From Candidatus Lachnoclostridium avicola (lineage in GTDB: Bacteria > Bacillota > Clostridia > Lachnospirales > Lachnospiraceae): a stretch of DNA of 64,000 nucleotides. This document shows, one piece after another, positions 1 to 64,000 of this stretch. Numbering within the stretch: position 1 is the first letter of the stretch; each line of letters begins with the position of its first letter. The notes under the pieces were generated by a model. That model worked only from the letters and a program-made list of their open reading frames with translations. It was not told where the DNA came from and did not search any database. The position numbers and the translations under genes are program-made. The DNA lies in NCBI GenBank assembly GCA_019114465.1, contig DXFM01000016.1, positions 82 to 64,081 of the forward strand. The letters run 5' to 3'.

Positions 1-23
1 TTGTATCTAACGCCAAGGTGCAT

Positions 24-46
24 AAAAAAACTGCCCGTTACGGCAG
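24..46 (-). terminator. Intrinsic terminator in the cobalamin riboswitch expression platform
   Basis: Minus strand CTGCC-GTAACG-GGCAG followed by T7. Confidence 0.7.
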
Positions 47-120
47 ATTGCAAAAACACACCTCTTCGAGGCGGAGGTTCCTACACCTGATCATCGTCCG
101 TAACCATGTGTCATCTCTCG

Positions 121-275
121 GTACAGGGCAGGTCTTCTGACTCAGGCGTCGTCGCCGCATTTCGTCTTCCCGGTTTCCCAGTGACATCAAAAAATACGGC
201 TCTTCCTTCACAGCGGCGGGGACCGTGAAAGCTTCTCACTTTCTTCCCTATTAATCCGGTCGGAACCTCTGTACG
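121..275 (-). ncRNA. Cobalamin (B12) riboswitch; the regulated gene lies beyond the left edge of the window
   Basis: Minus strand AATAGGGAA...CCCGCCGCTGT...GTCACTGGGAAACCGGGAAG...GAGTCAGAAGACCTGCC (B12 box). Confidence 0.93.
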
Positions 276-290
276 TTCAATTCTGGTATC

Positions 291-319
291 ATTGTATCCG
301 GCAGCGTACTCTTTGTCAA
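291..319 (-). promoter_or_regulatory. SigA promoter for the B12 riboswitch leader
   Basis: TTGACA-17 bp-TACAAT. Confidence 0.8.
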
Positions 320-336
320 GGCTAACTTATGGCTGC

Positions 337-383
337 AAAAGGACTCCCCGGAAAATGCCTTGTCGGCAGTTCCGGGGAGCTTT
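337..383 (-). terminator. Terminator downstream of nrdJ
   Basis: CTCCCCGGAA...TTCCGGGGAG inverted repeat flanked by A/T runs. Confidence 0.7.
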
Positions 384-470
384 ATTCAGTCTTGGTATCC
401 GACCTCGCGGTATCTTACTAATTCTATGCAGGCATGGCTGTCTGACTCATTGCCTGCAGAAGCCAAGACA

Positions 471-2807
471 TCAGCGGATCGGGCAGACGCCGTTGGCACA
501 GTCGCTGACACCGATATCCAGCTCTGACTCCTCCTGCTCATATTTGGAGATGAGGGACGGGTTAAAGGGCTTCATGGCATCTTTTCTCTTCAGATATTCC
601 TCCTCGGAAATCGCCTCATAGGGGAGAAGCTCATAGAAGCTGTCGTCATAGCTCAGGAAGGAAAGAGCCACAATGTCATCCCAGTTGATCCATACCCACT
701 CTTCCACATCGTCCCACTCGTCATCACGGACATGGACGGTGATGGAACAGTTGTGATCCACATAATGGGTCATGAACATCTTGTAATTTTCCAGCTGCTC
801 GATGGCGGAGACGTCTGCCTTCACACGCCCCTCCGGCGCCTTCACCGGGAATTCCACCACCTTGGTCCTGCAGGTTTCCTCGTCCTGCCCTACCTCGGGG
901 AACACCGGATACCCCAGCTCCTCACAGACCTTGCAGAGGGGATCTGTGGCAGTGATCCTGACTCTGCGCACATAATACTGGGAATGGGAATAATGGATGC
1001 CGCTGGAGACCGTAGGCAGAAGGGAAAGCGTCCCCTCCGGCTTGACGGTGGTCACCAACAGCGGCTCCTTCTGTCCCAGCTGGCGGGCAATCTTTCCGGC
1101 AGCCTCATGCGCCGTTTCACGCAGCTTGTCCAGAAGGCTGCTCTGCTCCTCCCGGTTCATCCCAGTGGCGTTCACCATATCCTGCCATCCGGTCAGGGAG
1201 CAGCCCAGCAGACGGTCCCTCTGCTGCACATAATCCCACTCATGGATCTCCAGCTCCCTGCAGGTCATCCGATAACCGGCGCGCACGGACAGGCGCTGGG
1301 CTTTCAGCAGCCCCTCCGTATCCAGTACCCCGTCTTTTACGAATGCCATCACATTGACCGTCGTGAGGTTGCACATGCCGTGGCTGTCCAGCAGGATCTC
1401 CCCGCAGGGATTGCAGCCCTTGAAATTGCTGCGCCGTTTCAGCCCTGCTTCCTCGTTGATCCAGCCTGGTTCGCCGGAATAGCGCATCTGCTGCAAATGC
1501 CAGTGAAGCTGTTCCCTGGTGGGTTTCTTCCGGTAGTAGATGGAATTGTTGCTCATCTGGCGGTGCGCAATGCTCTTGTCAATCTCCCAATGACCGTCCA
1601 CCTGGCGGTACAGGCTGCTCTTTGCCTGAATGCACTCCTCGTCGTCCTGATCGATCAGGCATATCTCAGAGGTTCTCCGCACTCCGCCGGACACCACATT
1701 TTCCCCGATGATATTAGCGATATCCAAAAGATCGATGGGGGCAAGCTTCATATATTTCTTTCCGCTCCGCATCCCTGCCGTGGTGATCACCCTGTGGATC
1801 TTGTCCAGCATCGCCATCATGGATTCGTATCCGCTTGCCGTCCCCCCGAATACATGAAGCCGTTCTCCCCTGGGACGGATGCTGTCATATTCCACGATGA
1901 CCGTGCGGATCTTACTGTACTCCCGGTTGGTCAGGAACTGGAAGTAGTGCTCCAGCGCCTGCGCCCAACCCTCCTTGGAATCCCCGATCGCCATGGTGAC
2001 AGTATCGTTGGAAAAATCCAAATTCGTATATTCCAAGCGATCCTGTACCTCTCTAGGCGAATACGCCTTGTGCAGGATCTTCATATCCGTACGGATCTTC
2101 GGCAGCTTCATCGCATCCTCTTTCAGGACACGCACGCCTACGCCGCTTCCGATCATCAAAAGATAGAACAGATCGTGGAAGGCATGGTAGCTGTCTATCA
2201 CCTCAAAGGCACAGTTGTAGTTTGCCATGGGGTAGGCATCCGCCACCTTGGTATTGCCCACCCAAAGCGTCCTGCCTGAGAGGAACTGACGCAGATTGTA
2301 GATATTGTCGTAGAGCTGTTCCGCTTCCTCCCTGGAGGTCGGTGCCAGGGAACAGTTATACTCCACAGCTCTGCGAACCGTCTCCCACCAGAATTCCCGT
2401 CTCCCGTACTGGGGCAAATACCTGGAATAAGTACGGGAATATACGAAAGCGCCCAGCTGCTCCATGGGGTTTGGCGTGTGCTTGTAGCTGCTTAGGAATT
2501 CCCGGCTCAAAAGGCGGTACTTTCCTTCTTCCCTGTGCTGCTCCTTCTCTTTCCGATACAGGATATATGCCTTTGCCGTACGGAAACGCTGCTGTTCGAA
2601 CAGGCACTCCTCCACCATATCTTGGATCGTCTCAATCCCGATGATCTCTTCCCGGCGTTCTTTCAGCTTCTGTTCGATCACATCACTGATCTTTTCTTCC
2701 ATCTCCTCATCCTGCTCACCTACGGCTGCCGCCGCCAGGCTGATGGCACGCCTGATATATTTCTTGTCAAATGAAACAATGGAACCATTTCTCTTTTTAA
2801 CCTTCAT
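471..2807 (-). CDS. nrdJ: Adenosylcobalamin-dependent (class II) ribonucleoside-triphosphate reductase with N-terminal ATP cone
   Basis: VKKRNG ATP-cone start after GGAGG; NPCGEI, TVKPEGT; C-terminal CANGVCPIR cysteine pair; no small subunit nearby. Confidence 0.9.
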   Translation of the reverse strand: MKVKKRNGSIVSFDKKYIRRAISLAAAAVGEQDEEMEEKISDVIEQKLKERREEIIGIETIQDMVEECLFEQQRFRTAKAYILYRKEKEQHREEGKYRLLSREFLSSYKHTPNPMEQLGAFVYSRTYSRYLPQYGRREFWWETVRRAVEYNCSLAPTSREEAEQLYDNIYNLRQFLSGRTLWVGNTKVADAYPMANYNCAFEVIDSYHAFHDLFYLLMIGSGVGVRVLKEDAMKLPKIRTDMKILHKAYSPREVQDRLEYTNLDFSNDTVTMAIGDSKEGWAQALEHYFQFLTNREYSKIRTVIVEYDSIRPRGERLHVFGGTASGYESMMAMLDKIHRVITTAGMRSGKKYMKLAPIDLLDIANIIGENVVSGGVRRTSEICLIDQDDEECIQAKSSLYRQVDGHWEIDKSIAHRQMSNNSIYYRKKPTREQLHWHLQQMRYSGEPGWINEEAGLKRRSNFKGCNPCGEILLDSHGMCNLTTVNVMAFVKDGVLDTEGLLKAQRLSVRAGYRMTCRELEIHEWDYVQQRDRLLGCSLTGWQDMVNATGMNREEQSSLLDKLRETAHEAAGKIARQLGQKEPLLVTTVKPEGTLSLLPTVSSGIHYSHSQYYVRRVRITATDPLCKVCEELGYPVFPEVGQDEETCRTKVVEFPVKAPEGRVKADVSAIEQLENYKMFMTHYVDHNCSITVHVRDDEWDDVEEWVWINWDDIVALSFLSYDDSFYELLPYEAISEEEYLKRKDAMKPFNPSLISKYEQEESELDIGVSDCANGVCPIR

Positions 2808-2848
2808 TTGTTTTCCTCCAATTCTTTCAAAAAGCCCATGAGGAAAGT

Positions 2849-2864
2849 ATACCATATCTCGTTT
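2849..2864. promoter_or_regulatory. Candidate NrdR box overlapping the extended -10 (TGGTATACT) of nrdJ
   Basis: AAACGAGATATGGTAT fits the core C-A-AT-T-G of acaCwAtATaTwGtgt; only one box seen. Confidence 0.45.
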
Positions 2865-2950
2865 CTTTTTTCGACCCCCGACTTTTTGCCAAAATTCCCG
2901 GAAACGCAATTGGGAGCCGCCCCTTACGTTTCAATTTCCCCTAAAACTGC

Positions 2951-2996
2951 AAAAAGCCCTTGAACCCCCCATAAAATGAGCGTTTTCAAGGGCTTT
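2951..2996 (-). terminator. rpsB-tsf terminator
   Basis: AAAGCCCTTGAA...TTCAAGGGCTTTTT. Confidence 0.8.
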
Positions 2997-3018
2997 CGCC
3001 ACCTCTTAACTTAGGAAA

Positions 3019-3957
3019 TTACATTCCCATCTGTTTTGCAACTTCCTCAGCAAAGTTCTCTTCTTTCTTTTCAAGACCTTCGCCAGTCTCATAACGTACA
3101 AATCCTTTGATCTCGATGTTGGCACCGTTTGCCTTGGCAACTTCTGCCACATACTGACCTACAGACTGCTTTCCATCTTCTGCTTTTACATATACCTGAT
3201 CCATCAAGCAGATCTCTTTGAGCTCTTTGTTGATACGTCCGCTGATCATACCCTGGATTACCTTTTCCGGTTTCTGGGACTCTTTCGGGTCGTTCATGAT
3301 CTGAGCCAGGAGGATTTCCTTCTCGTGTGCAATATAGTCCTCGCTCACTTCGCTTCTGTTGGTGTAGAGCGGTTTCAGAGCTGCTACCTGCATTGCTACG
3401 TTTTTAGCCATTTCTTTTACGGCATCGTTTACCACGTCAGTTGCTACGTCAACGAGAACACCGATCTTTCCGCCCATATGCGTGTAGGAAGCAACGAACC
3501 CGTTGTTCTCCTCTACCTGAACGAACCTTCTGATGTTCATATTTTCGCCGATGACAGCAATCTGAGCCGCCAGAGCTTCCTTAACGGTCTTGGTGGTGTC
3601 GAATTTCCACGGCTCAGCAAGGAATGCCTCAATATCTGCTGCCTTGGTCTCCATAGCCTGCTCTGCCACCTGCGCAACATAGCCCTGGAATACCTCGTTC
3701 TTTGCAACGAAGTCGGTCTCTGCATTTACTTCCACTGCAACAGCCTTCTTGCCATCCTCAGATACGACTACCTTTGCAAGACCTTCTGCTGCGATTCTGC
3801 TTGCTTTCTTCTGAGCAGTAGCCAGACCTTTCTCTCTCAGGAATTCAACTGCCTTGTCCATATCTCCTTCGGTTGCGGTAAGAGCTTTCTTGCAGTCCAT
3901 CATTCCAGCGCCTGTCATCTCTCTCAGTTCTTTTACCATTGCTGCTGTAATAGCCAT
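3019..3957 (-). CDS. tsf: Elongation factor Ts
   Basis: VKELREMTGAGMMDCKKAL, ETDFVAKN; follows rpsB. Confidence 0.98.
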   Translation of the reverse strand: MAITAAMVKELREMTGAGMMDCKKALTATEGDMDKAVEFLREKGLATAQKKASRIAAEGLAKVVVSEDGKKAVAVEVNAETDFVAKNEVFQGYVAQVAEQAMETKAADIEAFLAEPWKFDTTKTVKEALAAQIAVIGENMNIRRFVQVEENNGFVASYTHMGGKIGVLVDVATDVVNDAVKEMAKNVAMQVAALKPLYTNRSEVSEDYIAHEKEILLAQIMNDPKESQKPEKVIQGMISGRINKELKEICLMDQVYVKAEDGKQSVGQYVAEVAKANGANIEIKGFVRYETGEGLEKKEENFAEEVAKQMGM

Positions 3958-3983
3958 CTCAAAATTCCTCCGTTCAGAAATAA

Positions 3984-4727
3984 TTATTCTTCCACTGATG
4001 CTTCTTCTTCGGTAACGGTTTCTTCCTCGTATACTTCTTCCTCAGCGCCCTGGTTTGCCTCGATTACGGCATCTGCCATCTTGGAAACGATCAGTTTTAC
4101 CGCACGGATTGCATCGTCATTGCCCGGGATCACATAATCCAGCTCTTCCGGATCGCAGTTGGTATCAGCAATACCGATCAGCGGGATTCCCAGAGTATGA
4201 GCTTCCTGTACGCAGATTCTCTCCTTCTTCGGATCTACCACGAAGATCGCATCGGGAAGTCTCTTCATGTTCTTGATTCCGCCCAGGTTCTTCTCCAGCT
4301 TCTCCCACTCTTTCTTCAGTGCGATTACTTCCTTCTTGGGCAGTACGTCAAAAGTTCCATCCTCAGACATGGTCTCGATCTCTTTCAGTCTGGCAATTCT
4401 GGACTGGATGGTCTTGAAGTTGGTGAGCATTCCGCCCAGCCATCTCTCATTTACATAGAACATACCGCAGCGCTCTGCCTCTGTCTTGATGGCATCCTGA
4501 GCCTGCTTCTTGGTTCCTACAAACAGAATGGTGCCGCCGTCAGCAGCGATGTCGGAGATTGCCTTGTAAGCCTCGTCCACCTTCACCACAGACTTCTGTA
4601 AGTCAATGATGTAGATGCCGTTTCTCTCCGTGTAAATGTAGGGAGCCATCTTGGGGTTCCATCTTCTTGTCTGGTGGCCAAAGTGCACACCTGCTTCCAA
4701 AAGCTGCTTCATAGAAATTACGCTCAT
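3984..4727 (-). CDS. rpsB: 30S ribosomal protein S2
   Basis: [22 protein letters not shown]. Confidence 0.99.
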
Positions 4728-4729
4728 GT

Positions 4730-4830
4730 TTCTACCTCCATTTGGTTGTTCTTCCGTCTGCTTCTCATGCTTCCGAAAAGACCCGGCACACCGGGCACCG
4801 TTTTCTGGAATCTGCAGACGTGTATTTTAT
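4730..4830 (-). promoter_or_regulatory. Structured rpsB 5' leader (S2 autoregulation type)
   Basis: CGTCTGC...GCAGACG outer helix enclosing GGTGC and GCATG motifs, between promoter and RBS. Confidence 0.6.
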
Positions 4831-4840
4831 CAGCCTTTCT

Positions 4841-4869
4841 ACTATATCACAGGTATTTCTGCTTCGCAA
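4841..4869 (-). promoter_or_regulatory. SigA promoter of rpsB-tsf
   Basis: TTGCGA-17 bp-TATAGT with TG extension. Confidence 0.7.
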
Positions 4870-4951
4870 GAGGTTTTTCGCAGAATTTGCCGATTTTTCC
4901 ATAAAACGATCGGATAGGGAAAGTCCCTTCCCCTATCCGATTCGCGGTACC

Positions 4952-5034
4952 GCGGAAAGCTCACAGCAGAGCTGTTCGCTGTCCGCTGCCCGGCAAATGT
5001 CCGCCCATGCAAGCATGGCGGCCGCTTGCCGGGC
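4952..5034. repeat. Dispersed double-hairpin (REP/MITE-like) repeat, copy 1
   Basis: AGCTCACAGCAGAGCTGTTCGCTGTCCG plus a CCGGCA...TGCCGGG hairpin; second copy at 53094-53184. Confidence 0.65.
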
Positions 5035-5121
5035 GTATCGCGCAAAAAACAGGACGCCTGTTCAGGTATCCTGTTTTCCATCGGAATCTGTTTTATTGTC
5101 AGACGGCATCCGGGATTCTCT

Positions 5122-5904
5122 TCATTTGCCGCCGGAAGCCTTGATCTTTTTCAGCTCGTCAAATACCACATCGTTCAGAACTTTGATGTAGGTTCCCTTC
5201 ATGCCGGAAGAACGGGATTCAATGACGCCTGCACTTTCAAATTTGCGGAGAGCATTGACGATCACCGAACGGGTGATTCCCACCCGGTCCGCAATCTTGC
5301 TGGCTACCAGAATGCCCTCGTTGCCGTCCAGTTCATCGAAAATATGGGTGATGGCTTCCAGCTCTGAGAAGGAAAGGGTGCTGATGGCAGATTTTACAAT
5401 CTGGATCTTTCTCGTCTCCTCCGCATTCTCCTCGTTGACGGAGCGCATCATCTCCAGGCCCACAACGGTGGTGCCGTACTCGCTGAGAATAATATCGTCA
5501 ATATCGTACTGGGAATCAGATTTGTAAATAAACAGGGTTCCCAGCCTCTCCCCGGCGATGTCAATGGGGGTGATGATCGCCTGATAGTTCTTTACCTTTT
5601 CCTCTGTAAAGCCCAGGGTCACCAGATTTACATTTTCCTTCGTAGAGAGAATGCTCAGGAGGCGCTCATTCAGCATGGGATCTACAAAACCGCCGACCTG
5701 GTCTACGATCAGCTCCTGAATCTCGTCCACGCCCTCCCACACGCTGACTCCAAGTACCTTTCCTTTTTTGCTGATGACCAGGATATTGGACAAAAGGATC
5801 TCACTCAATACTTTACAGATGTCATTAAACACAAATTTATGGGAATTATTGTTGTGAAGAAGTTTGTTAATTTTCCTAGTTTTGTCTAACAACTGTACAC
5901 CCAT
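5122..5904 (-). CDS. codY: GTP/BCAA-sensing transcriptional repressor CodY
   Basis: GAF domain plus ASKIADRVGITRSVIVNALRKFESAGVIESRS HTH. Confidence 0.98.
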   Translation of the reverse strand: MGVQLLDKTRKINKLLHNNNSHKFVFNDICKVLSEILLSNILVISKKGKVLGVSVWEGVDEIQELIVDQVGGFVDPMLNERLLSILSTKENVNLVTLGFTEEKVKNYQAIITPIDIAGERLGTLFIYKSDSQYDIDDIILSEYGTTVVGLEMMRSVNEENAEETRKIQIVKSAISTLSFSELEAITHIFDELDGNEGILVASKIADRVGITRSVIVNALRKFESAGVIESRSSGMKGTYIKVLNDVVFDELKKIKASGGK

Positions 5905-5960
5905 TTATGAAACCTCCTTGCTTTTTCGCTAAAACCGATCAATAAAATAACCTATTTACA

Positions 5961-6010
5961 GCATATCACGGATTTAGTCGAATAACAAGTGTTTTTTCTG
6001 AATTTTTCAA
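5961..6010 (-). promoter_or_regulatory. codY promoter with candidate CodY-box-like sites
   Basis: TTGTTA-17 bp-TATGCT (TG extended); AAAATTCAGAAAAAA resembles AATTTTCWGAAAATT. Confidence 0.5.
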
Positions 6011-6031
6011 TTATTTTAACAATTCTTCTCA

Positions 6032-8107
6032 CTATTTTTCTTTCGGCATGCTGTGACCGCAGTGTTCGTTGGAGCACAGCAGCTTATTTCCCTTTTCCAC
6101 CATGTAGTGGCCGCATTCTGGACATTTGATCTCCGTGGGCTTCTGCCAGGACATAAATTCGCACTCCGGATTGTTGATGCAGCCGTAATACTTTCTGCCC
6201 TTTTTCGTCTTCTTGATTACCACGTCTCCGCCGCAGAGGGGGCATTTCACACCGATTTTTTCAAAATACGGCTTTGTGTTCTTGCACTCCGGAAAGCCGG
6301 GGCAGGCCAGGAACTTGCCGTGGGGACCATACTTAATCACCATATGGCGGCCGCAGAGCTCGCACACCTCATCGGTCACTTCATCGGAGATGGTCACGGT
6401 CTCCAGCTCGCTCTCCGCCTTCTTCACCGCATCCATCAAATCCGGATAAAAATTCCTCACCACGGACTTCCAGGGAAGCTCCCCGTCTCCCACTTTATCC
6501 AGAAGATATTCCAGATTCGCGGTGAACGTGGGGTCCACAATGCTGGGGAAGCACTGCTTCATGATCCGGTTTACGATTTCTCCCAGCTCCGTCACGTACA
6601 GATTTTTATTCTCCTTCGCCACATACCTTCTGGCAATGATGGTAGTGATCGTGGGGGCATAGGTACTGGGACGGCCGATTCCCTGCTCCTCCAGTGCCTT
6701 TACCAGGGACGCCTCCGTGTAGTGGGCCGGGGGCTGGGTAAAGTGCTGTCCGTACTCCAGTTCCTTTAAGGGAAGGATATCGCCCTCCTTCAGACTGTTC
6801 AGGAGCACATTGTTCTCTTCCTTGTCGTCCTCCTCCACGTACACGGACATAAAACCGTCAAAAGCCAGCTTAGACGCCGTGAGAGTGAACACATAGTCTG
6901 CCGCCTTGATCTTCACGGAGGTGGTCTCATACACCGCCGGCTTCATCCGGCTGGCGGTAAACCGCTTCCAGATCAGCTGATAGAGACGGAAGAGATCCCT
7001 GGAGAGGGAATCCTTCACCATGGCGGGGGTGAGAGTGATATCCGTGGGACGGATCGCCTCGTGGGCATCCTGAATCTTGCCGGAGGTCTTTCTCGCCTTC
7101 TCCGCGCCGGCCACATACTGGCTTCCATAGTGCTCGCCGATAAAGCTCTTTGCCGCCACATCGGCCTCCTCCGCCACACGGGTGGAATCCGTACGCAGGT
7201 AGGTGATCAGACCGACGGTACCGCGGCCCTTGACGTCAATTCCCTCATACAGCTGCTGAGCCAGACGCATCGTCTTCTGCGTGGAAAAATTCAGATTTTT
7301 GGAGGCCTCCTGCTGCAGCGTACTGGTGGTAAAGGGAATGGGGGCTTTTTTCACCCGCTCCCCTGTCTTCACGTCTTCCACCTGATACTGGGCGCCCTCC
7401 AGCTTCTTTAAAATATCGTTTAACTCCTCCTGATTGCGGATCGTGACCTTCTCTGTTCCCGTTCCGTAAAATCTGGCAGTGAGAGGCGTCTTCTTCCCCT
7501 CGCACTTCAACTTTGCGTCCAGAGTCCAGTATTCCTCGGGAATAAACGCGTTGATCTCGTCTTCCCGGTCGCAGATCATCCTCAGGGCCACCGACTGGAC
7601 GCGGCCGGCACTCAATCCCCTCTTCACCTTCTCCCAGAGCAGGGGACTGATGCTGTATCCCACCATCCGGTCCAGCACTCTTCTGGCCTGCTGGGCGTCC
7701 ACCAGATTCATATCGATCTGACGGGGAGACTTCAGAGAAGCCTTCACCGCATTCTTTGTGATCTCATTAAAGCTGATCCGGTACACCTTCTTGTCCTTCA
7801 GTTCGTCCAGCTTCAGCGCCTTCATCAGGTGCCAGGAGATGGCCTCTCCCTCCCGGTCCGGGTCCGTAGCCAGATAAATCCGGTCCGCCTTCTTCACTTC
7901 CTTGCGCAGCTTCGCAAGAATGTCTCCTTTTCCGCGGATCGTAATGTATTTCGGCTCGTAATCGTTATTTACATCAAATCCCAGCTGGCTTTTGGGCATA
8001 TCCCTCACATGTCCGTTGGATGCGTCCACCACATAGTTGGCGCCCAGAAACTTCTTGATCGTCTTCACCTTTGCCGGAGATTCCACAATCACTAAATTAT
8101 TTGCCAT
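6032..8107 (-). CDS. topA: DNA topoisomerase I
   Basis: LVIVESPAK, ATDPDREGE, ITYLRTDS, C-terminal zinc ribbons; ATG after GGTGAGG. Confidence 0.98.
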   Translation of the reverse strand: MANNLVIVESPAKVKTIKKFLGANYVVDASNGHVRDMPKSQLGFDVNNDYEPKYITIRGKGDILAKLRKEVKKADRIYLATDPDREGEAISWHLMKALKLDELKDKKVYRISFNEITKNAVKASLKSPRQIDMNLVDAQQARRVLDRMVGYSISPLLWEKVKRGLSAGRVQSVALRMICDREDEINAFIPEEYWTLDAKLKCEGKKTPLTARFYGTGTEKVTIRNQEELNDILKKLEGAQYQVEDVKTGERVKKAPIPFTTSTLQQEASKNLNFSTQKTMRLAQQLYEGIDVKGRGTVGLITYLRTDSTRVAEEADVAAKSFIGEHYGSQYVAGAEKARKTSGKIQDAHEAIRPTDITLTPAMVKDSLSRDLFRLYQLIWKRFTASRMKPAVYETTSVKIKAADYVFTLTASKLAFDGFMSVYVEEDDKEENNVLLNSLKEGDILPLKELEYGQHFTQPPAHYTEASLVKALEEQGIGRPSTYAPTITTIIARRYVAKENKNLYVTELGEIVNRIMKQCFPSIVDPTFTANLEYLLDKVGDGELPWKSVVRNFYPDLMDAVKKAESELETVTISDEVTDEVCELCGRHMVIKYGPHGKFLACPGFPECKNTKPYFEKIGVKCPLCGGDVVIKKTKKGRKYYGCINNPECEFMSWQKPTEIKCPECGHYMVEKGNKLLCSNEHCGHSMPKEK

Positions 8108-8118
8108 GTCAACCTCAC

Positions 8119-9216
8119 CTATAGCTTTTTTCCATAATACTGGCCGGCAGTCCGGACTGCATATCCCTTCCATTCCAGTTCCAGGAGAATGCCCATGCAC
8201 TCCCCCACGGAAAGCCCGGACAGCCTCACAATCTCATCCAGAAATTTTGGCTGTAAATCGAGGCAACTATACACCATTTTTTCTTTCTTTGCAAGTCCCT
8301 TTCCATTTTTTTCCTGAAGTACCGGAATTTTCTCAGCATTTATCTGAAGAATTTCCAGCACGTCCTCAGGGGTATCCGTCAGCTGGGCTCCACTTTTGAT
8401 CAGGTGATTGCAGCCGGCGCTTAACGGATCGGTCCTCCTGCCGGGAACCGCAAAAACTTCCCTCCCCTGATCCAGGGCAAGGGCTGCCGTGATCAGGGAT
8501 CCGCTTTTTTCCCGGGCCTCCACTACCACCACAGCGTCGGCCATCCCGCTGATGATCCTGTTTCTCATGGGAAAATTTCCGGGGGCAGGGCTGTCCTCCG
8601 GTCCGAACTCCGAGATCAGACATCCCGCCTCCCCGATTCTTCTGTACAGTTCCCGGTTTTCCCGGGGATAGCACACCGACACGCCGTTTCCCAGAACCGC
8701 AGCCGTAAGGCCGCCCCCGGTCAGAGCCCCCCGGTGGGCCGCGCTGTCCGTCCCCCGGGCCAGCCCGCTCACCACCCAGACGCCGGATTTCGACAATTCC
8801 CGCCCATACCACTCCGCCATGGCTCTGCCGTACTCCGTGTAATCCCTTGCCCCCACCACAGCCGCAGCAGGAGCTCCCGGATCCGGCAGTCTTCCCTTTA
8901 CCCACAATCCCATGGGGTAATCATAGATCTCTCTCAGCTTACGTGGATAAACACGGTCAAACGGGGTAATAAACTGTATTCCCGCCGCGGAAAAACTATG
9001 ATACTGCTCCAGCAGCTTTTCCTGGTCTTTTCGGGTCTCTCCGATCCGTCTCATCACCCGCCGCAGGGCGGGAAGGTTCGCCTCCTGCTCTGTTTCTTCT
9101 ATATAATATATCGCCTCAAAGCTTTTCAGCTCCTCCCAGAGTCTGCGGATGGTCACAGCGCCCAGCCCCTTTGTGCGGCAGAGCAGATATAAATATTCCC
9201 GTTCTCTCTCAGTCAA
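8119..9216 (-). CDS. dprA: DNA-processing protein DprA (Smf)
   Basis: VVSGLARGTDSAAH, FPMRNRIISG, SGSLITA; probable TTG start after GGAGGT. Confidence 0.95.
   Translation of the reverse strand: MTEREREYLYLLCRTKGLGAVTIRRLWEELKSFEAIYYIEETEQEANLPALRRVMRRIGETRKDQEKLLEQYHSFSAAGIQFITPFDRVYPRKLREIYDYPMGLWVKGRLPDPGAPAAAVVGARDYTEYGRAMAEWYGRELSKSGVWVVSGLARGTDSAAHRGALTGGGLTAAVLGNGVSVCYPRENRELYRRIGEAGCLISEFGPEDSPAPGNFPMRNRIISGMADAVVVVEAREKSGSLITAALALDQGREVFAVPGRRTDPLSAGCNHLIKSGAQLTDTPEDVLEILQINAEKIPVLQEKNGKGLAKKEKMVYSCLDLQPKFLDEIVRLSGLSVGECMGILLELEWKGYAVRTAGQYYGKKL
8266..8294 (-). promoter_or_regulatory. SigA promoter for topA embedded in the dprA 3' coding region
   Basis: TTGCAA-17 bp-TATAGT in an AT-rich patch of a GC-rich gene. 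Confidence 0.65.
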
Positions 9217-10759
9217 TTCCCCCACCTCCCCAGTAGGTGCGGACTCCCCGCCGGTACCCGGCGGCCTCCATGAGATGTTCCCGCCGGATGGAGACCTCCC
9301 CCGCCAGGTCCGCAATGGTTCTCGCCACTTTCAGCAGCCGGTCTCTCCCTCGGCCGCTCATCTCTTCCCTCTCATAGAGCTCCCTCATCAGCGCTTCCTC
9401 CTCGGCCCCCAGACGGCAGAACCGCTCCAGCTCCGGCCGCCCCATGCGGCTGTTGAACTGTACCGGTGTCCCGGCAAAACGCTCCCGCTGGATCTGCCAG
9501 GCCGCCTCCACCCGCCGGCGTATATCCGCGGAGCTCTCCTCCTGCTCTTTCCGGCCTGAGGCAATGGCATCATAGGGAATCTGCACTGCTTCCGCGATCA
9601 GATCCATCCGGTCCAGAATCGGCCTGGAGATCCGGCCCAGATACCTTCGCACCTGACTTTCTGTACAGCGGCACCGGCTTCTGTCCGGATAAAACCCGCA
9701 GGGGCAGGGATTGCTGGCCGCCACCAGCATAAAATCCGCAGGGAAGCAGTACGCTCCGCTGACCCTGGCCACCACAATCCTGCGGTCCTCCAGCGGCTGC
9801 CGCAGCAGCTCAATGACGCTCCGGGGAAATTCCGGCAGCTCATCCAGAAACAGCACTCCTCCCGTGGCCAGAGACACCTCCCCAGGTCTGGGTCCTCTCC
9901 CCCCGCCTGCAATGGCCTGCACCGTAGCGGAATGGTGGGGACTCCGAAACGGTCTGGCCCCAATGAGAGGCTTCCCCTCCGGCAGCAGTCCGCATATGCT
10001 GTAAATCTTGGAAATCTCCCTCCTCTCCTGAGGTGTCATGGGCGGCATTATGGTGGGGATTCTGCGGGCCGTCATGCTCTTTCCCGTTCCGGCAGGGCCC
10101 ATGAGAAGCAGATTGTGCATGCCGGCAGCGGCGATCTCCGCCGCCCGCTTGAGCATAGGCTGTCCCACCACATCCCGGTAGTCCGGCCCGCTCTCCTCTT
10201 CCTCCTCCCAAATCACATCCTCCTCCGCCTGTTCCTTCCAGCCTCTCTCATCCCCGTTCAGATATCCTGCAAGCTCTCTCAGATTCCGGATCCCAGTCAC
10301 CGGAACAGCTCCGGCGGCCCGTCCTTCCATCCGGTTCTTCTCCGGCAGAAAAAAACGGCTCATTCCCAGCTCCGCTGCCGCCCCCGCCATGGTAAGGGAG
10401 CCGCGGATCGCCTTTACCTCCCCGCTCAGCCCCAGCTCCCCTGCTATGACGATCTGATCCAAACGGTCCGTCCGGATCAGTCCGTAGGCTCCCAGCACCC
10501 CCACGGCTATGGGAAGATCAAAGGCAGTCCCCTCCTTCCGCACATCCGCCGGGGAGAGATTGACAGTGATTTTCCGCGGCGGACACTGGAAACCGGAATT
10601 TTTTATGGCTGTGATCACCCGGTCCCTGGCCTCCTTCACCTCGCTGCCCAGATATCCCACCATGGAAAATCCGGGCAGACCGTTGCTCACATCCACCTCC
10701 ACCTTCACCTGATATCCCTCCATACCGGAAATTCCAATGCTGTTGACTCTGCAAAACAT
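9209..10759 (-). CDS. comM: YifB/ComM Mg-chelatase-like AAA+ ATPase
   Basis: ITVNLSPADVRKEG, GPAGTGKS, PFRSPHHS, LFLDELPEF, NPCPCG. Confidence 0.93.
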   Translation of the reverse strand: MFCRVNSIGISGMEGYQVKVEVDVSNGLPGFSMVGYLGSEVKEARDRVITAIKNSGFQCPPRKITVNLSPADVRKEGTAFDLPIAVGVLGAYGLIRTDRLDQIVIAGELGLSGEVKAIRGSLTMAGAAAELGMSRFFLPEKNRMEGRAAGAVPVTGIRNLRELAGYLNGDERGWKEQAEEDVIWEEEEESGPDYRDVVGQPMLKRAAEIAAAGMHNLLLMGPAGTGKSMTARRIPTIMPPMTPQERREISKIYSICGLLPEGKPLIGARPFRSPHHSATVQAIAGGGRGPRPGEVSLATGGVLFLDELPEFPRSVIELLRQPLEDRRIVVARVSGAYCFPADFMLVAASNPCPCGFYPDRSRCRCTESQVRRYLGRISRPILDRMDLIAEAVQIPYDAIASGRKEQEESSADIRRRVEAAWQIQRERFAGTPVQFNSRMGRPELERFCRLGAEEEALMRELYEREEMSGRGRDRLLKVARTIADLAGEVSIRREHLMEAAGYRRGVRTYWGGGGID

Positions 10760-10884
10760 AGACACACCCCTTTCCGGGAACCCGACCCGCAGAAAACGCC
10801 CCGCCCGCACGCTTTCAGAGAACGGGCTGTCTCTGCCGCCGGTTCCATCTATTCCAATCCCATCGGGAATGGTATAATTTACTG

Positions 10885-10995
10885 ACTGCTTTTCAATGAT
10901 AAATTCTCCAGGATACTCATGGCCGAACGGCCTGCAGAAGAGGGGCGGGACTTCCCGCCCGGACTGCTCTCGCCTGCGATCAGGCGAATTTAGAT
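10885..10995 (+). ncRNA. Candidate structured small RNA (unassigned)
   Basis: TGGTATAAT at 10870-10878, then three GC hairpins potentially closed by TAAATTC/GAATTTA. Confidence 0.3.
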
Positions 10996-11041
10996 ATGTT
11001 ATGGATAGATATATAAAGTGATATAATAATAGAAGAAACTC

Positions 11042-11974
11042 TCAGGAACAGAGACTGCAGATCCAGTCTCCCAGGTCACGGCAGACCTGCTCCCGCTCCA
11101 GATCATTGAGGATTTCATGGCGGCTGCCCTCATACAGCTTCATCGTTACCTGCTTCATTCCCAGGGAGCGATACTGGTCAAAGACCCTTTTCACCCCTTT
11201 TCCGTAATCTCCCACCGGATCCTCGCTTCCGGACACGAGAAATACGGGGAGCTCTGACGGCATATTTCCCACCAGCCGCCGGTTCTTCAAATCCAGCATC
11301 ACATGGAAGAAATCCCGGTATGCGGAGCAGGTAAAGCGGAACTGGCAGTAGGGATCCGCCACAAACCGGTCCACCCGCTCTGCATCCCTGGAAAGCCAGT
11401 CGCTTCCCGTTCTGGCCGACGGGATTCTCCGGTTGTAATTTCCCAGAACCAGTCCGTGAAGCAGACGGCTGTGACACCGTTCTCCCCGTACCAGGGCGGT
11501 GAGATCCACCACCGCCAGAGCTGCCAGCAGGACCGCCGCCGGGTAATCTCCCGTGCCCATCAGAATGGCTCCGTCCACCTCCCTGCCGTACCTGGTCAGA
11601 TACCTGCGCACCAGAAAGGAACCCATGCTGTGCCCCAGCACGATGTGGGGACAGTTCGGGAAGAGCCTCCCGGCCGCCCGGCGGACCCGGCGGATATCCT
11701 GAACCAGGTAAGCCGCCCCGTTATGCTCCGCGAAAAAGCCCAGCTCGTCCCTCGAGGCAGCTGTTCTCCCGTGACCCAGCTGGTCGCAGCCGATCACGGC
11801 GATACCTCTGGCCGTCATCTCCTCCCCAAACTCGTCGTATCTTCCCACATGCTCCGTCATCCCGTGGACCAGCTGGAGGACCGCTTTCGGTTCTCTCTCC
11901 GGCTTCCAGCAGGTTCCCCACAGAGTGGAAACTCCATTGCTGGACGGAATCCGAAAATGTTCTGCTGCTGCCAT
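11042..11974 (-). CDS. Alpha/beta hydrolase (lysophospholipase/Hydrolase_4 family)
   Basis: HGMTEH, GHSMG nucleophile, RHEILND; own promoter TTGTGC-17-TATGAT at about 12061-12089. Confidence 0.9.
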   Translation of the reverse strand: MAAAEHFRIPSSNGVSTLWGTCWKPEREPKAVLQLVHGMTEHVGRYDEFGEEMTARGIAVIGCDQLGHGRTAASRDELGFFAEHNGAAYLVQDIRRVRRAAGRLFPNCPHIVLGHSMGSFLVRRYLTRYGREVDGAILMGTGDYPAAVLLAALAVVDLTALVRGERCHSRLLHGLVLGNYNRRIPSARTGSDWLSRDAERVDRFVADPYCQFRFTCSAYRDFFHVMLDLKNRRLVGNMPSELPVFLVSGSEDPVGDYGKGVKRVFDQYRSLGMKQVTMKLYEGSRHEILNDLEREQVCRDLGDWICSLCS

Positions 11975-12092
11975 AGCCATTCCTCCTGTCAAACTCATGC
12001 CTGTCCCACTCTCCGCCGCATCTGCGTCCGGGACAGGAAACACCGGCCGAAACTGATTTCATCATAGCATATCCGCCGCCGGAGCACAAGAG

Positions 12093-12854
12093 TCAATCCC
12101 TCTCCCACTCTGTCATATACTCCCGGTACCGCAGAGGCAGATGGGTCATCTGGCACTTCCGATTCTCCCTCTCCTCAATGGAAATGGTCTCCACAAAGGC
12201 CTTCCACAGCTCCCCGAAAGGATCCTGTCTCCCGGCGTCCTTCACCCACCGGCGGACTGAATCGGGAATTCCCCTCACCATTACCGTGTCCCGGTCTGCC
12301 CGGTGGACGGCAGCCTTGTCCCGCAGCTCATCCCACAGCATCCAGTTCTCCCCGGACAGCCGATCCTCAAAATGCTCTGCCACCAGGGGGAGAACATCGT
12401 TTTTCGGGCCGATCCGCCCGGCCAGAATCCCCTCCGGCAGCCGGGCAAACCGGACAAATCCTGTGAGCAGATGAGCTTCATTTCTCACATACCGCTGCAT
12501 CTCATACATCCGAAATACGGAGTCCAGGCTGAGCATATGGACAATCCCCGGCCCATGGCGGAATCCGTCCACCAGAAAGCGGTACATATGGTCCGCCTTT
12601 CCCTTCTGTCCGGAAAGAGAGACCTCCCACAGGAGAATCCCGGCTTCCCCGGACAGCTTCTCCCTCACGGCGGTCATCACAGACTCGGCCTTTCTTCGCT
12701 CCGAAACCACCTCCAGATACCGGCAGAACAGCTCCGGCTCCCTCTCTCCCTCCAGCTCCAGCCGCTGATCCCGGCTTCTCTTCCCGCTGGTCCCAGCGTC
12801 ATAGATCCCGGACAGGATCGACTGGAAATCATCTCTGCACACATACACATCCAT
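12093..12854 (-). CDS. TIGR03915/DUF4130 putative DNA metabolism protein
   Basis: EAHLLTGFVRF, HFEDRL, ERENRKCQMTHLPLRY; TGATG overlap with the radical SAM gene. Confidence 0.88.
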   Translation of the reverse strand: MDVYVCRDDFQSILSGIYDAGTSGKRSRDQRLELEGEREPELFCRYLEVVSERRKAESVMTAVREKLSGEAGILLWEVSLSGQKGKADHMYRFLVDGFRHGPGIVHMLSLDSVFRMYEMQRYVRNEAHLLTGFVRFARLPEGILAGRIGPKNDVLPLVAEHFEDRLSGENWMLWDELRDKAAVHRADRDTVMVRGIPDSVRRWVKDAGRQDPFGELWKAFVETISIEERENRKCQMTHLPLRYREYMTEWERD

Positions 12855-14206
12855 CACATCACCCCGGACAGCGCCGTCCTCTCATCCTCCGCTGTGGGAG
12901 ACGCCGTCATATGAAAATCGTCAAATAAGCTCATCTGCCGGTAGCTGTCCCTTTCTGTAATCTCCCAGGCGCGCCGCTTCTCCTCCCCGGCCAGACTGGC
13001 GGCGATCCAGTCCTGATCCCACCGGAATGGCATCATCATCTTACCCTGACAGGTGAGAAAATACATGGCTCTCTTTAGCACCACACCGAACTTTTTCAGA
13101 TCTCCGAAATCCAGGACTCCGTGCCTTCTGGCCTCCACAATCCGCCTGGCCGAGCGGACCCCGACCCCGGGCACCCGAAGCAGGGTGTAGTAGTCCGCCC
13201 TGTTGGCCTCCACCGGGAAGCGTTCCAGGTGGCGCACCGCCCAGTCGCACTTCGGGTCCAGAAGAATGTTGAAATTAGGCCGCTCCTCAGAGAGCAGCTC
13301 CTCTGCCTGAAATCCGTAATACCGCAGCAGCCAGTCCGCCTGATAGAGACGGTGCTCCCGCAGAAGGGGAGGGCCTCCAGGAAGGGAGGGAAGGAGGCTG
13401 TCCTCATTCACCCGGACGAAGGCAGAGTAAAACACCCGCTTCAGCTCATAGTTCCGGTACAGCGCCTCCGCCACGGAGAGCATCTGGTAATCGCTCTCCC
13501 CCGCAGCCCCCACGATCATCTGAGTACTCTGTCCTGCCGGCACAAAGGCCAGGCCGCTCCTGCCTCCCGAGAGAGCCAGCTCCTCCTTTCCCGTCCGAAT
13601 CCCTCTCTGAATCTGGCGCATGGGCAGAAGAATCTTTTCCCTGGTCTTTCCGGGAGCCAGAAGGCGCAGTCCCTCCGCCGTAGGCAGCTCCAGATTGACG
13701 CTCATCCGGTCCGCCAGAAAACCGGCCTGACGGATCAGGGCGGGATCCGCCCCCGGAATGGCTTTCACGTGGATATATCCCCGAAAATGATGATCCCGCC
13801 GGAGCTGGTACAGAGTCTGGCAGATCAGCTCCATGGTGTAATCCGGGCTGTGGAGAATGCCGGAGCTTAAGAACAGTCCCTCAATGTAGTTTCTCCGGTA
13901 AAATTCCATGGTCAGGGTACAGACCTCCTCCGGAGTAAAGGAAGTGCGCACCGTGTCATTGGAACAGCGGTTGACGCAGTATCTGCAGTCGTAAATGCAC
14001 TGATTGGTAAACAGGATCTTCAGCAGAGAGATGCACCTTCCGTCCGCAGAAAAGCTGTGGCAGATTCCCGCGGGGACGGCACTTCCCACCATTCCCTTCT
14101 TTCCCTTCCGATCCGCACCACTGGAAGTGCAGGCCACGTCGTATTTCGCCGCGTCCGTCAAGATCTCCAGCTTCTGCCGGAGAGTCAGGCTTTCCTGTAT
14201 CAGCAT
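12854..14206 (-). CDS. Putative DNA modification/repair radical SAM protein (TIGR03916) with HhH motif
   Basis: AAKYDVACTSSG, CIYDCRYC, REHRLYQADWL, LLRVPGVGVRSA. Confidence 0.93.
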   Translation of the reverse strand: MLIQESLTLRQKLEILTDAAKYDVACTSSGADRKGKKGMVGSAVPAGICHSFSADGRCISLLKILFTNQCIYDCRYCVNRCSNDTVRTSFTPEEVCTLTMEFYRRNYIEGLFLSSGILHSPDYTMELICQTLYQLRRDHHFRGYIHVKAIPGADPALIRQAGFLADRMSVNLELPTAEGLRLLAPGKTREKILLPMRQIQRGIRTGKEELALSGGRSGLAFVPAGQSTQMIVGAAGESDYQMLSVAEALYRNYELKRVFYSAFVRVNEDSLLPSLPGGPPLLREHRLYQADWLLRYYGFQAEELLSEERPNFNILLDPKCDWAVRHLERFPVEANRADYYTLLRVPGVGVRSARRIVEARRHGVLDFGDLKKFGVVLKRAMYFLTCQGKMMMPFRWDQDWIAASLAGEEKRRAWEITERDSYRQMSLFDDFHMTASPTAEDERTALSGVM

Positions 14207-14232
14207 TGTCCTACCGCCCTTCTGTCAGAATC

Positions 14233-14303
14233 GAACACTTGTTCTTTTTCGTATTCTATCACAGAGTGCGGGGGATTGCAAGCATTTTTTCGAACTTATG
14301 TTC
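14233..14303. promoter_or_regulatory. Two LexA (SOS/Cheo) boxes flanking the SigA promoter of the radical SAM operon
   Basis: GAACACTTGTTC (14233-14244) and GAACTTATGTTC (14292-14303); TTGCAA-17-TAGAAT on the minus strand (14253-14281). Confidence 0.85.
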
Positions 14304-15171
14304 TTTTCTGAATCAATTCCATCAGCCGCTTCATCTGACTGGTCATGGTGCGCTCCTTCACCCAGGCGGCTCTCATCCTGTTTTCCATGGAGAGCCCGTC
14401 CACCGGAACCTGTACCAGCCGACCGGCCTGCACCTCCGGTTCCGCCACCGGCTCCGGGAGAACCGCAGCTCCCAGGCCTTCCTCCGCCAGCCGCACCAGG
14501 GCCTGGGTATTGACGCTGGTGCAGGCAGGCTCCGCTGACAGCCCCAGGCCGTAAAGGCCGTGGTCAAACACATCCCGGACGGCGCTCCCCTTCTCCCGCA
14601 GAAGGAGCCGCTCCCGGATCAGTTCCTCCGGACCGCAGGAAGGGCGAAGGGCCAGGGGATGGGCGGGAGAGACATAAACTCCCACCTGGTAAGAGCCGAA
14701 CTCCACGCTCTCCAGCCTGCTGGAGCGGATATTTCCCTCCAGAAAGCCAAAGTCCAGCCGGTAGGCCAGCAGCTCCTCCTCAATTCTGACGGCGCTGTCC
14801 ACCGTCACCTGCACCGGTGTCCGGGGATAGCGGCGGGAAAATTCCGCCCACACCTTCGGAAGCCAGAAATTGGCGATGGTGATGTTGGCCCCCAGGTGGA
14901 TGGGCGTCTGCTCCTCCGATTCTGCGAAATTCACGGAGAGCTCCCCGAACAGCTCCAGAATCTGCTCAGCCTTTTCCTGAAACCGTCTGCCCGAGGCATT
15001 TAAATACAGCCGCCGGGAGATCCGGTCGAAAAGGGGACAGCCGGCTTCCTCCTCCAGGGCATTGATCACATGGGTCACCGCCGGCTGGGTCATATAGAGC
15101 GCCTTCGCCGTCTTTGTCACGCTCCCCTCCCGGCAGAGGGTGCAGAATATTTCCAGCTGTCTCACATTCAT
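14296..15171 (-). CDS. LysR-family transcriptional regulator
   Basis: N-terminal HTH (TKTAKALYMTQPAVT...LEEE...LFDR), LLLREKGS; divergent from the chromate transporters. Confidence 0.95.
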   Translation of the reverse strand: MNVRQLEIFCTLCREGSVTKTAKALYMTQPAVTHVINALEEEAGCPLFDRISRRLYLNASGRRFQEKAEQILELFGELSVNFAESEEQTPIHLGANITIANFWLPKVWAEFSRRYPRTPVQVTVDSAVRIEEELLAYRLDFGFLEGNIRSSRLESVEFGSYQVGVYVSPAHPLALRPSCGPEELIRERLLLREKGSAVRDVFDHGLYGLGLSAEPACTSVNTQALVRLAEEGLGAAVLPEPVAEPEVQAGRLVQVPVDGLSMENRMRAAWVKERTMTSQMKRLMELIQKRT

Positions 15172-15332
15172 ATTGGTACCTGTTCCTTTCCGCTTCCGCT
15201 GTGATGGGACGAAAGCAAAGCAGCATTTTCATTAGTTTCTAGTAATGATTTCCATAAAATAATAACATTTTACTTATTTTGTGACAAGGGGTATACTGGG
15301 CAGGACGCAAAACAAAGAAAGGAATATAAGAT

Positions 15333-15944
15333 ATGGAAAAGAAACGCCTCAGCCTTTACCTCTGGCTGTTCAAAGTGAATTTTTTCATCAGCGCCTTCAC
15401 CTTCGGAGGCGGCTACGTGGTCATTCCCATGATCCGGAAATATTTTGTCACAGAAAAACATCTGTTCTCCGAGGATGAACTGATGGACATGGCAGCCATC
15501 GCCCAGTCCTCTCCGGGAGCCATCGCCATCAATCTGGCGGTGCTGGCCGGATTCCGGACCGCCGGTTTTTCCGGGGCTGTGCTCAGCGGAATATCCTCCG
15601 TGCTGCCGCCCTTCCTCATTCTGTCCGTGATCTCCTCCTGCTATCAGGTGTTCCGGGACCTGCCTATTGTGGCGGCGGTGCTCAAGGGCATGGAAGCCGC
15701 CGTAGGCGCTCTCATCGTGGACATTGTGGTGGATATGGGAGCTGCCGTGCTGAAAGAGAAAAATCCCTTTTTCTCCTGCCTGATCCCGGCGGCCTTTGCC
15801 GGCAGCTTTCTGCTGAATATCAACGTGATGGTGATCCTGCTCATCTGCGTGGCCGCCTGCCTGCTCTACTATTTTGCGGCATCCAGAAAAACGGAGAGAG
15901 CCGTTTCCGCTGGACATTCTGAAAAAGGAGGTGTCCTCTCATGA
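15333..15944 (+). CDS. Short-chain chromate transporter (CHR family) subunit
   Basis: FTFGGGY, AQSSPG motifs; hydrophobic. Confidence 0.92.
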   Translation: MEKKRLSLYLWLFKVNFFISAFTFGGGYVVIPMIRKYFVTEKHLFSEDELMDMAAIAQSSPGAIAINLAVLAGFRTAGFSGAVLSGISSVLPPFLILSVISSCYQVFRDLPIVAAVLKGMEAAVGALIVDIVVDMGAAVLKEKNPFFSCLIPAAFAGSFLLNINVMVILLICVAACLLYYFAASRKTERAVSAGHSEKGGVLS

Positions 15945-16507
15945 CCTGGCTGACTCTTCTTCTGGCCTTCCTCCAGATCGGCTTTTTCAGCATCGGAGGA
16001 GGATACGCCACCATTCCCCTGATCCAGGAGCAGGTGGTGGACAAATACCACTGGCTCTCCATGCAGGAATTTACGGACATTATCACCATCTCCCAGATGA
16101 CGCCGGGACCTCTGGCGGTAAATACCTCCACCTTCACCGGCATCCGCATTATGGGAATTCCGGGGGCGGTGCTGGCCACCTTCGGCTGCATCATCTCCGG
16201 CTTTGTGATCTGCCTCTGCCTGTACTGCTTCTTCTCCAAATATAAGAGCGCAGGGCCGGTATTCACCGTGCTGAAGGGACTGCGGGCTGCCTCCATCGGG
16301 CTTATCGCCGCCTCCGCCGGCACCATTTTAGCCATGGCTCTGGCCGGATCCATGGTCCTGGGAGGGATCTCCATTCCGGTCAACGGAATCGCTGTGGTTC
16401 TCTTTCTCCTGTCCCTGATCCTGCTGCGGAAATTTCACCTCAACCCCATTCTGGTCATGGCAGTGAGCGGGGTCTTAGGCGCAGCGGTCTACTCCATCCC
16501 CTGGTGA
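15941..16507 (+). CDS. Short-chain chromate transporter (CHR family) second subunit
   Basis: FSIGGGY, SQMTPGP; ATGA overlap with its partner. Confidence 0.92.
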   Translation: MTWLTLLLAFLQIGFFSIGGGYATIPLIQEQVVDKYHWLSMQEFTDIITISQMTPGPLAVNTSTFTGIRIMGIPGAVLATFGCIISGFVICLCLYCFFSKYKSAGPVFTVLKGLRAASIGLIAASAGTILAMALAGSMVLGGISIPVNGIAVVLFLLSLILLRKFHLNPILVMAVSGVLGAAVYSIPW

Positions 16508-16541
16508 GAACGCCGGAGTGTCCCGAACACGACGGCGGCTC

Positions 16542-17474
16542 TCACCGGACGGGCTCCCCCAGCACCGAGGGCATGTCCCGCTCCGTAATTTTCTCTCTGC
16601 CGTCCGGTTCCCCTGATAAATAGGGGGAATCGGGGCGGGCAAGCCCCATATTTTTCCCAATCAGTTCCCGGCTCCGGCTGGCGTAGCAGTAAACGCAGCC
16701 GTGGGCGCAGGTGTCGTACATTCCAATATCCACGCTCTTTACACAGCCGCAGCTGGGCCGCTGGGTCTTATCTTTCGCGGCTGTCACCCTTCTTCCCGTG
16801 ATCTTTTCGATCCTCTCCCCGCTGATGCAGCTGCCCTGCCGGACACCCAGAGACGGGTAATCTCCTTCCTCCGAGCAGGTTTCCAACTCCATGCCCGCCG
16901 CCGCGGCCATCCGGGCCGCCGCCCGCAAAAATTCTTCCCGCTCCCGGGAATCCGGCGGCCGGAGCCCCAGCTGGTCCAGCTTCTTTTCAATCTTCCGGTA
17001 GCGGTCCAGAAAGCTGACCACACAGGTGTCCGCCGCCCCCTTCAGCTCTTCCGCCAACCGTCCAAAAGTTTCCAGATGGCGGGGAATGATCCAGTCCTCC
17101 GAGCAGATTACCGGATCATACCTCCAGACCACCCGGTTCTTTCCCAGCCGGCGGGAGAGCTCCCGGAACACGGCAGCCAGATGAGTTTTTTCCGGAAGAC
17201 CAGGCTCCAGGTCTTTTCCGTAGGCGGTGAGCGTAAACTGAAAATAATAAGGAAATCCCATGGCGTCCAGGCGGGGGAGAAGGGGAATTATGGGCTCTGG
17301 ATTTTTGGTCCAGAGCACCAGACAATCCACGGTCTCCCGGTTCAGCCGAATGCGGCTCACCTGATTCCGGTTCATGGGATTTCTCACACAGACATATCCT
17401 TCCTCCAGCCGTTTTAACAGCCACTGACTGTAAAAGGCGGGGATATCCGTCCGTCTGCTTGCACTGACAATCAT
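16542..17474 (-). CDS. DUF1848 domain protein
   Basis: MIVSASRRTDIPAFY, WTKNP, WRYDP, CGCVKSVDIG.YDTCAHGCVYCYA. Confidence 0.9.
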   Translation of the reverse strand: MIVSASRRTDIPAFYSQWLLKRLEEGYVCVRNPMNRNQVSRIRLNRETVDCLVLWTKNPEPIIPLLPRLDAMGFPYYFQFTLTAYGKDLEPGLPEKTHLAAVFRELSRRLGKNRVVWRYDPVICSEDWIIPRHLETFGRLAEELKGAADTCVVSFLDRYRKIEKKLDQLGLRPPDSREREEFLRAAARMAAAAGMELETCSEEGDYPSLGVRQGSCISGERIEKITGRRVTAAKDKTQRPSCGCVKSVDIGMYDTCAHGCVYCYASRSRELIGKNMGLARPDSPYLSGEPDGREKITERDMPSVLGEPVR

Positions 17475-18106
17475 GGTACATTTCCTCTCTCAAATTCGCT
17501 GCGAAGTTTCTCGATGGCTTTTTTCTCAATGCGGCTCACATAGGAGCGGGAGATCCCCAGAACCTCGGCAATCTCCCGCTGGGTGTGTTCTTTTTTCCCG
17601 AACAGGCCGTAGCGGAGACTGATCACCTGTTTTTCATTCTCCTTTAAACAGGTCTCATAGGCCTCATACAGCTCCTTCACGTCCTGATCCAGGATAATCC
17701 CCTCCAGGGCCTCTTTCCCCTCCGCTTCAATCACGTCTACCAGGCTGACGGATTCCCCGTCCTTATCCACGCCGATGGGCTCAAACAGGGAGACTTCCCT
17801 GGAAAATTTCCTGCTGGCCCGAAGGAGCATGAGTATCTCATTCTCCACGCATTTCGCCGCATAGGTGGCCAGCCGGGATCCTTTCTCCATTTTAAATGTG
17901 TTTACCGCTTTGATCAAGCCAATGGTGCCCACAGACAGCAGATCTTCCGTATCGTAGTCCGTTCCCTGATATTTTTTCACCACATGGGCCACCAGCCTCA
18001 TGTTTCTCTCAATCAGCACGTCCCTGGCTCTCTGGTCGCCATCCTTCAAACGTCCCAGATACTCTCTCTCTTCGCCGGCAGTCAATGGTTTTGGAAATGT
18101 TTTCAA
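17471..18106 (-). CDS. sigK: Sporulation sigma factor SigK (no pro-sequence, uninterrupted)
   Basis: FPKPL, NMRLVAHVVKKY, ATYAAKCVENEILM, TQREIA.LGISRSYVSRIEKKA. Confidence 0.9.
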   Translation of the reverse strand: MKTFPKPLTAGEEREYLGRLKDGDQRARDVLIERNMRLVAHVVKKYQGTDYDTEDLLSVGTIGLIKAVNTFKMEKGSRLATYAAKCVENEILMLLRASRKFSREVSLFEPIGVDKDGESVSLVDVIEAEGKEALEGIILDQDVKELYEAYETCLKENEKQVISLRYGLFGKKEHTQREIAEVLGISRSYVSRIEKKAIEKLRSEFERGNVP

Positions 18107-18166
18107 AGGAAGCCACCTGAAAAGCTGTTTATTTTAATTTATGCGCCGGCGGCTTCCTTAGTGCTT

Positions 18167-19606
18167 TTACAAACTTTTTTTCAGTTTCTCCAGAAGAAGG
18201 CTTCTCACGCTGGCCGCGTCCGCCTTTCCCTTCATCTCCCGCATTACCTGCCCCATGAGGAAGGAAAATACCTTCTCCTTTCCGCTTCTGTACTCTTCCA
18301 CGGACTGCTCGCACTGGGCCAGAACCTTGTCCACAGCCTCCTCCAGAGCTTTCTCATCCCGGACAACGGCAAGACCGTGCTCCTCCATATACTGATCCGG
18401 GTCCACATCCTCCCGGAACATGGCGGCAAAAATCTTTTTCGCAGAGTGCGGCGTCACCCGTCCCTCCTCCTCCGCCCGGATCAGAGATGCCAGATGGGCA
18501 GGGGAAAATCTCAGGTTCTGAGCCTCCAGGCCTTCCTCCTTCATGAGCCTCATGGTCTCCCCCATGAGCCAGGCAGCGGTCTTCCGGCCGTTTCCGGAAA
18601 GTTTTGCCGTCTCCTCATACAGTTCCGCCATGTAGACGGAGGAGGTGAGAACAGAGGCATCGTACTCCGTCAGCCCGTAAACCTCCTGCATCTGTCTCTG
18701 CCGTTCCTTCCGGAGTATGGGCTGGCGGGAGCGGATCTTATGCAGCAGCTCCTCGCTCACCACAATGGGAGGAAGATCCGGATCGGGAAAATAGCGGTAA
18801 TCTTTCGCGTCCTCCTTGGACCGCATGGGGCGGGAGGATTCCTTGTTCTCGTCCCAGCGTCTCGTCTCCTGGACCACGGCCTTTCCCTCTTCCAGCAGCT
18901 CGATCTGCCGTTCCCGCTCCCCTTCCACCGCGTGGGCGATGGCCTTAAAGGAGTTTAAGTTCTTCATCTCCGTCCGGATGCCGAAGGTATCTGAGCCAAC
19001 TTCCCGCACAGACAGGTTCACATCCGCCCGCATGGATCCCTCCTGGAGTTTGCAGTCGGATACCTTCAGATACTGAAGGGTGTCCCGCAGAGTCTCCAGA
19101 TAGGCGATCACCTCGTCGGCGCTCCTCATGTCCGGCTCGGACACAATCTCAATCAGAGGCACGCCGCTCCGGTTGAAGTCCACCAATGAGCAGTCCCCCC
19201 ACTCGTCGTGGATCAGCTTTCCCGCGTCCTCCTCCATGTGGATCTCGTGGATGCGGATGGCTTTCTTTCCCGCCGCCGTCTCAATCTCCACCTTTCCGTC
19301 GTGGCAGATGGGCAGATACAGCTGGGAAATCTGATAGTTCTGCGGGTTGTCCGGGTAAAAATAATTCTTCCGGTCAAACCGGCTGTACCGGTTCACCTCA
19401 CAGTTTAGGGCCATCCCCGCCGCCAGGGCAAATTCCAGAACCTTCTTATTTAATACGGGAAGAGCCCCGGGAAAGCCGGCGCACACCGGACAAGTCTGGG
19501 TGTTGGGCGCCGCCCCGAACCGGGTGGAGCAGCCGCAGAAGATTTTGGTCCTGGTGGCCAGCTCCACATGGACCTCCAGGCCGATTACCGTCTCATACTG
19601 TTTCAT
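18167..19606 (-). CDS. gatB: Asp-tRNA(Asn)/Glu-tRNA(Gln) amidotransferase subunit B
   Basis: VIGLEVHVEL, FDRKNYFYPD, YRYFPDPDL. Confidence 0.98.
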   Translation of the reverse strand: MKQYETVIGLEVHVELATRTKIFCGCSTRFGAAPNTQTCPVCAGFPGALPVLNKKVLEFALAAGMALNCEVNRYSRFDRKNYFYPDNPQNYQISQLYLPICHDGKVEIETAAGKKAIRIHEIHMEEDAGKLIHDEWGDCSLVDFNRSGVPLIEIVSEPDMRSADEVIAYLETLRDTLQYLKVSDCKLQEGSMRADVNLSVREVGSDTFGIRTEMKNLNSFKAIAHAVEGERERQIELLEEGKAVVQETRRWDENKESSRPMRSKEDAKDYRYFPDPDLPPIVVSEELLHKIRSRQPILRKERQRQMQEVYGLTEYDASVLTSSVYMAELYEETAKLSGNGRKTAAWLMGETMRLMKEEGLEAQNLRFSPAHLASLIRAEEEGRVTPHSAKKIFAAMFREDVDPDQYMEEHGLAVVRDEKALEEAVDKVLAQCEQSVEEYRSGKEKVFSFLMGQVMREMKGKADAASVRSLLLEKLKKSL

Positions 19607-21102
19607 GAACGCTCTCCTCCTTCTCTCTTCCATACTTCCTTCCAGGTTCCCCGCAGAGCCTCGCAGGCAAAGGCAGCCCGAAATACCTGATCCTCCCGGA
19701 ACCGGTTTCCCATGATCTGGATTCCCACCGGCAGTCCCTTTTCGTCCAGACACCAGGGCATGGTAAGTCCCGGAATTCCCGCCAGGTTGGCGGCCACCGT
19801 GTCAATATCTCCCAGGTACATCTTTAACGGATCGGAAAGGCTCTCGCCCAGCCGGGGAGCCGTGGTGGGCGCGGCAGGGGCCAGCAGTACATCGTACTTT
19901 TCAAACGCCTGGTCAAAAGCTCCCCGCACCAGAGCGCGCACCTTCAACGCCTTCAGATAATAGGCGTCATAGTAGCCGGAGCTGAGCACAAAGGTTCCCA
20001 GAAGAATTCTCCGGCGGACCTCCGGCCCGAAGCCTTCCGTCCGGCTCTTTTTATACATCTCATGGAGGCCGTCCTCCGGGCCTTTCTCCGCCCGGTACCC
20101 GTATTTCACTCCGTCAAACCGCTCCAGGTTGGAGCTGGCCTCGGCGGAAGCGATCACATAGTAGGCGGGAATCACATAGTCCTCCAGGCCCAGGGAGAAG
20201 GTCTCCACCAGGGCGCCGGCCTTCTTTAAGGCTTCTCCCGCCTGTAAAATTCCGTCCCGCACCGCGGGATCCGTTCCCTCTCCGATGTAGGCTTCCGGAA
20301 TTCCCACCCGCAGGCCTTCCGCTCCCCCTGCCATGTTGTCCCGATTCTCCGGGACCTCAATCTTCAGGGGCGTTCCCGCCGCGCTGGTGGCATCCTTCGG
20401 ATCGTGAACCGCAAGAATTTTGAGAAGGGCGGCACAGTCTGCCGCGTCCCTGCCGATGGGGCCGATCTGATCCAGGGAAGACCCATAGGCGATAAGCCCG
20501 TACCGGGAAACGGCGCCGTAGGTGGGTTTGATACCCGTGACGCCGCACCAGGAGGAGGGCTGGCGGATGGAACCGCCGGTGTCAGACCCCAGAGCCGCAG
20601 GGGCCTCTCCCGCCGCCACAGCGGCGCAGGATCCGCCGGAGGAACCTCCCGGAGCCCGGCCTGTATCCCAGGGATTTTTCGTAGGTCCAAAGTACGAGGT
20701 TTCTGTGGTGCTTCCCATGGCGAATTCATCCATGTTGGTCTTTCCCAGAGCCACCGCTCCCGCCTGCTCCAGAAGCTCTGCGGCGGTGGCGGAGTAGGGC
20801 GGCACAAAATTCGCAAGAATTTTGGAGCAGCAGGTGGTGGGGATTCCCCTGGTGCAGATATTATCCTTCACCGCCACCGGAACTCCCGCCAGAGGGCCGG
20901 TATATCTCCCCTCCCGGATACCCTGATCCACTTCTTTCGCCCGCTTCACGGCCGCATCGCCGTCCAGACGGACGAAGGCGTGAATCCGGCCCTCTTCCTT
21001 TTTCGCCCGGTCCAGAAACGAACGGACCGCCTCCTCGCTGGTAAATTCTCCCTGTCTGATCCGCTCCCCGATGGAAACGGCTGTCATCTCCCAGATTTCC
21101 AT
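19603..21102 (-). CDS. gatA: Amidotransferase subunit A
   Basis: Amidase signature GGSSGGS, GSDTGGSIRQP. Confidence 0.98.
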   Translation of the reverse strand: MEIWEMTAVSIGERIRQGEFTSEEAVRSFLDRAKKEEGRIHAFVRLDGDAAVKRAKEVDQGIREGRYTGPLAGVPVAVKDNICTRGIPTTCCSKILANFVPPYSATAAELLEQAGAVALGKTNMDEFAMGSTTETSYFGPTKNPWDTGRAPGGSSGGSCAAVAAGEAPAALGSDTGGSIRQPSSWCGVTGIKPTYGAVSRYGLIAYGSSLDQIGPIGRDAADCAALLKILAVHDPKDATSAAGTPLKIEVPENRDNMAGGAEGLRVGIPEAYIGEGTDPAVRDGILQAGEALKKAGALVETFSLGLEDYVIPAYYVIASAEASSNLERFDGVKYGYRAEKGPEDGLHEMYKKSRTEGFGPEVRRRILLGTFVLSSGYYDAYYLKALKVRALVRGAFDQAFEKYDVLLAPAAPTTAPRLGESLSDPLKMYLGDIDTVAANLAGIPGLTMPWCLDEKGLPVGIQIMGNRFREDQVFRAAFACEALRGTWKEVWKREGGERS

Positions 21103-21112
21103 ATATTTCCTC

Positions 21113-21406
21113 CTATTCCACCGTCTTCGGAACTACGTACTGTCCGTCTTCCTGTCCAGGCGCTCCGGAAAGGAGCTCCTCCCTCATGCTTCCGTTGGTA
21201 ACCTCATCCTCCCGGAACACATTGCCGATCTCGTAGGGATGAACCATGGGCTCCACGCCGGAGGTATCCAGCTCGTTCATCTTTTCCACGTATCCCAGCA
21301 TCTTCTCCATCTCTGCCGCAGCCTGCGCTCTCTCCTGTCCCGACAGCTCCAGCTTTGCCAGAATCAGCACATTTTCCATGGTTGTCTCATCAATTTTTCC
21401 GCTCAT
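21113..21406 (-). CDS. gatC: Amidotransferase subunit C
   Basis: LAKLEL, NVFRED, YVVPK; immediately before gatA. Confidence 0.95.
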   Translation of the reverse strand: MSGKIDETTMENVLILAKLELSGQERAQAAAEMEKMLGYVEKMNELDTSGVEPMVHPYEIGNVFREDEVTNGSMREELLSGAPGQEDGQYVVPKTVE

Positions 21407-21422
21407 TGTCTCTGCCTCCTTC

Positions 21423-22751
21423 TTACGGCGTCAGCCTTCCCATATCTCTCGGGAACAGGCATCCCTCTCTCACGTTGTCCTCTCCCAGCAGCTGAACCGT
21501 CAGACGCTCCAGGCCGATTCCCAGGCCGCCGTGGGGCGGCATGCCGCACCGGAACGCCTCCAGATATCCTTCCATTCCCTCATCTGTCATTCCCCTGGCC
21601 GCCATCTTATCCATGAGCATCTGGTAGTCGTGGATTCTCTGGCCGCCGGTGGTGATCTCCAGCCCTTTGTAGAGCAGGTCAAAGCTCAGAGTGTAACGGC
21701 TGTCCTCCGGATCGTCCATGGCGTAGAAGGGACGCTTTTTCGACGGGTAGTGGGTGATGAACACAAAATCGCTTCCCAGCTTTTCCTTCGCGTAGGTTCC
21801 GATCAGGCTCTCCTCCTCCGGCTCCAGATCAAAAGGCGCTCTCGCCGGCCGGCCGTAGGTCTCCGACACCAGGCGCTTCGCCTCGTCAAACCGCAGGGCC
21901 GGGATGGCAGAGATTTCCGGAACTGTGACGCCCAGAAGCTCCAGCTCCCTGCTGTACTCTCTCTTCAGAAGTTCCATGACGTAACGAAGCATTTCCGTCT
22001 CCATACCCATCACGTCCTCCATGCCCCGGATGTATCCCATCTCAAAGTCCAGGCTGGTGTACTCGTTTAAATGACGTCTGGTGTTGTGCTTCTCCGCCCG
22101 GAACACCGGTCCGGTCTCAAAAACCCGGTCAAACACTCCCACCATCATCTGCTTGTAAAACTGAGGGCTCTGGGCCAGCACCGCCGGCTTGTGGAAATAG
22201 CTGAGCTTGAAAATATTGGCTCCGCCCTCCGCTCCCTTCGCCCCGATCTTCGGAGTGTGGATCTCCGTAAAGCCCTGGCTGTACAGGAAATCGCGGAAGC
22301 CCCGGACAATTCCCTCCTGAATCCGGAATCTGGCCCGCTCCCGCACATTTCTCAGAGAAATGGCCCGGTGATCCAGTCTGGCCTCCAGGGAAGCGCCCAT
22401 CTTCCACTTGTCCACGGGAAGGGGCAGGGGACCGGCGGAGACGGAGAGCATTTCCGCCCCCGTCACGGCGATCTCCACTCCGTGGGGCGCCCGCGCTTCC
22501 CGGCGGAGCACTCCCTCCACCCGGATGGTGCAGCCCTCCCGGATGTCTCCCGCCTCCTCAAAGGTCTTCTTGTCAAATACCGTCTGCAGCAGTCCTTCCG
22601 CCTGGCGGAGCACCACAAAGACGATCTCTCCCATATTTCTCACCCGGTGGACGGCTCCCTCCGTCTTCACCGTCTCTCCCTCCAGTTCCGGCGCGGTCAG
22701 CCGGGAAATGGGAAGGGTATCATACGTTTTCATTCCTGTAATCTGTTCCAT
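21423..22751 (-). CDS. aspS: Non-discriminating (archaeal-type, short) aspartyl-tRNA synthetase
   Basis: LAQSPQFYKQ, FRAE, GMPPHGG.GIGLER; no GAD insertion; co-operonic with gatCAB. Confidence 0.92.
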   Translation of the reverse strand: MEQITGMKTYDTLPISRLTAPELEGETVKTEGAVHRVRNMGEIVFVVLRQAEGLLQTVFDKKTFEEAGDIREGCTIRVEGVLRREARAPHGVEIAVTGAEMLSVSAGPLPLPVDKWKMGASLEARLDHRAISLRNVRERARFRIQEGIVRGFRDFLYSQGFTEIHTPKIGAKGAEGGANIFKLSYFHKPAVLAQSPQFYKQMMVGVFDRVFETGPVFRAEKHNTRRHLNEYTSLDFEMGYIRGMEDVMGMETEMLRYVMELLKREYSRELELLGVTVPEISAIPALRFDEAKRLVSETYGRPARAPFDLEPEEESLIGTYAKEKLGSDFVFITHYPSKKRPFYAMDDPEDSRYTLSFDLLYKGLEITTGGQRIHDYQMLMDKMAARGMTDEGMEGYLEAFRCGMPPHGGLGIGLERLTVQLLGEDNVREGCLFPRDMGRLTP

Positions 22752-22821
22752 CTGTGTTTCCTCCTTTTCTCGTTCCGGGGACCTGAGCCAAAAACTGCCG
22801 CCAGGGAAGTTTTTTAGAAAA

Positions 22822-23195
22822 TAAAAAAGTCCCGGAACATTCACTTTTAATGAATCTTCCGGGACGGGATCAACTTCTTCCCGCGGTGCCACCCGCATTG
22901 CCATTCCTCTGCGGAAAACTTCCGCAAAATCCTGGCCTCTCATGAAGGACGCCGCATGCGCCGGCCCGTATGGCGAGACTATCCCTCTCGCTTTTACAGA
23001 CCACCTTGCCTGCTGCCGGGCCAACACCCGTAACGCCTTCCCGCTTAACGCGCAGTACACGTGCCGCCCTACTTACCGTTCAGACGGCCGGCTCCGGAGT
23101 GTTCCCTTCCCTCTTTCTTCCTGCAGACGCTCTCAGTCGGTGACGTCCGCTTCCTGTCGGCCTCCGGGGGGTGAGTCTCCTTCCATGCCTTTGCT
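22822..23195 (-). ncRNA. T-box riboswitch (Asn specifier AAC) with terminator
   Basis: Stem I with GACTGAGAG apical motif; specifier GAAC at 23101-23104; AATGCGGGTGGCACCGCG T-box; GTCCCGGAA...TTCCGGGAC-T6 terminator. Confidence 0.92.
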
Positions 23196-23222
23196 GTTTT
23201 TTGATTTTCTCTATGGCATTGT

Positions 23223-23251
23223 ATTATAGTGAGTCCGTTTTCAAATGTCAA
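23223..23251 (-). promoter_or_regulatory. Consensus SigA promoter of the T-box/aspS-gatCAB operon
   Basis: TTGACA-17 bp-TATAAT. Confidence 0.9.
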
Positions 23252-23270
23252 GCACATTTTTTCACAGAAA

Positions 23271-24479
23271 TCACATCTTCCGGATCCGCTCCACCGCTTC
23301 CTTTGTGCTCTCGTGGCTTCCGAAGGCCGTAAGCCGGAAGTATCCCTCTCCGGACGGGCCGAAGCCGGATCCAGGGGTTCCGATGACGCCGGCGTGGTCC
23401 AGCAGATAGTCAAAGAACTCCCAGGAAGTCATGCCTGACGGGGTCTTCATCCAGATATAGGGGGAATTGACTCCTCCGCAGGCCTGATAGCCGCAGGAGA
23501 TCAGACCTTCCCGGATCACAGCGGCATTCTCCATATAGTAGGCCACCTGTTCCTTTATCTGTTTTTGTCCGTCGGGCGTGTACACTGCCTCTCCCGCTTT
23601 CTGAACGATGTAGGGAGTCCCGTTGTACTTGGTTCCCTGTCTGCGGAACCACATATCCCTCAGGCTCGCTCCATCTCTCTTCAGCTCCTTCGGCACCACC
23701 GTAAATCCTAAGCGCACACCGGTAAATCCGGCATTTTTGGAGAAGCTGCGGAACTCGATGGCGCAGGTCTTGGCTCCGTCGCACTCGTAGATGGTGTGGG
23801 GAATTCCCTCCTCCGTAATGTAAGCCTCATAGGCAGCGTCATAGAGAAGAATGGACCCGCTTCTGTTGGCGGCGTCCACCCACTTCTGAAGCTCTTCCTT
23901 CCGGATGGCCGCTCCCGTAGGGTTGTTGGGGAAGCATAAGTATACCAGCTCCGGCATCTTTTCCGGAATCTGGGGCACAAATCCATTCTCCAGCGTACAG
24001 GGCATATAGGTGACGCCGGCATACCGTCCGGTGGCCCCATCGTACTCTCCGGTCCGCCCAGCCATGACGTTCGTGTCCAGATATACGGGGTACACCGGAT
24101 CACACACAGCGATGTGTACGTCACCGGAGAACATTTCCTGAGTGTTTCCACAGTCGCATTTCGCTCCGTCGGAGACGAAGATCTCGTCGGCGCTGATGTC
24201 GCAGCCCCGGTCCTGATAATCGTGTTTTGCGATCACGGAGCGGAGAAATTCGTATCCCTGTTCCGGTGCATAGCCGTGAAAGGTCTCCGCCCGGCCCATC
24301 TCATCCACTGCCCGGTGCATGGCCTCCGTCACCGCGGGAGCCAGGGGCAGGGTCACATCTCCAATTCCCAGCTTAATCAGATTCCGGTCAGGATGAGCCT
24401 GCTGAAAAGCTGCCGTCCGTCTGGCTGTTTCCGAAAACAGATAGCTCCCCTGAAGTTTTTCATAATTATGATTGATCAT
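23271..24479 (-). CDS. dapL: LL-diaminopimelate aminotransferase
   Basis: LGIGDVTLPL, FVSDGAKCD, SFSKNAGFTGVR, PGSGFG.SGEGY. Confidence 0.95.
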   Translation of the reverse strand: MINHNYEKLQGSYLFSETARRTAAFQQAHPDRNLIKLGIGDVTLPLAPAVTEAMHRAVDEMGRAETFHGYAPEQGYEFLRSVIAKHDYQDRGCDISADEIFVSDGAKCDCGNTQEMFSGDVHIAVCDPVYPVYLDTNVMAGRTGEYDGATGRYAGVTYMPCTLENGFVPQIPEKMPELVYLCFPNNPTGAAIRKEELQKWVDAANRSGSILLYDAAYEAYITEEGIPHTIYECDGAKTCAIEFRSFSKNAGFTGVRLGFTVVPKELKRDGASLRDMWFRRQGTKYNGTPYIVQKAGEAVYTPDGQKQIKEQVAYYMENAAVIREGLISCGYQACGGVNSPYIWMKTPSGMTSWEFFDYLLDHAGVIGTPGSGFGPSGEGYFRLTAFGSHESTKEAVERIRKM

Positions 24480-24493
24480 GTTTCGTTCCTCCT

Positions 24494-25069
24494 CTATTCG
24501 TTCTCATAAAGCACCAGAACCATTCTGGCTGACTCCGCCATGGTGCGCCCCGTCTCCATGCTCCGTTTCTGAAGATAGCGGTGGGCCGCCTCCTCAGACA
24601 GACGGTTTCTCTCCATGAGCAGCTGCTTGGCTTTCCGGATGGCCTGCTCGTCCTCCGGGCTTCTTGTCTTTCCATGGCGGACATTCTCCTGGGAATGGGA
24701 ACCTCCCGCTCTCATTCCCCTTCTCCGGTCTCCCCGGCTCATCATCATGCGCACCGTGTTGACCAGATCAAATACCCGGATGGGGGAGGAGACGGTCATC
24801 ACATCCGGCGGGCAGTCGGAAAGCATGGCCTCCGACCCAATAACCAGCAGCTCTACTCCCTCCGGGAGGTACTCCCGAAGCTGGGAACAGTGCATATCCT
24901 TTAACCGGACGCTGCTGATCACAATCCCGCCGTCCATCATGGACGCCTCCTGCAAAGCCTGGGCACCGGTCGAACAGCAGACAGCGTCCTGGAAACCGTT
25001 TCTCTCCAGCGCCCGTCCGATCTTTTTTCCATCCTCTTCCTTGGAAAACACTATGACGATGCCCTTCAT
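24494..25069 (-). CDS. ANTAR-domain RNA antiterminator with pseudo-receiver domain (NitR/AmiR/NasT-like)
   Basis: C-terminal IRKAKQLLMERNRLSEEAAHRYLQKRSM; receiver fold lacks the acidic pocket and phospho-Asp. Confidence 0.9.
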   Translation of the reverse strand: MKGIVIVFSKEEDGKKIGRALERNGFQDAVCCSTGAQALQEASMMDGGIVISSVRLKDMHCSQLREYLPEGVELLVIGSEAMLSDCPPDVMTVSSPIRVFDLVNTVRMMMSRGDRRRGMRAGGSHSQENVRHGKTRSPEDEQAIRKAKQLLMERNRLSEEAAHRYLQKRSMETGRTMAESARMVLVLYENE

Positions 25070-25117
25070 CCTCTTCCTCCCATCTCCCGAATTACTCCCA
25101 TATCCGATAACCGCCCA

Positions 25118-26404
25118 TCAGTACCGGTACAGGTACTCTCTCAGCTCCCAGGAAGTGACCTGGCGCTCGTAGTCCATCCACTCCTCCTGCCTGCAGGCGG
25201 CGTACCGTCTGCACAGAGGTTCTCCCAGAGTCTTTTTCACAAATTCATCTTCCCGGAAACAGGAGATGGCCGTTCCCAGGTTTTCCGGGAGGCGGCCCAG
25301 GCTCTCCCCCTCAGGAATCTCCAGCTTTCTGGCGATGCCGTCCAGCCCCGCCTCCAGGCAGAGAGCCAGAAGCAGGTAGGGGTTGGCCGATCCGTCCGCT
25401 CCCCGGAACTCCACGCGTGTACGCGTACCGCGTACAGGAGGAATTCTCAGCAGACAGTTCTCCCTCCGGGAGGACCAGTACAGCTCCGTGGGCGCCTTCG
25501 TGCCGGACACCAGGCGCTTATAGGAATTGACCAGGGGATTGGACACAGCGGTCATCGCCTTCATATGCTCCAGCAGACCGCTGACAAACCACACTGCCTC
25601 CCTGGAAAAACCGCCTTTCTCCTCACCGGCAAACACGTTTTTTCCGTCCCTGCAGAGGGTAAAATGAAGGTGTACTCCCGATCCCTCCGCGTCTCCCAGA
25701 GGCTTTGGCATAAAGGTGGCGTGAAGGCCGTGGCGCTTGGCCACCGAACGGACCGTGGAGCGGAAGGTGACAATCCCGTCCGCCGCCTCCATCAGTCCCA
25801 TCCGCTTCAGATCGATGCCGTGCTGGCCCGGGGAGATCTCGTGGCGGGAGGCTTCCACCTCCACCCCCATCTCCTCCAGAGTCCGCACCATCTCCCGCCT
25901 GGCATTCTCCCCCAGATCCACCGGATGGGCGTCCAGATATCCGGCCCGCTCATGGGTCACCACCGTCGGGCATCCGTCGTCATCGCTGTGGAACAGGAAA
26001 AATTCGCACTCCGGCCGCACGGACAGTTCAAATCCCAGAGCCGCCGCCCGGCGCTCCGCCTGTTTGAGCACCTCCCGGGAATCCTCCTCAAAGGGGGTTC
26101 CGTCCTCCTTGCAGAGGCTGCACAGCAGGCGGGCCACATTGCCCGGCTGACTCTTCCAGGGAAGGATGGAGAATGTGGAAGGATCCGGCTTCAGCATCAG
26201 CTCCACTCCGTCCTCCCCGTCCCGGCCTGCCAGGAAGGTGCCGTCCACAAAAAAGGGCTCTTCCTTCAGCATAGCAAATTTCGCCGGCGTCACTGCGATA
26301 CTCTTTAAAGTTCCCGTAATATCCGTAAACTGAAGGCGGACGGTTTCCACCCCTTCCTCCTCCATCTGCTTCAGCATGGCATTGATGGTCTCACGGTTCA
26401 ACAC
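25118..26404 (-). CDS. Glutamine synthetase type I-like protein with degenerate active site
   Basis: RLQFTD, ATFMPKP, NSYKRL, ANPYL retained; QHEID>QHGID, GYEAP>GTKAP, NRS>REN. Confidence 0.85.
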   Translation of the reverse strand: MLNRETINAMLKQMEEEGVETVRLQFTDITGTLKSIAVTPAKFAMLKEEPFFVDGTFLAGRDGEDGVELMLKPDPSTFSILPWKSQPGNVARLLCSLCKEDGTPFEEDSREVLKQAERRAAALGFELSVRPECEFFLFHSDDDGCPTVVTHERAGYLDAHPVDLGENARREMVRTLEEMGVEVEASRHEISPGQHGIDLKRMGLMEAADGIVTFRSTVRSVAKRHGLHATFMPKPLGDAEGSGVHLHFTLCRDGKNVFAGEEKGGFSREAVWFVSGLLEHMKAMTAVSNPLVNSYKRLVSGTKAPTELYWSSRRENCLLRIPPVRGTRTRVEFRGADGSANPYLLLALCLEAGLDGIARKLEIPEGESLGRLPENLGTAISCFREDEFVKKTLGEPLCRRYAACRQEEWMDYERQVTSWELREYLYRY

Positions 26405-27903
26405 AGATTCCTCCTTCCCAGTTCCAGGTTGGTGTAGCCCATCAGAGATTCATCCACCTCTCTGGCTGCCTCCAGACCTTCTCTCATGGCCCACACCACC
26501 AGGGACTGACCCCGGCGCATGTCACCGGCGGTAAAGACTGCCGGGTTGGCCGTCCTGTGGCTGCCGTCCGCCGGCGCTGTGCGGCCCCTGGAATCCAGAG
26601 AGACGCCGAAAGACTCGGCGCAGTAGCTCTCCGCCCCGGTAAATCCCGCAGCGATGAGCACCAGATCCGCCGGCAGCTCCTTTTCAGAACCGGCTCTGGG
26701 AACCATTTTCGGCCGTCCGCCGGCGTTCTTCTCCGGCTCCAGTTCCACAGTGCGCACCCGGTTCACATTCCCGTTTTTGCCGGCCAGAAACTCTGTGGCC
26801 GTGGTGCAGTATCTTCTCGGGTCAGCGCCGTAGGCCCAGGCCGCCTCCTCCTGGCCATAGTCTGTCTTCTTCACCCTGGGCCACTCCGGCCAGGGATTGT
26901 CTTCTCTTCTTGTCTCCGGCGGCTCCGGCATCATCTCCAGCTGGACCACCGATCTGGCTCCCAGGCGGACCGCCGTGGCCACACAGTCGTTTCCCGTGTC
27001 GCCGCCTCCGATGACTACCACCCGTTTTCCTGCCACCTTCGGATACTTCTTATCCTTTAAGTCGGAATCCAGCAGGCTTTTGGTCACCGCCGTCAGGAAA
27101 TCCACGGCAAAGTAAATGCCGCCCGCCTCTCTGCCGGGAACCGGAATGTCCCTGGCTTTTCCGGCTCCGCAGGCCAGAACCACCCGGTCATATTCCTTTA
27201 GCAGGTTCTCTCCCGTCACATCCCGGCCCACGTCCGTCCCTGTGATGAAGCGGATTCCCTCTGCCTCCAGCAGGCGGATTCTTCTCTCCACCACAGACTT
27301 GTCCAGCTTCATGTTGGGGATGCCGTACATGAGCAGACCGCCGGGACGGTCGCTTTTTTCAAATACTGTCACCTGATGTCCCCTGCGGTTTAAGAGAAAG
27401 GCTGCCGCCAGTCCCGACGGCCCGCTTCCCACCACAGCCACGGTCTTTCCAGTGCGGACTCTGGGCGGCTCCGGCTTTACCCAGCCGGAGGCGAAAGCCC
27501 GCTCTATGATCTGCAGCTCATTTTCCTTGGTGGACACCGGATCTCCGTGGAGCCCGCAGGTACAGGCCGCCTCGCAGAGAGCCGGACATACTCTTCCCGT
27601 AAACTCCGGGAAACAGCTGGTCTTGGTCAGTCTCCGGTAAGCCTGCTCCCAGTTTCCCGTACACACCAGGTCATTAAACTCCGGCACCAGATTTTTTAAG
27701 GGGCAGCCGGACACCATCCCGTTTAATTCCATGGCCGACTGACAGAAGGGAACGCCGCAGGCCATACACCTGGCGCCCTGAATCTCCTGCTCCTTTTTCG
27801 GAAGCAGGCGGTGAAACTCCTTAAAATCCTTCACCCGCTCCTTCGGCGGCCTCACGCTTCCGTTCTCTCTGCCGTACTCTAAAAATCCCGTTGGTTTCCC
27901 CAT
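26398..27903 (-). CDS. gltD: Glutamate synthase small subunit
   Basis: MGKPTGF, RCMACGVPFC, GSGPSG, GGGDTGNDC, RRGQSLVVW. Confidence 0.97.
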   Translation of the reverse strand: MGKPTGFLEYGRENGSVRPPKERVKDFKEFHRLLPKKEQEIQGARCMACGVPFCQSAMELNGMVSGCPLKNLVPEFNDLVCTGNWEQAYRRLTKTSCFPEFTGRVCPALCEAACTCGLHGDPVSTKENELQIIERAFASGWVKPEPPRVRTGKTVAVVGSGPSGLAAAFLLNRRGHQVTVFEKSDRPGGLLMYGIPNMKLDKSVVERRIRLLEAEGIRFITGTDVGRDVTGENLLKEYDRVVLACGAGKARDIPVPGREAGGIYFAVDFLTAVTKSLLDSDLKDKKYPKVAGKRVVVIGGGDTGNDCVATAVRLGARSVVQLEMMPEPPETRREDNPWPEWPRVKKTDYGQEEAAWAYGADPRRYCTTATEFLAGKNGNVNRVRTVELEPEKNAGGRPKMVPRAGSEKELPADLVLIAAGFTGAESYCAESFGVSLDSRGRTAPADGSHRTANPAVFTAGDMRRGQSLVVWAMREGLEAAREVDESLMGYTNLELGRRNLC

Positions 27904-27905
27904 GA

Positions 27906-30900
27906 TCACGCCTCCCTCTTATTTCCAGTACTCTCGTAAAATGCCTCGATCTGCGCCTGTTCTCCCGTCAGCCCCTGTTCCTCCAGTCTGGCACACAGAA
28001 GCATCACCTTCCGGTAATCGTTGGGAATGATCTTTTTAAATTTCGGCAGATATTCCTCAAAATGCTCCAGGATCTCCTTTCCTCTCGGGGATCCGGTATA
28101 TCTGGTGTGTTCCTCAATCAGGCCTTTCAGCTCCTTGATGTCATAGCGGTTTTCCACCTTCTCCATGGCCACCATCTCTTTGTTCAGATGGCGGTACAGC
28201 TCGCTCTCCTCGTCCAGCACGTAGGCAATGCCTCCGCTCATGCCGGCGGCAAAGTTTTCTCCCGTCTTTCCCAGGACTACCACCCGGCCTCCGGTCATAT
28301 ACTCACAGCCGTGGTCACCTACGCCTTCCACCACGGCGCTGGCCCCGGAGTTTCTCACGCAGAACCGCTCTCCCGCCACGCCGTTGATATAGGCCGCTCC
28401 GCCGGTGGCTCCGTAGAGAGCCACGTTTCCGATGATAATATTCTCATCGGGACGGTATCCCGCATGCTCCGGAGGCGCCACGGAAAGAATTCCGCCGGAC
28501 AGGCCTTTGCCGAAATAGTCGTTGCTGTCTCCCTTTAAGTTCAGGGTCAGGCCTTTGGGTATAAAAGCCCCGAAACTCTGTCCGCCGGCTCCCCGGCAGT
28601 TCACCACGCAGGTGTTGTCCGGCAGTCCGTCCTTAAAGTGTCTGGTGATCTCCGAACCCAGGATTGTGCCGAAGGTCCGGTCCGTATTGGAGATTTCCAC
28701 AGATACGGCACAGGATTTTCCCGTCTCCAGAGTCTTCTGGAAAGCCGGCAGCAGCACCCGCACGTCCATACTCTTCTCCAGGTGGAAGTCGTAAGCCTTC
28801 TCCTGGCTGAACACTGCTCCCGGACCGCTGTGGCGTTCTCCCAGAATCTGGCTCAAATCCATCTCCGCCTGACGGCTGCCTGCCTTCGCCGGTTTTACCG
28901 CCAGCAGATCCGTCCGGCCCACCAGCTCCTCCACGGAGCGGACTCCCAGGGTAGCCATATATTCTCTCAGCTCCGCGGCGATAAACCGCATGAAGTTCTC
29001 CACATACTCCGGTTTTCCGGAAAAACGCTTCCGAAGTTCCGGATTCTGAGTGGCAATTCCCATGGGACAGGTATCCAGGTTGCACACCCGCATCATCACG
29101 CAGCCCAGAGCCACCAGGGGCGCGGTGGCAAAGCCGAATTCCTCCGCTCCCAGCATGGCCGCCACAGCCACATCCCGGCCGGTCATCAGCTTGCCGTCCG
29201 TCTCAATGGCCACCCGGTCTCTCAGGCCGTTTTTCATCAGAGTCTGGTGGGTCTCCGCAACCCCCAGCTCCCAGGGAAGGCCGGCATTATGGATGGAGCT
29301 GCCGGGAGCCGCCCCCGTTCCTCCGTCGCTTCCGGAGATGAGGACCACCTGGGCTCCCGCTTTCGCCACTCCCGCGGCCACCGTTCCCACACCGGCCTCG
29401 CTCACCAGCTTTACGGAGATTCTGGCGTCCCGGTTGGCATTTTTCAGGTCGAAGATCAGCTGGGCCAGATCCTCAATGGAGTAGATGTCGTGGTGGGGCG
29501 GCGGGGAGATCAGAGTCACTCCAGGCGTGGAGTGTCTGGTTTTCGCCACCCAGGGATAAACCTTGCCCGCCGGCAGGTGTCCGCCCTCTCCCGGCTTCGC
29601 TCCCTGGGCCATTTTGATCTGGATCTCCTTGGCGCTCACCAGATAGCGGCTGGTGACGCCGAACCGGCCGGAAGCCACCTGCTTGATGGCAGAGCACCGG
29701 TCATTGTCCGTCCCGGCGGAATCCAGGCGTTCCTCGCTCTCTCCGCCCTCTCCCGTATTGGACTTTCCGCCCAGGCGGTTCATGGCGATGGCCAGAGCCT
29801 CGTGAGCCTCCTGGGAGATGGAACCGTAGGACATGGCTCCTGTCTTGAACCGTTTTACGATCTCCTCCACCGGCTCCACTTCCTCCAGGGGAACGGGATG
29901 GTCCGCCGGAACAAATTCCATCAGGCTGCGGAGACTGCCGTAGCACTCCCGGTCCGCCGCTTTCGTATATTTCTTAAACATCTCATAGTCGCCGGTTCTC
30001 ACCGACTGCTGAAGGAGATGGATGGTCTCCGGATTGTACCGGTGCACCTCCCCCTGGCTTCTCATCTTGTGGTCTCCCACGCTGTCAAAGGTCAGGTCCG
30101 TCCACAGTCCCAGGGGATCGAAGGCTCTGGAGTGGAGCTCGTCCGCCTCCCTGGCAATATCTTCCAGGGTGATGCCTCCCACGCGGCTCACTGTGCCGGT
30201 AAAATACCGGTCGATCACATCCTGGGAAATGCCCACCGCCTCGAAAATCTTCGCTCCCTGATAGGACTGGATGGTGGAAATGCCCATTTTGGAGGCGATT
30301 TTGACAATGCCGTGAAGCACGGCGCTCCGGTAATCCGCCTCCGCCGCGGAGTAATCTTTGTCCAGCATATGCTCGTCTATGAGCTGTCCCACCGTCTCCA
30401 GGGCCAGGTAGGGATTGACGGCGCTGGCGCCGTAACCTAAAAGAGCGGCGAAATGGTGGACATCCCTGGGCTCTCCTGATTCCAGGATCACCGACATGGC
30501 CGTCCTTCTCCTGGTCTGCACCAGATGCTGGTGAACGGCGGAAACCGCCAGCAGGGAGGGAATCGCCACATGGTTTTCATCCACTCCCCGGTCGGACAGG
30601 ATCAAAATAGCCGCCCCGTCCCGGTAGGCCTTATCCACCTCCACGAACAGCTGCTCGATGGCCCGTTCCAGTCTGGCGCTCTTATAGTAGGTGATGGGGA
30701 GAACCGCCGTTTTCAGACGGCTGCTCTTCAGCTCCTTCAATTTCAGCATATCCGTGTTGCTCAGAATCGGCTGGCTGATCTTTAACACCTGGCAGTTTTC
30801 CGCCAGGTCTTCCAGCAGATTTCCGTCCCGTCCCACATAGACGGCGGTGCTGGTGACGATCTCCTCCCGGATGGCGTCGATGGGCGGATTGGTCACCTGG

Positions 30901-32450
30901 GCAAACATCTGCTTGAAATAGTGGAACAGCGGCTGAGGCTCGTCGGAGAGAGCCGCCAGAGGAGTATCAGAACCCATGGCTCTCGTTCCCTCCGCCCCGT
31001 TTAAAGCCATCTCCCGGATGGAGGTGCGGTACTCCTCATAGGTGTAGCCGAAAGCCTTCTGCAGTCTCGCCCTCTGCTCCGGCGTGTGCACCGGCACGCT
31101 CTTGTTGGGGATCTTCAAATCCTCCAGGCGCACCAGGCCGCCGTCCAGCCACTCCCCGTAGGGCTGCCGTCCGGCGTAATGGCTCTTGATCTCCTCATCC
31201 TGGATAATCTTGCCCGCTCTGGTGTCCACCAGAAGCATTTTTCCGGGATGGAGGCGCTCCTTCAGCACGATCTCCTCCTCCGGCACCGGAAGTACGCCCA
31301 CTTCAGAAGCCAGGATCACCGTCCCGTCCTTTAACACGTAGTACCGGGAGGGACGCAGGCCGTTCCGGTCCAGAACGGCGCCCATCACGTCTCCGTCGGA
31401 GAACACGATGGAGGCCGGGCCGTCCCAGGGCTCCATCATGGTGGCGTAGTACTGGTAAAACTCCCTCCGCCTCTGATCCATGGCCCGGTTGTTCTCCCAG
31501 GGCTCCGGAATGGCGATCATTACCGCCAGGGGCAGGTCCATGCCGTTCATCATGAGAAATTCCAGGGCGTTGTCCAGCATGGCGGAATCCGACCCCTTTG
31601 CGTTAATTACCGGGAAAATCTTGTGCAGCTCCTCGTCCAGACAGGGGGACTCCATGGTCTCCTCCCTGGCCAGCATTTTGTCCGCGTTTCCCCGGATAGT
31701 ATTGATCTCTCCGTTGTGAACGATGAGACGGTTGGGATGAGCCCTCTCCCAGCTGGGCTCCGTGTTGGTGCTGAACCGGGAATGGACCATGGCGATGGCG
31801 GACTCATAGTGCTCCGACTGCAGGTCCGGATAGAAGGTGCGCAGCTGGCCTACCAGAAACATTCCCTTGTACACGATGGTACGGCTGGACAGGGAGGCCA
31901 CATAGGTGCCGTCGTTGCTCTGCTCAAACACCCGCCGGGTGACGTAGAGCTTCCGGTCAAATTCCAGGCCCTTCGCCGTTCCCTCCGGCCGTCCCACAAA
32001 TCCCTGCATGATGCAGGGCATGCACTCCCGGGCTTTGTGGCCCAGGACGTCAGGACGGACCGGCACCTCGCGCCAGCCTAAAAATTCCATGCCCTCCTTC
32101 TCCACGATCACCTCAAACATCTTTTTGGCCTGGTTCCTCTTCAGCTCATTCTGAGGGAAGAAAAACATGCCGATGCCGTAATCCCTCTCTTCTCCCAGGG
32201 AAATGCCGATCTTTTCACACTCTTCCTTAAAAAACCGGTGGGAGATCTGAAGGAGTATTCCCACTCCGTCTCCCGTCTTTCCCTCGGCGTCCTTTCCAGC
32301 CCGGTGTTCCAGGTTCTCCACTATGCGCAGGGCCTGCTCCACCGTGTTCCGGCTCTTTCTTCCTTTCATATCCACCACGGCTCCGATGCCGCAGTTATCG
32401 TGTTCAAACTGGGGCCGGTAAAGGCCCTGCTGGTCCGGGTTCTGTTTCAT
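27906..32450 (-). CDS. gltB: Glutamate synthase large subunit
   Basis: EHDNCGIG Ntn cysteine, HSRFSTNT, QGAKPGEGG, CVMMRVCNLDTC 3Fe-4S. Confidence 0.98.
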   Translation of the reverse strand: MKQNPDQQGLYRPQFEHDNCGIGAVVDMKGRKSRNTVEQALRIVENLEHRAGKDAEGKTGDGVGILLQISHRFFKEECEKIGISLGEERDYGIGMFFFPQNELKRNQAKKMFEVIVEKEGMEFLGWREVPVRPDVLGHKARECMPCIMQGFVGRPEGTAKGLEFDRKLYVTRRVFEQSNDGTYVASLSSRTIVYKGMFLVGQLRTFYPDLQSEHYESAIAMVHSRFSTNTEPSWERAHPNRLIVHNGEINTIRGNADKMLAREETMESPCLDEELHKIFPVINAKGSDSAMLDNALEFLMMNGMDLPLAVMIAIPEPWENNRAMDQRRREFYQYYATMMEPWDGPASIVFSDGDVMGAVLDRNGLRPSRYYVLKDGTVILASEVGVLPVPEEEIVLKERLHPGKMLLVDTRAGKIIQDEEIKSHYAGRQPYGEWLDGGLVRLEDLKIPNKSVPVHTPEQRARLQKAFGYTYEEYRTSIREMALNGAEGTRAMGSDTPLAALSDEPQPLFHYFKQMFAQVTNPPIDAIREEIVTSTAVYVGRDGNLLEDLAENCQVLKISQPILSNTDMLKLKELKSSRLKTAVLPITYYKSARLERAIEQLFVEVDKAYRDGAAILILSDRGVDENHVAIPSLLAVSAVHQHLVQTRRRTAMSVILESGEPRDVHHFAALLGYGASAVNPYLALETVGQLIDEHMLDKDYSAAEADYRSAVLHGIVKIASKMGISTIQSYQGAKIFEAVGISQDVIDRYFTGTVSRVGGITLEDIAREADELHSRAFDPLGLWTDLTFDSVGDHKMRSQGEVHRYNPETIHLLQQSVRTGDYEMFKKYTKAADRECYGSLRSLMEFVPADHPVPLEEVEPVEEIVKRFKTGAMSYGSISQEAHEALAIAMNRLGGKSNTGEGGESEERLDSAGTDNDRCSAIKQVASGRFGVTSRYLVSAKEIQIKMAQGAKPGEGGHLPAGKVYPWVAKTRHSTPGVTLISPPPHHDIYSIEDLAQLIFDLKNANRDARISVKLVSEAGVGTVAAGVAKAGAQVVLISGSDGGTGAAPGSSIHNAGLPWELGVAETHQTLMKNGLRDRVAIETDGKLMTGRDVAVAAMLGAEEFGFATAPLVALGCVMMRVCNLDTCPMGIATQNPELRKRFSGKPEYVENFMRFIAAELREYMATLGVRSVEELVGRTDLLAVKPAKAGSRQAEMDLSQILGERHSGPGAVFSQEKAYDFHLEKSMDVRVLLPAFQKTLETGKSCAVSVEISNTDRTFGTILGSEITRHFKDGLPDNTCVVNCRGAGGQSFGAFIPKGLTLNLKGDSNDYFGKGLSGGILSVAPPEHAGYRPDENIIIGNVALYGATGGAAYINGVAGERFCVRNSGASAVVEGVGDHGCEYMTGGRVVVLGKTGENFAAGMSGGIAYVLDEESELYRHLNKEMVAMEKVENRYDIKELKGLIEEHTRYTGSPRGKEILEHFEEYLPKFKKIIPNDYRKVMLLCARLEEQGLTGEQAQIEAFYESTGNKREA

Positions 32451-32501
32451 AAGCCATTCCTTCCTTTGCTGTATTGTTGATCTGCTCTGGCCGCCTGCTG
32501 T

Positions 32502-34190
<1,689 letters not shown>

Positions 34191-34213
34191 TCATTGGAAT
34201 ACCTTTTACATAA

Positions 34214-34282
34214 GAAAAAGGGGTCTTAATCCCTGGAACCGCCGGTTGTGCCGGCCGTCCGGTTTTAAGACGCCCTTGTCTC
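34214..34282 (-). terminator. Leader terminator with overlapping ANTAR-type hairpin upstream of pyrG-gltBD
   Basis: AGAC-AAGGGC-GTCT hairpin competes with AAGGGCGTCTTAA...TTAAGACCCCTTTTTC; promoter TTTACA-17-TAAGAT upstream. Confidence 0.7.
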
Positions 34283-34370
34283 CTATAGTATTTGAAAAAC
34301 TCTTTTAAAGTCTAATCTTATTCCAACTTTCCCGATTTGTAAAGACCTAAAAAAAATTTTTAATTTTCTC

Positions 34371-34398
34371 TTGACAATTTTCCGGAAACGAGTATACT
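34371..34398 (+). promoter_or_regulatory. SigA promoter of the GS-III gene, with CodY-box-like spacer
   Basis: TTGACA-16 bp-TATACT; AATTTTCCGGAAACG overlaps it. Confidence 0.75.
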
Positions 34399-34408
34399 AC
34401 AGACCATA

Positions 34409-34456
34409 AAGCAAGGGTGCTTCGGTTTTGAAAAAGGCCGAACACCCTTCTTTTTT
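34409..34456 (+). terminator. Leader terminator with overlapping ANTAR-type hairpin upstream of GS-III
   Basis: AAGC-AAGGGT-GCTT hairpin competes with AAGGGTG.TTCGG...CCGAACACCCTT.TTTTTT. Confidence 0.75.
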
Positions 34457-34577
34457 ATATTCAGGCGTCAGAAAACGGTCTGTTTTCCCACACAGTATTC
34501 CCCTTTATTCATACATAAATGCGGGAAACTGGCCGGACGCCTCCAAAGGCAGTAGCAGAAGGAAAGGAGAGCTTTTT

Positions 34578-36668
<2,091 letters not shown>

Positions 36669-36689
36669 ATATATTCCAACCTTTTCCTT

Positions 36690-36722
36690 ATTCGGGCGCC
36701 GGACCTTCCGGCGCCTGAATTC
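36690..36722 (+). terminator. Hairpin after GS-III (weak terminator or stabiliser)
   Basis: ATTCGGGCGCCGG-ACCTT-CCGGCGCCTGAAT, short T tail. Confidence 0.55.
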
Positions 36723-36777
36723 CGTTGTCCGAAAAATCGGAGCCTTACTCTAATCACCTAAATCAGGAGGATCAAAC

Positions 36778-38259
36778 ATGGATCAGCATTTTACATCACA
36801 GACAGTCAGCACAGACAGCCGCCCCGCCCCCATCTCCGCCGGATATGCTTCCGGAGTGCGGGAAGAGTGCGGGATCTTCGGCATCTATGACACTGCCGGC
36901 GGCGGCGTGTCCAGGGAAATCTACCGGGGCCTGTGCGCCCTGCAGCACCGGGGCCAGGAGTCCTGCGGCATCGCCGTCTCTTCCACCGACGGTCCGCCTA
37001 AAAATATTCGGTTTCACAAGGGACTGGGGCTGGTAAGCGAGGTCTTCGACGAACCCCGGATCGCCTCCCTCACCGGCAATCTGGGCGTCGGCCACGTCCG
37101 CTACTCCACTGCCGGATCCACCACCGTGGAAAACGCCCAGCCCCTGGTGCTCAACTACATCAAGGGAACCCTGGCCCTGGCCCACAACGGCAATCTGATC
37201 AACGCCGCCAGGCTGCGCCGGGAGCAGGAGTACACCGGCGCCCTCTTTCACACCACCATCGACTCGGAGGTAATCGCCTACGGCATCGCCAGGGAACGGG
37301 TCCGCTGCGCCTCCGTGGAGGAGGCGGTGAAACGGACTGCCGTCCACCTGGAAGGAGGCTATGCTCTGGTGATCACCAGTCCCAGAAAACTGATCGGAGT
37401 CCGGGATCCCTACGGCCTGAAGCCCCTCTGTCTGGGACAGAAGGGATCCTCTTGGATTCTCGCCTCGGAGAGCTGCGCTCTCTCCTCCATCGGGGCGGAA
37501 TTTGTCCGGGACATCCGGCCGGGAGAGATCGTCACCATCACCGCGGACGGCATCCACTCCGACTACATGGAAGCGCCTCAGGCCCGGCCGGCCCACTGTG
37601 TATTTGAATACATTTACTTTGCCCGCTTGGACAGCGTCATCGACGGCGTCTCCGTCTACAATGCCCGCTTAAAAGGCGGAGCCGCCCTGGCCCGGTCCTG
37701 TCCCGCAGACGCCGACCTGGTGGCAGGCGTTCCCGACTCCGGCCTGACGGCGGCTGTGGGCTTTTCCCAGGCCTCCGGCATCCCCTTTGCCCTGGCCTTT
37801 TACAAAAACAGCTACGTGGGCCGCACCTTCATCAAACCCACCCCGGAGGAACGGCAGAGCGCCGTGCAGATGAAATTAAGCGTGCTGGAGCCGGTGGTTC
37901 AGGGCAAGCGGATCGTGCTGGTGGACGACTCCATCGTCCGCGGCACCACCATGTCCGCCCTGATAAAAATGCTCCGGAAGGCCGGAGCGAAGGAGGTTCA
38001 TGTGCGGATTTCCTCCCCGCCCTTCCTTCACCCCTGCTACTTCGGGACAGACGTTCCCTCCAACCGGCAGCTCATCGCCTCCGACCACTCTGTGGAGACG
38101 GTCCGCAGCCTGATCGGCGCCGACTCCCTGGCCTACCTGTCCATGGAGGACCTGGCGGACATGACGGAAGGCCTTCCCCTGTGCCGCGCCTGTTTTGACG
38201 GCCATTACCCCATGGAAGTTCCGGAGGGAGATATCCGCAACGCCCTGGAGGAACTGTGA
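36778..38259 (+). CDS. purF: Amidophosphoribosyltransferase
   Basis: EECG propeptide/Cys, LQHRGQES, LVDDSIVRGTT, Fe-S cysteines CVFE, PCYFG, CRAC. Confidence 0.97.
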   Translation: MDQHFTSQTVSTDSRPAPISAGYASGVREECGIFGIYDTAGGGVSREIYRGLCALQHRGQESCGIAVSSTDGPPKNIRFHKGLGLVSEVFDEPRIASLTGNLGVGHVRYSTAGSTTVENAQPLVLNYIKGTLALAHNGNLINAARLRREQEYTGALFHTTIDSEVIAYGIARERVRCASVEEAVKRTAVHLEGGYALVITSPRKLIGVRDPYGLKPLCLGQKGSSWILASESCALSSIGAEFVRDIRPGEIVTITADGIHSDYMEAPQARPAHCVFEYIYFARLDSVIDGVSVYNARLKGGAALARSCPADADLVAGVPDSGLTAAVGFSQASGIPFALAFYKNSYVGRTFIKPTPEERQSAVQMKLSVLEPVVQGKRIVLVDDSIVRGTTMSALIKMLRKAGAKEVHVRISSPPFLHPCYFGTDVPSNRQLIASDHSVETVRSLIGADSLAYLSMEDLADMTEGLPLCRACFDGHYPMEVPEGDIRNALEEL

Positions 38260-38299
38260 TAAAGAAACGAAATCCGCCCGCCGGTTTTTCCGGTGGGTG

Positions 38300-39706
38300 T
38301 TCTTTTTTGCTGCTTCCGCCGATTTTAACTCCCGGTTCAGACGGGAAATCTCATCTCTATACATCTGCAGGCGGTCCCGGTTCTGTCTGTAATGTCTGCT
38401 CAGTTCCCCGATCTCCCGCCACCTGGGCTCCTTTTCCAGGAAACGCTCCAGGCGGATCCAGCCCTCTGCCATGCCCTGATTGATCTCTCCCAAAGGCTCT
38501 GTCAGATGTTTTTTCACGCTCCTGCGGAAGGCTGAAAGGCCCAGGAGCGCAAACGCTCCCGTAAACACGTAGATATCCCGAAGGAAATCCACCGCTATGC
38601 GGATCGGGCTGGCCTGAACGGCTGTCAGCACTGTATAGTCAGCTTCCGGAAAGGGCTCACCCGTACGGCCGTCATAGTCCGCGGCATCATAATACCGGTT
38701 TTCAGAGAATACGACCGTATTCCACAGGTCAAACTGAGACCCATCCTCCGGGGAGCCGGACTGATCTCCGGAGAAGCGCCCCTTCACACTCTCCAAAAGT
38801 GCGGACAGATTCTCATACTCCTCCCCCTGAAAGCGGACCATACCGCCCTTCTCATAGATGCTCATCCTGGGATAGAAGGCGTAGATCGTGGTCATCTCCT
38901 GCCCGGGTTTCCCCTGAGATGTATGGTCATATGGGATTTCCCAGCTGAGAAGCCCTGCCCGGTCAAGGGCGCTGAGACTGTTTTCCGATTTCTGCTGATC
39001 ACCGAAGGCCGGCTCTGAGATCCCATCTTCGGCGGCCGTCACCGCCTCCACATAGGCATCCTGGTCGGCGAAAGCAAACGCCAGTGGTTCAAACCTGGAG
39101 CCTTCAAAATATCCGGTCAGGCGATAAGCCATATCATCATACAGCACGGCATTTCCCTGGTATTCGTCCCGCAGAAAATCAAACCGTTCGTCCCCCTCAT
39201 CGCTTAAATCGATCCAGCCATATCCGTCTACCCCCCCTGTTTTCCCTGCCGGCGTTCCAGGTCTCTTCGGTGACATAGGGAAAATATACGTAATCACCGC
39301 TCTGATGAACCACATTTCCCTCCCGGTCAAAAAACATCACTGCCGTCTGACAGGCCTCGACAATGTTCCTGTACGGACCAGGCAGAGTCTTTTCGCCGGA
39401 CCAGCCCTCAGAATCCGGTGCCCTCACTCCCACTCCGGACAGGGCCATGGCATCCAGCATGGCATATTCCATCGCACCGGACTTGCGCTTTTTCTCCGCC
39501 AGCATTTCCTGGTCGGAGTAATAATCATCCAGAATCCTCCCCGCGTTCTCCGAAAATGTCAGTCCCTTATCCCTCAGCTCCAGAAATACATACTGCGCCG
39601 TGCCATAAGTAAAACACCCCATGCACAGCAGCCACAGCGCGAGCACCCATGCGCCGGCCCGAATGGTGACTGCCCTCAATACGCCTACCTGTTTTCTCTC
39701 CTTCAT
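38300..39706 (-). pseudogene. Frameshifted, C-terminally truncated membrane sensor (histidine-kinase-like) remnant
   Basis: TM, large extracellular domain, TM, HAMP-like (PLGEI...REIGEL) split across two frames near a G7 run; no HisKA/HATPase; frame runs on into purF antisense. Confidence 0.65.
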
Positions 39707-39872
39707 GTTCTCATCCCCTTCTCTTCCATCGGAAACCATCGGACTGCCTTTTTTCCATTATAACATACCGGACCGCCCCGGGGAGAGCCTGCGACACAAA
39801 AAAGCGATACCCAGCCTCAAAACCGGATATCGCCTTCTATCATCTTATGTTCCGTTACCTCACATTCCGCTA

Positions 39873-41315
39873 TCAGTATGTCTCCAGAGGCGGCTGCACA
39901 GAATCCGGCAGAGGACACTCATAATGCCCGCCATTTCTCTTTGTCACTTCCGCCTTTGCCTTCTCTATCACATCCGGCCGGTCCATGGTGCGGATGCAGG
40001 ACAGCGCTATCACTTTTGCGGCCGTCAGAAGCCCTTTATGGGCCAGCGGGCTGCAGGACTGAGCCGTCATCTGCCAGGTGTGGCCCACATTTCCCACACA
40101 GGCTGTAGCCACATGGATATTCAGGGTGGGCACGGCATAGCCCACGTCTCCCACATCGGTGGATCCCGCCTGAAGCACAATCTTCTTCGGGTCATAGGGA
40201 TGAACTTCGCTGTCCAGGGGACGGTTCCAGATCTCCTCCACCCGGTCTTCCCCGTAAAGCTCCTCCATGGACGCTCGGATTCTGGCCTTCGTCTCCTCAT
40301 TGTAGGTATCCAGGAAGCTCTTTGCCAGCCGGTAATCCTCCTCACTCCATTTCGGCGCACCGATCTCCGCCAGACACTCATCCGCCACGGAAGCCAGGGC
40401 ATTGTTGGGAATGTACTCCGTAAACGCCATGGCCAGCTCACACTCCATGGTGGTGCCGGTCATGATGGACGCTCCTCTGGCCACCTCTTTCACTCGGGCA
40501 AACAGGTCTTTCACCTGACTCACATAGGGAGCCCGCACCTCATAGCGGACGCAGGAGTGGTCCTGCACCACGTTGGGGGCAGTTCCGCCGGTGTCAATGT
40601 AGGCGTAGTGGATCCTCGCCTCCGGGATCACATGCTCCCGCAGATAGTTGCATCCCACTCCCATGAGCTCGCAGGCGTCCAGGGCGCTTCTGCCCAGATA
40701 GGGGGTGGATCCGGCGTGGGAGGAAATCCCCTTAAACCGGAAATTGGCTCCCATGATGGCGTTGGAGTGGACTGCCTCCACCTCATTTACCGTGGCCGGA
40801 TGCCAGGTATACACAAAATCCACGCCGTCGAAGACTCCGGCTCTGGCCATAAACTGCTTGGATCCGGCGCCCTCCTCTGCGGGACAGCCGAAATAGATGA
40901 TGGTGCCGTCCTTCCCCGTCTCTTTCAAATATTCCTTCACCGCAACGGCGGCCGCCAGAGCCCCCGTTCCCAGGGCGCAGTGACCGCAGCCGTGACCGGC
41001 TCCTCCCGGCTGACGCTCCTTTTTCACTGCCACTCCCGGCTCCTGGCTCAGACCCGCCAGGGCGTCATACTCTCCCAGGATTCCCATCACCGGCTTTCCG
41101 CTGCCCTGGCTCCAGGTACCTGTAAAACAGGTGGGAATCCCGGCCATGCCGGTCTCCACCTGAAATCCTTCCCGGCGGAGCATCTCTTCCAGCATTTCCG
41201 CTGACCGTTCCTCGTGAAATGCCAGCTCCGCAAAGCCCCAAATCTCATCGTTGGCACGGATATATTTGTCTTCATTTTTGTCGATAAACTGTTCCACCCA
41301 TTCTCTGTCGTTCAT
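39873..41315 (-). CDS. M20 amidohydrolase (AbgB, p-aminobenzoyl-glutamate hydrolase subunit B-like)
   Basis: GEYDALAGLSQ, GHGCGH, GCPAEEG, GRSALDA, GSTDVGDV. Confidence 0.88.
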   Translation of the reverse strand: MNDREWVEQFIDKNEDKYIRANDEIWGFAELAFHEERSAEMLEEMLRREGFQVETGMAGIPTCFTGTWSQGSGKPVMGILGEYDALAGLSQEPGVAVKKERQPGGAGHGCGHCALGTGALAAAVAVKEYLKETGKDGTIIYFGCPAEEGAGSKQFMARAGVFDGVDFVYTWHPATVNEVEAVHSNAIMGANFRFKGISSHAGSTPYLGRSALDACELMGVGCNYLREHVIPEARIHYAYIDTGGTAPNVVQDHSCVRYEVRAPYVSQVKDLFARVKEVARGASIMTGTTMECELAMAFTEYIPNNALASVADECLAEIGAPKWSEEDYRLAKSFLDTYNEETKARIRASMEELYGEDRVEEIWNRPLDSEVHPYDPKKIVLQAGSTDVGDVGYAVPTLNIHVATACVGNVGHTWQMTAQSCSPLAHKGLLTAAKVIALSCIRTMDRPDVIEKAKAEVTKRNGGHYECPLPDSVQPPLETY

Positions 41316-41331
41316 GGATCTTCTCCTTTCA

Positions 41332-41997
41332 TCAGCCTTCTGCCAGGCGCATTCTCCATTCCATCACGTTCACTACCTGGGACAGAACCGTAGTCACCAG
41401 AAGGTAGATCATCCCGGCGATCAGAATGGACTCAATGGGAATATAGGTAGCTGCCAGCACTGTCTTGTAGGAGGTGGTCAGCTCATTGATAAAGAACACG
41501 GAAGCCAGGGACACCTGCTTGATCATATTGATAAATTCATTTCCCAGGGCGGGAAGGATGTTGCGTACCGCCTGGGGAAGTACCACCTTGAACATGGCCT
41601 GGCTGCCGGTCAGACCCAGACACCTGGCCGCCTCCATCTGCCCCGAATCCACTGCCTGAACTCCGGCGCGGATGATCTCCGCCACATAGGCCCCGGAATT
41701 GACAATCAGAGCGATGATGATGCAGGCTGTATCCGGAATTTCAAAAGGAAGAACCCTTGGAAGAAGGATCCAGAAGAAATACAGCTGAAGCAGGATGGGT
41801 GTGCCCCGCAGCACCCATACATACCCTTTTACAAACCACTGAAGGGGTTTGATCTTCGACATCCGGAACAGAGCCAGAGCCGTACCAATGATAGTTCCCG
41901 CTACAATGGTGATACCGGCCAGACAGAGAGTTCCGGCCAGTCCCTGGGCATATACATACCCATATCTTTGAAGAATTTTTATAGTCGTCTCAATCAT
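41332..41997 (-). CDS. Polar amino acid ABC transporter permease
   Basis: RGTPILLQL, AYVAEIIRAG, GQMEAA (EAA loop). Confidence 0.95.
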   Translation of the reverse strand: MIETTIKILQRYGYVYAQGLAGTLCLAGITIVAGTIIGTALALFRMSKIKPLQWFVKGYVWVLRGTPILLQLYFFWILLPRVLPFEIPDTACIIIALIVNSGAYVAEIIRAGVQAVDSGQMEAARCLGLTGSQAMFKVVLPQAVRNILPALGNEFINMIKQVSLASVFFINELTTSYKTVLAATYIPIESILIAGMIYLLVTTVLSQVVNVMEWRMRLAEG

Positions 41998-42010
41998 GAC
42001 AATGCCTCCC

Positions 42011-42943
42011 TTAATTAATGCCAAGGCTGGCCGCATAATCGGAATATTCCTGATACCACTCTTTGTAGAGTCCCTCTTCCGTCATCTCATCAATGATCGC
42101 ATTGACCGCGTCACAGAGCTCGGTCTCTCCCTTTTTCATGCCGATTCTGGTTCCCTGGGTGGATTCATCCACGGTAAATCGGAAATCCGGCACCATGCTC
42201 ATCCCACAGTTGGGATTTGCCTCCAGATAAAGCTCCGCAGTAGCTGCCGCCGTCACACAGGCATCCGCCTTATTCTCCTGAACCATGAGAAAACCGTCTG
42301 TAGTTGCGGAAACCAGCTTCAGGTCCTTATAAGCCGGAATCTGTTCCTGGGCAAACAGTTCCTGAAGAGATCCGCTCTGAACCACAACGGTCTTGTCTCC
42401 AAGATCATCGGCGCTCTTAATATCATCCAGATCCTCATTTCTCACCAGGAGTCCGTACCATACAGTCTCTTCATCATAATAATATCCTTTGGAAAGCTCC
42501 ATAGCCTGCGCTCTGGCCGGCGTATAGGCCAGGGCTGAGATTGCCATATCGTACTTTCCCTCAGACACACTGCTCAAAACGGCGGTGAAATCCAGAGGAA
42601 CGATCCTGCACTCCACGCCCAGATGGTCTGCGATATAATGAGCCAGCTCAATGTCCGCGCCCACATACCGGTCATCCCCTGATTTGGAAGGATCGATAAA
42701 TTCATTGGGGGCAAAATACGGTTCTGTGGCCACAGTCATATACCCTCTCTCCTTGATCTCCTCCAGCCGGCTGACTCCTGAATCTTCGGATTCTTCCTCA
42801 GTCTCGCCTGCGGCAAGAGCCAGGACGTCGGCCTCTCCACCCACAGGAGCGTCCACAGTTCCCAGCACGGAACAGCCGTTCAGAACAAAGCTTGCAAGAA
42901 TTGCCGCCAGCCCTAAAGATAATCCAATGCCCTTTTTCCTCAT
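42011..42943 (-). CDS. Amino acid ABC transporter substrate-binding lipoprotein (family 3)
   Basis: Lipobox LNGC; G.DIELA, YDMAISAL..TPAR. Confidence 0.93.
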   Translation of the reverse strand: MRKKGIGLSLGLAAILASFVLNGCSVLGTVDAPVGGEADVLALAAGETEEESEDSGVSRLEEIKERGYMTVATEPYFAPNEFIDPSKSGDDRYVGADIELAHYIADHLGVECRIVPLDFTAVLSSVSEGKYDMAISALAYTPARAQAMELSKGYYYDEETVWYGLLVRNEDLDDIKSADDLGDKTVVVQSGSLQELFAQEQIPAYKDLKLVSATTDGFLMVQENKADACVTAAATAELYLEANPNCGMSMVPDFRFTVDESTQGTRIGMKKGETELCDAVNAIIDEMTEEGLYKEWYQEYSDYAASLGIN

Positions 42944-43000
42944 CTTCCAACCTCCGTCTAACGAATCTCGTCTTTCACTTTAGTCTGCTAATATGGTAGC

Positions 43001-43029
43001 ATTATAAAATATCCAAAGCATTCTGTCAA
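43001..43029 (-). promoter_or_regulatory. Consensus SigA promoter of the SBP-permease-amidohydrolase operon
   Basis: TTGACA-17 bp-TATAAT. Confidence 0.88.
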
Positions 43030-43105
43030 CCGGTTTCTCAGGATTGTTTGTATTTTTTTCCATACACAGCTGTCTGAGCCGACAGAGGCATAATTGTCTT
43101 CAAAC

Positions 43106-43140
43106 AAAAAGCCGGCCTGTGATCTGCTCACAGGCCAGCC
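43106..43140 (-). terminator. Terminator after purH
   Basis: GGCCTGTGA...TCACAGGCC followed by a T run on the minus strand. Confidence 0.75.
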
Positions 43141-43220
43141 GTTTACTGCGCTGAACGCGTTCTTACTTATTTATATAGTTAGTTACATTTTCATTTCGAA
43201 GAATCTACCGTCTTCCTCCA

Positions 43221-44399
43221 TCAGTGATGGAACAGTCGGATTCCCGTGAAGGCCATGGCCATTCCGTACTGGTCGCAGGCGGCGATGACATTGTCGTCCC
43301 GCACCGATCCGCCCGGCTCCGCCACGTATTTCACGCCGCTCTTGTAGGCCCGGTCAATGTTGTCGCCGAAGGGGAAGAAGGCGTCGGAGCCCAGGGCCAC
43401 ATCCTGCATCTGATCCAGCCAGGCCCGCTTCTCCTCCTTTGTGAACACCGGAGGCTTCACCTGAAAGACGCTCTCCCAGCGTCCATCCGCCAGAACGTCC
43501 ATATAGTCCTCTCCGATGTACACGTCGATGGCATTGTCTCTGTCCGCCCGCTTGATGCCGTCCACAAACTGGAGGTTCAGCACCTGGGGTGCCTGGCGGA
43601 GGAACCAGTTGTCCGCCTTCTGGCCTGCCAGTCTGGTGCAGTGGACTCTGGACTGCTGGCCCGCTCCGATACCGATGGCCTGTCCGCCCTTCACGTAGCA
43701 GACGGAGTTGGACTGGGTGTATTTTAAGGTGATCAGGGAGATCATCAGATCCACCTTGGCGGAATCGGGAATCTCCTTATTTTTTGTCACCACATTGGAG
43801 AGCAGATCCCGGTCGATCTTCAGATTGTTTCTGCCCTGCTCAAAGGTGATGCCGAATACCTGCTTTCTCTCCACCGGATCGGGAACATATTCCGGATCCA
43901 TCTGAATCACGTTGTAATTTCCCTTTTTCTTGGATTTTAAGATCTCCAGAGCCTCCGGCTCATATCCCGGGGCAATGACGCCGTCGGACACCTCCCGCTT
44001 GATGATCCTCGCCGTATCCACATCGCAGACATCGGAAAGGGCGATGAAATCGCCGAAGGAGGACATCCGGTCAGCACCTCTTGCTCTGGCGTAAGCGCAG
44101 GCTAAGGGAGAGAGATCTCCCATATCGTCCACCCAGTAGATTTTTCTCAGGGTGTCGTCCAGGGGCAGGCCCACGGCAGCGCCGGCCGGGGACACGTGCT
44201 TAAAGGAAGTGGCGGCGGGAAGGCCGGTAGCATCCTTCAATTCTTTTACCAGCTGCCAGCCGTTGAAGGCGTCCAGGAAATTGATGTATCCCGGTTTTCC
44301 GCAGAGCACCTGGATGGGAAGCTCCCGGTCTCCCTCCATGTAGATCCTGGAAGGCTTCTGATTGGGGTTGCAGCCATACTTCAGTTCTAATTCTTTCAT
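43221..44399 (-). CDS. purH: Stand-alone AICAR formyltransferase (PurH C-terminal domain type)
   Basis: [35 protein letters not shown]; lacks the IMPCH domain. Confidence 0.9.
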
Positions 44400-44411
44400 C
44401 GCAGTCTCTCC

Positions 44412-45125
44412 TTACTGATTTTTATTTACAATTCTTGTTTCCCAGGTTCCTGCGGCGATATCAATGTACCGTACAAACAGGGATACCTTGTTGTCCTCAT
44501 TTAAACTGTTCCATAAAAGCTCCGTGAAATCATCAATGCTGTCCGGAATCTCCACCCGTTTCGGCTCTCCCTCGAAACTGGGAAGGGGATCTCCGTCGTG
44601 CATGTAGGTGTGGATGAACCGTCCCTCTCCGCACAGAGGCTTCTCGTAGGCGTAGGTGAAACGGCAGCAGCTGGCCGGATCTCCGTTATTGCTCTTTAAG
44701 ATGGACATGGCAAAATTGTAGGATCCGTTCTCGATATGAAGGATGCCGGAGATCCTGGGGGTATAGTTGGGGCCGTCCGGCTCAAACTCCCGGCTCCTTA
44801 AAGACTGTTCAAAGGTGAGCTGCCGGTCCATTCCCTCATAGATAGTGTCTGTCTGGTCTCCGTTGGTGACAATGGTCTTATTTCCCAGCACCCGCACCGG
44901 AGCATAGATGATCAGGCTGGGATCTGTCAGCTTCGCCGGGTCAAAGGCCTGGGTGCGGATCCCATCTCCGTCCTCCACAAACACCCGGTTGCGGCTGTTT
45001 TCGCTTCTTCCCATGATGAAATAGGCGGCCACCGCCTTCGTCCCGTCGGGAGTCTTTCCTATTACAATTCCTCTCCCGGGATAGGCGTTGGATTTCAGCT
45101 CCTGCTCCATTGATACGATCTTCAT
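44412..45125 (-). CDS. PurO-like IMP cyclohydrolase (Ntn fold)
   Basis: YPGRGI, GRSENSRNR, VTNGDQTD, EPD.PNYTPRISG. Confidence 0.85.
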   Translation of the reverse strand: MKIVSMEQELKSNAYPGRGIVIGKTPDGTKAVAAYFIMGRSENSRNRVFVEDGDGIRTQAFDPAKLTDPSLIIYAPVRVLGNKTIVTNGDQTDTIYEGMDRQLTFEQSLRSREFEPDGPNYTPRISGILHIENGSYNFAMSILKSNNGDPASCCRFTYAYEKPLCGEGRFIHTYMHDGDPLPSFEGEPKRVEIPDSIDDFTELLWNSLNEDNKVSLFVRYIDIAAGTWETRIVNKNQ

Positions 45126-45213
45126 ATTCTTCCTCCTTGTCTCTTCTCGCGCCGGCGTCTTCTGATTACTCCGGCCGGCGTTTCCTCCGGCAGTCCGCCG
45201 GTTTTCTCCCAAC

Positions 45214-45245
45214 AGAAAAACCGCCTGAACAGCCTGCGGTTTTTC
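45214..45245 (-). terminator. ZTP riboswitch expression-platform terminator
   Basis: AAAAACCGC...GCGGTTTTT. Confidence 0.65.
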
Positions 45246-45250
45246 CGTAA

Positions 45251-45323
45251 GCTGCCCAGACGGTCGACATATCTGCTTCCACGTGCTCCCTGTGGTTCAC
45301 CCACTGTCCGTCAGTTGCACGTC
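45251..45323 (-). ncRNA. ZMP/ZTP (pfl) riboswitch
   Basis: ACGTGCAACTGACGG..GTGG...CCACAGGGAGCACGT...CCGTCTGGGCA upstream of purO/purH. Confidence 0.92.
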
Positions 45324-45409
45324 CTGATTTCATATTAGCCGATGAATTTAAAAATTGCAAGTATTTTCTTTGAAACATGGGATCTCTCCGGCGCTCTGCC
45401 CGGATCATC

Positions 45410-46783
45410 CTACTCGTTCCGGATGGCCGCCAGGGGCGAGAGCTTCATGGCCCGCACCGCCGGGAAGAATCCGGCCGCCATGCCCACCACCACGGCAAAC
45501 ACCAGGGCGGAGGCCGCCAGCCACAGAGGGATCCTGGAAATATCTCCGTCCATGCCGCCCATCATCAGCTGGCTCACTGCCGGCAGATGGTTCATGAGAT
45601 AGGACAGGCCGTAGCTCAGCACCAGACCGGCCACCCCGCCCATCAGGCCGATAAACCCGGATTCCATGAGAAACATATTCCGGATATCTCCCATATCGCA
45701 GCCCAGCACTTTCATCACGCCGATTTCCTTCGTCCGCTCATAGATGGACATCATCATGGTGTTGGCGATGCCGATGGCCGCCACGAACAGAGAAACGGCT
45801 CCGATGCCTCCCAGCACCATCTGGGTCATCTGGGACTGCTTCTGGTTCTGCTCCAGCCACTCCGAGTTGCTGCTGGCCTGGAAACCCATGTCGCTGATAG
45901 CTGCCTGAACCTCCTTCACGTGGTCCATGTCGTCCACGTAGACTTCCGCGTTGCTGTAGATAAAGTAATTGTAAGGCTTGCCCTTCCGGTTGGTGGGCTG
46001 CCCGGGAATGGGATTTTTCTTAAACACCTGTCTCAGCTGGGTTTTCAGCGCCTCCAGGTCTGTGTACACTCCCCAGGAATACTGATTGTAATCATCCGTT
46101 CCGCCGGCCACAATGCCGGACACGGGAACCAGATATTTCTTCGGCGGCTTCACTGTGGCAGTCCCGTCAGAACCCCCGCCGGAGGTACCGCTGTACATGG
46201 ACTGATAATAGGCATCCGTGTCATAGATCACAAACAGAGGCTGGCCCAGAAGATCCACGTCGGGGAGTTCCCCCGTCTCGTAGTAGCTGCTTCCCTGTCT
46301 CCCCGTGGAGAAGTCCTGGATCACCATGTTTCCGAACAGCAGCTCCACCTGGCTGCCGTCCATCTTCGGATAAGTGCCCTCCCCCACAGTGATCTGCTTC
46401 ATGTAATCCTCTGTGACTCCCATGAGGCTCACATAAGTGGCCGTGTACTGCCCCTGGCGCAGGATCACATTTACATTGAGAATGGGGGATACTCCCTCCA
46501 CATGGTCCATCCGCCGGATCTGCTCAATGGTGTCATCCGTCATATAGATGGGATCCGCCCCGCCCTGAGGCTGGGAGTAGGTGTCGCAGTACACATTGAT
46601 GGCAGTCATGCTGCCGTAGGACTCCATCAGCTCCATCTGCATCTCGCTCATGCCGATTCCCAGGGAAACCATCACCACGATGGAGGCAGTACCCACGATC
46701 ACTCCCAGCACCGTCAGGGCGGTCCGCAGCTTTCTCCGCCTCAGGTTATTGATGCTCATGGCCAGAAGGTCAGGAAATCTCAT
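45410..46783 (-). CDS. MacB/FtsX-family ABC transporter permease
   Basis: RTALTVLGVIVG, ERTKEIGVMKVLG, FFPAVRA. Confidence 0.93.
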   Translation of the reverse strand: MRFPDLLAMSINNLRRRKLRTALTVLGVIVGTASIVVMVSLGIGMSEMQMELMESYGSMTAINVYCDTYSQPQGGADPIYMTDDTIEQIRRMDHVEGVSPILNVNVILRQGQYTATYVSLMGVTEDYMKQITVGEGTYPKMDGSQVELLFGNMVIQDFSTGRQGSSYYETGELPDVDLLGQPLFVIYDTDAYYQSMYSGTSGGGSDGTATVKPPKKYLVPVSGIVAGGTDDYNQYSWGVYTDLEALKTQLRQVFKKNPIPGQPTNRKGKPYNYFIYSNAEVYVDDMDHVKEVQAAISDMGFQASSNSEWLEQNQKQSQMTQMVLGGIGAVSLFVAAIGIANTMMMSIYERTKEIGVMKVLGCDMGDIRNMFLMESGFIGLMGGVAGLVLSYGLSYLMNHLPAVSQLMMGGMDGDISRIPLWLAASALVFAVVVGMAAGFFPAVRAMKLSPLAAIRNE

Positions 46784-48605
46784 CGTCTATCGCCTCTTCC
46801 TCCGCCTGCTGCTGTTTCTTTTTCTTGTGCTTCCGGTATGCGGTCAGGCCTCCGCCGCCTCCGATGATCAGAACGGCTGCCAGGAGGATTCCCGTCTTAT
46901 GGCGGGAGAAAAATCCCTGGTCCGTCTCCACATCCGTCATATTGCCCACGTCCATATCCCCGTAATCCATGGGGATATCCTCGGTGACGAACAGGGTCAT
47001 TTCCTTCTCCAGAGTGGAGACCTCCCCGTTCTCGTCCTCGTAGGACACAGTGATCTGAATCTTTCCGTCGTCCATGGTGGGAGCCGCTCCCCGGACCATG
47101 GCATCCACGTTGCCCGTCTGCCCCGGCTCAATATTGCCCACATAGGAATCGGAAGGCACGATGGAATCTCCCGCAAAGCTGGCGGTCACGTTGTAGAGAG
47201 TCACCTTGCCTGTGTTGTTCACCGGGAACATGACGTTGGTCTCTCCCCCCACGGTGATGCTGTCCGGCATTACATCAATGGTGCCGACGCTGAGCCTGGG
47301 AATCTGCTTCACCGGGATGTCGATCACCACCTTGTTGTTGGCGTTTTTATACTCGGGGCTGTCATAGGTCTCGTTGATGGTCAAGGAGTAGGATCTCTGT
47401 TCCACTCCTGCCCGGGACTTCATCTTCACCCGCAGTTCCGTCACCTCCCCTGCCCCCAGGGAATTGACGGTGTAGGAGGAGGAACCGGTCTCCGTGGTGA
47501 ACACGGCGCTGTCGTCCGCTTTCTCCGACTCCAGGGAGAACAGGATGTTGCTGGCCGGAATGCCGGCGGAGGCGTTTTTCATCCGCAGCACCAGTTCAAA
47601 CTCATTCCCGGCCACGATTTCCGCCGGTATGGTTTCAAAGCTGTCCACAATAATTCTGGCCTGAGTACGGTCATTCTCATTGAACTCGCCCAGCTCGTCC
47701 TCTTCCTCCTTGTTGTGGATCCGCACGTAAAACGTCCGCTCAATCTGCAGATACTCTCCCGTGTGGGTGGAATTGTCCCGGTATTTAATGGTAGCTTTGA
47801 TGGGATAATATCCGCTGTAGGTATCTTCCCGGATGGCCATGCTGTAATTTAAAGCCACCGTCTCTTCCGGCTCCACCTTCTCGAACCGCCGGTCGTAGTT
47901 GGCATCGTTGATCTCAAAGGGATACTTGGTATCGTCCTCACTCATCTCCAGAGTGACCACCACGTCATAGGCGGTAAAATTGCTGGCATTCCGCATATTC
48001 ACATCAAAATTCATCACATTGGGGTAGGTGCCGTCGGGAGTATTCTGTCCCTCTCCCAGGACCATGTCCAGATCTCCCGTCTCCTCGTCGTCGTCCTCAT
48101 CCTCGCTGGTGGCCACGCTGACCCAGATATTCACGTACTCGTCCACCATGTCGAAATTGTCTCCGAAGGCCCTCACGGGAAAGCAGTAATAGCCCTCCTT
48201 AATGTCCCGGCGCACTCTGGCGGACAGGGTGACATTCTTGGATTTTCCCGCCTTCACCGTGCCCAGCTTCTTCATGTTCGCCTCATCAAACATTCCCATG
48301 GTGATCTCAAAGGGAAACTGGAAGTTGGACTCCAGGGTCTCGCTGTCATCCAGAAAATCCACGTCGTAGTTGGAAAAGCCCACCTTCACGTTTTCCAGGT
48401 CATAGTCGCTGGTGTTGGTAAATTTGAAGGTGATATTGGCCACACGCCCCGTTTTGGTGGCAGTGATCTTCTCCACAGAGATAAATTCGTTGTCGTTCAT
48501 ATTTTTATAAGCCGCCCAGACCTCAGACTCCCCCGGTACGGGCATAGCTGCCGCCGCCGTTGCCGCTGCCAGAAGTCCAAACAGCAGACGCTTCCACTTT
48601 TTCAC
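46770..48605 (-). CDS. Secreted, C-terminally membrane-anchored Ig-like repeat protein (COG1361/CARDB-like)
   Basis: Signal peptide, acidic beta-rich repeats (NTGK...NV, YVGNIEPG), C-terminal TM plus polybasic tail. Confidence 0.8.
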   Translation of the reverse strand: MKKWKRLLFGLLAAATAAAAMPVPGESEVWAAYKNMNDNEFISVEKITATKTGRVANITFKFTNTSDYDLENVKVGFSNYDVDFLDDSETLESNFQFPFEITMGMFDEANMKKLGTVKAGKSKNVTLSARVRRDIKEGYYCFPVRAFGDNFDMVDEYVNIWVSVATSEDEDDDEETGDLDMVLGEGQNTPDGTYPNVMNFDVNMRNASNFTAYDVVVTLEMSEDDTKYPFEINDANYDRRFEKVEPEETVALNYSMAIREDTYSGYYPIKATIKYRDNSTHTGEYLQIERTFYVRIHNKEEEDELGEFNENDRTQARIIVDSFETIPAEIVAGNEFELVLRMKNASAGIPASNILFSLESEKADDSAVFTTETGSSSYTVNSLGAGEVTELRVKMKSRAGVEQRSYSLTINETYDSPEYKNANNKVVIDIPVKQIPRLSVGTIDVMPDSITVGGETNVMFPVNNTGKVTLYNVTASFAGDSIVPSDSYVGNIEPGQTGNVDAMVRGAAPTMDDGKIQITVSYEDENGEVSTLEKEMTLFVTEDIPMDYGDMDVGNMTDVETDQGFFSRHKTGILLAAVLIIGGGGGLTAYRKHKKKKQQQAEEEAIDDEIS

Positions 48606-49342
48606 TTCAGTTCCTCCTCATCTTCATGGTGCTGTTCCTCAATCTTCAGTATTTTTCCGTCCACAATGTGGATCTGCTTGTCCGCAAAGCCGGCCAGATG
48701 ATTGTCATGGGTGACCATGATCAGCGTCTGTTTCCGCTCCTTCACGATCCTTCTCATCAGCCGCAGCACGTCCATGGTCGTCTTGGAATCCAGGTTTCCC
48801 GTGGGCTCATCCGCGAATATGATCCTGGGATCCACCACCAGAGCCCTGGCGATGCCCACCCTCTGCTGCTGTCCTCCCGACATCTCATTGGCCATGTGGT
48901 CCATCTGCTTTTCCAGACCCACCAGCTTTAAATATTTTTTTGCCTTCTCCGTGCGGATTTTCTTGGGCACTCCGCGGAATGTGAGAGGCATGGCCACGTT
49001 CTCCACCGCGTTCATGGTCTTGATCAGATTGTAGGACTGGAAAATAAACCCCACATTCTGCCGCCGGAACGTAACCAGCTGTTTTTCCGTCATCTTCTCA
49101 ATATGGGTGCCGGCTATGATGATCTCTCCCTTCGACGGTTTCTCCAGACCTGCCATCATATTGAGCAGGGTGGATTTTCCCGATCCGGAGGGGCCCACCA
49201 CCGCGCAGAACTCTCCCTTGTTGAGTGAAAAGCTGACGCCGTTTAAGGCAAACACCTTCGTCTCACCCACCTGATAGACCTTATATAGGTTTTTTACCTG
49301 AATAATGGGGGATTCCCCCTTTTTTTCTGTCATTTCCGCCAC
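48602..49342 (-). CDS. ABC transporter ATP-binding protein (LolD/MacB type)
   Basis: GPSGSGKS, MSGGQQQR, ADEPTGNLD. Confidence 0.96.
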   Translation of the reverse strand: MAEMTEKKGESPIIQVKNLYKVYQVGETKVFALNGVSFSLNKGEFCAVVGPSGSGKSTLLNMMAGLEKPSKGEIIIAGTHIEKMTEKQLVTFRRQNVGFIFQSYNLIKTMNAVENVAMPLTFRGVPKKIRTEKAKKYLKLVGLEKQMDHMANEMSGGQQQRVGIARALVVDPRIIFADEPTGNLDSKTTMDVLRLMRRIVKERKQTLIMVTHDNHLAGFADKQIHIVDGKILKIEEQHHEDEEELK

Positions 49343-49493
49343 GTTTCCTACCTCCCGCGTACTCTTATCATACTATGAAACAGGGGAAATGTCTTTAATA
49401 ATTTCTGGAAAAATGTTTACTATTTTTTAAAAAAGTACTGGCATTCTGCCACAGGCTGAGTTATAATGGAAAAAATTTCAGGAGGTTTTCACA

Positions 49494-49541
49494 GTGCTAA
49501 GATCAGCGTTACGTTTTAAATTTCGTATCAGCCATACATAG
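49494..49541 (+). CDS. Putative pyrBI leader peptide (15 aa, MLRSALRFKFRISHT)
   Basis: AGGAGG at 49480-49485, GTG start, TAG two bases before the terminator stem. Confidence 0.6.
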   Translation: MLRSALRFKFRISHT

Positions 49542-49543
49542 AC

Positions 49544-49611
49544 AGCCATCACAATCCATTGATTGATTTCATATTTCATGAATTCTTCAGTGGGTGTGGT
49601 GGTTTTTTTTT
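49544..49611 (+). terminator. Attenuator terminator upstream of pyrB
   Basis: AGCCATCACAATCCATTGA...TCAGTGGGTGTGGTGGTT ending in T9. Confidence 0.75.
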
Positions 49612-49649
49612 GGAACGGCGAAAACCCTGAACACAAAAAGGAGGAACTT

Positions 49650-50573
49650 ATGAGACATCTACTGAATCCGCTGGACTTCTCCGTGGAAGAGACGGAACAA
49701 CTTCTGGACCTGGCCGGCGACATCGAACACAATCTTCCCAAATACGCTCACGTCTGCGACGGCAAAAAACTGGCCACCCTGTTTTACGAGCCCAGCACCA
49801 GAACGAGGCTGAGCTTTGAAGCTGCCATGCTGAACCTGGGCGGAAGCGTGCTGGGATTTGCCTCCGCTGACTCCAGCTCCGCCGCAAAGGGAGAGAGCGT
49901 GGCGGACACCATCCGCATCATCTCCTGCTACGCAGACATCTGCGCCATGCGGCATCCCAAAGAAGGCGCTCCCCTGGTGGCTTCCCAGTTCTCCTCCATC
50001 CCGGTGATCAACGCCGGCGACGGCGGCCACCAGCATCCCACCCAGACCCTGACCGACCTGCTCACCATCCGCTCTCTCACCGGACGGCTGAACAATCTGA
50101 CCGTAGGCCTGTGCGGGGATTTGAAATTCGGGCGCACCGTCCACTCTCTCATTGAGGCCCTGGTTCGCTACACCGGCATCCGCTTTGTGCTCATCTCCCC
50201 CCAGGAACTGCGGATTCCCGACTACATCCGCACGGACGTGCTGGACAAAAAGGGCGTGGAATACCGGGAGGTGGACAACCTGGACGAGGCCATGCCGGAG
50301 CTGGACATCCTCTACATGACCAGGGTGCAGAAGGAGCGTTTCTTCAATGAGGAGGACTACATCCGCCTGAAGGATTCCTACATTCTGGACAATAAGAAAA
50401 TGGAACTGGCAAAAGAGACCATGTACGTACTCCATCCCCTTCCCAGAGTCAACGAGATCTCTGTGGAGGTGGACAAAGACCCCAGGGCTGCCTACTTCAA
50501 GCAGGCCCAGTACGGCGTGTACGTGCGCATGGCCCTGATCATGACTTTACTGGAGGTGGAAAAACCATGTTAA
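49650..50573 (+). CDS. pyrB: Aspartate carbamoyltransferase catalytic subunit
   Basis: [29 protein letters not shown]. Confidence 0.98.
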
Positions 50574-50992
50574 ACATCAGCGGAATCACAGACGGCATCG
50601 TGCTGGACCACATCAAAGCGGGCAGAAGCCTGGATATCTACTATCATCTGGGGCTGGATAAGCTGGACTGCGAGGTGGCCATTATCAAGAACGCCAGAAG
50701 CAATAAGATGGGACGGAAAGACATCATCAAGATCGCCGGCAATCTGGAGAATCTGGACCTGGACGTGCTGGGCTACATCGACCACAACATCACCGTCAAT
50801 ATCATCAAAAACGGATCCATTTCGGAGAAAAAGACTCTGAAGCTCCCCAAAACCATCACCAACGTGATTCACTGCAAGAACCCCAGGTGCATCACCTCCG
50901 TGGAGCAGGAGCTCCCCCACATCTTCAAACTGGCAGACGAAAAGACAAAAACTTACCGCTGCCTGTACTGTGAGGAAAAATACAGCAGATAA
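50567..50992 (+). CDS. pyrI: Aspartate carbamoyltransferase regulatory subunit
   Basis: [32 protein letters not shown] zinc site. Confidence 0.96.
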
Positions 50993-51020
50993 AATCGAAA
51001 GCCGTTTCCGGTACATGCAG

Positions 51021-51064
51021 GAAGGGCGGGATTTCCCTTTTTGGGATCTCCCGCCCTCCTTTTA
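51021..51064. terminator. Terminator between convergent pyrI and patatin genes
   Basis: AGGGCGGGA...TCCCGCCCT plus T run. Confidence 0.75.
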
Positions 51065-51065
51065 T

Positions 51066-51917
51066 TTATCTGCCCAGATATTCTTCCAGATCTTTCATCC
51101 GGCTGCGGCAGTCCTCTTCTCCCAGATGATACATTTCCAGGAGTTTCTCTTTTCTCTTTTCAATCCGGCTCAGATGAATGGTCCTGGATGGGCGGATCAC
51201 AAAGATCTCTCCCCGCTTTTCTAAGTCGGCCACCAGCTGTACCTGGCGGTTGTAGTTTTCATACCGGTTTAAAATCTGTTCCGTCAGCTGCGCAAAATTC
51301 TGGTACCGTCTCCGGATGGCTTTCTCCGCCGCGGCCTGATACGGTTTTTTCCGGTATTCCAATGGCCTGGTGAGAACCACCACCACCCGGTCGCAGCCCA
51401 TCTCCAGACACTTCTCTACCGGAATGCTGTCGGCGATGCCCCCGTCCAGATAGTACTGATCCCCGTATTTCACCATCTTCGACACCAGAGGCATGGCCGA
51501 TGTGGCCCGGAGCGCCTCCATCTGATCAAAGACGCTGTCAATTTTTAAATATTCCGCTTCCCCGGTGCGCACGTTGGTGGCCACCGCGTAGAAATCCCCT
51601 CCATGGCGTTTAAACGCCTCGTCGTCGAATACGTCCAGCTTCATGGGAACTTCATAGTAGGCGAACTCCCGCCCCACAATGTTCCCGGTGGTAATCAGGG
51701 ATCGGAGCCCCATGTAATGGCAGTCCTTCGCGTACTTCAGATTGTAGCGGATCGCCCGCCCCTGCTGCCCGGAAAAGTAGTTGACTCCAAACAGGGCGCC
51801 GGCGGACACCCCGAAAATTCCGTCCGCCGGGATCTCCTTATCCATCATCACATCCAGAACCCCGGCGGTATACATTCCTCTCATGCCGCCGCCTTCCAAC
51901 ACCAGACCTGTCTTCAT
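51066..51917 (-). CDS. Patatin-like phospholipase (DUF6363 type)
   Basis: EGGGMRG, GVSAG, DGG. Confidence 0.93.
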   Translation of the reverse strand: MKTGLVLEGGGMRGMYTAGVLDVMMDKEIPADGIFGVSAGALFGVNYFSGQQGRAIRYNLKYAKDCHYMGLRSLITTGNIVGREFAYYEVPMKLDVFDDEAFKRHGGDFYAVATNVRTGEAEYLKIDSVFDQMEALRATSAMPLVSKMVKYGDQYYLDGGIADSIPVEKCLEMGCDRVVVVLTRPLEYRKKPYQAAAEKAIRRRYQNFAQLTEQILNRYENYNRQVQLVADLEKRGEIFVIRPSRTIHLSRIEKRKEKLLEMYHLGEEDCRSRMKDLEEYLGR

Positions 51918-51923
51918 GCTCTC

Positions 51924-53057
51924 TCACCTCTGCTGCTCAAAATAATCGTCGATTCCATCTGCCATTCCCGCCACCAGCTTTGCCTGGTAATCCTCCGTCT
52001 CCATAAGCCGGTCCTCCTCCGGATTGGTCATAAATCCCATCTCCACAATAGTCACCGGAATGGTACTCCAGTTGATGCCGCTCATGGTGTCCGTCTCCCA
52101 GACGCCCCGGTTTTTCGCACCGGTGGCAGCCGCCATGGCGTTCACCACGTACTCTGACAGGGCGCGGCTGGAGGAGTAAAGGCTGCTCACATAGGGATTG
52201 TTTTTTGTGGGGCTGATGGTCATAACTCCGTTTGCGAAAGGGCTGTCGGATCCGTCCGCGTGGATCCGGATCAGAATATCCGCTCCCGCCGCTGCGGCCA
52301 TCTGGGCCCGCTCCCCGTTGGAGATATTCACGTCGTGGCTGTCCCGGATCATATAAACCTCATATCCCCGGTTCTCCAGCTCTGTCTTCAGCTTCCGGGA
52401 CACGTCCAGAGTCAGCTCATACTCCTTCACTCCTGTGACCGTCCCCTGAGTGCCGGAGGCCACCTTCGCCTTCATCTCGGAGGCTCCCGGCCCCACCGGC
52501 TCCTTCTCGCTGTTTCCCTTTGCCTGATGGCCGGCGTCAATGGCCACCAGAGCGCGAACCTGGGGCTTTTCCTCAGACAGGTACTCTGCGGATACATATC
52601 CTTCCTGTCCGCCGGCGGTCACCCTGGCCCAGACCACGCCGTCTCTCTCCGTCTGTCCGTTCATTTCCACCAGGTCACCCACGGAAAAAACAGCCAAAAC
52701 GGCGGAATCTGTGGACGGTTCCTCCCGGAAGCGCACGCCCCGGCCTGTCACATACCGATCCACCGGCGCAGCTAATTCCTGCACCGCCGGCTCCGAAGAT
52801 TCCTGGACCGCTGCCCCCGGGCCGGTCACCGCCGGCTCTGAGAGACTGTCTCCTGCCGTCTCCGAAATCCCCCTTCCCGATGTCTCTCCAGCGTGCTCCG
52901 TCTTTCCCACAGCCAGGGGAGAAGATTCCTCCGTCTGGGACACGGCTCCCGCCGGCAGCCCACCTCCACGGGTTCCACCGCCGCAGCCGGCCGCCATCAG
53001 GCAGACCGTAGCCGCCATGCCGGCCAGAATCAGAGCCGGCAGTCTCTTTTTTATCAT
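51924..53057 (-). CDS. Lipoprotein N-acetylmuramoyl-L-alanine amidase (Amidase_3) with SH3b domain
   Basis: Lipobox AAGC, SH3b (RFREEPS...GYVSAEYL), IDAGHQ, IRIHAD, IVEMGFM. Confidence 0.92.
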
Positions 53058-53093
53058 AATGAGAACCTCCTCTCCGCGTTTTACACCTACTGT

Positions 53094-53184
53094 GCGGGCA
53101 GCTCACGGCAAAGCCGTTCGCTGTCCGGCATATATCTGCCGCCTGGATGTGCCTGCACATCCGGGCGGCGGCTGCATGCCGGGC
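53094..53184. repeat. Dispersed double-hairpin repeat, copy 2
   Basis: AGCTCACGGCAAAGCCGTTCGCTGTCCG plus a CCGGCA...TGCCGGG hairpin; matches 4952-5034. Confidence 0.65.
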
Positions 53185-53194
53185 TTATTGCACA

Positions 53195-53228
53195 AAACGC
53201 CGCCTAAAGCAGAAGCTTTAAGCGGCGC
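53195..53228 (-). terminator. rnpB terminator
   Basis: CGCCGCTTAAAGC...GCTTTAGGCGGCG-TTTT. Confidence 0.75.
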
Positions 53229-53234
53229 AGACAT

Positions 53235-53575
53235 GAGCAAGACGATAAGCCGGGTTATGTCGTTGGATGGTCATCTATCTAGGCCTGGCGTCACCGCCAG
53301 GCTCCAGCGGCCTACCCGGAAGCGGACGGGCCGCCCATGCTCCCTGTTCGGCCTTGCTTCGGATGGGGTTTACATGTGCCCTTCCTGTTACCAGGAAGGC
53401 GGTAGTCTCTTACACTGCCTTTCCACCCTTACAGGAATACTCCTGCGGTTTATTTCTGTTGCACTGTCCTTGGAGTCGCCTCCACCAGACGTTATCTGGC
53501 ATCCTGCCCTGTGAAGCCCGGACTTTCCTCCCCTGCAGCCTTTCGGTTCTGCAGCAGCGACCATCTGTCTTACTC
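53235..53575 (-). ncRNA. rnpB: RNase P RNA (bacterial type A)
   Basis: GAGGAAAGTCCGGGCT, AGTGCAACAG, CAACGACATAACCCGGCTTA; terminal P1 helix. Confidence 0.97.
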
Positions 53576-53612
53576 AAAACTTCATAATTTTATCACATTT
53601 TTTTTCGTCTGT

Positions 53613-55280
53613 CTACACATTAAAACAGCTGCCGCCGATAAATTCCCGAATCAGGGAGTTTACAGGCACTCCGCTGCTGTCCACTCCCAGGAAATAATCC
53701 AGAAACTTCAGCAGCCTTTTTGCCTCCAGATACTCTTCACTGTCCCTGGGGACGGAGAACAGCAGAGGTTCGGCATACTGCTTCAGCACCGCCAGCTCAT
53801 AGACCAGGGAAGAGTTGAACATCACATCCGCGTCCTCCTGGTAGGGGAAGATATTCTCCTCCTCCCCCCGGCGCACCGACGGCCACATGCGGATGGTTTC
53901 CTGGGCGGAATTGCCCCTGGTTCTGGCGTCCCTCACGATCCGGCGCAGAAGGCGGCCGTCCGTGGTGGGGATCCGGTTGTGCTCATCCACGTTTAACTGG
54001 GTCAGGGCGCTGATGTATATCTTAAATTTGTTCGCCGCCGGCAGTCTCTCCGACATCCGGTCGTTGAGACAGTGAATGCCCTCGATCACCAGGATGTCGT
54101 GGGGGCCCATGGTGATGAAATCCCCCTTGTACTCCCGCTTCCCCGTCTTGAAATTAAACCGCGGCAGCTCCACCGTCCTGCCCTCCAGAAGGGCCGTCAT
54201 ATCGTCGTTGAACTTCTGCAGATCAATACACTCCAGAGCCTCAAAATTGTAATTTCCATTCTCGTCCCTGGGAGTGTGCTCCCGGTCCACAAAGTAGTCG
54301 TCCACGCTCACCGGATGGGGCGTCATGCCCTGGGCCATGAGCTGGATGGACAGCCTCCTGGCAAAGGTGGTCTTTCCCGACGAAGAAGGTCCCGCGATCA
54401 TAACAAATTTTTTGTCCGGCATTCCGGCCACTGCGGCGGCGATCTCACCGATCTTCTTCTCCTGCAGAGCTTCCTGGATCAGCACCAGATCCCGGCAGTT
54501 CCCCTTTGTGATCTGGTCGTTTAACTCTCCCACACAGCCTACGCGGAGCATTTTCCCCCACTCGTCCGACTCCTCCATCACCCGGAACAGCTTCCTTCTG
54601 TCCTCCTGGAACTCCGGCACCCGTTCCGGTTCCCGGCTGTCCGGCAGCATGAGCACAAAACCATTTTCATAGGCGATCAGACTGAAATAGGGAATATAGC
54701 TCGTGTCCGGCACCATGTAGCCGTAATAATAATCTTCGTAATCGCCCAGGCGGTACACGTTGACCCGCGACACCCGCCGGTAACGGAACAGCTTCTCCTT
54801 GTCCTTCATCCCGTTTTTCCGAAACAGTTCCACCGCCTCTTCCGTGTGGATATTCCGCTTCTCAATGGGAAGAGCCTCCCGCACCAGCCTCTTCATCTGC
54901 GCCTCGACCTGGGCTGCCAGCTCTTTCGTTGCCTTCTGCCCGTCCTTTAGGCGGATGAACAGCCCTTTCCCCAGGGAAAATTCCACGGAAGCCCGGCACG
55001 GGGCTTTCTCCCCCGCCACATCCCGGAACGCTTTCATAAACAGCAGAGTGGCGCTTCGCTGATACGTCTGAATGCCGGGCTGATCCTTCCCCGTGAGGAA
55101 AGAGATCTCCGTGCCGTCCGCCGCCGTCTTGGACAGTTCTCTCAGCTTTCCGTTTACCACCGCCAGCAGGATTCTGCCGGCGCGGCCGTCCTGAACGTCC
55201 TCCGCCACGGTCTTTAGCAGAGTCCCGTCCGGATAATGCCGCTCCTTCCCGTCCACTTTGACCTGTATCATCCCGGTCAC
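53613..55280 (-). CDS. Nucleoside (uridine)/PRK-family kinase with N-terminal ThrRS-like domains
   Basis: TGS/ThrRS N2-like N-terminus; AGPSSSGKTT, SVDDYF, EGIHCLN, RRIVRD. Confidence 0.88.
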   Translation of the reverse strand: MTGMIQVKVDGKERHYPDGTLLKTVAEDVQDGRAGRILLAVVNGKLRELSKTAADGTEISFLTGKDQPGIQTYQRSATLLFMKAFRDVAGEKAPCRASVEFSLGKGLFIRLKDGQKATKELAAQVEAQMKRLVREALPIEKRNIHTEEAVELFRKNGMKDKEKLFRYRRVSRVNVYRLGDYEDYYYGYMVPDTSYIPYFSLIAYENGFVLMLPDSREPERVPEFQEDRRKLFRVMEESDEWGKMLRVGCVGELNDQITKGNCRDLVLIQEALQEKKIGEIAAAVAGMPDKKFVMIAGPSSSGKTTFARRLSIQLMAQGMTPHPVSVDDYFVDREHTPRDENGNYNFEALECIDLQKFNDDMTALLEGRTVELPRFNFKTGKREYKGDFITMGPHDILVIEGIHCLNDRMSERLPAANKFKIYISALTQLNVDEHNRIPTTDGRLLRRIVRDARTRGNSAQETIRMWPSVRRGEEENIFPYQEDADVMFNSSLVYELAVLKQYAEPLLFSVPRDSEEYLEAKRLLKFLDYFLGVDSSGVPVNSLIREFIGGSCFNV

Positions 55281-55289
55281 CTCCGTTTT

Positions 55290-56096
55290 CTAAAAAACCT
55301 GCTCCGGGAATTTTAAGGGCGCTGAGACCACTGCCGTCCCGCTGCCCAGCTGTTCCCGGAGATATCCGGTGATAAACTCCGTAAAAATATGTTCCAGCCC
55401 GTAATGGCCTGCGTCGATCACCGCCAGGCCCTGGGCCGCCGCGTCAATACCGTCGTGATGGCCGATGTCCCCGGTGATCAGCACGGAAGCCACTGACTTT
55501 AAGGCGGGGGCAATCATGCTTCCCCCGGAACCCGGGGAAATAGCCGCATAGTCCACCGGCTCCCGGATCTGGTCCAGGCCGTAGGCCGTCACAAAGGGCA
55601 GACCGAAGCGCTCCTTCACCAGCTCCGCCAATTCCGGACCTGTCATAGGGCGGGGAAGGCGTCCCACCTTTCCGATGCCCACCAGCTCTGTGCCGGTTTG
55701 TAAATCCGTCCCCGTCACCTCCAGGGGAGCCCCGTCCTTAAGTCCCAGCCTGACCGCCGCCAGATCCGCCATGCAGCCGGGGGCGATGTCAAAATTGGTG
55801 TGCATGGCATAGCAGGAAATGTCTTTTCCTATCAGCTGCAGCAGCCGCCGGCCGATGAAATTGCCGTCGTTGATCTGCTTGATGGGGCGGAAAATCAGGG
55901 GATGGTGGGTCACGATCATGTCCGCTCCTGTCTGGACCGCCAGATCGATCACCTCGTCTGTGGCGTCCACCGCCGTCAGCACCGTCTCCACTTCCCTGTC
56001 GCCCCGGCCCGCCAGAAGACCGGGATTGTCCCAGTCACAGGCGTACTCCCGGGGAGCCAGCTTCTCAAGGATTCGTATAATGTCTCTGCACTTCAT
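55290..56096 (-). CDS. Nif3-like dinuclear metal centre protein
   Basis: WDNPGL, THHPLIF, HTNFD, DAGHY. Confidence 0.94.
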   Translation of the reverse strand: MKCRDIIRILEKLAPREYACDWDNPGLLAGRGDREVETVLTAVDATDEVIDLAVQTGADMIVTHHPLIFRPIKQINDGNFIGRRLLQLIGKDISCYAMHTNFDIAPGCMADLAAVRLGLKDGAPLEVTGTDLQTGTELVGIGKVGRLPRPMTGPELAELVKERFGLPFVTAYGLDQIREPVDYAAISPGSGGSMIAPALKSVASVLITGDIGHHDGIDAAAQGLAVIDAGHYGLEHIFTEFITGYLREQLGSGTAVVSAPLKFPEQVF

Positions 56097-56793
56097 CGTA
56101 TGCCTCCTCTGCCGTTTTTAACTCCTGTTCCACTTCTCTCAGCCGTTCTCCTGCCTTCGGGGTGGCGGAAGATCTCAGCCGCTCCTCTATGGCGTGGAGC
56201 TGCCCGATCTCCTGCTCCAGATATGCCTTCAGCACCGGATCTCCCCGTCTTAAAAGGATTCTTCCGTATTTGAACTCGCCCGGAGACGGGCGGGATTCCG
56301 CCGCGGGAACAGACTCTTTTCTCCGTCGGCATTTCATCACCGTGTAGTACTTTCCGTCTTCCTCCACCATGGCCTCCGCCGCCGTCTCAAAGCCGTTCTC
56401 CCACAAGAACCGCCGCACCTTTTCCAGCTCCGACTGGGGGGAGAGAATCCAGTCTCTCACATCTTCCCACAGCCGTTTTCCGCCTTCCAGAATGCGGATC
56501 ACCAGCTCGCCGCCCATTCCGGCGATCACCACCGCGTCCGCCTCCCCAGGCTCCAGCTTTTCCAGTCCGTCTCCCAGCCTGGCGGAGATCCGGTCCTCCA
56601 GCCCGTGTTCTCTGATATGCTCCTTCGCCCGCATTAGCGGGCCTTCCCTCACATCCATGCCTATGGCGGAGGGGGAGATCCCCCGCTCCACCAGGCAGAT
56701 GGGTATGTATCCGTGGTCTGTTCCCACATCGGCAGCAATGCTTCCTTTGTCCACAAAGGAAGCAACTGTCTCCAACCGGCATGATAATTTCAT
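56065..56793 (-). CDS. trmK: tRNA (adenine22-N1)-methyltransferase
   Basis: ADVGTDHGYIP, GDGL, IAGMGG; follows sigA. Confidence 0.93.
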   Translation of the reverse strand: MKLSCRLETVASFVDKGSIAADVGTDHGYIPICLVERGISPSAIGMDVREGPLMRAKEHIREHGLEDRISARLGDGLEKLEPGEADAVVIAGMGGELVIRILEGGKRLWEDVRDWILSPQSELEKVRRFLWENGFETAAEAMVEEDGKYYTVMKCRRRKESVPAAESRPSPGEFKYGRILLRRGDPVLKAYLEQEIGQLHAIEERLRSSATPKAGERLREVEQELKTAEEAYDEVQRHYTNP

Positions 56794-56807
56794 CTTGTCT
56801 TCCAACC

Positions 56808-57950
56808 TTAATCCAGATAATCTTTCAGTTTCTTGCTCCGGCTGGGATGGCGGAGCTTGCGCAGAGCCTTCGCCTCGATCTGGCGGATCCGCTCCCTGGT
56901 GACGTTAAATTCCTTGCCCACTTCTTCCAGAGTTCTGGGTCTGCCGTCCACCAGGCCGAATCTCAGCTTCAGTACCTTCTGCTCCCGCTCTGTCAGCGTA
57001 TCTAACACCTCCATCAGCTGCTCATGGAGCAGGGTGAAGGCGGCCGCGTCCGCCGGGACCGCCACATGGTCGTCCTGGATAAAGTCTCCCAGGTGGCTGT
57101 CCTCCTCCTCGCCGATGGGCGTCTCCAGGGAAACCGGTTCCTGGGAAATCTTCATGATCTCCCGCACCCGGTCCACAGGCATGTCCATCTTCGCCGCGAT
57201 CTCCTCCGCTGTGGGTTCTCTCCCCAGCTCCTGAAGCAGCTGTCTGGACACCCGGATCAGACGGTTGATGGTCTCCACCATGTGCACCGGAATCCGGATG
57301 GTCCTGGCCTGGTCCGCAATGGCTCTGGTGATGGCCTGCCGGATCCACCAGGTGGCGTAGGTGCTGAACTTGTAGCCTTTCTTGTAGTCAAACTTCTCCA
57401 CCGCCTTGATCAGGCCCAGGTTGCCCTCCTGGATCAGATCCAGGAACTGCATGCCTCTGCCCACATATCTCTTGGCGATGCTCACCACAAGCCTTAAATT
57501 GGCCTCCGCCAGCTTCTGTTTCGCGTCCTCATCTCCCAGCTCGATCCGTTTGGCCAGCTCGATCTCCTCATCCGCAGACAGAAGGGGAATCTTGCCGATC
57601 TCTTTCAGGTACATCCGCACCGGATCTTCCGTTCCCACGCCTTCCGGCACGGAGAGATCAATGTTCTCCATATCGATCTCCTCGTCCTCCATCCCGTCAT
57701 CCGGGAACAGGTCCGGGTCGTCGTCCTCATTGAGATTGAGCACATCCACTTTGTTGGCTTCCAGAAAATCGTAGATCTGGTCCATTTTATCAGCATCCAG
57801 CTGTTCGCCTTTAAAAAAGTCCAGAATCTCCCGGTCTTCCAGTACATTTTTTTTCTTTCTGGCCTCTTCCAGCAGTTTCTGCAGCTTCGCCGCAAACTCC
57901 TGGCTTTCCTCTGCCTGCTTCTTCTCCAGCTCCGTATTTTTCTCTACCAT
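56808..57950 (-). CDS. rpoD: Primary sigma factor SigA/RpoD
   Basis: [43 protein letters not shown]. Confidence 0.99.
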
Positions 57951-57987
57951 GTCTTCCACCCTCCGCAGCATGCCTTTAGTGTGTCCT

Positions 57988-59760
57988 TCAGTCAAGGGAA
58001 ATATGCAGGTTCCTCACGGCCGCCTGCTCCTCGATCAGCCTTTGAAGCCCCGCTGCGTCCGTCACGTTGCGGCTGGCAAAATCCAGGCTGTTCTTCTTCA
58101 CCTTGACCACTGTCTCCGAAAATGCCTTCTTTTGTTCCTCATTGCTTAAAGACTCTCCCAGGGCGGCGTTGAACAGAGCCGCCGCTTCCCGGTACTGGTC
58201 GTTGTCGTCAATAAAATGGTTCAGAATGGCCGCCGGGTTCAAATTCCCCTGTCTGTGGCCCTCAAACACCAGCTCCGCCACCTGATGATACAGCGGCTCA
58301 ATGAAATCCTCCGCCGTGATGATCCCCTCGATCTTGTCAAACAGGCTCTCATCTTCGATGAGCCAGGTGAGGAGAAGTCTCTGGGACCTTCGGATCCCGT
58401 CCTCCTTCTCCTTTTTCTGCTTCTGTCTCTCCTCCCGCAGCTGTTCCCGGTCCTTCGCTCCCCCTGCAGCCGTCCCCAGACGGCTTCCCAGACTGTTTAC
58501 CAGCCGCCGCAGATCTTCATAATTGATAAAATATTCCGAGGCAACTGCCTGCATATAGTTGTCCCGCTCCAGCGCCTCCGGAAACTCCAGGAGCTTTCTG
58601 GCCACCTGGTTCTGAAATTCTGTCTTCTGCTCCGGATCCTGCATGCTGTAGTTTTCCTTCAGCACGTCGATCTCAAACAGGAAACTGTTTCTAGCTCCCT
58701 CGATCCGTTTGCGGAATTCCTCCGCTCCCAGATTTTTAATAAATTCATCGGGATCCTTGTAGGGCTTCATGTTCAGCACCTTTGTGGAGATCCCGGCCTC
58801 CTTTAAAAGAGGGATGGCCCGCAGGGCCGCCCGGATTCCCGCCCCGTCGCTGTCGTAGGTGAGAACCACCCGGTTGGTGTACCGCTTCAAAAGGTTGGCG
58901 TGCTGACTGGTGAGAGCCGTCCCCAGGGAAGCCACCGAATTGGTAAAGCCCGCCTGCTGAAGGGCGATCACATCCATGTAGCCCTCGCACACCAGCAGAT
59001 AGTCCTCCCGGGAAGTCCTGGCGTAGTTTAATCCGTACAGGTTCCGGCTCTTGTCAAAAATCTTCGTCTCCGGGGAGTTCAGATATTTGGGAGTCCCATC
59101 CCCCATCACCCGGCCTCCGAAGCCGATCACCCGGTTGTTCACATCCATAATGGGGAACATCACCCGGTTCCAGAACTTGTCCCTGGCTCCCCGCTCTTCA
59201 ATGGTAAACAGCCCGGTCTCCTTCAGCACGCCGTCGTCATAGCCTTTTCCCTTCAGGTACTGGTAGAGACCGCCGCTCTTCCCCGCAAATCCCAGGCCGA
59301 AGCGCCGGATGGTCTCATCCGTCAGCTCCCTGTTTCTGAAATACCGGTACCCCACCTCGCCCTGAGGCTGGTGGAGCTGCCAGTAAAAGAAATTGGCCGC
59401 CAGCTTGTTGATCTTGAGCAGAGTGGTCCTCAGCTCCTCCCTGGCTTTCGCCTCTTTTGAATTATCCTCCTGGGGAAGGGTCACCCCCGCCCGGTCCGCC
59501 AGCACCTTCAGGGCTTCGGCAAACGTATAATTTTCATATTCCATAAGGAAGGTGATCACATTTCCTCCGGCTCCGCAGCCGAAGCAGTAGTACATCTGCT
59601 TCCCCGGCGAAACAGAAAAGGAGGGTGATTTCTCATTGTGAAACGGGCAGAGCCCGAAATAATTGCTCCCCCTCTTCTGCAGTCTTACATAGCCGGAAAT
59701 AATATCTACAATGTCGTTTCTGGACCGCACTTCCTCTACAATTTCATCTGGATAGTACAT
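57988..59760 (-). CDS. dnaG: DNA primase
   Basis: [35 protein letters not shown]. Confidence 0.99.
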
Positions 59761-59769
59761 GTCAACCTC

Positions 59770-60774
59770 CTATACCTTCCAGGCTTTCGGCACGAACAGC
59801 TCCTCAAAGGTATCTATGGCGTAACTGTCGCTCATTCCCGCGATGTAGTCACAGACCACCCGCTCCCGCTTCTCCCCGTTTTCCATGAGGCGGCGGTATT
59901 CCGGAGGCAGTTCGTTCAAATGTATGTAATAATAGTCATAGAGCTCTGTGATCAGTTTCGCCACCCGGCCGTCCTCCGCCTTCGCCACCGGGTTGGTGTA
60001 GACATGCTCAAACATCCAGGACCGCAGTCCCTGCATGGCCTCCTCCATCCCCGGGGACATGGAAATCTCCGGTTTGTCCAAACTGTTCAAAATAATATCG
60101 TGGATCAGAGTGTTCAGCCGTTCCCGCACGCTGCATCCCAAGACGTCCGTGTACTGCCTGGGGAGTTCCTCCTCCTTCAGCAGCCTGGCCCGGATGGCGT
60201 CGTCAATATCGTGATTGATGTAGGCGATCTTGTCGGAAAAGCGGACCACCCATCCTTCCAGCGTGGACGGATGGCCGCTGGTCCGGTGATTTAAAATGCC
60301 GTCCCTCACTTCCCATGTCAGGTTCAGTCCCCGGCCGTCCTTTTCCAGCACCTCCACCACCCGCACGCTCTGGCGGTAATGGGCGAAGCCGTCCTGACAG
60401 ATATTGTTTAACACCCGCTCTCCCGAATGGCCGAAGGGCGTATGGCCCAGATCATGGCCCAGGGCGATGGCCTCTGTGAGATTTTCATTGAGCCGCAGGG
60501 CCCTGGCGATGGTTCTGGCGATCTGGGACACCTCCAGAGTGTGGGTCAGTCTGGTCCGGTAGTGGTCTCCCTCCGGCGCCAGAAACACCTGGGTCTTATG
60601 CTTTAAACGCCGGAACGACTTGCTGTGCAGGATCCGGTCCCGGTCTCTCTGGTAAGCCGGGCGGATATCGCATGGCTCCTCCTCCCGGTCCCTTCCCCTG
60701 GTGTTCCTGCTCAGGGAAGCGTAAGGGCTTAAATACTGTTCCTCCCAAAGTTCCGCGGTTTCTCTGATGTTCAA
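59770..60774 (-). CDS. dgt: Deoxyguanosinetriphosphate triphosphohydrolase-like HD protein
   Basis: RDRDRI, HKTQVF, RTRLTH, GHDLGHTPFGH; probable TTG start. Confidence 0.95.
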   Translation of the reverse strand: MNIRETAELWEEQYLSPYASLSRNTRGRDREEEPCDIRPAYQRDRDRILHSKSFRRLKHKTQVFLAPEGDHYRTRLTHTLEVSQIARTIARALRLNENLTEAIALGHDLGHTPFGHSGERVLNNICQDGFAHYRQSVRVVEVLEKDGRGLNLTWEVRDGILNHRTSGHPSTLEGWVVRFSDKIAYINHDIDDAIRARLLKEEELPRQYTDVLGCSVRERLNTLIHDIILNSLDKPEISMSPGMEEAMQGLRSWMFEHVYTNPVAKAEDGRVAKLITELYDYYYIHLNELPPEYRRLMENGEKRERVVCDYIAGMSDSYAIDTFEELFVPKAWKV

Positions 60775-60886
60775 TCCCATCCTCCTTCGTATTTTCAAAA
60801 ATCCTCTTCCTATTATATGACCATTGAAACACAGATATGACTATTGTATCACATTTTTACAATTTTCATAGCTTTTTTTCAAAACT

Positions 60887-62602
60887 TCACAGAACGGCGC
60901 CGTCTCCCGGCAGGCTGTCCCGGACACAGAGGGCCCCATATCCCAGGCGGCGGTTGGGCCAGGTCCCCTCCCCGGCAAACCGCCTGGCCCCCCGGCGCAG
61001 ATAGGCCTTCATTTTCTCTCCGTAGAGATAGGGATCATTTCCCCGGACGATCCCCCACTCCATGAGAAGGGCCGCTGCCCCGGTGACAAAGGGAGCCGCA
61101 AAGGAAGTGCCGGTAAAGACGCTGTAGCCTCCTCCCGCCCTGGGAGCGGTGATCCCCACCCCCGGAGCAGCCAGATCCGGCTTCACCTGATCCGTCAGCC
61201 GGGTGTAGCCCCGCCCGGAAAAATCGGCGTAGGTCTGATAGGCGCTGTCGTAAGCCCCCACAGAGACCGCCATGGATGCCGTGGACGGGACGGTCAGGGT
61301 GATCTCCGGATCCGGATTCAGAAAACGGGTGGAGCTGTTTACTGTGGACACCGGCGGAAGCCACAGATCGTACCGCCCGGTAACCACCTTCTCTCCCCGG
61401 ATCAGCACCTGCCAGACGCCGCTGTCCACATAGTCCCTTTCCGGAATAAAATCAAAATAGATCTCCTGGGCCTGGCTGTAAGGGCTGGGAAAACCGTGAT
61501 AGAGGAGAATCTCCGTCCTGCCGTACCGCAGCCGCTGCGTCCCCATGACAGGCTCCACCGGGCCCAGAATCCGTCCGGAAGGCGTCATCAGGCTTACGGA
61601 AAACTCATCCACGTAAGATTTCCACAGCTGGAGTCCAAAGCCCGTCTCGTAGGCTCCCACCGCCAGCTCTGTCCGGCTCTCCTCCCCTGGAAGCGCCCGG
61701 CCGGAGGCGTGGCCGTTTCCCACGCCCTCATTGCCGGTTCCCACAATAATGGAGGTCCTGCCGTAGCCGGAGACCGCATCCAGGTACGTTTCCAGAAGGC
61801 TGGTGCCGTCGTGGGAGCCGTAGGTGTTGCCAAAGCTCACATTTACCGCCAGCGGCAGCTGAAAGCTCCTGGCCCTGCGGACGACATAGTCCAGAGCCCG
61901 CATCAGCTCCGTAGTCCAGGGAAAAGCCCCCTCTCCCCGGCTGCCCAGCTTCACCGCCAGGATGGAGCTCTCGTAAGCCATCCCCCGGTACCTGCCTCCC
62001 GACGCCCTGCCGTTGCCGGCGGCAATCCCGGCCACCGCCGTCCCATGGCCGCTGAAATCCGCCGTGGGAACCAGCCGGCTCCCCTCCCCCGTCCTCAGAG
62101 CTTCGTTGATCTCTTCTTCCGAAAACACCCGCCCCAGGCTCTGATCCCACAGCTCCAGGATGCGGGTGGTTCCGTCCTCATTGCAGAAATCCGGATGGGT
62201 ATAGTCGATCCCGGAATCGATCACCGCCACCGCCACACCGCGGCCCGTCAATCCCCCCGGTCCCTGCTGGACCGGAGAAACGCAGGAAGCGGCCCGCCCC
62301 TGGGCTGCGGAAAAGAACAGGCGGTTGGGCTTCTCCACATACTCGATCTCCGGCATAGCGGCAATGTAGGGAATCCGGTCCTCCGGCACAGTGATGATCC
62401 CGTATCCCCCCAAAAGCTTTTCCACCGGAATATTTTCTTCTTCCAGCCGGCTGATGTCTCCAAAATACCTCACAATCAGCTCCCACCGCTTCTCCCCGGG
62501 CAGATATCCCGTCTGGAGGGAGGGGGACCGCTCCCGCTCCTCCTCGTCCGCGTCCAGGGACAGATTTAAAAGATCCTCCAGTTTCTGGCTGTTCACAGCC
62601 AT
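60887..62602 (-). CDS. Subtilisin S8 protease, CspA/CspB germination type
   Basis: IDSG, HGTAVAG, GTSFAAP intact triad; jelly-roll insert; KPDLAAPG; start may be GTG at 62596. Confidence 0.88.
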   Translation of the reverse strand: MAVNSQKLEDLLNLSLDADEEERERSPSLQTGYLPGEKRWELIVRYFGDISRLEEENIPVEKLLGGYGIITVPEDRIPYIAAMPEIEYVEKPNRLFFSAAQGRAASCVSPVQQGPGGLTGRGVAVAVIDSGIDYTHPDFCNEDGTTRILELWDQSLGRVFSEEEINEALRTGEGSRLVPTADFSGHGTAVAGIAAGNGRASGGRYRGMAYESSILAVKLGSRGEGAFPWTTELMRALDYVVRRARSFQLPLAVNVSFGNTYGSHDGTSLLETYLDAVSGYGRTSIIVGTGNEGVGNGHASGRALPGEESRTELAVGAYETGFGLQLWKSYVDEFSVSLMTPSGRILGPVEPVMGTQRLRYGRTEILLYHGFPSPYSQAQEIYFDFIPERDYVDSGVWQVLIRGEKVVTGRYDLWLPPVSTVNSSTRFLNPDPEITLTVPSTASMAVSVGAYDSAYQTYADFSGRGYTRLTDQVKPDLAAPGVGITAPRAGGGYSVFTGTSFAAPFVTGAAALLMEWGIVRGNDPYLYGEKMKAYLRRGARRFAGEGTWPNRRLGYGALCVRDSLPGDGAVL

Positions 62603-62648
62603 TCCTCCTCTCCGGAGCCATGCTCTCCCTCAAAGCATATGAAAAGGA

Positions 62649-62672
62649 CGGAGGTGTTTAAAACCTCCGCCC
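62649..62672 (-). terminator. Terminator after sufB-like gene
   Basis: GGCGGAGGT-TTTAAAC-ACCTCCGTCC-TTTT. Confidence 0.7.
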
Positions 62673-62699
62673 TTTGAAGGAAATCGTTTTCCGCCCTAT

Positions 62700-62735
62700 T
62701 GTTTTATTTTAAGAAGCTGTTTTATTTTAAGAAGC
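62700..62735. repeat. Perfect 18-bp tandem duplication covering the sufB-like stop codon
   Basis: TGTTTTATTTTAAGAAGC x2. Confidence 0.85.
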
Positions 62736-63639
62736 CGTTTACGATCTGGGCCTCCGCCTCTTCCTCGGTCAGACCCAGGGTCATCAGCTTGATGATCTGG
62801 TCACCGGCAATCTTTCCGATGGCCGCCTCATGGATCAGAGCCGCGTCGGTGCATTCCGCGTCGATCTCCGGCACCGCCTGAATCTTCGCATTGCCCATGA
62901 TAATGGAATCACACTCAGAATGGCCGCTGCAGGCCGCATTTCCAAACAAACGGGACACAAACTTCTGATAGGAGTTGTCCTTTGCCACTGAACGGGAAAT
63001 GATGTTGGCGCTGGATCCCTCTCCATTTAAATGGGCGCTGATCTCGCTGACCGCCGTCTGGTTTCCGTGGGTGAGCAGACGCTCCTTGATCACCACTTTC
63101 GCCCCGGCAGCCAGATCCATCTCCGTCTTGCGGATGGTGGAATCCACACCCTTGATCTGGACCATCTCCATCTCCATGTAGCTGCCCTCGTCCATGTGGA
63201 CCTCCGTCACCGGATTTAAAATTCTCTTTCCGTTGCCGTCACCCTCGCCGTAATGCTTCTCCACATACTTCACCTTCGCGTTCTTTCCCACGAAGAAGCG
63301 GTGGATGCCGTCATGCTCCGAATCCTGCTGCCCGCAGTTGCTGATGCCGCAGCCCGCCACAATCACCACGTCGGAATTCTCCCCGACATAGAAATCGTTG
63401 TAGACCACCTCTGACAGGCCGCTCTCGCTGATGATTACGGGAATGTGCACGCTCTCATGCACCGTTCCCGGCTTGATGTGGATATCGATGCCGCTTCCGT
63501 CCTCCTTGGACACGATGTCAATGTTGGCCGTGGTATTTCTGCCGGCCAGCTGGCCGTCGGAGCGGATGTTGTAAGCGCCCTCCGGCACTCCGTGAAGATC
63601 GGCAACTTCTCTCAGCAGGTTTAATTTGATCTGGTCCAT
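62722..63639 (-). CDS. SufB/SufD-family Fe-S assembly protein (SmsB-like)
   Basis: AGCGI, GHSECD, HEAAIG, LMTLGL.EEEA...IVNGFL. Confidence 0.9.
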   Translation of the reverse strand: MDQIKLNLLREVADLHGVPEGAYNIRSDGQLAGRNTTANIDIVSKEDGSGIDIHIKPGTVHESVHIPVIISESGLSEVVYNDFYVGENSDVVIVAGCGISNCGQQDSEHDGIHRFFVGKNAKVKYVEKHYGEGDGNGKRILNPVTEVHMDEGSYMEMEMVQIKGVDSTIRKTEMDLAAGAKVVIKERLLTHGNQTAVSEISAHLNGEGSSANIISRSVAKDNSYQKFVSRLFGNAACSGHSECDSIIMGNAKIQAVPEIDAECTDAALIHEAAIGKIAGDQIIKLMTLGLTEEEAEAQIVNGFLK

Positions 63640-63641
63640 TC

Positions 63642-64000
63642 TCAGTTACCTCCTTCGTAATTTCTGCACACATCCACAGCGGAGGACGTGCCCAGAAGCT
63701 GGGGAAGAATCTCTTCCTTCGGGCCCTGGCTGCGGATCACCCCGTCGGCGATCACCACGATCTCGTCCGCAATATCCAGAATCCTCTCCTGATGGGAAAT
63801 AATCAGGATGGAGCTGTCGTGGATGGCATTTCTCATCTTCTCAAAGACCTGAATCAGGTTCTGGAAGCTCCAGAGATCGATTCCCGCCTCCGGCTCGTCG
63901 AAAATGGAGAGCTTCGTGCCCCTGGCCAGAACAGTGGCGATCTCAATTCTCTTTAACTCACCGCCGGACAGACTGGCGTTCACTTCCCGGTTGATGTAAT
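63642..64000 (-). CDS. sufC: SufC-like ABC ATPase (partial; start lies beyond the right edge)
   Basis: LSGGELKRIE, FDEPEAGID, IISHQ. Confidence 0.85.
   Translation of the reverse strand, partial: YINREVNASLSGGELKRIEIATVLARGTKLSIFDEPEAGIDLWSFQNLIQVFEKMRNAIHDSSILIISHQERILDIADEIVVIADGVIRSQGPKEEILPQLLGTSSAVDVCRNYEGGN

Follow-up and report, generated by a model that had tools for sequence, protein, structure and literature searches.

Here we describe a glutamine synthetase (GS)-like protein, P0001, of a gut Lachnospiraceae bacterium, which is very unlikely, judging from its residues and its profile score, to function as a normal GS. We give roughly even chances to the interpretation that it is a GS-derived protein which no longer makes glutamine and has been kept as the regulatory partner of P0002, the NitR-type ANTAR protein encoded by the next gene. 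Together the two proteins probably constitute a nitrogen switch. The genome also keeps an ordinary clostridial glnA-nitR module, of which this pair is a diverged duplicate.

Organisation of the operon

The two genes lie on the minus strand of the window (the whole 64,000-nucleotide stretch of DNA analysed), P0001 (428 aa) at 25118..26404 and P0002 (191 aa) at 24494..25069, as given in the preliminary description of this DNA. They belong to an operon of the order pyrG-gltB-gltD-GSlike-ANTAR-dapL, all on the minus strand. The first gene, pyrG (CTP synthase; 32502..34118), likely starts with the ATG at 34118 and is followed by gltB (27906..32450) and gltD (26398..27909), encoding the large and small subunits of glutamate synthase. 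The last gene, encoding an LL-diaminopimelate aminotransferase of DapL type (23271..24479), begins 14 nt after the ANTAR gene. The GS-like gene starts with a GTG at 26404 behind a GGAGG site and overlaps the stop of gltD (26398-26400), which agrees with the earlier claim of a full-length reading frame overlapping gltD; the same overlap is present in contig L007 of a relative. Profile searches of the operon's proteins found no kinase, as had also been claimed. GS-III (glnN; 34578..36668, plus strand) is followed by purF (36778-38259). It had been described as intact and divergently encoded. It is indeed full length, with all three domains present and an end-to-end alignment with 3O6X; its partner in divergence is pyrG, the first gene of the operon, and not the GS-like gene itself.

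Catalytic and ligand residues of the GS-like protein

Both the beta-grasp and the catalytic domain of GS were recognised in P0001 by Pfam (PF03951, Gln-synt_N, 52.6 bits; PF00120, Gln-synt_C, 334.5 bits), and the AF2 model showed a confident fold (pLDDT 87.9, pTM 0.91). The score against the GlnA equivalog TIGR00653 of NCBIfam was 360.8 bits, under the cut-off of 429.15 bits, as compared to 538.9 bits for the intact GlnA of the same genome. P0001 was also far below all other NCBIfam ligase models.

We aligned P0001 residue by residue to B. subtilis GS (4LNF), its closest solved sequence relative, whose numbering is used for the substitutions. The QHEID motif reads QHGID (E196G), with the loss of one ligand of the n1 metal site (E134, E189, E196), and G or S occupies this position in all 8 orthologues. 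In the flap, GYEAP reads GTKAP (Y303T, E304K), K303 of P0001 standing in place of the flap Glu. The NRS motif reads REN, by which the catalytic Arg is lost (R316E; E315 in P0001) and two Arg (R313/R314) stand just before it. The RIEESD loop has been replaced, the glutamine-lock Arg being lost with it (R62G; G63 in P0001), and the RNIY loop (Tyr-loop) carries a deletion of 15 residues. Each of the losses that had been claimed at E196, E304, R316, RIEESD and RNIY was therefore borne out by the alignment. The claimed loss of the Asn of NGSG (EGSG, N240E) is present, and found together with the loss of E196, but it is not diagnostic, since intact GS-I of relatives have A, C or H in place of this Asn. 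The n2 metal site is complete (E132, H245 and E332, the last being E333 in B. subtilis numbering), and E134, E189, R297, R320, R334 and D54 are also kept. Of the 12 core catalytic residues, 9 remain in P0001.

R62 and E304 are the glutamine-feedback residues of B. subtilis GS (PMC10799026). Since P0001 has lost both (G63 and K303), a glutamine sensor of the B. subtilis type is unlikely. GS-I-alpha of M. thermolithotrophicus and M. mazei is activated by 2-oxoglutarate (PMC10799026, PMC11957540), and its pocket consists of F18', R20', A34', R88', V94', R174, R175 and S191 (MtGS numbering). The corresponding residues of P0001 are T21, R23, A37, K84, V90, R169, R170 and S186. Its clade reads T/A/S, R/Y/S, A/S, K and V/G, with variation among orthologues (S/Y, S/S/S/K/G), which indicates that the pocket is not conserved. 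All other ANTAR-linked GS-I examined have the pocket intact, whereas it is eroding in the P0001 clade, for which we rejected a role as 2-oxoglutarate sensor. By alignment, P0001 is degraded at the glutamine lock (R62/E304) as well as at the 2-oxoglutarate pocket, the two regulatory ligand sites known for GS-I-alpha, which counts against its being a sensor partner.

Conservation, selection and phylogeny

The same substitutions were found in all 8 orthologues in the genus and also in database relatives, fixed down to about 72% identity. All 8 orthologues are open and full length, without disruption. The dN/dS of the GS-like gene was 0.035-0.18, as compared to 0.02-0.07 for the canonical GlnA of the same genomes, and it has acquired nonsynonymous changes 2-3 times faster than the canonical copy. 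No region of the protein is better conserved than the former active-site loops, which are 0.95-0.98 identical within the clade as against 0.83 for the whole protein. These values argue for strong purifying selection and, as had been proposed from the reading frame, against decay.

We surveyed 45 GS-I genes from 40 related genomes. An ANTAR gene comes after every one of the 22 degenerate copies, and among the first 30 loci fetched, 25 have GS-I followed by such a gene. For six GS-I the retrieved DNA contained no ANTAR gene; each of these six is catalytically intact, and one lies about 480 nt from a contig end. Searching for relatives with the 50%-representative set added little beyond the 90% set. 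The GS-I tree requires at least 3-4 independent events of degeneration, and the ANTAR tree mirrors it. Within the genus, the sister lineages L030 and L033 are down to 4-5 of the 12 core residues and retain the ANTAR partner, which indicates that the GS-ANTAR module does not need catalysis. In other genera, L040, L041 and L044 each have a dead GS-I, the only GS-I found, together with an ANTAR gene. On this comparison, P0001 is evolutionarily locked to its pseudo-receiver ANTAR protein. Co-occurrence of active-site loss with an adjacent ANTAR gene and with GS-III had been put forward as a check; the former holds, whereas the latter is uninformative within the family because GS-III is present in 24 of 24 family genomes.

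Other nitrogen genes of the genome

An intact glnA with a second ANTAR gene, an ordinary glnA-nitR module, is present on another contig of the same genome, and a second GS-III gene brings the GS-III genes to two. Intact GlnA accompanies the P0001 clade in 8 of 8 genomes (the source genome and 7 others). The suggestion that GS-III does the catalysis overlooks this enzyme, which scores above the equivalog cut-off (538.9 against 429.15 bits). For PII-like proteins, only a weak match of 39.8 bits was obtained in this genome, which is 86% complete.

The ANTAR protein and its candidate RNA targets

P0002 consists of a pseudo-receiver (1-116), a disordered basic linker (115-135) and a three-helix ANTAR domain (138-189; PF03861, 53.5 bits). 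Its N-terminal domain was modelled as a CheY-like receiver with five strand-helix units (residues 2-116), and the best Foldseek matches of the model were Rv1626, EutV and many receivers, with AmiR also among the matches. F8-S9 occupy the site of the acidic pair, S52/S53 stand at the end of strand 3 in the place of the phospho-Asp, and S95-P96 replace K-P. The model and the sequence thus uphold the earlier statement that the receiver lacks its acidic pocket and phospho-Asp, and the conserved Lys is absent too. The acidic pair, phospho-Asp and Lys are absent also in 33 relatives of the main lineage.

RNA targets of EutV-type ANTAR proteins have an A1/G4 hexaloop whose short stem is in competition with a terminator (PMC3369931, PMC8934654). 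A hairpin with a C-AAGGGY-G hexaloop, overlapping the 5' arm of an intrinsic terminator, is present in both divergent leaders. In the leader of the pyrG operon the hairpin AGAC-AAGGGC-GUCU (34268..34281, minus strand) contributes its hexaloop and 3' half as the 5' arm of the terminator (34212..34277, minus). In the GS-III leader the hairpin AAGC-AAGGGU-GCUU (34409..34422, plus strand) lies about 5 nt past the predicted start site and is overlapped by the terminator (34413..34457, plus). Both hairpins have the features of candidate ANTAR sites, namely an A1/G4 hexaloop, a stem of at least 3 bp and mutual exclusion with the terminator. The design is kept across the genus in both leaders, with a compensatory stem change in one relative, and the same hairpin-terminator design precedes GS-III in other genera.

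Each leader has only one clear hexaloop hairpin, whereas EutV-type targets form a tandem P1-P2 pair, and this counts against the mechanism proposed below. A second A1/G4 hexaloop occurs at the terminator tip in G006, and with a bulge in G005 and G009, but not clearly in the window. Rfam scans of the window and the divergent leaders yielded no family related to ANTAR or to glutamine. Genome-wide, AAGGG-loop hairpins gave 139 matches, mostly inside genes, and the few others in a terminator-like context stand before transporter or PTS genes that have no relation to nitrogen; a stricter scan recovered the GS-III leader alone. Neither the canonical glnA leader nor that of the second GS-III showed a clear motif. 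The motif does not tell the two ANTAR paralogues apart.

Proposed mechanism and alternatives

The support for a role of P0001 as sensor partner is comparative. We propose that P0002, taken here to be the one of the two ANTAR paralogues that acts on these leaders, would bind the C-AAGGGY-G hexaloop in the nascent leaders of pyrG-gltBD-GSlike-ANTAR-dapL and GS-III-purF, and would thereby block the overlapping terminator so that transcription continues. The GS-like oligomer would read a metabolite in its remodelled, strongly conserved former active site and would hold or release P0002 accordingly, by analogy with AmiC-AmiR and with the contact of B. subtilis GS with TnrA/GlnR. A 1:1 complex prediction of P0001 with P0002 (own alignments) gave an ipSAE of 0.00 in both runs, for single chains outside the GS ring and the ANTAR dimer, which weighs neither for nor against contact. 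Of the earlier sensor-antiterminator interpretation, the improbability of normal GS function, the selection and the ANTAR linkage are supported; the assignment of catalysis to GS-III is incomplete, and glutamine sensing in the B. subtilis manner is unlikely.

The 9 of 12 core residues and the highly conserved pocket would also fit an altered enzyme, and the gene adjacency could simply be inheritance from glnA-nitR. It is conceivable, though we consider it unlikely, that P0001 is still an enzyme, be it a GS of weak activity or one with altered chemistry of the carboxylate-amine ligase or transferase kind, with E240 or the shifted R313/R314 compensating for lost residues. The complete n2 site, the retention of R297, R320 and R334, the conservation of the former active-site loops, the joint occurrence of N240E with loss of E196 and the two Arg adjoining the lost R316 are in its favour. 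The n1 ligand E196 is, however, G or S, the charge is reversed at the positions of flap Glu and catalytic Arg, the ligase profiles fit P0001 poorly, and L030 and L033 keep the ANTAR gene at 4-5 of 12 residues. A decaying duplicate without function has a negligible probability in our estimate: the catalytic losses, pocket erosion, loop deletion and accelerated nonsynonymous change would agree with it, but a dN/dS of 0.035-0.18, the undisrupted orthologues, the fixation of the same substitutions to about 72% identity and the confidently modelled fold led us to reject it.

Because the active sites of GS-I arise where neighbouring subunits meet, an inactive subunit could poison the sites beside it. 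P0001 might accordingly be a regulatory subunit which mixes into GlnA oligomers, or binds GS-III or GOGAT, and modulates enzyme activity instead of the ANTAR protein. The intact GlnA in 8 of 8 clade genomes and the translational coupling of the GS-like gene to gltD are compatible with such a role. We regard it as quite improbable: L040, L041 and L044 keep the ANTAR gene with a dead GS-I as the only GS-I found, and the matching GS and ANTAR trees point to the ANTAR protein as the constrained partner.

Comparison with known systems

In C. saccharobutylicum NCP262, antitermination controls the GS/GOGAT genes of the glnA-nitR(-gltAB) nitrogen cluster (Stutz et al. 2007, as summarised in PMC6316151), and an ANTAR/GS/GOGAT cluster is also present in C. 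thermocellum (PMC4676874). In these clusters, as in the present operon, a small ANTAR gene comes immediately after a GS-I gene that is linked to genes for glutamate synthase. The present operon differs in that GS-I has lost E196, E304, R316 and R62, the order is pyrG-gltBD-GSlike-ANTAR-dapL, and the module is a second, diverged copy. In AmiC-AmiR of Pseudomonas aeruginosa (PDB 1QO0), a pseudo-receiver ANTAR protein is under a ligand-binding partner from the same operon (PMC3369931, PMC12591593). P0002 resembles AmiR as a non-phosphorylated pseudo-receiver ANTAR protein, but its candidate partner has the GS fold, and not the periplasmic-binding-protein fold of AmiC. B. subtilis GS (4LNF, 4S0R) is likewise a GS-I-alpha, and passes nitrogen status to TnrA/GlnR by protein contact; it is, however, active and senses glutamine through the two residues lost in P0001, and the regulator here would bind RNA, not DNA. 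The methanogen GS-I-alpha belong to the same subfamily as P0001, whose clade has not conserved their allosteric pocket.

Literature searches found no published link between a GS pseudoenzyme and an ANTAR protein. Lengsin, a GS-I-like pseudoenzyme of the vertebrate lens, has the GS-I fold without GS activity; it is eukaryotic, its role is structural or chaperone-like, and it is not known to be linked to an RNA regulator. New in this analysis are the intact glnA with its own ANTAR gene, the two GS-III genes, the fixation among orthologues with its low dN/dS and conserved former active-site loops, the ANTAR gene behind each degenerate copy, the repeated origin of degeneration, the match of the trees, the pocket erosion and both leader hairpins.

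Ever since the glnA-nitR cluster was described, it has been a question by what means the NitR-type antiterminators of clostridia sense nitrogen. We tentatively extend our proposal, although we think this extension rather doubtful: GS-I-derived proteins may be the metabolite receptors so far missing for NitR-type ANTAR antiterminators across gut Clostridia, the whole module having been duplicated in the genus, with one copy an active enzyme with a 2-oxoglutarate pocket, and the other lacking both catalysis and that pocket, its active site rebuilt through the charge swap of flap and Arg for a different metabolite. On this view, antitermination in each cell would receive its nitrogen or glutamine input through two parallel channels. 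If GS-like proteins are receptors, this would account for the way in which a large share of gut Firmicutes, a group mostly without classical NtrBC, TnrA or GlnR circuits, achieve nitrogen control, and would provide a clear example from bacteria of an enzyme converted into a receptor. Since an active and a disabled pair with different ligand pockets occur in one cell, this natural comparison makes the hypothesis directly testable. The database name 'type I glutamate--ammonia ligase' probably overstates the role of such genes.

A probably catalytically impaired GS-I homologue in a pyrG-gltBD operon

The GS-I homologue P0001 (428 aa, 26404..25118) and the ANTAR protein P0002 (191 aa, 25069..24494) lie on the minus strand in a tight operon that begins with pyrG (34118..32502), gltB (32450..27906) and gltD (27909..26398) and continues with a DapL-type aminotransferase gene (24479..23271). 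A full-length GS-III gene, followed by purF, is divergent from pyrG (34578..36668, plus strand). The overlaps are 4 nt for gltB/gltD and 7 nt for gltD/GS-like, and the gaps are 48 nt from the GS-like to the ANTAR gene and 14 nt from there to dapL. The GS-like gene starts with a GTG that overlaps the gltD stop and has a GGAGG site upstream. Public contigs of relatives keep this context, with GS-III facing pyrG-gltBD-GSlike-ANTAR-dapL, then aspS-gatCAB. Besides GS-III, the two divergent operons together encode three amidotransferases that use glutamine: CTP synthase, GOGAT and PurF.

P0001 was aligned with B. subtilis GS (4LNF), unambiguously over residues 11-428, and because this alignment shows each change, all residue calls of the preliminary description proved correct. 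In B. subtilis numbering, the n1 metal ligand (E196G) and the flap (Y303T, E304K) are changed, R316E, N240E and R62G are present, the Tyr-loop has a 15-residue deletion, and E132, E134, E189, H245, R298, R321, E333, R335 and D53 are retained. N240E had also been counted as a catalytic loss; the substitution is real but not diagnostic, since intact GS-I of relatives have A, C or H at the Asn of NGSG. Against the GlnA equivalog TIGR00653, P0001 scored 360.8 bits (cut-off 429.15).

A P0001 orthologue (72-96% identity) occurs in seven of 11 further genomes from the genus, in each case with an open frame, the identical substitution pattern and an ANTAR orthologue next. Pairwise dN/dS (NG86) was 0.035-0.18 in the GS-like gene, compared with 0.02-0.07 in canonical glnA of the same genomes; thus the GS-like gene evolves more quickly than its paralogue, yet clearly under purifying selection. 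The corresponding values for the ANTAR genes were 0.06-0.23 (GS-like partner) and 0.03-0.15 (canonical partner). Decay of the GS-like gene, against which the preliminary description had argued, is excluded in practice by these ratios and the open frames. Within the clade of P0001 and its orthologues, identity was 0.95-0.98 in the remodelled active-site segments (E189-G196 strand, N loop, flap and E333 strand) as compared to 0.83 for the whole protein; thus, constraint remains highest at the former active site, and the Tyr-loop remnant is the least conserved segment.

An intact module in the same genome

The genome (2.97 Mb, 86% complete) encodes, on another contig (L001), a second GS-I of 447 aa (1486-2829, minus strand) with all catalytic motifs and 538.9 bits against TIGR00653. 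Directly after this intact glnA come a second pseudo-receiver ANTAR gene (904-1458, minus strand), whose product is 34% identical to P0002, and dapF. P0001/P0002 is therefore the diverged one of two copies that arose by duplication of a glnA-nitR module. With dapL after the disabled pair and dapF after the intact one, both are linked to a diaminopimelate-pathway gene. A second GS-III is also encoded. In G004, of the same genus, canonical glnA (L061, 2532-3889) is broken into two overlapping ORFs by a frameshift or assembly error.

Ligand pockets

The 2-oxoglutarate allosteric pocket of methanogen GS is formed by F18', R20', A34', R88', V94', R174, R175 and S191 in MtGS numbering (PMC10799026; M. 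mazei equivalents in PMC11957540). Every other ANTAR-linked GS-I examined, intact or heavily degraded, has FRARVRRS or FRSRVRRS at these positions. Among the 120 nearest database homologues, nearly all have FRARVRRS; four ANTAR-less GS-I lack the pocket and have FRAFIRIA. P0001 has T21, R23, A37, K84, V90, R169, R170 and S186; at the first five of these positions its orthologues have S/Y or S/S/S/K/G. The sequences align unambiguously here (VETVRLQF, VESVYLQF and VGSVSLQF in the clade vs VEFIRLQF). Thus, the clade is losing the pocket typical of the family, and 2-oxoglutarate was rejected as its signal on these residues. Both glutamine-lock residues known from B. subtilis are also lost. The rebuilt active site is probably where the clade's signal is read. 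That site still has the n2 triad, R297, Y156 and D54', and the alignment shows a charge swap: Glu has become Lys in the flap (K303), and Arg has become Glu at the catalytic Arg position (E315). Nor was the usual 2-oxoglutarate/ATP sensor seen in the incomplete genome, which gave only a weak PII-like match.

Pairing of GS-I and ANTAR genes

The comparison covered 45 GS-I genes in 40 genomes from the family and the order; a copy was taken as degenerate when one or more of 12 core residues were missing. The proposed co-occurrence of active-site loss with an adjacent ANTAR gene held for 22/22 degenerate copies. Among the 23 intact copies, 16 had an ANTAR gene and six had none in the fetched DNA, with a contig end ~480 nt away in one of the six; another locus is cut off before the expected ANTAR position. 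As the genomes are related, these counts are descriptive rather than a statistical test. The ANTAR gene was kept even where 4-5 of 12 core residues are left (L030 and L033, same genus) or 5-7 (L040, L041 and L044, other genera). A quick maximum-likelihood tree of GS-I required at least three to four independent degenerations, and a FastTree of the ANTAR partners recovered the main GS clades, so GS and ANTAR genes diverged as pairs. GS-III was present in 24/24 family genomes; all GS-I copies were intact in the six genomes from other families that lack GS-III.

The ANTAR protein and candidate target leaders

An ANTAR domain was found in P0002. Its AF2 model (pLDDT 77.8) shows a receiver fold built on five strands, joined by a disordered basic linker to an ANTAR bundle of three helices; its best structural matches were Rv1626, EutV and receiver domains, with AmiR among the matches. 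The receiver, described earlier as lacking the acidic pocket and phospho-Asp, indeed has F8-S9 at the acidic pair, S52/S53 at the phospho-Asp and S95 at the Lys.

Each divergent leader holds a single clear hexaloop hairpin, a candidate ANTAR site. In the GS-III leader (plus strand), AAGC-AAGGGU-GCUU (34409-34422) lies within ~10 nt downstream of a TTGACA-16-TATACT promoter (34371-34398), and its loop and 3' arm double as the 5' arm of an intrinsic terminator (34413-34457; fold z = -3.9). In the pyrG-operon leader (minus strand), AGAC-AAGGGC-GUCU (34281-34268) lies inside a long terminator (34277-34212; z = -6.1). Position 1 of both hexaloops is A and position 4 is G, the pattern of proven ANTAR sites (PMC3369931). 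Across the genus the hairpins are invariant and the terminator interiors variable; one relative has GAGC-AAGGAU-GCUC, a compensatory A-U to G-C change. GS-III leaders of other genera have the same arrangement (GGAC-AAAGGC-GUUC, GAAC-AAAGGC-GUUC, GGAC-AAGGGU-GUUC, AGGC-AAAGGC-GUCU, AAGC-AACGGC-GCUU) with either an intact or a dead GS-I partner; accordingly, the motif suits NitR-type ANTAR proteins as a group and does not tell which of the genome's two ANTAR paralogues would act on the leaders. A search of the genome for this hairpin-terminator design found it only in the GS-III and pyrG-operon leaders.

Proposed role and alternatives

Both the glnA-nitR cluster and pseudo-receiver ANTARs controlled by a partner have been described before (PMC6316151, PMC4676874, PMC3369931); a GS pseudoenzyme as ANTAR partner was not found described in the searchable literature. 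We propose, as the reading with the strongest support, that in this diverged glnA-nitR module the GS member no longer makes glutamine and has been retained for a non-catalytic function linked to the neighbouring ANTAR protein, and that P0002 most likely antiterminates both divergent operons. For the full model, in which the GS-like protein reads a metabolite and gates its ANTAR partner, we put the chances at about even; we are more confident of its first half, in which selection maintains P0001 as something other than a normal GS, functionally coupled to the ANTAR protein.

The main rival, which we consider improbable, is that P0001 is an altered enzyme. Less likely again is a regulatory subunit for other enzymes or for intact GlnA, whose canonical pair is also kept in each of the seven genomes with a P0001 orthologue. 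Particular to the locus is the coexistence of intact and disabled modules throughout the genus, with an eroded 2-oxoglutarate pocket in the disabled copy and a strongly conserved former active site that bears the charge swap.

Additional observations

Both GS-I copies of G007 (same genus) are degenerate (L030, 4/12 and L053, 9/12 core residues), and its glutamine synthesis would depend on GS-III alone. The abundant Blautia-type 'type I glutamate--ammonia ligase' (435-440 aa; Blautia contigs L009/L010, proteins P0020-P0128) carries R316Q and in many cases D53N; its flap residue varies and its Tyr-loop is shortened, but its 2-oxoglutarate pocket is intact. It scores just over the GlnA cut-off (443 vs 429 bits), and the gene is followed by ANTAR-aspS-gatCAB. 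A third, shorter GS-like lineage (391-414 aa; L055-L059 in G002, G017, G018, G023 and G024), with motifs GQNEID and PGNGxH, is partly degenerate (8-11/12 core residues) and has an ANTAR gene next, whose receiver has a K-P motif and N at the phospho-Asp place. The metagenome-derived homologues P0013-P0016, P0019 and P0025, with mixed canonical and degenerate motifs or odd lengths, resemble assembly chimeras or fused gene calls and were excluded from the alignments.

Immediately downstream of the ANTAR operon is a separate tRNA-sensing unit, aspS-gatCAB (23060..18167), preceded by a T-box leader (22857-23194, minus strand; RF00230, 46.9 bits, E 4e-9, under the Rfam threshold) with a perfect TTGACA-17-TATAAT promoter upstream (23251-23223, minus strand). 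Ordinary Rfam matches in the window were RNase P class A (53230-53576), a cobalamin riboswitch (110-286) and a ZTP riboswitch (45247-45328), all on the minus strand.
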